This document shows positions 1-64,000 of a DNA stretch of 64,000 bases, in pieces. Made by a program: the position numbers and the translations under genes. The number at the start of each line of letters is the position of its first letter. Position 1 is the stretch's first letter. The stretch is taken from NCBI GenBank assembly GCA_964016885.1, contig OZ024743.1, positions 214,582,001 through 214,646,000 of the forward strand, given 5' to 3'. The notes below the pieces were generated by a model. The model saw only the letters and a program-made list of their open reading frames with translations, was not told where the DNA came from and searched no databases. The stretch is from Eledone cirrhosa. Taxonomy: Eukaryota.

Positions 1-3000
1 AAATGTTTATAGAGGGATAAACGTCCTGTACAAAATAATGAAAATACCAAAAAAAGAGTTCAAATAAATTTGATTTATTTTATTAAGAAAGTATATTCCC
101 TATTATGAGGAATAGAACATCGTATGAATACTAGGGTTATATATATATACATATACACTCACATAGAGTGAATGTTACAGGTACTGAGTTAATAAAAATA
201 TTAAGGGTAAGTGTATGCATCTGTTTCAGACTTTTGATATGGGTATAAGAAGGAATGTACGATGCGTACACAGAATGAACATGCGTCAAATTATATGCTC
301 GATATATAAGGAGATAACGTGCTAGAGATATCTTACAATGAGTCTGCGGACAAATGAGCCTCGATGGTACAAAGTTGTTGTTTTTTGTGGGATGTCTGGT
401 GTCAGGAGTGTGATGATGATCAACAGGACACAACGTCGTTAGTAGCAACACGCTAGTTCAGTCTTGCAATTGATGTAGTCACAGTTTCCTGTAGTAAATG
501 CACATTCTAGTGGAAGCAAAGTAGGGAGTTGTAGTCGCCGATGTTGTATGGGGCTCCGCTGTCCAGAATGGTCAAATCACCCCTGAGGACGTCATTGCAT
601 TGGTCGCAAAGCCTCTATATAGAACGACAAAAATCGGTAGAGTTCACCATGTATCTTCATGATTATGGCTAGGCCTTAATGGCCCGTTAGTCCAGCAGCT
701 TATTTATATTTCACATCGCATTTAAGGCAGATGACAGGGCTTTGGGCGGAGCAGGATGGGAGGTTTGGTCGAATCCTGGTATTAGATGTTAGATAAAAAG
801 AAAGGTGGATCACATGAGATCTTTCAAAGTGGGATTTCAACATCTAAGCAACTGCCTCTCTAATGTTCCCCGACTTCAATGTTGCTATTAATGGAGAACC
901 GAATGGAATCATTCAAATAGTAGGACACATCTTAGTATCTTATATACCTGCGGCTCTCACGCTAAACATGATATACTTTAACTAATCCAGTCAAAGCGCA
1001 TGGCAGTGATGTTATTTTACTTCTACTGGGAATTTATTAATTGCTCTGAACTTTGCTTTTACCTTCATACGCTTTTCCCCTCCTCTTCATGACACTAACT
1101 TTCATTAATTCATGTATTCTCAAGCCATTGCTCTACAAACCTCTTACAATTAAAACCACTCATAGTGGACATTGATGATCTAGCTACGAATCCATGACAT
1201 TCCATGTCTCGTGGTAGTAACGTGAATCTCCGATATATTGCGTAACACAACTTCCTTTGCCCATGAATATTGAGGCATTTTTGTTTCAAGAGTTTCTTTG
1301 ATATTGTCGTTAACAGTCATAGACAACTCCACAAAAGGAATTACATTAACGTATATACGTAATATTTGCGTGTGCCTACAAAGCTGACAGAACATTATTA
1401 AACAAAATCTAGCCAGCAAAAGAAATTCGGCAATGTCACCATATTAGATTACAGTATAAATAGCAACATTGTTGGCTCCATATCCGCATTGCAAATGTTT
1501 ATTTGATGCTTAATTTTGTTTTATTCATAATACCCATCACTCTCTTACAATTTTATTCCTTTTACAATAAATTATTTGGGGACATAATCTATTGAGGACC
1601 TCAAATACGGTTCACAGAATATTGTTTCTTGGCCCTTATGAGAATAGGCATTTGTAATATTACTTTTAGAGACAATATTTCTTCCTAAGATATCGGATGG
1701 AAAGAAAAAAAAGTCAGTGAAATATCCGGCAATTAGGTCTTAGCCACCCAAATATATTGTACATTTCATTCATACAGATATAGATGCTTATATCCCTGGA
1801 TCCATAGCTTTGTGTTTTCATGCATATATCCGGTTGAATATACGAAATGCGTCCAGTCATATTATCATACACCTAAACATTTACAATGATATATTGTCAC
1901 TGGAGGATAATATAATTAAAAGTTCATGCATACCAATTAGTACTTTCGTTTGATTTCCTGTCAAGCTTGTTAAAGAGGACATTGTTCACCATTCTGTAAG
2001 CCAAGCCAAGTAGATGTCCATCGGCAAGTTTAGTGAATCAAATGCTTATTAATACTACCTTATATACCTTATATACGCAATGTAGTTAAATGTATAGTTT
2101 TCGAACATCTCACTTAGTCGAATACCACAATAATAGACTCCCATGTCATAATATTCTGAATGCTAATTTCATTTAAATAATTCCAACATATTTGCCGCTT
2201 ATATAATTTGATACGAATAATACAAGGAACCAAACAGAGAGTGAATATACTACTGATTCAATATTTTGATTATTAGAGAGTTAATATAAATTATATTTTG
2301 ATTATTAATATGTTAACAAACTAATTACACGGAAATTTAGATAACATCTAAATAGAGATCACATTCCTAGATACCTCGATCGTATCGCTATATTTTCGAT
2401 TAGGCAAAAATAGATTAACATATTAAGTACAAAGATAATAGAAAATGTTAACACACTTTTCGTTATCATCGTGTGTAATTGAAAGTAGAGGGCAATCTTG
2501 CAGATTCTGTATAATGCAATGTTTTAAATATTGAGATAATTATTAGACACAAACATTAAGGAAATACGAAATCTAAAATATGACACATTAAGAACGAATG
2601 CGGCGGTCTAGCTAAGATTCGTTGACTTGTTTCGTTTTCAACCTTATACGGTAGATAGATTTTACTTTATGTAATAAGATAATGTAGTGAGTCAAGATAT
2701 AATATCATATTTATTTCTATTATTTTTATTTCTTCTATAAACATTAAATGTAGAACATTTCTCCTCAAACCAAGAAGTATCTGCTTTTATGCCAAACAAA
2801 TAAAGTAACACCCATGCAGTTAATCATAAATAGAGATAGCCGACTACATGTTACACGACCTTATTTCATATATTTAATTTCTATATGCATACAAACACTT
2901 ACGTACAATATATATATATATATATATATTTAGGTTTGTTGGTTCACCACTGGATAGAACTAGCCATTCCGTATGGGCAATTTCGATGTAATATTATGCA

Positions 3001-3068
3001 GAGCACTCAACGTAATGCAACTCACCCGTCTTCATTTGTGTAGTTGGTGGTGCGAGTACGGAGTTTAT

Positions 3069-3495
3069 TATTATAAAGTAACAGGAGGATGGACTGGTAA
3101 AAATCCTTGAAAGGTTTATTATACTATGATCATTTCAATGACTGGGTTCAGTATGAATCCGGTGACACCATCACGTATTCAAAATATAACAAAGGAATAT
3201 AGCAGATAAAATCCATGGGGCTGAAAATCAGAGAGGACGACCGACTATTTAGCAGCTTCTACCTCAATATATTCTGAATAAACATTCGAGGGCGGCCGAC
3301 TGAGGTAGAAGCTGCTAAATAGTCGGTCGTCCTCTTGTCTCTGATTTTCAGCCCCATGGGTTTTATCTGTTATATTCCTTTTTCATATTTTGAATACCTG
3401 ATGATGTCACCAGATTCATACTGAACCCGGTCATTGAAATGATCATAGTATAATAAACGTCACAAGGATTGACACCAGCCCAGCCTCCTGTTATT

Positions 3496-3503
<8 letters not shown>
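3069..3503. mobile_element. Inverted pair (~200-bp arms) of a Penelope-type pseudo-LTR remnant abutting (TA)n
   Basis: 3069-3266 is the near reverse complement of 3301-3503, with a 34-nt spacer. Each arm carries a hammerhead fold followed by AATAAA. The right arm runs into (TA)n. Confidence 0.75.
3394..3451 (+). ncRNA. Type I hammerhead ribozyme (minimal, palindromic stem III)
   Basis: ATAC-CTGATGA-[stem II accagattca/tgaacccggt]-GAAA-TGATCA-TA-GTAT. Stem I is ATAC/GTAT; predicted cleavage is after AUA at 3447. The mirror copy at 3121-3178 (-) has a mutated core (GTGATGG). Confidence 0.75.
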
Positions 3504-3540
<37 letters not shown>

Positions 3541-4077
3541 ATACCCACTCTTCGAAACATAAACGGGAAAAAAATGATATATCCCACCCCCGACACATCT
3601 GCTACATGAAATCTTGGAATACAACCTGCAACATTAATTATAAAAGTAGTTATCATACCTCATCGTAACAATCAACTGTAAACGCCGGCAAAGTCTAAAC
3701 TCTTCAGCCACAAAAATAAAGTGGTTTCTGTATGTGTGTGTATGTATATGTGTTATATGTATGTGTGTGAGTGTGTGTGCGCGCACCCATGTGAGTGAAT
3801 GACAAATTATTTCACTCAATAGATCACACGAAAAGGCTACGGAAATATAATTACATGTGAATATGTTTTTTCTTTATGTATATGTATATGCTTGTGTGTA
3901 TATCCGTAATTTTGTATCCTATATTCACGCATACATACAATCATAAAACACACTCACAAATAAGTGTTTATAAAGCAGTTAGATGCGAATTAAAAAACAA
4001 CATAGCCAAACATCGCTCCATCTCTCTTAATTGTTGAAAATTATGAAACTATTTTGAATAAACCTTCACAAGGACTA

Positions 4078-4210
<133 letters not shown>

Positions 4211-5793
4211 ACAGGGAGAAATAAACGATTATTAGGATGAAAAATATATTTTTTTCCTTTTTTGTTTCTCTCTTTTTTCTGGGTTAGAAAATGATTAAAA
4301 CGGAATGTTTTACTTTGTGTGAAGTGTTAAGGTATTAGTTGTGCTACCTCTCCACATTTTATTATATATATATATATATATATATATAGTTGTTATATAG
4401 TAAGGTGCATTATTGGTTGTGTAAAATGGTCTAATAACTGTATGTTACCAAATTAAATTCTCCACGCTTTTGTATATCTCCAATTCCATTCGAGGGAACA
4501 GCTAGATGATGTAAAACGGAGTATAAGTATCAAAAGGAAAATCCGAAGGCAAGTGTCATTATTAAATGATTGGAATTTTACCTTGCCTTCAGATTTTCAT
4601 TTTGATATATATATATATATATAGTTAGGGAAGCAGAACATTGCTTATTGTGATCCAGTTCGTGGTTAAGAAAGCCAGTTTCATGGATGGTTTCAACGTA
4701 CGATTAGGGGTAACTCCACAGGTTTGTAAGAATTCCGTTCAATCTTGGAGTATAAAGTATAAAAGAGAAAACACACTATTTTGAAAATTTGGACGTGAAC
4801 AACAATTATAATTGAGTGGCTGCTATTTGCAGTAAAGCAATATAAGGTTGCACTTACCAATGAAACGGTCGTAAGTACCTGGATAAAATCCTTCTCTCAA
4901 TGCTTACCTGTGTTTTCTCTTTTATATATATATATGTGTGGTGTGGACAATATTTAGACGATTATTGTCTAGGAAAAAATAATATACTCACATAGGAATA
5001 ACGGCTTTTGTAAAATATGTATTTAATTTTATATATCCGTGATTGTACATAAGGATGCCTGCATCCCCAATTTTTCTTGATCAAGTTTCACTTTCTTATG
5101 CCGGCTACCAGCGTGATTTATAGAGCCTTAATGCAAATAAACTAAAATATATTTCTTTTATTTAATCCTTATCAAATATATATCCACTAAATGGCGACTG
5201 CAATTGCGATTCGATGTTTGTTATAGGAACTTTTGTCCGACGATACGTTCATTGGAAAGTAGATAACATCAGTCTCGAGGTAGGTCGGTATATTTACAAG
5301 TAGACAGGTTGATAATCAGCAAAATGGTAGATAGATAAATATAACTATCTTTCTCTGTATTTAAGCCTGTAGGTTGCGGAAGATAAACAGAGGGAAGACA
5401 GGAACACTTACAAAACGTGTTCCTGGTGTTGAGGGTCATTCTATCCACGGGGTGTAAAACAACCCTGCAGTAATGTTACCCCATATTGGGGATTTCAATT
5501 GTTATTTTATTATATATAGTTTATTGTTAATTATTAATGTTAAAGTTATATGATTTTTATGTAAAACCCCCGCCGTCACGTCTTGTAATGTCCCATTTTT
5601 GTACACCCCTGTGGCAAACAAAGAAATATATCTATCTACCAGAGAGAGGGAGGGGAAGAGAAAGAGGGGTAAGGAGAGAGAATGAGAGAAAGAGAAAGAG
5701 AGAAATAGGAATAGGTTGATTGAAAAAGAGGTAGAAATTAATACATATGGAGGTAGAAATTAATATATATGTGGGGTGGGATATACACACACA

Positions 5794-5837
<44 letters not shown>

Positions 5838-6496
5838 CGTAGTAACACATCAATATGTCGGTATGTAGGTAGTTAAATGGATAGACCGATACTTAGAGGC
5901 AGTAATATATCGACAGACTAATGATGTGTTGTTTTTGTTTTACCCGAATTTGATGTAGAAGTAGTTAGGTATAAACGGCTACTGTTCTCCTACTCACTCT
6001 GTGATAGAGAGAGAGAGACTGGAAGGAAAATATCAAATAACCATTTCAATAATTATACAGATACATATTTCAATATTAATTATTTCCTAATGGAGAAGCG
6101 AGAGAAAAATTTATTCTAACTCGTATCATTAAATTTTATTTGTGCTTCACACTATGTCTCAAATATACAATATTTGGATTCAATATTTATTTATAGTAAT
6201 ATAACGCTTTCTTTATTTCATTCTCCATATCAGTGTTTGTTTTAAACAATTGAGTATTATAAAAGGTAGGACAAATTACCATTGGAAACAGAAACACGTT
6301 GGACAGAGACGCCGTTACTTGAACCGCATATCTGCCATTCAAAAGACGTTTGCGAGAGACGTAACAGTAAAGAACATTGTCCAATTTTTCAACATCTACA
6401 TAGGATGCTTCAACGTTCTTTAGAAATAAATGCAAACCCATAGATATAAAAAGTTAATCCACTCGGAGAGAGGGAAAAATCAAAATATATATATAT

Positions 6497-7630
6497 TCTT
6501 TTACTCTTTTACCTGTTCCAGCCATCCGACTGAGGCCATGGTGGGGCACGGAGTTTGTTGCTGGTGTCCTTAGGTTTCCCTCGTGCCTTGCTGTCGGCTC
6601 ATCCGGGATCCTGGATAGCAAAGTGTCGAGATGTTTCTTGAAGACATCCACCTCAACACCATGTAGACCTCTCAGATACCTCGGCAGCTTGTTGAAGAGT
6701 TGATGGCTCTTGAATCCCAGGCTATTGCAATATCTGCTCCTTATTCTAGATGTGAAAGACGGGATCTTTGGCATCCCACAGCGACGTCCTGTTCGACGGT
6801 TGGTCCAGCTCTCAATGCCAGAATTTTGTGCTAGTCCCTCCAGGATTTTCCACATGTAGATCACAGCGTACCTCTCTCGTCTTCATTACACGGAGTAGAG
6901 GTTCAGTTCTTTTAGCCTCTCCCAGTAGCTTATCTCCTTCGTCGTGGCAATCCTCTTGGTGTAGCTTCGCTGGATTGCCTCAAGTTCCGTGGTTAGTTTG
7001 ACACTATGAGGTGACCACAACTGGGAGCAATAGTCCAGGCGCCTTAGGACAAATGTCCTCCATAGTGTCAACATGGTGTCTCAGTCTCTTGTCGGGAAAG
7101 TCCTCAAAATCCAGCCAGCGATTCGTCTGCATATTGTCGCCACTTTCATAATGTGTGAGGATAAAGACGCATCATCGCTCATGTCTATACCCAGATCTCG
7201 ATTCGATTTTGACACGGGGATATCGGTCCCTCCTGGTGCTGCGTAACTATGTTGTACTATATTTGTGTTTGCAGGTTTGTATTGTATGGCTTGGAATTTG
7301 CCAGCATTAAACTGCATGTTGTTTTCTTCCGCCCATTCGTATATGGCATTCAGATCTTGTTGTAAAAGGGCAGCGTCAGCCGGGTTTTTGATTGCCTGTG
7401 CTATCTTAGTGTCATCAGCATAGCTAGTGAGGGATGTTGTTGTATGTACTACAAAGGGAATGTCTGAGAGAGCCACCAAAAACAGTAGTGGTCCCAGGAC
7501 TGTCCCTTCGGGTACCCAACTTGTTATTGATGTTTCCTTTGAGAGGGCCCCGTCTGCTGCGACTGTCTGGCATCTGTCATTTAAGAGGTCATGCAGCCAC
7601 TCACCTACTTTTCCAGTTATGCCGAGTATC
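6497..7630 (-). mobile_element. 5'-truncated CR1/L2-group LINE (RT C-terminal half, frameshifted)
   Basis: ORFs 7081-7659, 6886-7074 and 6454-6864 give VPEGTVLGPLLF, YADDTK, RDLGI, RLDYCSQLWSP and SYWERLK. The 3' tail is the tandem 8-mer (GTAAAAGA)2. Confidence 0.85.
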
Positions 7631-7768
7631 GTCTTCCTGTTTTCCTTCGGTTGCAACATCTCTCGAAATATTTACTTCTGCGTTCACAGATTACATTTTT
7701 TTAGTTTCAGAAGATCGCGTTAATGTTGAAAGCAGCGATTATCTGTTTAAACTTTAATGTGTTCTTAT

Positions 7769-7851
<83 letters not shown>

Positions 7852-7911
7852 AAAAAAGAGAAATAGGACGAAGGTAAACAGTTACAAAAGAATTTAATCC
7901 ACGTATTAACA

Positions 7912-9352
7912 GCCCGTTCTAATGCAGTGTTGTAGTATTCAGCCTGATGATCGAATATTTGTTGGTTAGATGAGAGGCGGGATATTCTAAGTAATATACT
8001 ATGTGGCACGGACCTTATAATAGATAGTGGGTGGTTAGAGCCAGTGTGGATGTAGGTGAGGTTCTCATTGTTTTTGTGAAAGGGTGTGATAATTTGGGTG
8101 TTGAGGTTGAAGGTGGCATCTAGGAAGTTGACTACTTTGGTACTATATTCGTAGGTGATTTTAAGGCCAAGGCTATCTAGGGTTCTTCTAATGCTCTTAC
8201 GGGTTCGCTCTATGTTTTGTTTATTCATGTTTTTGACTAATAGGAGAGCGTCATCTCTATATATTCCGCCTTGAATGTAACTAAAGTTATTATGTAAGGT
8301 GTGGGCTACGTATATACCAACAATATCCGTAACTTGTGCTGAGTCATTAGCACCCATAGTTATGTCAAAGTTATCTATTCTATCCTTACGTACCCAAAAG
8401 TTATTTTCAAATTTAATTATCGTCTTTCTAGCTGCTAGGATAATGTTTATTTCGTCGTCGGTTAAGTCAGAGTTGGCTTTCGCAAATGCTAGTGCCTTGT
8501 TTAGAGTATCGGGTGATATGGAGGAGTAATAGTCATTAATGTCGAATTGTATAAAGTTAGAGGTATTTTTGTTATCTATACTATTAAACCATTTAATTGT
8601 GTCGCTAGTATTGTCCCAAAGTTTAATAACTAGTTTATTCCTTAATTGTATTATTATTCTATCTAAAATCTGCTTGCTAATTTTACCTATGTCTGACTTA
8701 GAAGGGCATATTAATCTAATTGTGGGTTTATCTAGGAAATCTAATTTGTGGTCCTTAAGATTAAAGGTGGGGGTGTAAGTTGTCATGGGCTCAGTTCTAT
8801 CTTCAAGTTTTAGACTTTTGACAATATGGTGTGCTTGTTTGTTGATGTTAAGTAGTGCTTTGTTATTGGTTTTCTTACATTTTTATGTAATTCCTTCCGT
8901 ATAAGGTCGTGGTAGGTATTAATGTCCATTGTGTACACGTTAGATGTTTTATCCGCTTTGACAATAATCCCGTTAGTGGTGCGCAGCTTGTTTAGAAAGG
9001 TATCCATGTCTTTATGAAGCTTGTTGGCTTTGAACTTCTTATATTTAGTATTCATGAGCATCTTAAGTAAGTCCTGTTCAAAGGCGTCCAGTAGAGGGTT
9101 AGTGAGTGGGTTTTTACAGGAGTTGAACCCATATGTATTCTTTACAGAGTTCGCGGTATAATCCTTACGCCCTTTGTGGAAGTGGAATGTTTTCCATCTG
9201 ACGCGGCGTATGAAATCGTTGGTGCGCTGGATCATACCAAGAGTGTAATCCTTCCTTTTGGGTAAAGGTATATTCTTTAGAGACATGCCGATGTAATGTT
9301 TTTCCATGTCCAAGGCGTAAGTTGAAGTGGTGGCTCGACCAGATAGGAGCAT
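7912..9352 (-). pseudogene. PLE reverse transcriptase (frameshifted near 8800-8880, 3' part deleted)
   Basis: SLKNIPLP..FIRRVRWK..YGF, KADKTSN, RLICPSKSDIGKISK, FDINDYYSSI, MGANDSAQVTD, IYRDD, FLDATFNL, YIHTGSNHP. Confidence 0.85.
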
Positions 9353-9716
9353 ACATTCAGTAATAAGGAGTATTCCAAAGCTTGGTAGAACAAGTTGTGA
9401 GGAAAGTTCTCAACATACGTTAAGGTGACTCGACAGGTTGGTAGGGATTCAGTAGTGGAAACACGAACAAACGAGGAGTGTAATCAAAAAAGAGAAATAG
9501 GACGAAGGTAAACAGTTACAAAATAATTTAATCCACGTATTAACAATTGTTTCATCAGAATTTCAGTCCATTATTGCTACACTATGTAATAATAGTCAAT
9601 CAAGAAAGATACTGTAGCATCCGAATTTTCAAAATACAAAGTTGGAATGACCTTAGGAAATGAAATAAGGGATAGTAGTGTAAGATAGAGGAACAGAGAG
9701 AGAGAGAGAGGGGCAA

Positions 9717-9766
<50 letters not shown>

Positions 9767-10012
9767 GGATGGAGGTAGGAAGAGAAAGAGATAGGGTGGT
9801 GTGAGAGGATCTGTATAGAATATAGTTCAGTTACAAGAAGGGAGGGGGAGAAGGGTTGTGTGCTAAAAGTTGTGATGAGTAGAGGGAGAGAGAAGGAAGA
9901 TATAATTTTAAGTGGCATTTGGTAGTGGACAGGCGAAAGTTTTATCAGAGAATAGGTGAAGGAAGAGAGTATTACATTTCATATATAGACTATTTTTAGG
10001 AGTGTAGAATTG

Positions 10013-10490
10013 TTATTTAGGGTAGAAAGAGAGGTAGTGTTCAGATTTAGTTGAAGGTTTGAAGTGTGAGAATTTCGCTTTCAGTTTATGGTGGCAAAAA
10101 ATTGACCTTTCAATTTTGTTGTTGAGTAGTTGGTGGCTTGAGCTTAGGATATGGAAGAGATCATTAGTACACAACGGGCACGTTTTCATTCCACTCCGGT
10201 ATGGAGGAGCATGTGAGAGTTTGGTCCATTTAAGGGTGTATTGTCGGTTATTCCCTTTTAAGTGCCAAATTTTGTCGGCGAGAGTCGTTACGTAACGGTG
10301 TTGGTGGTGCTTTATTGCGTAACGATGCGTGTACCAACGAGTTTTGAAGGTGTTTGCAGTGCTGCCTATGTAGTGCCAGGTTTGGTTGCCCGACTCAACC
10401 GAGCACCTGTACACTAGGTTTGAATGCAAACATTCGTTATTCAATGGACAAGTCTCTGGAAGGTGGCAATTACAATTTCTGTTATGGGCA

Positions 10491-10491
<1 letters not shown>
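10013..10491 (-). pseudogene. PLE GIY-YIG endonuclease domain of the upstream tandem unit
   Basis: CNCHLPETC (CxCx5C) precedes LVY..HYIGST..FKTRW..H, followed by CPLC and LNNK. Confidence 0.8.
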
Positions 10492-10553
<62 letters not shown>

Positions 10554-10852
10554 CTTTGTACTGCTTTTGGAGGAAGGAGTGACCAGCAGTACGTTGTTCG
10601 GTATTATTACGAAAAGTTGTAGCAGAGAATCCCGCGTGAACTAACAGCTCGGGAGAAAACTGCTTATCTCGAACATTCATTCGCCATCGTTCTTGTCAAC
10701 ATTCCGTTTACCTGGTATTTGTTGGTCTACAGTTAGATGAATGACACACAAAGGGTTAATGTTTATTGGCAAAACGTTTTTTGAATAATAAAAGACGGGT
10801 TAATATAATGTGTGTGGACATGTATGCATATATATATATGTGTGTATGTATG

Positions 10853-10962
<110 letters not shown>

Positions 10963-11750
10963 TATAAATATACACGGGTGTGCATGATTGTGTATAGAAG
11001 ATTATATTAATAAGAGGAATTCCAACTTTGTCTGATTTACTCGTTTTATTTACAATCCTTTAAAATTTATAATTGTATTATAATGAAATAGTATAATAGA
11101 ATATTAAATTCTAAGTGTTAATTGAACTAGTTCAATTAACACTTAAAAATTTGAATTATCAATTGATAATTCAAATTGATAGGACATAACGTAAAGATGT
11201 AACTATCATCACTCTCTCTAGATATAGCTCTTTCTTCTCCTCTCTCTTTATATATGATGAAGTTTATGTATCTGTCGTTTTGACTTTGCCTCTCATGTTT
11301 CTCTCTTACTTCTCGCTTGATATTCACCTCCCCCTATCTAATTATTATTATTATTTTTTCTCCCTCTTTCTTATCTTCCCACCTTCCTCTATCTCTCTCT
11401 GTTTTCTCTTCATCTCTATTTTCTCCTCCTCTCCGTCTCTTTTCTAACTGTGCTTAACACTATAACTAAATAATTACCGTATTCCCTACCTCTTAAATCT
11501 CTCAATTTGTATGATGAATTATTATTATTCATCTGTTGCCTTCGGTTGCCTCTCTTTTTTACCTCCTCCCTCGTTCTCACTCCCCTGTTTCTCTCCATCT
11601 CTCTATGTTTTTCTTTACATACATTTCTTCTTTTTCTCCGTCTTTCTTTGTAACTGTGCTTAACACTAAATATTTATAAACACTTCATACCTTAATGGTT
11701 GCTATATTCATGGTACGTCAAAATTATTTATAAAACTGGTTATATATTGT

Positions 11751-11812
11751 ATTTTATCTGACGAAGGCATGCCATATTTTTAATATGGTATCCCTGAAAT
11801 ATGTATAATGAA
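11751..11812 (+). ncRNA. Hammerhead-ribozyme fold at the 3' end of a pyrimidine-rich PLE-type remnant (~11000-11830)
   Basis: CTGACGA (11758) - stem II aggcatgccatat/atatggtatccct (12 of 13 pairs) - GAAA (11796) - TATG-TA. Stem I is imperfect. AATAAA and an inverted tail follow. Confidence 0.65.
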
Positions 11813-12244
11813 ATAAATATGGTTTTATAAATATAGTTTATGTGTGTGTGTGTGTGTATATACATATATTTTTATGTGTATATTTATATATGTGTATATA
11901 TGTGTGTGTATATGTATATATGTACTTATATATATGTATATATAAGTATATATGTATATATATGTGTTTGTGTGTGTGTGGATGTAACGAAGATAATACG
12001 TCAGCAATGACGTGTTCGTCAGAATGTCGTTATGCAGACAACTAGACATACAGGCAGATATTATAACGGCTCGACGGCGATCGATAACCGGCGCCTAACA
12101 CCCTTTTAGCAACAGTTAGTAGCTTTAGACCGCAAGGAATATATAAATGCAAGATTGAAGACAATCGGAGTAGAAATCTGGATTTGTATAGGCTTTGCAA
12201 AACTGAGGACACACACACAGACGACATCAGTTTTATATATTTAG

Positions 12245-12430
<186 letters not shown>

Positions 12431-13049
12431 TGTGTGTGTATGTGTATGTATGTGTATGAGTGTATATATGTATTTGATATACCTAAATATATGTTCGAGT
12501 AAATACCACGACCAATTATTCAGTTATCAATATTGTCAGGAAGTAAAAGCCACAAAGTTAGATATTTCCAACTTGTACATATTCCTTTTAACCAATACTG
12601 TAGAGAATGCTAATTAGTTTGTTTAAATGAGCTGCTTTCAACACGAGGTGCCATTTCTGTTAGAAAACCTATTTCGTTTCCTCGTCTTTTTCCCTACAGT
12701 CTTCTTTTTCCAATAGCAAAGCATAAAAGTATTATTATGTAGGTGGAGTGGATGAAAGAAATAATTTAACGAAGCCAGAACCAAAATACAACAATATTTA
12801 CCCCCGGGAAACACTCCATGGGGAATCGAAAACATAATTAATTTTAATTAGTATTTCTATTATAGAATTTTCTTCAAAATGAAAAAATATATATCTTCCA
12901 TTATATATATTTGCTCTTAAATTGTTGCCTAATGCACAGTTATATTCTTAATGAATGCTGTAATGTTAATATTAATGTTGTGATATAAGGTTATATATCT
13001 ATATACATGTATAATAATATTAATAATAATAATTATCAGTAATATTATT

Positions 13050-13265
13050 CGTATTCTTATTTCTACGTCAGGCTCAATGCCAGCAATTTGAAGGGGAGGA
13101 ATATCCGATTAAATCGACACCAGTGCGTGACTGATACTTTATTTTAGTGACCCGGTAAGGATGAAAGGCAAAGGTAACATCGACGGGATTTGAAATCAGA
13201 ACGTAAAGTGTCGTAAATCTATGCAGCGAATAATGGTGTCCGACGCTGTACCGATTCTGCCAATC
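13050..13265 (-). mobile_element. tRNA-derived SINE with GCCTTTCATCCTT..GGGTC..TAAA central domain
   Basis: Minus strand reads TTGGCAGAATCGG (A box) ... TTCAAATCC (B box) ... GCCTTTCATCCTTACCGGGTC ... TTGCTGGC tail. Homologous to 45853-46150 and 46398-46571. Confidence 0.8.
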
Positions 13266-13273
13266 CAAATGAT

Positions 13274-13274
13274 G

Positions 13275-13355
<81 letters not shown>

Positions 13356-13356
13356 T
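13274..13356 (+). repeat. (TAA)n microsatellite; left edge of the retrotransposon stack
   Basis: Read directly. Further remnants at 13455-13484, 18413-18431, 19649-19670, 20798-20850, 26722-26766, 27236-27287, 28250-28301, 33928-33945, 43346-43378 and 44107-44137. Confidence 0.95.
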
Positions 13357-13452
13357 TCGATACGTCCTGAATATCTGAGGCTGCAGGTAGTGGCTTGATA
13401 TTCAATCCAACGGACTTTCCAGTTAACCAACATCAATGACTGAGATTCAAGG
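13357..13452 (+). mobile_element. 3' tip of R4/Dong-like subfamily B between two (TAA)n tracts
   Basis: Matches 20700-20795 and 44010-44105 (CTGAGGCTGCAGGTAGTGGCTTGATATTCA...GACTGAGA). Confidence 0.85.
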
Positions 13453-14464
13453 AATAACAACAATAATAATAATAATAATAATAAGAAGAAGAAGAAGGGA
13501 AGAAGACGCACGAGGTGACGGAAGGTCATGAAATCGCTCCCGTAAGTTTTGAATTTTTCACATATTTAAATCATTTGTGAAATAACAACTCTTAGTACAA
13601 ATGCTACGTAAAGCATCCGGCTTGAGCCCCAAAAAATTCGGACCCAAAATATATTGTTATAAGGCTCAAATATTCAAATATTCAACTGTGTATTGTACAT
13701 TGTATATTCAAAAAAGAAAATGACTATAAATGTAAGAAGAACCCCCCCTCCTCTGTCTACGCTATATAGAACAGCCAAACAACACCAGAAACTAGATACA
13801 ACACCTACCCCATCACCTCTCTGTGTACACTAAACACAACAGCCAGATAACGGCAATTTCACCACCACCACTCACTACTGCCATCATTACCACCAATATC
13901 CCATCACCGCCGCCACCACTCCTTCATTGCTACCACCGCTACAACACCATCACTACAGTAATACGATCACGTCACCACCACCACTGCCTCGGTATCGACA
14001 TCACCACCACCACTGTCTCAGTATCGATACCGCCGCTATTGTCTCCCACATCTCCCCGCCGCCACCACTCCTTCAATGCTACCACCACTATTCCCCTGTT
14101 AACTTGAGAGAGAAAGGGGAAGGTGGCGGTATCACTAGACAAGGGAGAGGCTAGCAAAATATATAAATAGATTGACTTAGTGACCTGGCCAAGGCCAAAC
14201 GACAATATCAACAAATATGGGACTGCTGGCTCACCCCTTCCTCACCAACAATATAAAAAGCCCCGGCACCACCACCGACATAGCCAACAACAATAACAGC
14301 CAACTACAACAAAAAGTATATTATATTATTGTAATGCACTGGGTGATTGCTGGCCTTGTGCCTGGAGTGGAGACAATTATTAATAATTTCATTCTTAAGC
14401 CACGCAATGCTCACATTAAGGAACCACTCATGATAATAACAATTAAAAAAACAACAACAAAAAG

Positions 14465-17400
14465 AAAACCCCGTGACCAAGAAATACCGGGATGGCGGCC
14501 GGCGGGGAATAGCCGTGTCTCTAGGGGAGAACGACCCCTCTAGTCATGGTTGACACTCGTTCTAGAAGTGGTAACACGAAATGATTACCCCTTGGCGGAT
14601 AAGGATAAAACGCGAAAAAATAAAGTAAATGTCTAATGATAAAATCTCATACCGGATCGGCCGTCAACCGGGTAAAAAGGAGCCGCGTCGCTCAGAGAGG
14701 AACCAGACTGGGGTCGAAAAATCAGCTAATGGTTCAAACCTTCCCAACACTTCGGAGCTGGAGACCTCCCATAACCGGAATACTCCTACTGTTGGCCCTC
14801 CATGCTCACCACCAAAGAAAAATAGAGAAAAATGGTCAAGGGAAGATAATAAAGAAGTCCTTGAGGCTTTCTACAATGCCATGTACTACCCATCAAATAC
14901 ATCGAATACCGAACAGACATATATCAACTGGAAAAAGAAACATCCCGAAAACAGAGGCTATATTGACAGTAACAAACTAGCCAATATACGAAGAAATATT
15001 GTAAGAAAAAAGTTACTAACTGATATAGAAATTGATCAGATCAAGCTATTAGCACAAAGTCAGCGAAGGGAAAATGAAACATGTGTCAGTGAAAACGAGG
15101 TAAACTGTAACACTTCGAATCCCAGGGTTGGGGCGGAATCACTGGCAACAGAACAAATTAAAGAAAGGATCGAAAAAGTGGAGGGAGTGCATGCTCAGGA
15201 TGAAACACCAAATGAAAATAATGAGATCGTAAATGATAAGGAAATTAATGAGAATGAACTTGCCAACTTGAAGGATGAAATTATGATCGAATGGATGAAA
15301 ATGAAAGAATCTGACATGGGGCAACGAGACACCCTCCCTAAGATCCAGAACTCCAAACAGAACCAAAAGATAATACACAAGATTAACATAATTCTCAAAA
15401 ACATTATCATCACAAACAAACTAAACATTACTGATTTAAATCATCTCTATTATGCATCGGCTAAAGTCACCACTCACTTATGTGGAGTGAAGATGAAAAA
15501 ACAAAGGAATTCCCACAAGAAATCTACTTGGCAAGAGAACATCAATCGCCAAATAAACCTTCTCCGATCTGACATAGAAATTTTAACAAACTATAAAGTA
15601 GGTGAACATGTTAAACAAACTAAACTTAGAAAATTGAAAAGAAAGTACAGTATAAAATCAACATGTGACATAGACATGCTGATAGAAATAATCAAGCAAA
15701 AAGTGTCGGCCAAAGCTGCGCGTATAAGGCGCTTTGAAAAACGATCTAGATTCTATAAGGACAATAATATGTTCAAAAACAACCAAAGAAACTTCTACAG
15801 AAAAATTGGTAAGTCAACAATAAGTGCTAAATCAATACCACCCAAGGAGGAAGTGAAAGAATTCAGGGAAAAGATCTGGGCCGAAGAAAAAGTTAATAAC
15901 ATACATGCCCCATGGATAGACAGACAAATGAAAGATACAGCTCACCTTGAGGAACAAACATGGGAAAATATAACAGTTGAACAGTTGCGCTTGGCTCTAA
16001 GAAAAACCAGCAAATGGATATCCCCAGGAAAAGACAAAATACAAAACTTTTGGATAAATGCCTTCACAGAGTCTCATGAGCTGTTAGCCCAACTTTACAA
16101 TGAAATAGTTAAGGAGCCAGAAAAGATACCTTCATGGCTAGTTAACGGCATTACATTCCTGCTTCCGAAGAATGATGAGACAAACAATACCAAAAATTAC
16201 AGACCGATAACTTGCTTGACCACAATGTATAAAATTTTAACATCAGTCCTAACTGAATACACATATGACCACCTGATAACAAATGACCTATTTCCCATTG
16301 AGCAGAAAGGGTGTAAACGAGGCTCATATGGCTGTAAGGATCAGCTTCTGGTTAACAAAATGATACTGGAAGATTGTAATAATAGACACAAAAATCTATC
16401 GATTGCTTGGATAGATTATAAAAAAGCATTTGATAGTTTGCCACACAGTTGGATTGAAAAATGTTTAGAGATTTTCAAAGTATCCCCCGTTGTCAGGAGG
16501 TTTTTGTCATTCAGTATGAAGACATGGAAAACGACACTCCTTTTGAATAGTGAAACAAAATCACTGGAAGCTGGAGAAGTTAATATTAATTGTTGAATTT
16601 TTCAGGGTGACTCTTTATCACCGCTTTTATACTGCATCGCACTTATACCATTAAGTAAAATGCTCAATTAAACAAAGCATGGATATAAAGTCTATGACAA
16701 AACCATTAATCACCTGTTCTACATGATGACCGAAAACTATTTGCAAAAAATGATGAACAATTGCAAGGGCTATTATCCACTGTGAAGCAGTTCAGTGATG
16801 ACATTAAAATGGAGTTTGGACTAGATAAATGCGCCAAAGCAACGTTCACCAGAGGAAAGCTGCTGAAAAGTTCAGACATTAATCTTGATCGGGGGAACGT
16901 GATAAGAGAACTTGATCAAGAAAAAACTTACAAATATCTAGGTGTTTGTGAAGGAGACGGAATCAAGCACACGACAATGAGGGAAAGGATAAGGAAGGAA
17001 TGTTACTGCAGAGTGAGAGCAATCTTAAGAACGGAATTGAATGCAAGGAATAGGATCGATGCCATAAACACGCTTGCCATACCAGTAGTAACCTACAGTT
17101 ACAATGTCATCAACTGGTCAAGCACAGAGATCCGTAGGCTCGATACAAAAATTCGAAAATTCTTAATCATGCACAGAATGCATCACCCTCAAGCAGATAT
17201 AGATAGAATATATCTCCCTAGGAAAGAAGGAGGACATGGGTTAATCCAGTTAGACATTGCGTTCAAAACTGCAACAATTGGATTATCTACATATCTAAGG
17301 GAATCACATGATTGGATGATCAAACTCGTTTTGAAACACGAAAGCATCAAAAGATCATACTCCATTACAAAAATGCACAAATATACAGTAATGGACTACA

Positions 17401-18412
17401 CATTTCAGAAGTCCCATTTACTGCTGAAATGGAAAACACAGAAAAAGCAAAGCAGGTAAAAGTAACTGCAAAGAAAGAACTGCTACAGAAACTGGCTAAG
17501 AAATGGCAAGAAAAGCCTCTGTATGGAAAATACCCAGAGCGAGCTAACAATCCTGATGTTGACAAAACATTAACCCATCAGTGTTTGGCATCCACTGGAC
17601 TGAAATCGGAGACTGAAGGACTGATTATATCGGCACAAGATCAGTGTCTGCCAACAAAAAATTACCAAGCCAACATAATAAAAAATGGGTGCAGCCCATT
17701 ATGCCGTGTATGCAAAAAACAACCAGAGACCATTGACCATATAATTTCAATGTGCAGTCTTATAGCTCCAAGGGAATACCTAAACAGGCATGACAGAGCT
17801 GCACAATACATACATTGGATAATGTGTAAGCATTTTGACCTGCCCCATCAAAAGAATTGGTGGGAGCATCAACCACCTCCCATACATGAAAAAGATCACA
17901 TCTCAATCTTGTGGTACTTTAACATCCAAACAGACCGAAAAATAGATGCAAACAGACGTGATATAATATTGAAGGACTTTAAAAAGAGGGTATGCCTGCT
18001 AATTGATATGTCTGTTCCAATAGACAAGAATGTATCTATAAAAACATTTGAAAAATTGAGCAAGTATAAGGACCTGGAGATAGAAATTGGAAAAATGTGG
18101 AAATTGAGAACTAAAACAATACCAGTGGTTGTAGGCGCTCTGGGAATGATACCTAAGGGGTCTAATGATTACATATCGCAAATCCCAGGAAAACCGCGTA
18201 TAGGAGAAATACAAAAGATAGTATTAATGGGAACTGCCCATATACTAAGGAAGATTCTGTCAATATAATTACATCACAAGTCTAAACACTAAAGATGCAT
18301 GTGTGAATATATATGTTCTTTCTTGAACATGGCGGACCTTGTTGTCTCTTGAGGTCACTGGTTGTGACTTGGTGATAACTCGTATGAACATAAAGCAAGA
18401 TAAATGCAACTG
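14465..18412 (+). mobile_element. Near full-length R4/Dong-like non-LTR retrotransposon (subfamily A)
   Basis: Single disrupted ORF with RT, CCHC finger and RLE endonuclease. The 3' UTR ends GATAAATGCAACTG directly into (TAA)n. Confidence 0.9.
14629..18268 (+). pseudogene. Dong/R4 ORF (RT + CCHC + RLE), with premature stops and frameshifts
   Basis: SPGKD, NYRPITCL, EQKGC, WIDYKKAFDS, (G>stop)IFQGDSLSP, YMDD broken near 16725, YKYLG, CRVC..ETIDHIISMC, RHD, R(R)D..D..K..KY. Confidence 0.9.
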
Positions 18413-18430
18413 TAATAATAATAATAATAA

Positions 18431-19648
18431 TAGAAATAGATAGAATATATCTCCCTAGGAAAGAAGGAGGACGTGGGTTAATCCAGTTAGACATTGCGTT
18501 CAAAACTGCAACAATTGGATTATCTACATATCTAAGGGAATCACATGATTGGATGATCAAACTCGTTTTGAAACACGAAAGCATCAAAAGATCATATTCC
18601 ATTACAAAAGATGCACAAAGATACAGTAATGGACTAGCAATTTCAGAAGTCCCATTTACTGCTGAAATTGAAAACACAGAAAAAGCAAAGCAGGTAAAAG
18701 TAACTGCAAAGAAAGAACTGCTACAGAAACTGGCTAAGAAATGGCAAGAAAAGCCTCTGTATGGAAAATACCCAGAGCGAGCTAACAATCCTGATGTTGA
18801 CAAAACTTTAACCCATCAGTGGTTGGCATCCTCTGGACTGAAATCGGAGACTGAAGGACTGAGTATATCAGCACAAGATCAGTGTCTGCCAACAAAAAAT
18901 TACCAAGCCAACATAATAAAAAATGGATGCAGCCCATTATGCCGTGTATGCAAAAAACAACCAGAGACCATTGACCATATAATTTCAATGTGCAGTCCTT
19001 TAGCTCCAACCGAATACCTAAACAGGCATGACAGAGCTGCACAATACATACATTGGATAATGTGTAAGCATTTTGACCTGCCCCATCAAAAGAATTGGTG
19101 GGAGCATCAACCACCTCCCATACTTGAAAAAGATCACATCTCAATCTTGTGGAACTTTAGCATCCAAACAGACCGAAACATAGATGCAAATAGACCTGAT
19201 ATAATTTTGAAGGACTTTGAAGAGGGTATGCATGCTAATTGATATGTCTGTTCCAATAGACAAGAATGTATCTATAAAAACATTTGAAAAATTGAGCAAG
19301 TATAAGGACCTGGAGATAGAAATTGGAAACATGTGGAAATTGAGAACTAAAACAATACCAGTGGTTGTAGGCGCTCTGGGAATGATACCTAAGGGGTCTA
19401 ATGAGTACTTATCGCAAATCCCAGGAAACCCGCGTATGGGAGGAATACAAAAGATAGTACTAATGGGAACTGCCCATATACTAAGGAAGATTCTGTCAAT
19501 ATAAGTACATCACAAGTCTAAACACTAAAGATGCATGTGTGAGTATGAATGTTCTTTCTTGAACATGGCGGACTTTGTTGTCTCTTGAGGTCATTGGTTG
19601 TGACTTGGTGATAACTCGTATGAACATAAAGCAAGATAAATGCAACTG
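18431..19648 (+). mobile_element. 5'-truncated Dong subfamily A copy
   Basis: Near-identical to 17195-18412, retains the RPD endonuclease motif, and is flanked by (TAA)n. Confidence 0.9.
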
Positions 19649-19670
19649 TAATAATAATAATAATAATAAT

Positions 19671-20797
19671 ATGTGGATTGAGACAGTACAAGAGGAGAAT
19701 AGTGACCAGGCACACGAACAAACTGATTTGAGTATCACAGTTGAAACTCTTAAGAGGCAGGCTAAAAAACTAACCAACTGGAAATCACCAGGCCCAGATG
19801 GTGTGCAGGGGTATTGGATTAAAAGTATAACATCCCTCCACCCGAAACTGACAACCATGTTCAATGACTGCTTGATGTCATGTGAGGTATCAGAGTGGTT
19901 GACAAAAGGTACCACAGTTCTGATAATGAAATACCGAATCAAGGGTAATGATGTTACCAACTATAGACCTATTACATGTCTATCCGTAATGTGGAAACTG
20001 TTAACAAGCATTGTATCTGAGGAAATCTACCATCACCTCCACATGAACAACTTGTTACCGGACGAAGAGAAAGGATGCTGAAAGAAGTCCCGTGGTACAA
20101 AGGACCAGTTACTTCTTGATTAGATGGTAATGAGAAATTGCAAGAGTAGACACACTGGTCTTGCCATAGGATGGATTGACTACAAAAAGGCATTTGACAT
20201 GGTTCCTCATTCTTGGATAACCAAAAGCCTAGAGATCTTCAAGGTGGCAGATAATATCAGACAGTTGTTGAGTAAAAGTATGAAGTCCTGGAAAACAGAG
20301 TTAACATCGGCTGGAGAAACTTTGGGAGGCGTGAGGATCAAGAGAGCTATCTTCCAGGGAGATAGTCTGTACCATCTGTTGACAGACAAGAAACTGGAAC
20401 ACAATAGACCAGACTTGGTGGTTTTGGACAAGGAAAAAATATTGTGCCTGATTGTGGATGTAGCCTGCCCATTCGACACACGAGTGCAAGAGAAGGAGAG
20501 GGAGAAATTAACCGATACCAGGACTAAAAGTGGGAGGTAAAAAGGATTTGGAACAGCCACGAAGTCAAAGTGGTCCCGATTGAAATAGGCGCATTAGGTA
20601 CTATCTCAAAGAGTTTCCAAGGATGGTTAAAGAAAATATTCCCGCCCCGCTTTTTGGAACCCTTCCAAACGTATGCTTGTGTGAACAGCAAGAAACGCCG
20701 ATACGCCCTGAATATCTGAGGCTGCAGGTAGTGGCTTGATATTCACTACAACAAACTTTCCAGTTAAATAACATCAATGACTGAGACTCAAAGAACA
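19671..20797 (+). mobile_element. Dong/R4 subfamily B, 5'-truncated with an internal deletion
   Basis: SPGPDG, NYRPITCL, WIDYKKAFD and QGDSL join directly to TDKKLEHNRPD (deletion near 20370). Ends in (TAA)n. Confidence 0.85.
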
Positions 20798-20814
20798 ATA
20801 ATAATAATAATAAT

Positions 20815-20851
<37 letters not shown>

Positions 20852-21094
20852 TTTTCTTTATTAACCACAAGGGTTTACATAAAGTAGACATTAAGGACAG
20901 TACAGGACAATACAGAACGGTACAAATGGGCATTTCTGCGTGTAAAAAAAACGGAGGTTGAAATAAAATAACAAAGAAAAATTCCCCAATAGGGGGGAGA
21001 CTTCCGAGGCACATTTGTGGAGAAAACCCATTAAAAGACCACAGTGGCCCTGACCACCAGGGCAAGTGCCCTCTCCCAGTTTTCCACCTTTAAT

Positions 21095-24000
21095 TTACAG
21101 ACACATACTCAGAGAAGGCCCATTCATTCGGGCCATACTTGCTTCTCTCACCCATCTTTCAACAAAATGCTGGGAAGAGAGCACTTCCCTCTCTACCCTG
21201 ATTTTCCTTTTCAAATGAAATTTGAAAAAGTTAATCAGGGCATCACCGAAGAGGTAAGTGCTCGTCTTCAGCCCTTTCAAACGTGTCCACCATACTATCT
21301 CTTTCGCCATGGCCACCAGACAGATAAAAACTGCCTGCCCTTCCCGGCTAAAGGAAGGGGGCGGGGCAATCCTCACGATGGACTCAGCTGATAGCTGGAT
21401 CCGTCCTACACGTGACAGCAGGTGTTCGACATAAACCCACAAGTCAGCAATGCTCGGACACTGGACGAGTGCGTGCAGGACGGTTTCGTCGCCCTGCGCG
21501 CATCTCGGACATGCCCGGCTGACGGCACCTCCATGCCTGTAGAGTTTATCCCGAACTGGCAAAGCTCCTCGGTAGCACTGCCAGGCCAGGGATTTCTGGA
21601 AGTTGTCCATAGGCCCCGGCCCGAAAATCCTTCCGAAGAGATTGGCTAGTTGATTTTTGTCGACGCCTAGAGTTTCTCCAAGTACGTCGTCGCTCTTCCC
21701 CTCCACTAATCCCCTATAGAACGCCAAGATGGAGTTTCCACCGATCACATTGCCCGATTGGTCGAGGGCTGTGAGCGCCTGAAGACATTCCAGTCTCCAA
21801 GCGCTCCCTCTCGGTCTTCGCTTGACCCAGGACTGCAGCTCCGTCAAAGAGACGAGCTGGGGAAAAACGTGTCTCGCAAACGGCGACCACACCTGATCAC
21901 CGTCGAGGAAGAGGTGGAGATGTCGTAGCCTGAGCGCGTGTCTGCGCATCATCAGCCACGGCACGCCCAGCCCTCCACGTAGCGGGTGTTGACAGCAGAT
22001 GGACCGCCTGACCATCGGAGCGCGTCCCTTCCACAAGAAGCGAAAGAGCAAACGCTCCAGCGCAGTCAGGCGGGGCTTAGGACAAGGTACGACAGTTAGG
22101 CGGTAGTAGTTGACGGACGGAATGTACGCGTTAGCCACCTCCGCTCGACCTTTCAGGGATAGCTTCCTCTCGGCCCATTTCTGGGTGAGAGAAGCCACAC
22201 TGATCGTCACCTCGTCCCAATTTTTGTCCATCTGGAGCCCCTAGCAATTTAACCGGTCCGTCCGTCCAGCGCCCGACGACGCTGTTGGACGGCATGGACC
22301 TGCCTCTCCAGGTGCCGAGCTGCAGGCCACTGACTTTTCCTGGTTGATCATTGCTCCTGTCACCGCTTCGTATTCTCTTAGTGTAGTGCCGTCGCCACGA
22401 TGCGTTTGGCGTTGACACCACTACGGTGACATCGTCGCCATAAAGCTGACACGGATCTTCCGCATCCTAGTTCGCGCGGGACCCCTTCAACGTCTCCAGT
22501 TTGTGCAGTAATGGCTCGAGAGACAATACGTACAATAGGGACGAGAGAGGACATCCTTGGCGGACCGAGCGCATGGTGTTGAACGGTTCCAAAAGGTGAC
22601 CGTTCACTCTCACTACAGAGCAGATGTCGCTGTGCATGGCAGCGATCCAGCCTCTGAAAACGGGCCCAAAGCCAGCCGCCCTCAGGACTGCCGCTAGGTA
22701 ACGATGGTCGACCCTATCGAAGGCTTTCGACTGATCTACATTGATCAAATACCCACCCGTGCCAGGTTCCCTAGCTACCCTCTCTACGATGTATCGCATG
22801 AGGTGGAGGTTGTCGTGAATGGATCTGTCGGGAATAGCGCATGTCTGTGCCTCTCCCACCAGACCACCAACGACAAGCGCCAACCTATTTGCTAGCACCT
22901 TGGCCAAAATCTTGAACTCTGTGTTTAGCAGAATTATGGGCCTAAAATTATCTATGTTATCCCCCTTGTTCGGATCCTTTCTCAGCAGCGCCACCGCTCC
23001 TCGGCTCACACAGCTGGGAATTCTCCCGTTATGTTGCCAGTTGCAGTAGACGTCCGCCAAGAGGCCTCCGAACAAGTTCGGCATTTGTACGTAAAGTTCA
23101 TAGGGCAGACTATCTAAACCAGGCGATGTACCCCTTGTGCAACTAGTCATTGCATCCCGTACTTCAGCGGTTGTTATCGGCTTTTCGCAACACTCCGCCT
23201 CAGTGGCCGAAAGCCGCGGCAGTCCGTCGAGGTAGACACTAAAGTCCACCCCTCGATCCGGCCCGCCACTGCCCCCGAACAGTTGAGCAAAGTGTCGCTG
23301 AAAAGCTTCACACATTTGCCCGGGATCGAGTAGCATGCGCCCGTCGTGGTCCACCAAAGACCGGTTCGTGGCTTTGTTGCCACGACGCGCCATCGCCACT
23401 CGGGCTCATTAAACGGCTTTCGTCCCCTCGTGTCTGAGAGCACGCACCCTAGCTCTGACAACGCAGCCTTCGTGTTTTGCATTGAAGAATTGGTCAAGGG
23501 CCAATTTCGCCGCAAGTACGTCGGTCGCGATGCCTTTGCTAAGCGCCTTATCTAATTTTCTAACTAATTCTACCTCTGCTCTATTTTTCTCTATTACTAA
23601 AGTCTTACTAAACCTAATGGACTCTAATCTAATTGCTCTTTTCAGAGCAAACCACCACTTGTTGTTGACGATGGCCCCCGTCAACGCCCGCTTAACTAGT
23701 TCGCTAATCCGGTCTCTGTAGGCCTTGCGCGCTGGTAAGGACGCGTTTAGCTTCCAGTAGCCGGGTCCTCGTCTATGAAGCCTATCTAAGTCAAGCACAC
23801 AGATCACGAATTTGTGGTCCGTGTAGCTGACTATCTTGAATTGTGGACAGCCTATGCTATACCTATCTATTTCCCTACAAAATACTCTATCTAGATATGA
23901 TCTGGATGACCCTATACGATTTGTCCAAGTCCACATTGGTACATTCCGGAAATCCATTCGGTACCTGTCAGACAGTTCAAAACGTCTGAGCAGGTTGGTG

Positions 24001-24494
24001 AGACTCTTGCACCCTCCTTCCCTATCCACTAATCCTACACAATCCCAGCGTGCATCTAAGATCCCGTTCCAGTCGCCCACTAACACTAAAGAGCGGGACG
24101 TTCCAAGAAAGGTCACCAGACGCCGGAAGAAATCAGGCCGCCCTGCTCCTGTCGGGGCATAGACGGCCACTAACCTGAAAGCTTGGCCGTTTCCGCTGGT
24201 CACGTCCAGCACCACCAACTTACCTTCTGGGTCCAGGAAGATGGCCCGTATGGCAAGATCCAAACCTCTCCGAAATGGCACAGCAACTCCTCCCCCCGAT
24301 CCCGGACGGCTGGGAGATGCGTACACATCGTAGCCGCCGAAGATCGGTGCGAAAGCCTGTGCTTTGGAGATTCTGGTCTCGCTGATGGCCACTACATCTA
24401 TGTTTAGTGACCTGAGGTCGTTGAGCAGGTGGCCCTGCTTCCATGACGACCCCGAGCCACGCGCATTTATGCTGCCTATTCTGAGTGAGGTCAT
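21095..24494 (-). pseudogene. Tx1 ORF2 (APE endonuclease, RT, C-terminal Zn finger), frameshifted
   Basis: SINARG, ISETR, YAP, GDWN, YLDR and YTDH (APE); SPGLD, NFRPI, DQSKAFDRVDH and VRQGCPLS (RT); SLKGRAEVAN; CPRC..ETVLHALVQC. Confidence 0.9.
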
Positions 24495-24528
24495 GTTGAA
24501 AAGGAGTGGAAAAGATGGGAAAGACCAC

Positions 24529-26434
24529 TTACCTTACTTCTCCTAGGGGAAGGACGGTTTTTCCATCCTTTTCACTGCTTGTGGCCTCCTCAGGAAGGAT
24601 GTCCTTATAAATCCTCCTGGAGAGTGCTTGTCGGAAGTCTCCGATGTCTTTGGGGAATTATTTGTTTTAGTGTCATGTACGTTTTCTGTGTGATGCGAGT
24701 GATTTGTATGTGTGGAGGTGGGGTGAATTTTGGGGTTGTTGTGTAGTCATTTTCTGTGATGCTGGTGTTGTGTTGGATGTAGTGTAATAATTGCTTGTTG
24801 TTCAAATTTAATGCTGTGTAGTGTGTATCGTTTTGGTTGGTTTGTTTTGTTTGCGTTTGTTGTGGGTTTGTTTCTGTTTCGCATTTTGGTGACTTTTGTG
24901 GTGTAGGTGATGGTGGTGTTGGGGTTAATGATGGTGATGGTGTTGGTGTTTGGGTTGATGGGGTTGGTGATGCTGGTGTGGATGGTGGCATATCTGTCCT
25001 AACTTTTTTGTTTCTTAATTTATTTGTTTCCCTTTGTATTTTGTTTTTGGAGGGGGAAGGAAGAGAATGTTTTCTTTTTTGGTTTCTCTTTTTTTTTCCG
25101 GATATCGTTTCCCACTCCTCGTCGTCACAATCTGTCTCCAGTTGTGATAGGCCGGGGAGTGGAAAATGCTCCACACCCGTTAGTTTTGGTTGTGGCGTGG
25201 TGGATGTGTAGGCGCTGGTGCTAGTTCTGAAGCGTTGGGTGGTGGTGGTGTTGGTTTTGCTGGTGGTGGTGATGGTGTTGGTTTTGCTACTGTTGCTGGG
25301 GTTGTTGCTGTTATAGTTGCTTCTGTTGTTGCTGCCATCTCTGCTACTGGTGGTGTTGATGGTTGTGTCACTGGGGTGGGTAGGAGAGGTGGCCTCAACC
25401 TTTTAGCCTGAGGGCAGAAAGCCCTTAGGTGGGTTCCTTCACCACAAACGACACACCTAGGTCTTCTGCCCTCGACAATTACCGTGAGGTGGCTGCCGTC
25501 AGTGAAGTCTATTACCTCTGGGATCTCCTCAATGCTTTTTTGGTCCGCTTGGATCAGGAGCTCCATCCCAGATCCGGACCAGTTCTCCTGCTTTTCTTTT
25601 GCTATTGCTATTATTTTCGTGTTGGCTTCGATGCCGGCGAGGACAGCCGCTATTAGCCAGGGAATTTCGATGGCCGGTGGAACGTGGGTCACCCTGATCT
25701 TTACGAGTCTCTGGCCACAATAGCTTGGGACGAGTGTGAAGTCGTCACTTCTTAATGGGGCCATGGAGTGTTCTCTAGCCTCCTCTGGTGTTTCAAAGAA
25801 CACGTCCACGGTTCCATACTTTTGCCCACGTCTGATGTGGGTTTTTCTTGCCCACACATGTCCCAAAGCTTTTTGGATTTGGGACTCGGATGCCCGTTCC
25901 ACTTGGCGAGATTTTACATTTATTGTTCTATACGACACGGTGCATAGGCGCCGATGCTCCATTTTATTAGGTGTGTGTGTGGGGAGGGGGGGGTGAGGCT
26001 GACCCTGTACCCATCTTTCTTTTCCATTTGTTTGGCATTTTCTAAATCCTCCTGAGTTACCGTAAATGCTTCGAACTGTTTTGCTACTCTGGCGAAACTG
26101 AGGGGGGTTTTATAATGTCAGTGTTGTTGTTGTTGCTATCGTTAATATTAATGTTAGTTTCAGTTGTGGTGGTGGTGAGGTCAGTCGTCTTTGGTGGGGA
26201 AGAGTCCATTTTGCTTGATTTCATTTCGACATCACGAGTTAATTTATTTTTTTCTTCTTTTGTTTCTGTTGTCGCGGTGGTGGTGGTGGTGGTGGTGGTT
26301 GTCGCGGTGGTGGTGGTGGAGGCTTTAACACCTGCAGTCATTGGTAATGGCGGGAAATGAATGTCTGCCTGAGACAAATTTAAAATATTGCTAGTGCTTA
26401 TATTTTTTTTTTGTGTTGGCAAACGTAGTAACAT
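24529..26434 (-). pseudogene. Tx1 ORF1 (gag-like, Thr/Pro-rich linkers), fragmented
   Basis: ORFs 26084-26434, 25180-25962 and 24605-25174. CVVCGEGTHLRAFC fits CX2CX4HX4C. Confidence 0.75.
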
Positions 26435-26721
26435 TTACAATGGTGGTCTCGGTGTGGGGTGTTAATTTGTGAGGAAGGCTTTCAGCTGCTTCGTGCAGAG
26501 GTGAATTAGCCATTTTTTTCAAAGACATTTTTTTGATAATAATACAAGTTTAGATTTTGGGCACAAGGCCCCAATCTTTTTGGGTGTCCTTTTCGGAAAA
26601 CAATGTATGTGCGCTTATAAACAGTTAACAATAAAATTTTCCATAAATGACAATTTTTAACAAACCTAGATAACAAACCTTTGCGGAGCTCACGATGATA
26701 CGATTTACTACGTAGGTCGCC

Positions 26722-26764
<43 letters not shown>

Positions 26765-26767
<3 letters not shown>

Positions 26768-27234
26768 GATGCAAATAGACCTGATATAATACTGAAGGAC
26801 TTTAAAAAGAGGGTATGCCTGCTAATTGATATGTCCGTTCCAATTGACAAGAATATATCTATAAAAACATTTGAAAAATTGAGCAAGTATAAGGACCTGG
26901 AGATAGAATTTGGAAAAATATGGAAATTGAGAACTAAAACAATACCAGTGGTTGTAGGCGCTCTAGGAATAATACCTAAGGGGTCTAATGATTACTTATC
27001 GCAAATCCCAGGAAACCCGCGTATAGGAGAAATACAAAAGATAGTACTAATAGGAACTGCCCATATACTAAGGAAGATTCTGTCAATATAAGTACATCAC
27101 AAGTCTAAACACTAAAGATGCATGTGTGAGTATGTATGTTCTTTCTTGAACATGGCGGACCTTGTTGTCTCTTGAGGTCACTGATTGTGACTTGGTGATA
27201 ACACTTATGAACATAAAGCAAGATAAATGCAGCT

Positions 27235-27235
<1 letters not shown>
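26765..27235 (+). mobile_element. 5'-truncated Dong subfamily A copy
   Basis: Matches 17940-18412; (TAA)n on both sides. Confidence 0.9.
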
Positions 27236-27280
<45 letters not shown>

Positions 27281-27287
27281 TAATAAT

Positions 27288-27395
27288 GATTTCTTTATTA
27301 ACCACAAGGGTTTACATAACATAGACATTAAGGACAGTGCAGGACAATACGGGACGGTACAAATGGGCATTTCTGCGTGTAAAACACAAAAACAG
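27288..27395 (-). mobile_element. ~108-bp 3' tip of Tx1 subfamily A
   Basis: Matches 20851-20950; (ATT)n on both sides. Confidence 0.85.
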
Positions 27396-27433
27396 ATAAT
27401 AATAATAAGAAGAAGAACAAGAAGAAGAAAGGG

Positions 27434-28248
27434 GGACTGAAATCGGAGACTGAAGGACTGCTTATATCAGCACAAGATCAGTGTCTACCAACAAAAAATT
27501 ACCAAGCCAACATAATAAAGAATGGATGCACCCCATTATGCCATGTATGTAAACAACAACCAGAGACCATTCATCATATAACTTCAATATGCAGTCCTAT
27601 AGTTCCAACCGAATACCTAAACGTGTACGACAGAGCTTCACAATAGATACATTGCATAATGTGTAAGCATTTTGACCTGCCCTCTCAAAAGAATTGGTGG
27701 GAGCATCAACCACCTCCCGTACTTGAAAAAGATCACATCTTAATCTTGTGGAACTTTAGGATCCAAACAGACCGAAAAATAGATTTAAATAGACCTGATA
27801 TAATACTGAAGGAGTTTAAAAAGAGGATATGTCTGCTCTTTGATATGTCCGTTCCAATAGACAAGAATGTATCTATAAAAACATTTGAAAAATTGAGCAA
27901 GTATAAGGACCTGGAGACATAAATTGGAAAAATGTGGAAGTTGAGAACTAAAAAAATACCAGTGGTTGTAGGTGCTCTAGCAATGATACCTAAGGGGGCT
28001 AATGATTACTTATCGCAAATCCCAGGAAACCCGCGAATAGGAGAAATACAAAAGATAGTACTAATGGGAACTGCCCATATACTAAGGAAGATTCTGTCAA
28101 TATGAGTACAGCACAAGTCTAAACACCTAAAGATGCATGTGTGTGTATGTATGTTCTTTCTTGAACATGGCGGACCTTTTTTCTCTTGAGATCACTGGTT
28201 GTGACTTGGTGATAACACGTACGAACATACAGTAAGATAAATGCAACT

Positions 28249-28249
<1 letters not shown>
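27434..28249 (+). mobile_element. 5'-truncated Dong subfamily A copy (more diverged)
   Basis: Matches 17597-18412 and ends ...GCAACTG|(TAA)n. Confidence 0.9.
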
Positions 28250-28301
<52 letters not shown>

Positions 28302-28303
<2 letters not shown>

Positions 28304-31300
28304 TTTATTTATTGGCCACAAGGGCTGACATCAAGAAAAACATTACAGAAGGCACAGGACAGTACAGGACGATACGATGTGGGTTTTGTGCGTGTAAATA
28401 TTTTTATTATGTATATAAGAAAAGAAAAAAAAGGACATAGAAACATATATATATCTAAACAATAAAAATGAAAATTGAAACAATGAAAAATCACCAATAG
28501 GGGGGAAACCTCCGAGGGTTACTCGTGGCGAAAACCACACAAAAGACCACGGCCACCCTGACCACCAGGGCAAGCGCCCTCTCTCAATTTTTCCATCTCT
28601 CAAACTACAGACATATATTCAGAGTGGTCCTGTTCACTCTGTCCATTCTCGCTACATTCACCCACCTTTCAACAAACTTGCTAGAAAGCAGCACTTGCCT
28701 CTCCACCCTGATTTTCCTCTTCAAGTGAAACTTGAAAAAGTTAATTAGGGATTCGCCGAAGAGGAAAGTGTATGTCTTTAACCCTTTTAACCTTCTCCAC
28801 CACACAATCTCTTTCGCCATGGCCACCAGGCAGATGAAAACCGCCTGCCCTTCCTCCTCGAAGGAAGACGGCGAGACCATCTGAACAATGGACTCAGTCG
28901 ACAACCGGATCAGTCTCACACGCGACAGCAACTGTTCGACATAGCTCCACAAGTCAGCAATGATCGGGCACTGAACGAGTGCGTGCACAACGGTTTCGTC
29001 GCTCTGTGCGCATCTAGGACAGGCTCGGCTGGCGGCACTTCCGTGCCTGTAGAGCTTATCTCGAACCGGCAGCGCTCCCCGGTAGCACTGCCAGGCCAGG
29101 GATTTGGGGAAGTTATCCATAGGCCCCGGGCTGAAAGTTCTCCGGAAGAGAGGAAACAGCTGATCTTCTTTGGCGCCCAGGATCTCTCCGAGAAAGTCGT
29201 CGCTCTACCCCTCCACTAGTCCTCTATAGAACGCCGAGGTGGATGTTCCACCGATACTGGTGCCCAGCTGGGAGAGGACAGTGAGCGCCTAGAGACATTC
29301 CAGTTTCCAAGCGCTATCCTTCGGTCTTTTTCTGACCCAGGACTGCAGCTCCGTCAAGGAGACGAGCTGTGGGAAAACGTGCCTGGTGAACGGCGACCAC
29401 ACCCGTTCACCATCAAGGAAGCACCAGAGATGTCGCAGCCTCAGCGCATGTTTGCGCATCATCAGCCATGGCATGCCCAGTCCTCCACGCAACGGGTGTT
29501 AACAGCAGATTGATCCTCTGACCATGGGAGCGCGTCCCTTCCACAAAAAGCGGAAGAGGAGGCGCTCCATGTTGGTGTAGTTGGGCTGGAGCAAGAGACG
29601 ACGGTGAATCGGTAGCAGATGACGGATGCGATGTACGCATTCGCCACCTCCGCCCGGCCTTTCAGGGACAGCTTCCTCTCAGCCCATTACTGGGTGAGGG
29701 AGGCCACCCTGCTCGTTACCTCGTTCCAGTGTTTCTCCATCTGGAGGTCCGGTCCGAACTAGACCCCTGAAATTTAACCGGTCCGTCCGTCCAACGCCCC
29801 ACGACGCTGTCAGACGGCATGGACTTGCCTCACCAGGTGCCGAGCTGCAAGCCCACCGACTTTTCCTGTTATATCTTTGCTCCTGTCACCGCTTCGTATT
29901 GCTTGAGAGCGGTGCCGAGCATCTGGACGTGTCTGGTAAACGACACCAGCACGGTGACGTCGTCAGCGTAATCCAACTCGGATTTTTCGCATTCTAGTTC
30001 GCGTGGGACGCCCCTCATCGCCCCCAGTTTATGCAGTAACGGCTCGAGAGCCAATACGTATAAGAGGGACGAGAGGGGACAACCCTGTCGGACTGAGCGC
30101 ATGATGCTGAACCGCTGAAAACGGGCCCGAAACTGGCTGCCTCGAGGAGTGCCGCCAGGTACCGATGGTCGACCCTATCGAATGCTTTGGATTGATCCAA
30201 GTTGATCAGGGCCCCACCTTGCCCACTCCTTAACCACCCTCTCTATGATGTATAACATGAGGTGGAGGTTGTCGTGTATGGATCTCTCCGGAGTGGCGCA
30301 TATTTGCGCTTCTCCCACCAGACCCTTGACGACAAGCGCCGGGTCTTATTCGGGTCTTTTCTCAGCAGCGTCACTGCTCCCCGGCTCACAAAACTGGGAA
30401 TGCTCCCGTCCTGCTGCCAGTTGCAGTAGACGTCTGCCTAGAGGTCACCGAACAAATGCATAAAGCTCGTAGGGCAGACCATCTAAACCTGGCGATTTAA
30501 CCCTTGTGCAGATAACCATCGCTTCCTGTATTTCACCGGCTGTTATTGGCTTTTCGCAACACTGTGCTGCGGTCGTCGAGAGCCGAGGCAGTCCGTCGAG
30601 GTATGCACTGAAACCATGCCCCGATCCCGGCCGCCGCCGCTCCCGAACAGTTCAGCAAAGTGCTGCTGAAAAGCTTCACACATCCGCTCGGGTTCGAGCA
30701 TCACGCACCCGTTTTGGTCAGACAAAGACCGAATTGTGAATTTGTCGCCACGTCGCGACTCAACCACCTGGGCCAATTGGACGGATTTTGTCACCTCGTG
30801 TTTCAGAGCACGCGTCAACGCCCGCTTAACTAATACGCTAATCCGGTCTCTGTAGGCTTTGTGCGCCGAGAAAGACGCGTTCAGCTTCCAGTAACCAGGC
30901 CCTTGTCTATGAAGTCTGTCTATGTCGATCTCACAGATCACAAATTTGTCGTCTGTGTAGTCGACTATTCTAAATTGTGGACAACTTATACTAGCCTTAT
31001 CCAGTTCTCTGCAGAATACACTATCGAGATACAATCTGGATGACCCGATGCGGTTTGTCCACGTCCACATTGGCACATTCGGGTGATCCAGTCGATACCT
31101 GTCAGACAGTTCAAAACGTCTGAGCAGGTTGGTGAGGCTCTTGCACCCTCCTCCCCAATCCCCTAGCCCCACACGATCGCAACGTGCATCTAAGATACCG
31201 TTCCAGTCGCCCACTAACAGTAAAGAGCTGGACGTTCCAAGAAAGGTCTCTAGACGTCTGAAGAAATCTGGCCGACCTGCCCCTGTTGGGGCTTAGACGG

Positions 31301-33927
31301 TTACTAGCCTGAAAGCATTGCCTTTGCTGCCGGTCATGTCCAGCACCACCGACTTACATTCTGGGTCTAGGAAGATGGCCCGTATCGGGAGATCCAAACT
31401 CTCCGAAAAAGGACGGCAACCTCTCCCCCCGATCGTGGACGGCTGGGAGATGCGTATACATCGTGGCCGCCGAAGATCGGTGCGAAGGCTTGTGCTTCGG
31501 AGATTCTGGTTTCACTGATGGCCACCACATCTATGTTTAGTGACCTGAGGTCATTGAGCAGGTGTCCCTGCTTCCAAGATGACCCCAGGCCACGTGCATT
31601 TATACTGCCTATTCTGAATACAGCCATGTTGGATGAGAAACGGGGCAAGTGAGAAAGGGTCACTTACCTTGTTCGTGTGGTGAAGGGACAGTAGAACCGT
31701 CCCTTTCGCTGGTCATGGGTGTTTCCAAGAGGTTATCAGTGTATATCCTCTTGGTAACCGACCCTCTGAAGTCTCCAACTGAGTTGGGGAATTTTTGTTT
31801 TAAAGGTTTGTACTGTTCTATTGAGATTTCGATGATGCTTATGTTTGTCGGGAGAGTTCTTGGTGTTGGTGGGGTGTAGTAGTTGTTTTCTGTGATGTCT
31901 GTGTGCTGCTTTATATATTGTATGAGTTTTTTTTTTGCCATGTTTATGGCTGTGTACTTTTTTGGGGGAGGGGTGATTTTGTTGCTGTTTGGTGTGTGTG
32001 TCTTGTTGTCTTTGCGTTGTTGGTGTTTGTGGTGGTGATGGTGGTGGTGTTACTGCAAGTTTCCTTGCTGCCTTTACCCCCTCTTTGTATGCCTTCGCTT
32101 TTGGAGGGTGAATCTAAGGGTTGTTTTGTTTTTTGTTTTTTGTGGCAGAACGTTTGCCACTTCACTCCCGCCTCAAACTCCATGTCGGATTCCGTGGCGT
32201 CTGGGAGGGGTATGTGCTCCACGGCTGTTGGTGGTGGTAGTGGACCCCTCTTCGGCAATTTTGTTGCTGGTGTAGCTACTTCGAATGTAGCTATTGGTGT
32301 TGCTGCTACTGATGATGCTGGTTTAGTTGTCCGTGGCCTTGGTACGGGTGCTACGGACGTTGCCCTCCTACTCACCGTGGAAGGGGCTTCTTCGTTTGTT
32401 GCCTGCCCTGCTACCTAGCAGCAGAGCAGGTATTGGAAGGAGAGGGGCCTTCTTCGGCGTCTTATGCGGACAAAAGGCCCTGAGGTGACCCTTCGACCCC
32501 CAGAGATAACAATTTGGCCGTCTTCCTTCTACACTTATAGGGAGTTGGAGTCCTTCCTCGATGTCTATGATATCGGGGATAGCGTCGATACATTCCTGGT
32601 CAGTTTGTATAAGCATTTGCATGCCTATACCTGATCAGTTCCCTCTCCCTATTTTTTCTACTTGCAGCATGGTCGCCCTGTTCTCGATTCCAGCAAGGAC
32701 AGACGCGGCCAGCCAAGGTATGGACACGTCGGGTTGGTCCTGGGTCACTTTAACTCTCACAATGTTCTGCCCGCAGTAGGAGTGCACCAAGACTATCTCC
32801 TCACTCTTTAGGGTTTCCAAAGAGTGAGAGTTTACTTCCTGGGGGTGGCGAAAAGTACGTTTACTGTGGCGTACTTTCTGCCTCGGGTGATTTGGGTCTT
32901 GCGTGCCCAGACGCACCCCAAGGCCTTTTGGATTTGAGCCTCCGTGGCTCTCTCCGCTCGATGTGAAATGTTGCTTACGGTGCGGTAAGTCCTCGTCCGT
33001 AGCTGCTGGTCCTTGACAAAATCGGGTGGAGGTTTCAGGGAAACTCATTTGCGCTTCTTATCACCATGGCCCTTGCGACTGCCATCTCCTCCTCTGTGAC
33101 TAACACTGTCTCGATATTTCGGGCGACACCTGCAAAAGAAGTGGTCCCTTTTTCAGCAGCACCACTATTGCTGCCGCTACTGGTCTTACTGGTGGTGCTG
33201 AGATCGCTATTACAGGTATCGGTGTCATTGTTGTTGTTTTCGTTGGTACAGTTGTTGGTGTTGTTGTTGTTTTCGTTGATACTGTTGCTGTTGTTACTGT
33301 TATTGTGGCTGTTGTTATTATTGTTGTTTTTGTTGATACTGTTCCTACTATTATTGTGGTTGTGGCTGTTGTTATTGTCATTTTTATTGTCGTTCTCGAC
33401 CTTACCGCTGTTATTTTTGTTATTATCGTTCTCGACTTTGCCGCTGTTATTTTTGTTATTGTTGTTCTCGACTTTACCGCTGTTATTTTTGTTGTTGCTG
33501 TTGTTATTGATGGTGTTGTTGTTGGTGTTGTTGTTGGTGTTATTGTTGGTGTTGTTTGTGTTAGAAATATTTGTTAATTTTAAATCTGTAACAATCTTTT
33601 TTTTCCTTTGTAATATTTTCGTTTATATACCTCTGGTTGACATGCTGATAAATTCTCCCTCTCTCTGTGTTGTCTTACAGCGCTCTCTCTCTCTCTTTCT
33701 TGTGTTATCAATGTTGAAATTGAAAAAATATATATTTTTACACAAATACGAATACGACACCCCGTAAACGGGTGCCGTATTATTTACTAGTGAACACCTG
33801 TATCAGGTGGGTCACTTCTTCTAAACTTTTATCAAATTTAAAACTTGAATAAAAGGTTTAGAACGGTTGAAAACGAGGTAAACCGTTGAAAAAAAATGGA
33901 GGCGATAAGAAACGTGGCTTCACCACC
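28302..33927 (-). mobile_element. L1/Tx1-like subfamily B, full-length ends with internal deletions
   Basis: 5' junction is (ATT)n|GGTGGTGAAG. ORF1 is divergent (EGRRPNCYLWGSKGHLRAFC). ORF2 starts at 31627 (MAVFRIGSINARG) with APE, RT and Zn-finger fragments. 3' junction is AATAAATAAATC|(ATT)n. Confidence 0.9.
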
Positions 33928-33945
33928 AATAATAATAATAATAAT

Positions 33946-36900
33946 GCTTTCTTCATTAACCACAAGGGTTTACAGAAAATATACATTAAGGACAGTACAG
34001 GACAATAGAGGGCGGTACAAATGGGCATTTCTGCGTGTAAAAAAACAAAAACAGGATGTCACAAAAAATAACAATGAAAAATTCCCCAATAGGGGGGAGA
34101 CTTCCGAGGGACATTTGTGGAGAAAGCCCATTAAAAGGCCACAGTGACCCTCACCCAATTTTCCCCCTTTAATTTAAGGACACATACTCAGAGTAGGCCC
34201 ATTTACTCGGGCCATACTTGCTTCTCTCACATATCTTTCAACAAAATTCTGGGAAGAGAGCACTTCCCTCTCTACAGTGATTTTCCTTTTCAAATGAAAT
34301 TTGAAAAAGTTAATCAGGGCATCACCGAAGTGGTAAGTGCTCATCTTCAGCCTTTCAAACATGTCCACCATACCATCTCTTTCGACATTGCCACCAGATA
34401 GATAAAAACTGCCTGCTCTTCCCCGCTAAAGGAAGAGGGCGGGGCAATCCTCACGATGGACTCAGCTGATAGCTGCAGTTGTTGAAGCCGCTACCCCCAC
34501 CAGCACCACAGCGACAACAGAAACAAAAGACAAAAAAAATTATCTCGTGAAATCGAAATGGATTCACCCAGAATGGACTTTTCCAAACCGAACACCACTG
34601 ACACCACCACCACCACCACAACTGAAATTAAAAATAAGAATAACAAAAATAACGATAACAACAAGAGCAACATGATTTTCCTTTTCAAATAAAATTTGAA
34701 AATGTTAATCAGGGCATCAGCCAAGAGGTAAGTGCTCGTCTTCAGCCCTTTCAAACGTGTCCACCATACTATTTCTTTCGCCATGGCCACCAAACAGGTA
34801 AAAACTGCCTGCCCTTCCCCGCTAAAGGAAGAGGGAGGGGCAATCCTCACGATGGACTCAGCTGCAACAATCCTACACGCGACAGCAGGTGTTCGACATA
34901 AACCCACAAGTCAGCAATGCTCGGACACTGGACCAGTGCGTGCAGGACGGTTTCGTCGTCCTCCACGCATCTCGGACATGCCCGGCTGACGGTACCTCCA
35001 TGCCTGTAGAGTTTATCCCGAACTGGCAAATCTCCTCGGTAGCACTGCCAGGTCAGGGATTTCTGGAAGTTTTCCATAGGCCCGGCCCGAAAGTCCTTCC
35101 GAAGAGATTGGCTAGTTTTTTTCGTCGACGCCTAGAGTTTCTCCAAGTACGTCGTCGCTCTTCCCCTCCACTAATCCTCTATAGAACGCCAAGGTGGAGT
35201 TTCCACCGATCACATTGACCGATTGGTCGAGGGCTGTGAACGCCTGAAGTCATTCCAGTCTCCAAGCGCTCCCTCTCGGTCTTCGCTTGACCCAGGACTG
35301 CAGCTCCGTCAATGAGATGAGCTGGGGAAAGACGTGTCTAGCAAACGGCGACCACACCTGATCACCGTCGAGGAAGAGGTGGAGATGTCGTAGCCTCAGC
35401 GCGTGTCTGCACATCATCAGCCACGGCATGCCCAGCTCTCCACGTAGCGGGTGTTGACAGAAGATGGATCGTCTGACCATCGGAGCGCGTTCCTTCGTAA
35501 AAAAGCGAAAGAGCAAACGCTCCAGCGCAGTCAGGCGGGGCTTAGGACAAGGTACGAAGGTCAGCCGGTAGTAGATGACGGACGCGATGTACTACTTAGC
35601 CACCTCCGCTCGACCTTTCAGGGATAGCTTCCTCCCCGCCCATTTCTGGGTGAGAGAAGCCACCCTGCTCGTCACCTCGTCCCAGGTTTTGCCCGTCTGG
35701 AGGTACGGACCGAACCAGACACCTAGCAATTTAACCGGTCCGTCCGTCCAGCGCCAGACGACGTTGTTGGACGGCATGGACCTGCCACTCAAGGTGCCTA
35801 GCTGCAGGCCCACTGACTTTTCCTGGTCGATCATTGGTCCTGTCACCGCTTCGTATTCTCTTAGTGTAGTGCCGATCGCCTCGATGTGTTTGGCGTTCGA
35901 CACCACTACGGTGACATGGTCCGCATATGCTGACACAGATCTTCCGCATCCTAGTTCGCGCGGGACCCCCCTCAACGTGACCAGTTTGTGCAGTAATGGC
36001 TCGAGAGTCAATACGTACAAGAGGGACGAGAGGGGACATCCTTGGCGGACCGAACGCATGATGTTGAACGGTTCCGAAAGGTGACCGTTCACTCTCGCCA
36101 CAGAGCAGATGTCGCTGTGCATGGCAGCGATCCAGCCTCTGAAGATGGGCCCAAAGCCAGCCGCCGTCAGGACTGCCGCTAGGTAACGATGGTCGACCCT
36201 ATCGAAAGCTTTCGACTGATCTAAATTTATGAAGGACCCACCCATTCCAGGTTTCCTAGCTACCCTCTCTACAACGTATCGCATGTAGTGGAGGTTGTCG
36301 TGGATGGATGTGTCGGGAATGTCGCATGTTTGCGCCTCTCCCTCCAGACCACCAACGACAAGCGCTAACCTCTTTGCTAGCACCTTGGCCAACATCTTGA
36401 ACTCTGTGCTTAGCAGAGTTATGGGCCTGAAATTATCTATGTTATACCCCTTGTTCGGATCATTTCTCTGCAGCGTCACATCTCCTCGGCTTAGAGAGCT
36501 GGGAAATTCTCCCGTTCTGTTGCCAGTTGCAGTCGACGTCCGACAAGAGGCCTCCGAACAAGTCTAGCATATGTACATAAAGTTCATAGGGAAGACCATC
36601 CAAACCAGGCGATTTACCCCTTGTGCAACCAGTCATTGCCTCCCGTACTTCAGCGGCTGTTATCGGCTTTTCGCAACACTCCGCCTCAGTGGCCGAGATC
36701 TGCGGCAGTCCGTCGAGGTAGACACTAAATTCCATCTCTCGATCTGGACCGCCGCTGTCTCCTAACAGCTGTGCGAAGTGTCGCTGAAAAGTTTCACACA
36801 TTTTCCCGGGGTCGAGTAGCATGTGCCCGTCGTGGTCCACCAAAGACCGGATCGTGGATTTGTTGCCACGAAGCGCCTCCGCCTCTCGGGACCATTGAAC

Positions 36901-39900
36901 GGCTTTCGTCCCCTCGTGTCTGAGAGCACGCACCCTAGCTCTGACAACGCAGCCTTCGTACTTTGCATTGAAGAATTGGTCGAGGGCCAATTTCGCCGCA
37001 AGTACGTCGGTTGCGATGCCTTTGCTAAGCGCACGTCTAACCTTTTAACTAGTTCTCCCTCTGTTCTATTTTTCTCTATTGCTAATGCCTTACTAAACCT
37101 AATGGACTCTATTCTAATCGCTCTTTTCAGAGCAAACCACCACTTGTTGTTGACGATGACCCCGTCAACGCCCGCTTAACTAGTTCGCTAATTCGGTCTC
37201 TGCAGGCCTTGCGCGCTGGTAAGGACGCGTTCAGCTTCCAGTAGCCGGGTCCTCGTCTATGAAGCCTATCTCATTCAAGCACACAGATCAGGAATTTGTG
37301 GTCCGTGTAGCTGACTATCTTGAATTGTGGACAGCCTATGCTATACCTATCTATTTCCCTACAAAATAATCTATCTGAGCAGGTTGGTGAGGCTCTTGCA
37401 CCCTCCTCCCCTATCCGCTAAACCCACACAGTCCCAGCGTGCATCTAAGATCCCGTTCCAGACGCCTACTAACACTAAAGAGCGGTACGTTCCAAGAAAG
37501 GTCCCCAGACGCCGGAAGAAATCAGGCCGCCCTGCTCCTGTCGGGGCATAGACGGCCACTAGCCTGAAATCTTGCCCGTCTCCGCTGGTAACGTCCAGCA
37601 CCCCCAACTTACCTTCTGGGTACAGGAAGATGGCCCGTATGGCGAGAACCAAACCTCTCCGAAATGGCACAGCAACTCCTCCACCCAATCCAGGACGGGT
37701 GGGAGATGGTTACACATCGTATCCGCCGAAGATCGGTTCGAAGGCCCGTGCTTCGGAGATTCTGGTCTCGCTGATGGCCACTACATCTATGTTTAGTGAC
37801 CTGAGGTCGTTGTGCAGGTGGCCCTGCTTCCATGACGACCCCAAGCCACGCGCATTTATGCTGCCTAATCTGAGTGAGGTCATGTTGAAATGGAGTTGAA
37901 AAGATGGGAAAGACCACTTACCTTACTTCTCGTAGAGGAAGGATGGTTTGTCCATCCTTTTCATTGCGTGTGGCCTCCTCCGTAAGGATGTCCTTATGAA
38001 TCCTCCTGGAGAGTGCTTGTCGGAAGTCTCCGATGTCTTTGTGGAATTTTTGTTTTAGTGTCGTTTGCGTTTTCTTCGTGATGCGAGTGATTTGTATGTG
38101 TGGATGTGGTGTGAACTTTTGGGTTGTTGTGTAGTCTTTTTCTGTGATGCTGGTATTGTGTTAGATGTAGTGTAATAATTGCTTGTTGTTCAAATTTAAT
38201 ACTGTGTAGTGTGTATCGTTTTGCTTTTTTGCTTTGTTTGCGTTTTTTGTGGGTTTGTTTCTGTTTCGCTTTTTGGTGACTTTTGTGGTGTTGGTGATGG
38301 TGGTGTTGGGGTTAATGATGGTGATGGTGTGGGTGTTTGTGGTGATGGGGTTGGTGATGCTGGTGTAGATGGTGGCATAGCTGTCCTAACTTTTTTGTTT
38401 GATAGTTTATTTGTTTCCCTCTGTATATTTTGGGGGGAGGGGAGGGAAGAGGATTTTTATTTTTTAGTTTCCTTTTCTTTTTTTCTTTTTTCCTGATAAC
38501 GTTTCCCACTCCTCGTCGTCACAATCTGTCTCCAGTTACGATAGGTCGGGGCGTGGAAAATCCTCCACAGGCGTTGGTTTTGGTTGTGGCGTGGTGGATG
38601 GTGTAGGCGCTGGTGCTAGTTCTGGTGCGTTGGGTGGTGGTGCTGTTGGTTTTGCTACTGTTGCTGGGATTGTTGCTGTTACAGTTTCTTTTGCTGCTGT
38701 TTCTGCTACAGTTGTTGCTGCCATTTCTGCTGCTGGTGGTGTTGATGGTTGAGTCACTGTGGTGGGTGAGAGAGGTGGCCTCAACCTTTTAGCCTGAGGG
38801 CAGAAAGCCCTTAGGTGGGTTCCTTCAACACAAACGACACACCTAGGCCTTCTGCCCTCGACGATTACGTTAAGGTGGCTGCCGTCAGTGAGGTCTATTA
38901 CCTCTGGGATCTCCTCAATACTTTTTTGGTCCGCTTGGATCAGGAGCTCCATCCCAGATCCGGACCAGTTCTCCTATTTTCTTTCGCTATTTCGATTATC
39001 TTGTGTTGGCTTCGATGCCGGCGAGAACGGCAGCCATTAGCCAGGGAATTTCGATGGTCGGTGGAACGTTGGTCACCCTGGTCTTCACGAGTCTCTGGCC
39101 ACAATAGCTTGGGATGAGTGTGAAGTTGTCACCTCTTAATGGGGCCATGGGGGGTGGGGGCGAGGCTGACCCTCTACTCATCTTTCTTTACCATTCTCTT
39201 GGCATCACAGAAAAAGACTACACAACACACCAACATTTCACACAACCTCCACACATACAAATCAATCGCATCACACAGAAAACGTACACGACACTAAAAC
39301 AAAAATTCCCCAAAGACATCGGAGACTTCCGACAAGCACTATCCAGTAGGATTTATGAGGACATCCTTCCGGAAGAGGCCAAAAGCAGTGACAAGGATGG
39401 AGAAACCATCCTTCCTCTACGACAAGTGAGGTAAGTGGTCCTTCCCATCTTTTCCACTCCAGTTCAACATGACCTCACTCAGAATAGGCAGCATAAATGC
39501 GCGTGGCTTGGGGACGTCATGGAAGCAGGGCCACCTGCTCAACGACCTCAGGTAACTAAACATAGATGTAGTGGCCATCAACGCGACCAGAATCTCCGAA
39601 GCACGGGCCTTCGAACCGATCTTAGGCGGCTACGATGTGTACGTATCTCCCAGCCGTCCTGGATCGGGCGGAGGAGTTGCTGTGCCATTTCGGAGAGGTT
39701 TGGTTCTCGCCATACGGGCATCATCCTGTACCCAGAAGGTAAATTGGTAGTGCTGGACGTGACCAGCGGAGACGGGGAAGGTTTCAGTCTAGTAGCCGTT
39801 ATGCCCCGACAAGAGCAGGGCGGCCTATTTCTTCCGGCGTCTGGAGACCTTCTTGGAACGTCCCGCTCTTTAGTGTTAGTGGGCGACTGGAACGGGATCT

Positions 39901-42900
39901 TAGATGCACGCTGGGACTGTGTGGGACTAGCGGATAGGGGAGGAGGGTGAAAGTGCCTCACCAACCTACTCAGGCGTTTTGAACTGTCTGACATGTACCG
40001 ATTATATTTCCCGAATGTGCCAATGTGAATTTGAACAATTCGCATAGGTTCATCCAGATCATATCTAGATAGAGTATTTTGTAGGGAAATAGATAGGTCT
40101 AGCATAGGCTGTCCAAAATTCAAGATAGTCAGCTACACGGACCACAACTTCGTGATCTGTGTGCTTGAATTAGATAGGCTTCATGGACGAGGACCCGGCA
40201 ACTGTAAGCTAAACGCGTACTTACCAGCGCGCAAGGCCTACATGGAACGGATTAGCGAACTAGTTAAGCGGGCGTTGACGGGGGCCATCGTCAACAACAA
40301 GTGGTGGTTTGCCATGAAAAGAGCTATTAGAATAGAGTCCATTAGGTTTAGTAAGGCTTTAGCAATGGGGAAAAATAGAGCAGAATGAGAACTAGTTAGA
40401 ACATTAGACGAGACGCTTAGCAAACGCATCTCGACCGACGTACTTGCCGCGAAATTGGCTCTTGACCAATTCTTCAATGTAAAGCACGAAGGCTGCGTTG
40501 CCAGAGCTAGGGTGCGTGCTCTCAGACACGAGGGGATGAAAGCCGTTCAATGGGCTCGATTGGCGGAGGCGCGCCGTGGCCACAAATCCACGATCCGATC
40601 TTTGGTGGACCACGACGGGCGCATGCTACTCGATCCCGGGCAAATGTGTGAAGCTTTTCAGCGACACTTCGCTCAGCTATTCGGGGCAGCGGCGGGACGG
40701 TTCGAGAGATAGAATTTAGTGTCTACACCGACGGACTGCCGCGGCTCTCAGCCACTGAGGCAGAGTGTTGCGAAAAGCCGATAACAGCCGCTGATGTACG
40801 TGAAGCAATGACTGGCTTTACAAGGGGTAACTCGCCTGGTTTAGATAGTCTGCACTATGAACATTACGTACAGATGCCAGACTTGTTTGGAGGCCGCTTG
40901 GCGGACGTCTACTGCAACTGGCAACAGAACGGGAGAATTCCCAGCTCTGTGAGCCGAGGAGCGGTGGCGCTGCTGAGAAAGGATCGTAACAAGGGGCATA
41001 TCATAGATAATTTCAGGCCCATAACACTGCTAAACACAGAGTTCAAGATTTTGGCCAATGTGCTAGCAAAGAGGTTGGCGTATGTCGTTGGTGGTCTGGT
41101 GGGAGAGACGCAAACATGCGCCATTCCCGACAGATCAATCTACGACAACCTCCACCTTATGCGATACATCGTGGAGAGGGTAACTAGGGAACCTGGCACG
41201 GGTGGGTCCTTGATCAATTTAGATCCGTCGAAACCTTTCGATAGAGTCGAACATCGTTACCTAGCGGCAGTACTGAGTGCGGCTGCATTTGGGCTCGTCT
41301 TCAGAGACTGGATCGCTGCCATGCACAGCGACATCTGCTCTGTGGTGAGAGTGAACGGTCGCCTTTCGGAACCGTTCAACATCATGCGCTCGGTCCGCCA
41401 AGAATGTCGCCTTTCGTCCCTCTCGTACGTATTGACTCTCGAGCAATTACTGCACAAACTGGAGACGTTGTGGAGGTTCCACGCGAACTAGGATGCGGAA
41501 GATCCGTGCCAGCATATGCGGGCGATTACACAGTAGTGGTGTCAAACGCTAAACACATCGAGGCGATCGGCACTACACTAAGAGAATACGAAGCGGTGAC
41601 AGGACCAATGATCAACCAGGTAAAATCAGTGGGCCTGCAGCTCGGCACCTGGAGAGGAAGGTCCATGTTGTCCAACAGCGTCGTCGGGCGCTGTACGGAC
41701 GGACCGGTTAAATTGCTAGGTGTCTGGTTCGGTCGGACCTCCGGACGGACAAAAAACTGGGACGAGGTGACGAGCATGGTGGCTTTTCTCTCCAATAAAT
41801 GGGCGGAGAGGAAGCTATCCCTGAAAGGTCGAGCGGAGGTGGCTAACGCGTACATCGCGTCCGTCATCTACTACCGCCTGACCGTCGTACCATGTCCTAA
41901 GCCCCGCCTGACTGCGCTGGATCGTTTGCTCTTTCGCTTTTTGTGGAAGGGACGCGCTCCGATGATCAGGTGGTCCATCTGCTGTCAAAACCCGCTACGT
42001 GGAGAGCTGGGGATTCCGTGGCTGATAGTGTGCAGACACGCGCTCAGGCTACGACATCTCCACCTCTTCCTCGACGGTGATCAGGTGTGGTCGCCGTTTG
42101 CTAGACACGTCTTTCCCTAGCTGGTCTCATCGACGGAGCTGCAGTCCTGGGTCAAGCGAAGACCGAGAGGGAGCGCTTGGAGACTGGAATGTATTCAGGC
42201 GCTCACAGCCCTCGACGAATCGGGCAATGTGATCGGTGGAAACTCCACCTTGGCGTTCTATAGAGGATTAGTGGAGGGGAAGAGTGACGACGTACTTGGA
42301 GAAACTCTAGGCGTCGACGAAAATCAACTAGCAAATCTCTTCGGAAGGACTTTCGGGCCGGGCCTATGGACAACTTCCAGAAATCCCTGACCTGGCAGTG
42401 CTACCGAGGAGCTTTGCCAGTTCGGGATAAACTTTACAGGCATGGAGGTACCGTCAGCCGGGCATGTCCGAGATGCGTGGAGGGCGACGAAACCGTCCTG
42501 CACACACTCGTCCAGTGTCCGAGCATTGCTGACTTGTGGGTTTATGTCGAACACCTGCTGTCGCGTGTAGGACGGTTCTACCTATCAGCTGAGTCCATCG
42601 TGAGGATTTCCCCGTCCTCTTACTTTAGCGGGGAAGGGCAGGCAGTTTTTACCTCTCTGGTGGCCATGGCGAAAGAAATAGTATGGTGGACACGTTTGAA
42701 AGGGCTGAAGACGAGCACTTACCTCTTCGCTGATGCCCTGATTAACATTTTCAAATTTCATTTGAAAAGGAAAATCATGTTGCTCTTGTTGTTATCGTTA
42801 TTTTTGTTATTCTTATTTTTAATTTCAGTTGTGGTGGTGGTGGCGTCAGTTCGTGTTCGGTGTGGAAGAGTCCATTTTGGGTGAATCCATTTCGATGTCA

Positions 42901-43345
42901 CGAGATAATTTATGTTTTTCTTTTGTTTCTGTTGTCGGTGTGGTGGTGGTGGGGGTGGCGGCTTCAACACCTGCAACCATTGGTAATGGCGGGAAATGAA
43001 TGTCTGCATGAGACAATTTTAATTATTGCTAATGGTTATATTTTTAGTGTTGGCAAACGAAGTAATAATTACAATGGTGGTGTCGGTGTGAGGTGTTAGT
43101 TTATGAGGAAGGTGTGGCTGTGAGTCGTCCATGATTTTTTAAAGAAATTTTTTGTTTGATAATTATAAAAGTTTAAATTTTGGGCTCAAGGCCCCAATCT
43201 TGTTTAGTGTCCTTTTCCGAAAGCAAATTTTGTGACCTTATAAACAGTTAACAACAAAAATGATCCATAAATGGCAATTTTAAACAAACGGAAACCACAA
43301 AACTTTGCGGAGCTAACGATGATACGATTTCATGCGTAGATCGCC
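33946..43345 (-). mobile_element. Rearranged Tx1 subfamily A with a ~3.7-kb internal inverted duplication
   Basis: Normal 3' end at 33946 and 5' end at 43345, both in (ATT)n. 34480-38150 (-) is mirrored by 39202-42972 (+). Confidence 0.85.
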
Positions 43346-43346
43346 A

Positions 43347-43377
<31 letters not shown>

Positions 43378-43378
43378 T

Positions 43379-44106
43379 GCCAATGGTTGTGCAAGAGCAA
43401 GTCCTCAGAAGGAAGTGGGTGAAACAACATATTGACAAAGCGGAGGCTATTTCACTGTGTAGCATCTGTGGAGAGAGAGAGACGTGACTGTGGCTCACAT
43501 GTCTCCGAGTGTAAACACCTAGCCCAGACTCACTATAAAGGCTGGAGACATGATGTGATAGGCAGGGTGATCCACTAGCATCTATGCAAATTAAACAATT
43601 TACCACATTCTGAGAAGTAGTATGACCTTAAGCCAGAGTCGGTGATAGAAAACGATCAGGTGAAGGTGCTATGGGATTTAGGATACAGACGGACAAGCAA
43701 TTAGAACACAATAGGCCTGACCTGGTGGTTTTAGACAAGGTAAAAAGATCGTGCCTGATTGTAGATGTAGCCTGACCATTTGACACGAGAGTGCAAGAAA
43801 AGGAGATGGAGAAAATTAACCGATACCAGGACTTAAAGTGGGAGTTAAAATGGATTTGGAACTACCATGATATCAAGGTCGTCCCGATTGTTATAGGCGT
43901 ACTAGGTACTCTCTCAAAGCGTTTCCAATGATGGTTAAAGAAGATTAGTTCAGCCCCGGTTTTGGGAACACTTCAAAAGCCATGTTGGCTGGGAACAGCA
44001 AGAACCCACCGATACGTCTTGAACATCTGAAGCTGCAGGCAGTGGATTGATATTCATTTCAACAAACTTTCCAGTTAAATAACATCAATCACTGAGACTC
44101 AAAGGA
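43379..44106 (+). mobile_element. 5'-truncated Dong subfamily B copy
   Basis: CSICGERE..H..RHD finger region and TDKQLEHNRPD. The 3' end matches 20380-20797 and runs into (TAA)n. Confidence 0.85.
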
Positions 44107-44137
44107 CAATAATAATAATAACAACAATAATAATAAT

Positions 44138-44390
44138 GATATTATAGGGGACAAAACGAAAACACAGAGACACTGGTAGTTTACAATGAAAGTGAGAAAA
44201 AACAATAAAAAAAAACACAACTATCAAAATATAACAATACAAATTCCACAATAGGGGGGAGAACCCCGCAGGGGTGACTAATCGCGATCCAACCGACGCT
44301 TCGAGGCCACACGTAAAGGCATAGACTGTGGCCTTGATAAATGCGTTAAAACGACCTTCATCGGATGTAAACTCAAAAACATCCATCGTT
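44138..44390 (-). mobile_element. 3' fragment of a probable third Tx1 subfamily (C)
   Basis: Shares the TCTCCCCCCTATTG 3'-UTR motif, at similar spacing from the (ATT)n junction, with subfamilies A and B. Confidence 0.55.
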
Positions 44391-44439
44391 AAAATTGATC
44401 ATCATAATCCTATAAAGGCATTGCAGCCAGAGGAGGGTT

Positions 44440-45775
44440 AAATGTGGGCGTATATGAAGGCTATGGAATTAAATACTTAACAATGAAGGGAATGTTATCA
44501 CAGGATGAGGGGAATATTCAAGGCATAGCTAAACGTAAGCAACAGCTTTGAACCAATTACTAATTCAGCCATGCCGATAGTAACTTATAGTTTAAATATA
44601 ATTTGTTGGGTAAATGCTGAAGGCTGTAAGCTTGATATAGAAATTCGGAAAAGTTCAAAATTCGCTCGCTCTGATCGATCGAGCGACAAGATGCCATACC
44701 ATATTTGCCTGCAGAGTGAGGTGGACCTCGTCAAATTGGAGCAAGGAAACTTCTGTTTCCATTGGTGTTTCCATTGCAGATACTATATATCGCTGACCAC
44801 TCCTTAGCAGGAGGAGCAACTTGAAATAATGTGTCTTGCTCATGGATACAACGCATTACCCGGTCCGAGAATTGAACTCTCAATCTGATGCTTGCGAATC
44901 TAACTCTCTAACCACTAAGCCACAATCATTCATCTACACGAATAGAATGTTCCACCCTAAAGCAGATATGTAACTGTTCTAAGAGACTTTTACATCCTGA
45001 ATTGGCACTGAACATTTTTACGTTTGGCTTAAACATGTGCCTGAACGATCCTGATGACTGAATGACGTAACTTGTTTTAAAGTACGAAAACAGCAGAATA
45101 TTATATTCAGTAACAAAACAAGCAAGACAATATTTAAATGAATTCCAAATAGTCGGAGCATTAGATGAAATAACAACAAGCATAGAAAAAGTTAAATTCA
45201 TGAAAACCTCACTAAAAATGTTGCCAGCAAGTGTAAGAAAATCCGCTTTATGGCAAATAACCAGAAAAGAATAACAATGCTAACGTTGAGAAAACCCTTA
45301 TACACCAGCGATTACTATCTTCTGAATTAAAATCAGAGACAGAAATGATCATCATAGAAGCACAGTATTAATGACTACATACGGGAATTTATCAGTCCAG
45401 CATCAGGAGCGGCAGCAGCTTAATACATATCGAGTATACGATCTTGCCTCAACAAAATATTTCTACGACAATGCAAATACGCCTGTCATTAAATTGAAGT
45501 ATTTCAGAAGAAAAAGTAAACATAATTATCAAAAAACGTCCTAAATCGATATGAATGTATTAGACAAACCGACCAAGCATCATGCACGTACTTGAAGTAC
45601 ACATTGGTAGAATATGTAAACTCAAGACTAGAACCCTGCCCGTGGCTGTGAGCTTCTAAGTTGCAAGATACGCTGATTATCAGCTGTCTCAAATAACAAG
45701 ATATCCCAAAATGTAAGAAATACGAAAAATAGTACTCATGGCATTGCTCATATCATAGGAAAAATCCTATGTAAC
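44440..45775 (+). mobile_element. Old, decayed Dong-like remnant interrupted by a SINE
   Basis: Patches match subfamily A: ATAGTAACTTATAGT ~ 17082, AAATCAGAGACAGAA ~ 17602, GAAATACGAAAAATAGTACTCATGG ~ 18206. Confidence 0.7.
44690..44923 (-). mobile_element. tRNA-headed SINE (second family)
   Basis: Minus strand reads GTGGCTTAGTGGTTAG (A box) ... GAGTTCAATTCTCGG (B box) ... TGAGCAAGACAC. The 3' boundary is approximate. Confidence 0.7.
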
Positions 45776-45852
45776 TAAAACAAAGTTTTTATTTTATTTT
45801 ATGAAAAGTACTTTTGAAATATATATAATAACAAATATTTTATCGTTATTTT

Positions 45853-46150
45853 TTGGCAGTATCAGTAGAGAATCGGACGCCATGCTTTCCAGCATATTAC
45901 GTCCCTTTACGGTCTGAGTTCAAATCCCGCCGAGGTTAACTTTGCCTTTCATCCTTACGGGGTCGATAACATAAAGCACCAGTAATGTACTGGGTAATTG
46001 CTGGCCTTGTGCCAAAAGCAGAAACAATTATTGTGAGTTCAAATCCCGCTGAGGTTGACTTTGCCTTTCATCCTTACGGGGTCGATAAAATAAAGTACCA
46101 GTAATGGACTGAGTAATTGCTGGCCTTGTGCCTAAAGTAGAAACAGTTAT
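45853..46150 (+). mobile_element. SINE followed by a tandem 5'-truncated second unit
   Basis: GAGTTCAAATCCCGC..GCCTTTCATCCTTACGGGGTCGATAA..CTGGCCTTGTGCC..AGAAACA occurs at both 45915-46030 and 46034-46150. Confidence 0.85.
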
Positions 46151-46397
46151 TTTAGTGTAATTCTAACACCAAACTACTTTTAAACAAACTCTAAATGTTC
46201 TTATGTGTTGACATATATTTTTAAAACAAAACTTCTTAGGGACATAGGTCACACACTAAAAACTCATGCACTATCACCGAACTATATTATTACTCCTACA
46301 AATAATGCCCGCATCAACTTATAACTTGCTGTCTCTTGATATCTCCTGGTGAATCAGCTCGCACAAACACAAAGCAAAATGCAAACAACAATATAAT

Positions 46398-46571
46398 AAT
46401 AATTGTTTCTACTGTTGGCACAAGGCCAGCAAATAACCAGTGTATTACTGGTACTTTATTTTATCGACCCCGAAAGGATGAAAGGCAAAGTTAACCTCGG
46501 CAGGATTTGAACTCAGATCGTAAAGGGACGAAACTACGATGTAACTACGACTCTCTACCAATACTGCCAAT
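46398..46571 (-). mobile_element. SINE, same family, opposite orientation
   Basis: Reverse complement of 45853-46030, with a tail AGAAACAATTATTATT. Confidence 0.85.
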
Positions 46572-47886
46572 TGACAGTAGTAATAGTAGTAGCAGTATAA
46601 TTATGTACCTTGTAAATAAAGATCTATTGCTTTACCATCTGATGAAAGTCCACGTTATTTTGAAATCATTTGCAAGCGATTTAAAACAAATATCCATATG
46701 TGTATACCTCAAATTTCATTGACGATTATATGAAGAATATAATACTGTCATTTCGATCACGAACTAATTTTCTGTTAGCAAGTATATAAGAAGACGTTTG
46801 TGAATCAAGACAAATGCTAAAAAAATGGATAAAAATACAATTGCTTCTTTATACAATCTAAACGAACATGATTATATGTAAATTGATAATATGACATAAA
46901 AGTATAGAATCTTATTTTATTCTTATTTAACTACCATGTGCGGGTGTTACTTATATCTCATTCTGTGATTTTAAGCTTGGTTATGCAAAGGTAAAACCTG
47001 AGATAGATTTTCAGTAAAATACCATATAACTATCTATACGTGTAGCAAGCTTGTTTTGCATGTTACATATCTAACGAGTGAATATAGCACCTATAATGAG
47101 GGAAAAATTAAGAGGGGGACATGAGTAATTCGTGCAAAACGAATATGATTAATGGTTATTTCGCAGTATATATTTTATTCGTTTTCATTATTATCTTAGA
47201 AAAGAGAATACACATTATGATTACAAATGACATATTAAATTGGAAATGGAATAGCGAATAGAAAATCGAATTGAATATATGAAGGAGAGAAAATAAAGGT
47301 GATATCAGAACACGAAGGCTAAACTATATTTCAGGACAAAATTCACTAACTAAGATATATGTCTTGTAATTTATCATGTTAGTTTTTCTTTCAATATTTT
47401 GTCTGATTTTGGAAATATATATAGCGACGCACATTTATCAAATACCTTTGCACAAACAAAAGATTTATGGGCAGAGATTTCTATTCTTACACAACTGTTG
47501 CATGTTTGCATTTTATATTCAATTTCATCATGGCAATGTCTCGTCAAGGATATAAATTATAGAGAAATCACAATTTTACGCCATAATAATTTATATACAT
47601 TTTTATCTATGATATATTTATAACTAGTATATAGAATACCTTGTTTATTGACATGATCAATAATATTTTCTTGTCTTCCTAAAAGATTAGAGTAGTAAGG
47701 TTATTGTTCATTTACGCACTCAATAGTGGGAGAAGGTGAGTGTAGATATCGTAGATATGATATTGTAATGAGATCAGCCGTAAATATGCTGAAGGCTTTG
47801 GCTTAGTCCTAGGGTATTAACTCTTTAAAACAACCATTCTCTACTACCGCAAGTATCGAGTTCTCTGTGGAGTAACAGTCTAATCA

Positions 47887-47942
<56 letters not shown>

Positions 47943-50146
47943 CCTCTCTCTCTCTCTATCTCTCTAGAGAGAGAGAAATTAAACATATGATATGATAATA
48001 TTTGTTTGAAAGAAAAATGTGAATATAAGAAATAAAAAAATATATATGCAAGGATGGTAGAAATAGGATAACAAAACAATATTTTAAAAAAAATCAATAA
48101 ATGAATATAAGGATCATAATGGAAATAGCTGCGGGGTTTTAAATGCTGTCTATAACTAAAACTTCCAACCACCCAACGGCAACTAACATCATTTATATCT
48201 AGACGACATAAGTGTATAACATTATCTTATGATGGACATTTTTTTATCAGTTCCTATCATTATCAAATAATGCTTTTCTTCTCATGATGAGGATTATCAG
48301 ATAAAAAATGGCATCTAGTATTAAAAAAATTACAGCAGGAAAGGAATGTTATGTGTTGTAAAAGAGGGCATAAATTAGATATGGATATGTTTAATCTAAT
48401 GAATCACAAATCCCACAAAAAGGATTTGGATTATGTTTAGTGAAGCTGACTGTGTAAATCGGTAAGTTTTATTACAATGCTAAATTACTTTCTAAAACAA
48501 TTTAATCACATAATTCAACTATTTGTAATCCAGTCAAGGTTAATAATTACTCGCTTGATGGGAACAGTCTCATGAAGTCATTATTGCATTGTGCACGTAA
48601 ATAACACTTTCTATTCGAAGTCATTTGTTGCATTAAATGAATATGTTTCAAATGATTCCTTTTACCAGTAGATTTCTTTTACCAGAATGTTCTGTTTCAC
48701 GGAAACGGACATTTGCTTCAGTAAATCATTTTACCATTCGAACATAGACTTTAAGGCTACTTGGTTACTGATAGATATTTCACTAACTTAAAGCCACAGA
48801 TATTTAAGTCATATGTTCGGTGTAACTGCGAAATGTCTAAGTATATCCCAATGTTCAGTAGTTCTGACGCAATATATGATATGTGATGTAAAAAAAAGAA
48901 AACCCCTTCGAAATAATTATAATTACTAGAACTTGTATAATAAGTAACTAGATCTTTTTCAAAAACATTGTAAGTGCACTCGATCTGCTTAATGCATATT
49001 TACCCCTCCCTGAAACATTCCAATTTACACACATGTATATTACATATATTTTAGTTCATTATTATTCGCAAAACATTTTTATATATGCATTTTCTAGAAC
49101 TAATTATTCCATAAACTGTTATTCTTTCCTCCCAGCCAAACTAAACTAATTTATATTTGGAACAAGTAAGGCTAATAGCCATTGGTTTAATATTAATGTA
49201 TAGCGTCCAATAATTTCTTTAATCCCTTAAAAAATGCCTAGAACAAGAGGAAAAAAAACAAAAACAAATATCTATGTGTTCTTGCCCGCAGGGCGCAGCC
49301 TCTCTACCGCCGTGCCCTAGGCCTAGTGCCAATCACCCTCCACCTCATCATTCTTCTGTGACACTCGAGTTCTTGCCATTCCCTTTCCTTCCCGTGTCTT
49401 TCTGTCTTTTTCTCTTTAGTTTCAAGCCAATTTATGAAAAGTGTTACTGTGAATAAAAAGTTAAACAAATTAGCAAATCAGTCATGATGGATGGATTAAA
49501 AGAAATCGCGTATATTACATCCTTATCAACCATATTAACAGTAGCAAGACCACTATCAACTATTAGGACTTTCACTATATTTCCGCAAAAAGAGAGCATA
49601 AGAAAAATAAAAGATAATCCAGTGAAATCCGTGACAAAAACATTAACATACATTTATGACTGAATACATCAACCCCCTTTTTATGAGAATGAATTAATGC
49701 AATTAGAATTATACATTGCTATGTTAACGCTGAAAACAAATCTAATGAAAGCATATAAATATCTTAAGAGCTAAAGGAATTTGTTTGCAATAGAAAATTG
49801 ACATTTCTCTGTACGTGTCGAATCATAACTTAATGCAATCATTGGCTGGATGCAATTAGTGAATATTGTTGCTACATCAGCAAGAGGCAAGCTAATGTAT
49901 ACGAGTCCTACTTATATAGAGTATAGGGATTCTGATTCCAATTTAAAATACCAACGATATTTTGAAAAATGTTACGCACACATAACAATTATAAAAAATA
50001 GTATATACATATACAAACGCACAAGCGCACACACAAGCAATCACACGTAGACTTAGATATATATAATATATAAGTTTAGAATATAAATATTTAAATGAGA
50101 TGATAACAATATACACTTACTTTTCAAGTAATATATATGATATATC

Positions 50147-50256
<110 letters not shown>

Positions 50257-50298
50257 TATAGTAGAATTAATGAAACTATATTTTACTCATTAACTCGG

Positions 50299-50423
50299 TG
50301 CATTTTAATCAAACTCTGATGAGACCAATAGTCCCTATTCACTGATGGCAAATTTTTAACTAAAATGATTTGCTGTATGTGGCATAGCACCCTGGGAAGA
50401 AACAATTGTCAGTAATTAAATGC
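50299..50423 (+). ncRNA. Hammerhead-ribozyme fold with a long stem II insertion
   Basis: ACT-CTGATGA (50316) ... ~76 nt ... GAAA (50399)-CAATTG-TC-AGT. GUC cleavage triplet at 50408-50410. Stem I extends as GCATTT..ACT/AGT..AAATGC. Confidence 0.65.
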
Positions 50424-50476
50424 CTTTAACTCTGAGATTCTTTGGTTTGTAAGCAAATTGTAGCTCTCTCTATCCC

Positions 50477-50542
<66 letters not shown>

Positions 50543-51155
50543 TTCATATATATATATAATACAATATGTTGAACATGTAACACACTAGAGAGAGAGATAA
50601 TGCGCCATGAATCAAACAAGGAAAGATACCATGGAAGGCAGAGTAGACAAACGATAATTAAACGTATAAATTAAAGCGTAAATATATACCTCGATAACTA
50701 TCTAACACACACGTACAAATCCAAAGAGATCTTTTTCGCCAACAAGTTGTTGACAGAAATGAGTAGCCCATGGTTCATCAGCGTGTTAAGGCTATACGTT
50801 TCAGACAACTCTAAGTGAATCTAAAGCCACCTGTGGGGGAAATAAGTCACAACGTGCCTAAGGCAGTAACCAGTGGCCTCCGAGGGATGAGTTGCTAGAA
50901 AGGGCAGCCCAAACCACTCAGAAAAGTGTGCTCAACCAAACAGAGACAGAGGAAAGACTGTTATAAGGAGCGATATAGATTAGGGTTATAGATTCCATAC
51001 ACTGGTGGTTTTTCCCTGTTTGATTGATGGTGCACTATCTCTCTCTCTTGTGTGTTACCTTTTCAACATATTGTATCATAAAAAGCTCGGGATTCCTTCT
51101 CCTTTGAGAACATTACTGCAGGGAATAGCGAGAGTCTATGGCACCGTAATTTATC

Positions 51156-51226
<71 letters not shown>

Positions 51227-51229
51227 GAG

Positions 51230-53990
51230 AGTATTGAAGTTTGCTTGAAGCATTGTGGAATAATAATGTATATTTCTTTAAATCGTTTTGGAAGCCTCGA
51301 CAATGCAGATGGGTAAATCTCCGGGTAACAAGATTCGGTGGTGGAGAGAGTGATGTAAGTGAGTGTACGTTGAGATGTGTAGGGTGTAGAAGAATGTAGG
51401 AAAGAGCGTAAAGGATACCAATAATAACACGAGATAGAGTTACTTTGGGAGAGGTTTAATTGTCCCTATATATTTCGGATTCACATCCATCAACGGGGGA
51501 ATTTTTCCGGGGTGAGGGTGGGGTGGAGTGGGTAGGTGGTGGGAGGTCTGTCGGAAAGGTGCAAAACGTGTCCTCCGCTGTTCGTTGTTTTGAATATCTG
51601 AGGTATTCAGCAGAGCACGCGTGCGCGTAAAATGGGGTCGGTCAAGCAAAGATCGGCGGCCGAAATAGTTCTTTCAGTTGTAGGAGTGGGGTGGCGCTTA
51701 CTGTCAGTCCATAGTATTCTATGCCTGTTTGGTGAATGTTACTGTGTGTGTGTGTGCGTGTGTTGTTGTCTCGCTTGAGTGTGTGTGTGTGTGCGTGTGT
51801 TGTTGCCTCGTTCGTCTGTATTAACAGTGTAGTATGTTCGTATTGTGGGATGCTACTGTGTGTGCGGACTTGAAGTGGACGAACAGGTCCCTGCAGGCTG
51901 CCTTTAGGTAGAAGTTGCAGTGGATCTCTCCTTGTTCCGTGATGTTGATTCGGAAGTCGAGGAAGGCAAGTGATCCGTCGTCGTTGGGGTGTTCAACACT
52001 GAAGTCAATATTCTCGTCCGTGTTGTTGAACGTCTCATAGAGTCTGTTCGCCATGTCTTGGGAAGATGTGAGGATAAGGATATTGTTCACCTACCTTGAG
52101 AAAAAGGCGATGGCGTTGGGCTGGCAGGCGTTGAGTGCCTTGCGCTCGAGGCTGTCCATGTATGAGATCGCTAGCACACCCGACAGGCTTGAGCCCTTGG
52201 GCAGTCCAGAGGTTTGCTGGTATGTTTGGTCAAGGAATCCGAAGTATGTGTTGTCGACAACGATGGATAGGAGTTGGTGGATGTCAGTGGTGGTGAGCCC
52301 GAATCAGTGTAGGTCGGTGGATTGGACGCGTTCCATCAGTATACTAACGGCCGGGAATGCCGGGACCGAGGTGTAGAGAGCGACTACATCAAGGCTGAAG
52401 GCATATCTGTTATCCTTTCTGGTGTCGGGATCCATTTGATGCAGGCGCTCCAACCCCTCCTCGGTGCTGTTAACGTGTCCCGGCAAGGTGTCTAAGATGG
52501 GTTTGAATATTCTGGCTAGGAGCCATGACATTTTGTAGAGCGGTCCTTCCACGCTCGATAAGATGGGCCTGATCTTCAGGTCGGGTCCCTGTTTGTGTGT
52601 TTTCACGAGGTGGTAGAAGGCGGGTAGTCTGCGGTTCCTTGTGAGGAGGTTGTATCTCAGCTTCTTTGGGAGCTTCCGCCGGTCGCAAATGTTGGTCCAG
52701 GCGGCGTTGATGTGCTCCTCTATCTGCGTGGGAGTGATTCCCGTTCCCTTGAAGTAGAGGTTGTCATCGTCAATATGTTGGAGGGCCAGGGCGTTGTAGG
52801 CCTCTCTGCTGATGACACAGAATTCTTTTCCCTTGTCGGAGGGGAGGTAGATGAGGTTCTTCGATTTCAGGTAGGAGAGAGTGGTGAGTTGAGATTTGGT
52901 GAGGTTGTGTGTTGTGCGTGTGTGTGTGTGTGTGTTTCTGAATTATATCCGAGATGGAGTGTTTTAGCCTGATGAGTTTAGTGTCGAGTTCGTGGTTGGT
53001 GGGTGGGGGGTGGAGTGGGTTGTCGAGGTGGTAAGTGGGTTGCGTGGGCGCTGTTATTTTATGTGGCGCTGTTGATGGCGGTCACCCATTTAAGTTTGTA
53101 AGCGGCTCGACAAAAGTTGGCATCGATGTCGAGTTTGAGTCTGTCGTCGAGTCGTTGTGAGACGATGAACTTGGGTCCGAGGTGTAGGAGTTTCAGCTCG
53201 TCGCTCGTGAGAGTGCCGGTTAGGTCGGTGACCAGGTGCGTCGCATCGTTGAGGTGTGGCTCGGTGTTGGTGGATGCGGCGGTGGCGGTTGTTACGTTGT
53301 TGTTTTCCACGTGGTTCTGGTCTGTCTGTTCGTTAGTGTCTATGTTCTCGTTGTGGAGTTTAGACAAGATCCACTCATATTTCCACTTGAGCTGTTTTTT
53401 CTCGTATTGGACTCTGAAGTGGTAGCACTGGTCGATTGCTTTAGTGGTTTTAAGGAGCAAGTCAACGGGTGTTATTGACAGTCGATGTGTCAGCTCTGAG
53501 ATTGTCCGCTTATGGATGTGTAATTGGCGGTTGAGATGTCTCAGGATCTGTTTAATACACGTGCGATGTATGCGGTTAGTGGTGTTTTGGAAAGCTGGTG
53601 TACGTAGGCTTCCTGGTAAGCGGATGTTCCTGATGGTGTTGTGGATGACATCGTTTTTTAGGCAGCGTTTCAGGAAAATAATTTGACAGGCAGCATTGGC
53701 CCATTTCTCCGACAGTCTAAACAGTTCCCTTACGGATGCAAACAATTCCTGGCTCAGGTGTAAGGATAAGAGAGTATTGAAGTTTCCTTGAAGCATTGTG
53801 GAATAATAAGGTATATTTCTTTAAGTCGTTTTGGAAGCCTCGACAATGCAGATGGGTAAATCTCCGGGTAACAAGGTCCGGTGGTGGAGAGAGAGAGAGG
53901 TAAGTGAGTGTACGTTGAGATGTGTAGCGTGTAGAAGAATGTAGCGTGTAGAAGAATGTAGGAAAGAGCGTAAAGGATAAAAATGATAAC
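51230..53990 (-). mobile_element. Penelope/Poseidon-like element with direct pseudo-LTRs; RT inactivated, endonuclease deleted
   Basis: 53770-53985 repeats 51230-51425, and the ORF starts inside the pLTR (53796). Motifs: KTHK..IRPILS, FSLDVVALYTSVP; YVDD is mutated to *VNN. Abuts (TA)n. Confidence 0.85.
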
Positions 53991-53991
53991 A

Positions 53992-55480
53992 TTGACCAAA
54001 CATACCTGCAAACCTCGGGACTTCCCATGGGCTCAAGCCTGTCGGGTGTGCTAGTGATCTCATACATGGACAGCCTCAGCGCAAGGCACTCAACGCCTGC
54101 CACCCCAACGCCGTCACCTTTTTCTCAAGGTACGTGGACGATATCCTCATCCTCACATCTTCCCAAGACATGGCGAACAGAATCTATGAGACGTTCAACA
54201 ACACATACGAGAACATTGACTTCAGTGTTGAACACCCCAACGACGACGGGTCACTTGCCCTCTTCGACTTCCGAATCAACATCACGGAACAGGGAGGGCG
54301 GTCCACTGCAACTTCTACCGAAAGGCAGCCTGCAGGGACCTTTTCGTCCACTACAAGTCCGCCCTCCCTAACAGTGCCACAAGAGGATACAGGACGAACG
54401 AGATCACGCGAAATAAAAACAGATGCAGCGATCCCGCGAGTGGTGTCACTCATACCAAGCGATTCCTCGAGGTGCTGGAGACGTACGTGTACCCTACCTC
54501 GCTCACAGACAGAGTAGGAGACAGAGAGGCACCCAAGGCAAGTGCTTCCTTAAAATACCATACCTGGGCGAGAATACCACCACGCTATCCGCAAGGCTAT
54601 ACAGAGGGAGAGCCTCGACATCCACCTGGCTCACTCGGGCCCCTCCCTGCGAAGATGCCTCTCCAGGAAACCTGGGAAATCAACTGACGCGTGCTCCCTC
54701 AGGGACTGCCCGATGCGCCATGCGAACTGTTGCCTACGCACATACGTCGTGTATATGATAGAATGTACAAGTGCAACCAATACTATATAGGTAGCACAAT
54801 CCAGCCGCTGCATATCCGGATCAAGGAGCACACTAACACCAGGGCCTCGTCTTTCCGGAAACACATAGCCAAATGCGGAAACAAAGACAGAAGACCCATT
54901 GTCATAATTCTAGCCACAGAAAGAAACGATCCAAGAGAAGCGAAATGAGGTGGTTGGTTTAAGTAAACAAACGATGCAGCAACACACGCACACACACACA
55001 CACACAAGCGAAACAGCAACACACGCACAAACACACACACACATTGTAACATTTACCAAACAGGCAGAGAATACTCTGGACTGACAGCTAGCGCCACCCC
55101 ACTCCCACAACTGGAAGAACTATTTCGGCCGCCGACCTCTGCTTGACCGACCCCAATTCACGCGCACGCGCGCTCTGCTGAATACCTCAGATATTCAAAA
55201 CAACGAACAGCGGAGGAGACGTTTCGCACCATTCCGACAGACAACTCCCCAATCCCCAGTTGATGGATGTGCATCCGAAATATATAGGGACAATTAAACC
55301 TCTCCCAAGGTAACTCTATCTCGTGTTATTATTGTTATCCTTTACGCTCTTTCTACCTTCTTCTACAGGCCACACATCTCAATGTACACTCACTTACATC
55401 TCTCTCTCCACCACCGGATCTTGTTACCCGGAAATTTACCCATCTGCATTATCGAGGCTTCCAAAACGAGTTAAAAAAAT
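53992..55480 (+). mobile_element. 5'-truncated inverted copy of the same Penelope family, including GIY-YIG and pLTR
   Basis: GLPMGSSLSGVL, RYVDD and VVY..C..CNQYYIGST..LHIRIKEH. The 3' pLTR mirrors 51270-51800 and ends in (TA)n. Confidence 0.85.
55253..55290 (+). ncRNA. Minimal hammerhead-like fold in the Penelope pLTR (variant core)
   Basis: TCCC-CAGTTGA-T-GGATG/CATCC-GAAA-TATA-TA-GGGA. The mirror copy at 51463-51500 (-) has CCGTTGA. Confidence 0.55.
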
Positions 55481-55485
55481 ATATT

Positions 55486-55517
<32 letters not shown>

Positions 55518-55655
55518 CACATATATGCATATATGGCTGTATACACATTGTCTATATATACATATATATGTACATAAGTATGCATATATACATATCCATA
55601 TACATATATGGCTGTATACCCATTGTGTATATATACATATATGTATATATATATG

Positions 55656-55753
<98 letters not shown>

Positions 55754-55874
55754 TATATGGTAATAATAATAAAAGTGAAGACTGAAATCCAAATGATTTT
55801 CAGAAGATCCCTTTATGAGTGGAAGCAGCGAATCTTTGCTTAAACTTTAATCTGTTATTTTAATAAATAAATAA

Positions 55875-55945
<71 letters not shown>

Positions 55946-56687
55946 TGCAAGTGAGAAATCAAATATTTAATGATTAGAGTAGTTACATTTTACTCAACAC
56001 AAAACATTAGATATCGCCATGTTACACGTTAGAATTATAATACACATAAGTCCTCAAAGTTAACACCTATCCAGGCGTGAATTAAAACTACTATTTTTTA
56101 TATAAACAATTACGTCGTCTACATTTAGTCATATTTAATAGACATATTTATTTCAAAATGTTAAACTTAAAAGTTAAGCCTGCGAATTGTAAAATATTTG
56201 GACATATTAGGAATTATGTGAAATTAGTTTTACAAGGAAATTCATATGTAGAAAGATTTTTAATTATTATATATATATAGCAGTAAAACCACCCTACGAG
56301 TGGTTTTCTACTGGCATGTGTAGTGTGCATATTGATATTATAAACAGATATATATGCATGTAGATATGATACATCAAATAAAATAGTAATTAACAATATA
56401 CACCAAAATTGAAAGAAGTCTATGTTACACTGTCTTCTGTAATTAGTAACGTAGTCCTTGATACATTTAAAAAAAGACGTTATTATATATAAACTGCATT
56501 AGGAGAAAATTAGCGAAGGAAATATATGCGACATTTTAATAAGTGTTATAATATAACGGCCGCTAATCGGAAGTGTTGACATTTGAACATTTTAAAGAAG
56601 TGAATTTTAAAGGTCTTTAAATGAGCTATAAAATATATTTAATCGATAGCCACGAATTTAGCACATACATTATGTAATATTCATTCA

Positions 56688-56765
56688 TTATTTATTCAAA
56701 GTAATACGCTGGGATACTTTCTGGCCTTGTGCCTAAAGTAGAAACAGTTATTTATTCAAAGTAAT
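56688..56765 (+). mobile_element. 42-bp SINE 3' tail flanked by an 18-bp target-site duplication
   Basis: TTATTTATTCAAAGTAAT at 56688-56705 and 56748-56765 flanks CTGGCCTTGTGCCTAAAGTAGAAACAG. Confidence 0.85.
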
Positions 56766-57757
56766 CCAACTTATTTTACAAACTGGTTAAAAAAATATAT
56801 TCTAGACGCAATCCCGCACTCCTTTCTTTATTATAGTTAAGATGGTAAAAACACCAGGAAAATTATTTTATTCCTATTTTCTCTGATGGGACTGCGACAC
56901 CCTTCGTCATACAACTCACGTATTAATTTGGTCTCCAGTACACCCCTACCTTATAAAATCTAATACTTATTTACGTCATCTCTTAACAAATAGTCGTTGA
57001 CAAATGTCCGCATGCACACATACGCACAGAGCATATATATTTTATGTGTGTGTGTGTGTGTGTGTGTGTGCACGCACGCGTGTATGTATGTGTATGCTTT
57101 TATCGTGTAAATAATTGAGGGTATGTAAGTATAAAACAGAGAGCTAATATATTTCTATATACGTACGTATAGTATATAGAAGAGTTCACTGTATTCCGCT
57201 AGGAATGGACACAAACCACAATAATAATTATCATTTTATTAATATCGTTTACTGATTTCACTACGATAGCTATGGCGTAGAGACACCTTGTAGGAATTAA
57301 TATTTCTAAATACTGCAAATTTTTGAAAGCATTGCATGGTTTCCCTGAAGCATTCCACGTGGACCGATATTTTATACTGATACGTCTTGTTTGACTGAAA
57401 ATAGGAATCTTGTATCACTCTAAGCCAAATGACTTGTGATCTGCTACATGTAAATTATTGATTATCTTGAGCACATCATTATATTGCCGCGGCTTTTAAA
57501 CAAGAAATCTTATCAATTGATATTATCTAACAAGATCATTTCACGAACGAAAATCGACATATGATTTGAATTCAGAATTCTATTCTTCATTATCTACGTC
57601 TCATTGGTGTCTATCTGATTTAGATTATTCTATTTTCATTTTTTGAACAGGAAATGATATCGAAAGACGCTGTAATAAATGATTCAATAACACAAAATTA
57701 CATGTATACACACAGAGATACATACGCACTCCCATGCAGAGAGTAAGAGAGAGATAG

Positions 57758-57806
<49 letters not shown>

Positions 57807-57881
57807 CAAACAGAAAAACACACAAACACAACCACACACAGAAACACAAGCACAGACACACATACATACATACACCCATAC

Positions 57882-57980
<99 letters not shown>

Positions 57981-58127
57981 TACATATGTATGTATATAAA
58001 TATATATATTTAAAAAAAAAATAAGACTCCTGTTGCATTTTCGATTTCATCTTTTTTTCTTTATACTTTCACTCGTGTAGGACACCTCGGTTATTTTTCA
58101 TTTTGTAAAAAAAACCTCACTTTCTAA

Positions 58128-58226
<99 letters not shown>

Positions 58227-61200
58227 GTGTGTGTGTGTGTGTACTTACACATATGTAAACATGTGCATCTCTATGTGCGTATGTATCGTTGTTTTGAAAT
58301 ATGGAAAGAGGAAATGAAAACTGTTCTGTTACGATTGCACTCGTAATAGGCTATGCAATTCTTTTTCAATGTATTATATGAAAATTAAAACACTTTTGAA
58401 ATGGCGGTGGTAATATATACTTTATTGTATAAAGTAAACTCAGTGGACGCATCAATAATATTAGTTAATTAATTAAGATAAACGTTTGAAATGAAATTCC
58501 TATCTTTCGTAGACAACCATTAGTACAATTTAAATAAATAAATTCCATAGGAAATATTATTAGTTTCTTATTGAAAATATGTGGGTGTGGGGAGATAAAT
58601 GAAGACATGTGAATGATAATATTTCAGAAACAATTCAAAAACGAGTTGGCAGATGTATAACATCTTGAAACGGAAATCTAGAGATTTATTTATATAATGA
58701 AATAAATCAGAACAACAAACAAAAAGTGGAAATTATCATTTCATGTCAATAACTATACTGAAGGAGCTTATAACTCCTGGCCTGCATCAGTTTAATTAAA
58801 ACAGTTATTGTGGAGGGCGTATGATTGCTGTGGAACGATTCCTTCATCTTCCATGTATAATTGCTTTACGAATGCGATACCATTTACAATATGTCAATTA
58901 ATGAATTAAGTATACGGTAATTTATTAATTGACATCCTAATGAATTAACGTAATATTGATGTTGATAATAATAATAATAGTATTTTCCGTTTGTAATAAT
59001 GTTATTTGCCTGGGGAAGCGTGTTAATTGGCCTCAGATCAGTCCCTGATTTTAGAGGCTCAATATATTATGTAGGATTCTGGCAATGCTATTGAATGTAA
59101 AGATTTGGGCACTGCCTATGAAGTCGGGAATCGAAAGGCTTTTGATGAAAGAAGTAAAGTAAGATGTTTGGGACGCTGTCTAACGCCCCGATAATAATTG
59201 GCACCACTTCTGGCTTTCTGGCTATGCATGGTGATCAGTTCTAATATTACCTACACAGGCTGCATGCTTATTGATCTTTCCCATTTCTGTTACAGACACA
59301 TTGTGATCTTCATGGATCGCAGTATCAAATAGAGCCCATTTTCGTAGGCGTGTTTGTTCTTACAACAGTGTCAGGGTGGTTGTGTTTGACTGTGTCTAAT
59401 TAATCACAAAGTTCAAAGATAACAATACTCTACCACCTCATAGGCACGATTAAAATGAGGGATGTTCGTACCACTGGCATTATGTTTCTATGTTGTATTT
59501 TCTGCACAATACCAAATAGATCCTTTTTGGTAAATCCTGAAGTCAGGGCTCATAACGTCTTTTTGCTGATTGCTCACATCCACTAGCAGTATGTGTCACA
59601 GATTCGTCTGCTTTATGGTACACTCTCCAGAGGTGGGTGCAATTTTTTGCATCGACGTTAGCCTTCACTCAAATTATACACTTAATGTTTCATAGGAAAA
59701 CTACGCACACATATAGTGAGCAGCTTACCTGATGACATATTGACGCAATACATCCGGCGCGTAATGACTATAAATATTTATCACTCAACTTCTGTTTTAC
59801 AGTAAAATATCAACAGAGAATTCATACGGAGGCAGTCTCTCAATCGAAGCGATCGAGAGGATGAATCCATACTTTAAAACATCTTCCCTTTATTTGATAT
59901 AACAGACAGAACATGATATAAACTAAGGCGCCAGTGTGATCCCAGCAGAATAATTTTAACTAGGAAGGGAATAAAATTATATTTACATATAGATATATAA
60001 ATGCATGTGGGTACGTGAGTGCAAGTATGTGTATATACTTATTAATCTTTGATTTGCCAATTTAGTATATAAGTGTGAGTTTAATATAGTTTGATATGAA
60101 CTAAAATATTACAGCCAAAGCAACCTAAGGAACCCTTTTATAATTGAATGTGTTCAATGAATGGCTTATTACATAAAACTAAAGTAATAATTGAATAATG
60201 TTTTGGTCATAATAACATCGGCTCGACATCCATTTAAACTCTCTGAGCTTTGAGTTTAAATCTCGGATTTTGGATTGGTTTTCGTTTTCTCTCCCAATTC
60301 ACCCTCAGTACCCTTCTCTCTTTATTTCTGTATTCCTTTCTTCTTCTTCTTTTCTTCACCCCTCTCACTATTTCTCTCACTTTCTCTGGAGTAAATTAGT
60401 TGTCGCCAGACCTGGATAAGTTTAAACACTAAACGGTATTTAGTTCCAAGATTTTGCTTCGTTTATGACAAGCCTCTCACGGCTCTATATTACGTTTAGG
60501 GCTCGATACAATGCGGGTTATAATGTGAACAATTGACCCCATTGCCAAAGTTGACGGACGATCTATTAGGATAACATATTCAAACATTTAACGCTTTTGT
60601 CTGTGAAGAATGAAACATAAAAAACAATGTAGACGATATATAATGATAATAATTTAAAAGTTAATGGCATGTTTATATACACCTTATTTCAAATAAGAAC
60701 AGAAGAAAATACCACAAAATATTTAATAGGATACTCTAAATAGGCAGCCAATTTTCTGCCTTTCTGACTGTATCGTAAATAGAATGACTATGAAATAAAA
60801 CCTTGCGTATTAGTACATGTTTTAACATATAATATTTCGGATAATATATATAAGAATTAGAGAAAAATAATTACAACTTTTCTTCTCTATTATCTTATAA
60901 CTATCTGGTATCATTATCAATAGGGTGTGTAATAAAATATATTTCTCAACATCTCATACAATTAGTATTTTAAATTACCCTTTTTTATTCTCATGAAGAC
61001 AATACAAAACTGGTGAGATTCATTACTATATTTTAGTAAGGTGACAGGAAACATTACGTGAGTCATTTTGTTAGTCATAGCCATTGCTTAATTATATTCC
61101 ATTAAATGCATTTATAAAATGTTTATCATTGGCATATGCAATAATACGGCAAAACAAACGTATGCAATGTCTATTATTCGTTATTGTTACAAGTGGTGTT

Positions 61201-61319
61201 ATTACATTTATTTCTTTTTTTTTCCAATGTGAAAGAACATGCATATTACAACCCTTTTTATACATTGGTAACATATTGTGCAATAACGTAATTTAGAAGA
61301 AATATTATTTATTATAAAT

Positions 61320-61358
<39 letters not shown>

Positions 61359-61369
61359 AACCCCATGGA

Positions 61370-61426
<57 letters not shown>

Positions 61427-62413
61427 GATGAACTTCATTACCTTTTTTAGTTTGCCGTTTATCTTAACATACCTAGTAAATATGTCACTTTGAATCCTAT
61501 GAGTCTTATGCATGTTTCAATTATTGCGCAAATGAGAAATATTGGGAGAAAATTGATACAGAAAAAATGAAACCAATTACATATCTTCTAATGACATTCT
61601 ATGAATTTTAGGTACATAAACAAATGTTCTAATTCTGACAGTCGCAAAATAATACAGTTAGTGTTTCTGAATATCAAAGATAATTTTTCAGAAAAACGAG
61701 AATCAAGCCAATATTAAAAGTATATGAACACTGCATTTGAAAGCTAATTAACACTTACGAAATATAGTATAATAGTATACGATCATATTTGTGAATGGAT
61801 TTTGTTAAGTGCCAACAAAATTGAGGTGTACAAAATAATTACACGTCAGCGTGTACACTCAGGCAATGGGATCCAGATAGAAAAAAGATAGATGAACGTG
61901 AAATATTACCAACATTTTCGGACGTATGGTGATATATGAATCTCTAGAAAATCTATAATGCACGCCTATCGTTTGTCATAACCATTATATGTCGTTATAT
62001 ATTTCTAAAAATATATATCAGAAAATATATTAGAAATGAAGGAGTGATAATAAATATGAAGATATTTTCTCAATGCCTCTCACACGCCTACACACTCTTC
62101 ACACAGTCAATAGTGTTCTTCACACAGTGACTGTGTGCTACTGACTGGATAGTTCCCCGGTTCTAAGTGTTATTTCCTAGTTTGATATATCCCATTATTA
62201 TAAGAAAGCACTATTATACTATCAGAAGTTTGGGTTTGCGGTCAGCAGTTTGATATTTCAAAATGTTCATATTTTTTAAGAAAAAAACACATTTTTTTAA
62301 AATGTATCAGTTCATATAATTAAATCAACAGAGTATATATTTATTTTATTACACAAGCTTAGCAAAAGCAAACAAGTAAAAACAAATAACACTTATAAAG
62401 CAACTTATACACG

Positions 62414-63400
62414 TCAGAAATGACTGAATTTCCTGGATTTGCGGTTGTAGTCCAGGTCACATTCCCGCAATAGCCTCCAGATATAGTCTCCCATCATTCT
62501 TTCATTGTAGTGGCCCTGGTACCTCCGCTCTATCTCTTTCACAGTTTGGTAGAATCGTTCGCTTTGTTCTTCTGAGTAGGCGCCCATATTTTCCTTAAAA
62601 TTTTCCAGGTGAGTGTCCAGCATATGAAGTTTAATAGACATCCTGCATCCCATGGCGTCAAAAGCCTTTATCAGATCCTGCACCAGTTACTGGTAGTTTT
62701 CAGCTCTGTAATTGCCCAGGAAGTCCTTAACAACTGTCTTGAAACAGTTCCATGCTGTTCTCTCAATCGTATTGAGCTTATTGGAGAACTCGGTAGACTC
62801 AAACACCTTCTTTATCTGAGGTCCAACAAAAATTCCACATTTGATTTTGGTCTCAGATAACTCGGGGAAGAAATCAAGAAGGGACTTAAAAGCGGCTGAT
62901 TCTTGTTTTAAAGCCTTCACAAACTGCTTCATCAACCCCAACTTAATGTGGCATGATCACAACCCTGGGATCAACCAGTGGCTCCCACATGACGTTCCGG
63001 GTCCCAACTACAAATTCTGTTCGTTGCTCCCAGTTCTTTCTTGTAGAAGAAAGGCAGAGGAAGTATTGGAAGTTGATAAAGCCTCCTTGGAGTCCAAGCA
63101 GGAAAGCCACCATCGTGATGTCTCCAATGATTTCCCAATTATACTGGTTGTATTGCAGAGATTCCAAGAGGACTTACACACTGTAGTAATCTTCCTTCAA
63201 GCAGACTGAATGAGCTAGGGGCAGTGTCGGGAACTTGTTTCGATTGTGAAGGAGGACAGCCTTCAAACTTGTGGTGGAGCTGTCTATAAATAGCCGCCAC
63301 TCCTTGGGCACAAACGGCACCCCCATAACGTCAAACGGTCCAGGCACGGCATGGCAGAAGCAGAGGCCACCCCTAAAAGTGTAAAAGCCTGAGAAAGGTT
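62414..63400 (-). pseudogene. DNA transposase remnant, probably CMC/Chapaev3-like
   Basis: EWRLFIDSS..SLKAVLLH, GDITMVAFLLGLQGG, HIKLGLMKQFVKAL, FVGPQIK, MSIKLHML..H, SEEQSERF..E.RYQG. The superfamily is assigned from memory of these motifs; TIRs were not identified. Confidence 0.7.
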
Positions 63401-63554
63401 GTGTCGACTTGTCTGACTTGTCACCTGCACTTCCTCCTTGACCAAGTTTCAGTGCTTCATCCTGGAGACGTATACTTAGAACACAGCTCAAAGGGTGAGA
63501 AAATCCAGTATCAATAAATCTCTTTAATCCACTTTTTTAACAATTTTATACTTT

Positions 63555-63890
63555 ACTAGAAGTAAAGCCCGGCGTTGCTCGGGGTCGCTCAGTAGATGTG
63601 TTAAAGTTACAATGTTAAGTTTCTTTTTTGGCTTAAAAACTGTAATGTCTACTGTGCAGACTTGCATGTGGTGTTTTTGATTAATATTCCCTCAACCAAC
63701 AATATGCCTTATGAAGTTAAGAAAACATAACGATAACCCGAATGTTATAACAAAAGAGGATGCTGGGGATAAAAACTGCACTGGTTATTTATTAACAAAG
63801 ATCGAAAATGTAAACACTGCAACGCAGAGAAAAACATTAGCGTAACCAAATAATCAGTTAATAGCAGAGGTACCCGGCGTTGCTCGGGTA
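63555..63890 (-). mobile_element. Two Helitron-like 3' termini (hairpin + CTAG|T)
   Basis: Minus strand reads CCCGAGCAACGCCGGG-n8-CTAG|T at 63555-63583. The same hairpin with a degenerate CTAT end occurs at 63860-63890. Confidence 0.6.
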
Positions 63891-64000
63891 TTAAATAGCA
63901 GTTATGTATACCATTTATGTCAATACTTCAGTGCTGCTTCGAAAACTATACTTTTATAAACTCATCGACTTTTTCCAAAAGGGGGTTCCTGCCCTCAGGG

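Follow-up and report, generated by a model that had tools for sequence, protein, structure and literature searches.

L1-superfamily LINEs inserted in (ATT)n repeats of Eledone cirrhosa and a related sister pair in (TATC)n

We analyzed a 64,000-nt stretch of the Eledone cirrhosa genome (hereafter, the window), in which several LINE copies lie between (ATT)n tracts. The first-pass annotation had reported starts of the form (ATT)n|GG at positions 26721, 33927, and 43345, and four 3′ ends (20851, 27288, 28302, and 33946) that run straight into (ATT)n with no A tail. Both observations were borne out: all seven junctions lie on the minus strand at those coordinates, the 3′ ends directly abut (ATT)18, 17, 17, and 6, respectively, and one unit of the tract at 43345 is ACT. 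The features are as follows.

20797..20850, no strand: (AAT)18 tract, the (TAA)n end of a plus-strand Dong/R4-like LINE and the 3′ target flank of copy A1
20851..26721, minus: full-length family A copy (A1), 5.87 kb, 96% to an intact A copy
20863..20875, minus: predicted 3′ hairpin of A1, 4-bp stem and CUUGU loop, then the 12-base end AATAAAGAAAAC
21095..24533, minus: A1 ORF2 in three pieces, APE endonuclease, RT, and zf-RVT (Pfam PF03372, PF00078, PF13966)
24605..26109, minus: A1 ORF1 in pieces, no Pfam match above the cut-off
26722..26766, no strand: (AAT)15 tract, 5′ junction of A1, (ATT)n|GG
26767..27236, plus: Dong/R4-like LINE, 5′-truncated, (TAA)n at its end
27237..27287, no strand: (AAT)17 tract common to the Dong-like end and the A/D stub
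27288..27396, minus: stub of an A/D 3′ end, 109 bp, 5′-truncated, 5′ junction phase ATTAT|
27434..28250, plus: Dong/R4-like LINE fragment, (TAA)n at its end
28251..28301, no strand: (AAT)17 tract, 3′ flank of the family B copy
28302..33927, minus: family B copy with both ends present and three ORF2 deletions (about 65, 85, and 230 bp) relative to copy L230
33928..33945, no strand: (AAT)6 tract between the B 5′ start and the next A-like 3′ end
33946..43345, minus: rearranged A-like block, 3′ end at 33946 and 5′ start at 43345
43346..43378, no strand: (AAT)11 tract flanking the A-like block on its 5′ side, one unit being variant
45861..46151, plus: SINE copy and a partial tandem copy, whose 3′ end has a CUUGU-loop hairpin as in the LINE and ends in ATT

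Stops and frameshifts break both ORFs of A1; in intact A copies, ORF1 carries a CxxCxxxxHxxxxC motif. The block at 33946–43345 was rejected as one clean A copy, being inverted and rearranged A-like sequence with inverted duplicate arms (34474–37376 and 40067–42975, 91% alike). The Dong-like copies in the window face the opposite way and have a C-terminal CCHC and a PD..D-type endonuclease motif, which we take to be an RLE, whereas the family described here has an N-terminal APE. Dong elements are defined by a single ORF with a C-terminal restriction-like endonuclease and by insertion in (TAA)n; the present group has two ORFs and shares with Dong only the repeat, in opposite orientation.

Five ATT families (A, B, D, E, and F) were distinguished, and their 5′ ends are unrelated to one another. 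As had been proposed from the window, A and B keep the same junctions in spite of their divergence, with 83% DNA identity in ORF2, 64% over only part of ORF1, and no similarity in the 5′ UTR. Pfam searches with intact ORF2 showed an N-terminal APE, an RT, and a C-terminal zinc finger, and the best match among solved structures was L1 ORF2p (E about 1e−50), far above R2. Families A–E have a separate upstream ORF1 of about 500–700 codons from stop to stop, in which a CCHC motif was seen, the Pfam zf-CCHC match being weak (family B, E 0.004). Of 40 A-type regions, 7 had an ORF2 open over 1,150–1,157 codons, and 36 of 40 among the matches listed shared the best score, at 100% over 301 bp. The group thus combines the features of the L1 superfamily, namely an APE–RT–zinc-finger ORF2, a separate ORF1, 5′ truncations, and target-site duplications. 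The only match named Tx1 bears an automatic name at 31% identity (P0006), and the deep nodes of the RT tree are weak. In the available text of PMC4494074, a Tx1-type target preference means that more than 20% of flanks are of one type; here, the proportion was 29/29 for A 3′ ends, 29/29 for B 3′ ends, and 30/30 for A starts. The junction units are ATT or TATC and not the (TC)n or (TTC)n of Kibi and Koshi. These results support the earlier proposal of a sequence-specific, APE-type L1-superfamily lineage that inserts without poly(A), and the group probably consists of young, abundant LINEs that occupy (ATT)n and add no tail.

Genome-wide, a 21-base pattern of the 3′ end followed by ATTA occurred 8,186 times, whereas the reversed control pattern did not occur, and the same end was followed by AAAA at only 15 places. 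The first-pass annotation had named poly(A) tails at non-ATT sites as the observation that would count against it. All 15 AAAA cases are re-start duplications that return to the terminal C before the tract, and poly(A) tails were therefore rejected for every one of them. In samples collected with internal queries, the 3′ end was present at 29 of 30 A loci, all 29 (one being the window's own copy) running into ATT-like sequence (28 ATT, 1 CTT), and 29 of 30 B loci likewise had a 3′ end running into such sequence; these counts leave out 30 loci biased by a query that contained six repeat bases. Duplication length is not readable in pure tracts, where single-base flaws on either side are uninformative. 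A set of short ATT sites yielded 62 ends (54 truncated and 8 full-length) from 60 regions of 90 sites; because the set was selected for ATTATT, this hexamer at its sites is partly built in. In 13 of the 54 truncated copies, a clean 13–19-bp duplication, similar in size to those of human L1, begins right after the last C, and the base preceding the duplication is a pyrimidine in 12 of the 13. Copy L035 presents a further 15-bp case, 39 of the 54 ends have no duplication, and two more are ambiguous. Duplications of 11–16 bp were found at four loci of family C. Because the duplication follows the element's last C without an intervening unit, (ATT)n is the target and not a tail. Many of the truncated copies with duplications are older (88–95% to A), and such copies may have been less strict than young A.

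A predicted 3′ hairpin is common to the LINE families and a SINE. Among nine hand-picked, related ends, from which the hairpin was also read off, 32 of 36 cells were paired and three of four pairs had changed on both sides; with the same ends and this short stem, 1 of 500 shuffles scored as high. The stem is only 3–4 bp, folding scores are weak (z from −2.6 to +0.3), and the hairpin is absent from the SINE's best fold. A regular-expression survey of hairpins was left out of the covariation, as it mostly caught SINE ends and missed A and B ends. On this evidence, we lean toward the view that the hairpin is recognized when reverse transcription starts.

At the 5′ end, all 30 sampled A copies read (ATT)n|GG. 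The 29 distinct B starts comprised 19 ATT|GTTGG, 8 ATT|GGTTGG, 1 ATT|ATTGG, and 1 ATT|GGTGG (the window's own), and families D and E start with GAA and GAC, so that only the first G is common to the starts. The fixed ATT|GG start claimed from the window therefore holds for the lineage as ATT|G, whereas GG is not lineage-wide. Genome-wide, 1,633 full-length starts read ATTATT|GG and 12 have a non-T base before GG, T-ending starts other than ATTATT being covered only in the samples; all 12 follow long tracts, and none has a unique duplication. Truncated copies behaved differently: 11 of 33 internal junctions beside ATT tracts cannot be in the ATT| phase, and the 10 junctions free of microhomology were distributed 4/2/4 over the three phases. 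Among the eight full-length copies at short sites, seven lack a duplication and read pure (ATT)n|G, which is not significant alone, since 39 of 54 truncated ends also lack one; in the eighth, a long duplication is accompanied by (ATT)7. Three of the seven are D copies at one site in the 5′ UTR of A. Since they belong to different subgroups, threefold copying of a composite D+A unit was rejected. As a point against a fixed junction, one of the nine D exceptions (L434) has an unrelated 5′ flank. At an off-target site of family C, the duplication is followed by G and TATC-like bases. The 5′ junctions of R2 are uniform when the RNA carries the upstream target and variable when it does not (PMC3774820, in its available text). 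By the same logic, a phase that is fixed in full-length copies and spread over three phases in truncated ones indicates that full-length RNAs probably bring along a 5′ (AUU)k leader from the upstream repeat.

We propose that the endonuclease nicks the lower strand, probably at 5′-AATAAT^R-3′, and that the last C, directly behind the predicted hairpin, is the likely start of reverse transcription. Full-length RNAs would begin inside the upstream repeat, and the (AAT)k end copied from them would pair with the target, fixing the 5′ junction at ATT|G. Each insertion leaves the target repeat at either end, a likely reason for the head-to-tail stacks with oppositely facing Dong-like LINEs. Judged from sequence comparisons, this combination of nick, C start, leader, and absence of a tail is the best explanation as a whole (probability roughly 0.7).

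An RNA that reads through its 3′ end into (AUU)n could instead owe its specificity and tail-less junction mainly to annealing with the nicked strand. AATAAA lies only 6 bases from the element end and poly(A) cleavage normally occurs 10–30 nt downstream of this signal, so that normal cleavage would fall within the repeat. Annealing of read-through RNA assists R2Ol and R1Bm (available text of PMC6530143 and PMC7265360), and the sequence AAATC|ATC|ATT, seen at 4 of 29 B ends, fits a re-start on AUU; however, 8 of 30 ends of the TATC sister lie at AAT-type sites without TATC, and an A-run behind the last C accounts at least equally well for the 15 A(n)C re-start products. Extra ATT units were seen in none of the 62 short-site ends, a weak argument because the sites were chosen for two units, and the 5′ phase lock is left unexplained. 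We therefore regard read-through as unlikely to be the main source of specificity, while it may well act as a helper.

The leader itself would be dispensable if the RNA started at G, with ATT|G produced by a second nick at ATT^ or by later slippage that homogenized the tract. This scheme is simple, microsatellites do slip after insertion, and all five ATT families start with G, possibly a copied cap, as in L1. Nevertheless, the truncated junctions occur in all three phases, the 13–19-bp duplications span all phases, none of the 12 non-T A starts has a unique duplication, and neither does any of the three independent D insertions at their one unique site, making an origin without a leader quite improbable. 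A further possibility, that the element itself makes (ATT)n as a tail in the manner of RTE, L2, or I elements and that copies only stack in one another's tails, is largely refuted. Perfect tracts on the 3′ side do somewhat exceed those on the 5′ side in length (median 12 versus 8 units in 53 full-length copies), and many neighbors are family members, but the duplications begin right at the last C without an added unit, copies have tracts at either end beyond which the flanks are unrelated, and TATC follows the same 3′ end in the sister.

In that sister pair, inserted in (TATC)n, the 3′ end is nearly the same as in the ATT families, and 8 of 30 loci read were at AAT-type sites without TATC. The RT tree nested it with families E and F (support 100/99). 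Intact ORF2s of the ATT and TATC groups are 67% identical, and the stem of the TATC sister measures 0.25 in the APE tree and 0.11 in the RT tree. When L294 and L216, which are neighboring A/D copies, were left out, 24 APE columns that are fixed in all five ATT families differed in the TATC sister, 2 of the 24 lying in the beta-hairpin loop. Taken with the shared 3′ end, these comparisons make the endonuclease the likely determinant of specificity. The order from ATT to TATC rests on the RT tree, since the families exchange 5′ modules and the APE tree does not settle the position of the root within the group.

Microsatellite-specific Tx1 families are already known, so the group is not a new kind of system. 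Kibi at (TC)n, Koshi at (TTC)n, and crocodilian families at (TTCC)n or (TTTC)n are also two-ORF, APE-bearing members of the L1 superfamily in which related families differ in repeat unit, as here; the targets given in the available text of PMC4494074 and PMC3812793 do not include (ATT)n or (TATC)n, and the present host is an invertebrate. Judged by description, the present families would work like Kibi and Koshi. Dong, DongAg, and DongBg share the repeat, inserting in TAA repeats (available text of PMC3812793), and Dong-R4 occurs in octopus (PMC13282606). The uniform full-length 5′ junctions of R2 are attributed to annealing of RNA-borne upstream 28S target (PMC3774820), like the present proposal; however, R2 is an RLE element of rDNA with a ribozyme, whereas the group described here is of the APE type with a putative simple-repeat leader. 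Human L1 (ORF2p, PDB 8UW3 and 8SXT; endonuclease, 1VYB; loop chimeras, 2V0R and 2V0S) has a homologous ORF2, and the nick proposed here is likewise at a T^purine step, but L1 has a poly(A) tail, weak site preference, and relaxed RNA recognition, whereas the present group is tail-less with a predicted, probably conserved 3′ hairpin. Stringent-type L1s of maize and sorghum and their partner SINEs have a common 3′ stem-loop with compensatory changes, as may be the case here, but are plant elements that end in poly(A) (available text of PMC3747384).

No ATT- or TATC-specific Tx1/L1 family was described in the available text of the literature searched, the supplement of PMC4494074 may list more targets, and the families may already stand in Repbase, Dfam, or a published octopus library. 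Microsatellite targeting by APE-type LINEs has been called not well understood (available text of PMC3812793). This genome contains two young sister groups that differ in target while their 3′ ends are nearly the same, which makes the specificity residues directly testable, with 24 candidate APE columns, two in a known hairpin loop, and would provide a natural experiment on target choice and target change in such elements. If true, an APE element with a 5′ leader derived from its target would extend the precise-joining rule of R2 to another enzyme class. With more than 8,000 ends, the group shapes the E. cirrhosa genome, building long stacks with Dong-like LINEs. We tentatively suggest an octopod L1/Tx1-type lineage that attains R2-like precision through a repeat-reading APE, a 3′ hairpin, and a 5′ leader, recently switched from ATT to TATC by a few changes with its 3′ end kept, freely swaps 5′ UTR and ORF1, and drives an abundant SINE.

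A metagenome scan returned only distant relatives (25–44%), with an (ATT)n run at none of 80 loci and poly(A) ends at several; a nearer group of relatives is at 50%. Among sequencing runs, no RNA run was listed as containing the sequence searched for, a result without bearing on expression. Contigs under two other organism labels cover that sequence, one crossing the junction into the repeat and one having a (TAA)n loose end, which we note as no more than a hint.

The window contains stacked retrotransposons, with (AAT)n tracts as their joints. The four 3′ ends (20851, 27288, 28302, and 33946) and three 5′ starts (26721, 33927, and 43345) described in the first-pass annotation were recovered on the minus strand, where the elements encode an APE endonuclease, a reverse transcriptase (RT), and a zf-RVT domain. 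The plus-strand neighbors terminate in (TAA)n and have a CCHC and PD..D-type motif at the C terminus (17312–18268, with an RT match at 14629–16596), and we take them to be Dong/R4-like; at 14629–20796 and 43379–44107, they are always oriented opposite to the APE elements.

Elements in the window (coordinates, strand, description)
14629–18432, plus, Dong/R4-like copy or fragment, (TAA)n end
18433–19670, plus, the same
19671–20796, plus, the same
20851–26721, minus, full-length family A copy
27288–27396, minus, stub
28302–33927, minus, family B copy, internally deleted at three places
33946–43345, minus, A-like block, inverted and rearranged
43379–44107, plus, Dong/R4-like copy or fragment, (TAA)n end

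In the genome searched (3.0 Gb), the exact pattern of the 3′ end followed by ATTA had 8,186 matches (control pattern, 0), versus 15 for the end followed by AAAA. Poly(A) tails were rejected for the latter: all 15 come back to the terminal C of the element before the tract (e.g., AAAAC-AAAAC-ATT) and are therefore re-starts of reverse transcription. With queries internal to the element, so that the samples carry no junction bias (for each, the best 30 of 40 scored loci), the A 3′ end was visible at 29/30 loci, with ATT-like sequence next in 29/29, and the A 5′ start read (ATT)n followed by GG at 30/30; the B 3′ end was visible at 29/30, and none of the sampled B loci had poly(A) after it. Four of the 29 B ends (L103, L105, L111, and L116) read AAATC-ATC-ATT, possibly also re-starts; ATC was the first unit in 0/52 AAAAC ends. 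The family is young, since 36 of the 40 matches listed tie at 100% identity over 301 bp and ORF2 is open (1,150–1,157 codons) in 7/40 A-type regions; an open ORF2 of this length was found in 0/40 B-type regions.

Neighbors in the stacks yielded three more ATT-targeting families, D, E, and F, with ORF2 identities to A of 96%, 74%, and about 71–79%. D (L288 and L290) differs from A (L162) by a 5′ module swap, its ORF1 being only about 41% identical and its 5′ UTR unrelated. Because all ATT families start with G after the tract and only A regularly with GG, the “fixed GG” of the first-pass annotation is better stated as a fixed G; its observation as a whole was confirmed, and its interpretation was supported in part, for the reading of the elements as tail-less, ATT-targeted APE LINEs.

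The 1,825 ends with a non-T second base belong mostly to a separate group, with a GGCT end in 86 of the first 100 listed. At 30 loci of this GGCT group, the next sequence was TATC in 19, CATC in 1, AAT-type in 8, and other in 2. This group is family C, with an ORF2 67% identical to that of A that three loci carry open. Both C and a relative, C2, are flanked by (TATC)n at both ends, and C has duplications of 11–16 bp at four loci. The closest named protein is one of Argonauta hians (72%), which makes an octopod host likely. An RT tree of 42 rows places C and C2 with the ATT families E and F (support 100/99), and A, B, and D with this Argonauta protein (support 96/95). Since the TATC pair thus groups with ATT families, the simplest reading would be that ATT is ancestral and that a recent switch led to TATC. 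The stem of the pair is 0.25 in an APE tree (15 rows; root open), versus 0.11 in the RT tree. Twenty-four APE columns are invariant across the five ATT families and different in both TATC families; two lie in the loop that corresponds, by alignment, to the one exchanged in the L1 chimeras 2V0R and 2V0S, and this beta-hairpin influences the cleavage specificity of TRAS1 and R1Bm, according to an excerpt of PMC1919474. Family C (L259–L262 and L278–L280) has also inserted repeatedly in a CTATC-bearing minisatellite unit, giving AAT-type junctions. At a metagenome locus (L324:4430), the end of a distant L1-type relative adjoins (ATC)21.

Duplications are masked in pure tracts, and we therefore turned to ends with no more than two ATT units behind them (90 sites; 60 regions fetched, 62 ends read). 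The 54 truncated copies comprised 13 with clean duplications of 13–19 bp (including 1–5 bases of possible microhomology), 2 ambiguous cases, and 39 without duplication. All 13 clean duplications begin immediately after the last C, and hence nothing was added at the 3′ junction: (ATT)n is the target, not a tail. L035, with a 15-bp duplication, and L382, with a one-base indel, are concordant. Given this position and the pyrimidine directly before 12 of the 13, we infer a lower-strand nick at 5′-AATAAT^R-3′, a hexamer partly built in by the selection of two-unit sites. The proposal of the first-pass annotation that read-through (AUU)n RNA may pair with the target is plausible and has parallels in R2Ol and R1Bm (excerpts of PMC6530143 and PMC7265360), but extra repeat units were found at none of the 62 short-site ends, and family C inserted also at sites without TATC.

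All families and a SINE share a predicted 3–4-bp hairpin with a CUUGU-type loop, approximately 12 bases upstream of the end. Thirty-two of 36 cells are paired, and three of four pairs changed on both sides; 1/500 shuffles equalled the score, which was obtained from nine hand-picked related ends off which the structure itself was read, and the predicted folding energies are weak. The SINE continues with AATTATT at 60/94 distinct ends; L1-tailed SINEs are rare, according to the part of PMC3747384 available. Two more 3′ end types adjoining (TATC)n (L282:6273–6312 and L284:1183–1222) have variant loops (UUUAU and CUAGU) on intact stems and probably represent additional TATC families.

At the 5′ end, ATTATT followed by GG marks 1,633 full-length A starts in the genome. 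The base before the start is non-T in 12 cases, all after long tracts (11 with a changed last base and 1 with a one-base shift); off-phase starts ending in T were sampled rather than counted genome-wide. Eight of nine exceptions in D resemble those of A, and one is unrelated. Truncated junctions adjoining tracts had no phase lock: the ATT| phase was impossible in 11/33 (one of the 33 being a full-length B whose first base is altered), and the 10 junctions without microhomology split 4/2/4 over the three phases. Seven of eight full-length copies at short sites lack a duplication and read pure (ATT)n before G, which alone is weak against the 72% no-duplication rate among truncated copies; the eighth has a long duplication, then (ATT)7. 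Three of the eight are independent D copies of different subgroups (L383, L409, and L442), ending beside a single ATTATT site about 180 bases into the A 5′ UTR. In a full-length C at an off-target site, the duplication is followed by G plus TATC-like bases (two loci, perhaps one event). These junction sequences suggest that full-length RNA likely carries a target-derived 5′ leader: it would begin inside the upstream repeat, and its cDNA end would anneal to the target. We take as precedent R2, whose 5′ junctions are uniform if the RNA keeps upstream target and otherwise variable (PMC3774820, in part). The initial G of all five ATT families is perhaps, speculatively, a fixed copy of the cap.

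Judged by its domains and a PDB match, the group is a member of the L1 superfamily; the sole Tx1-named match (31% identity) bears an automatic name. In mode, it resembles the Tx1 families Kibi (TC)n, Koshi (TTC)n, and crocodilian (TTCC)n/(TTTC)n, as presented in an excerpt of PMC4494074. The elements are microsatellite-specific APE LINEs, a known kind, with ATT and TATC as apparently unlisted targets: the literature searched yielded no ATT- or TATC-specific Tx1/L1 family. In the portions of the sources available, TAA is listed as a target for Dong only (PMC3812793), an O. vulgaris annotation counts, among recently active families, 13 of L1-Tx1 and 5 of Dong-R4 but gives no targets for them (PMC13282606), and mollusc L1-Tx1 or SINEs are likewise named without targets (PMC8967140, PMC4758252, and PMC10294476).

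Within one A-like end pair of the window lies a fold-back (34474–42975) whose inverted arms match at 91%; short pieces are swapped at 34493–34672. A further minus-strand end at 44138–44260 (…CCCCTATAATATC) runs into (ATT)n without the hairpin and shares only a 36-base match with the A, B, and D 3′ UTRs. A 442-bp self-inverted repeat (3066–3507; 85% alike) is possibly a small DNA transposon, and inverted duplicated segments, 90–94% alike, occur at approximately 51.2–52.2 kb and 53.8–55.5 kb (51223–55483).
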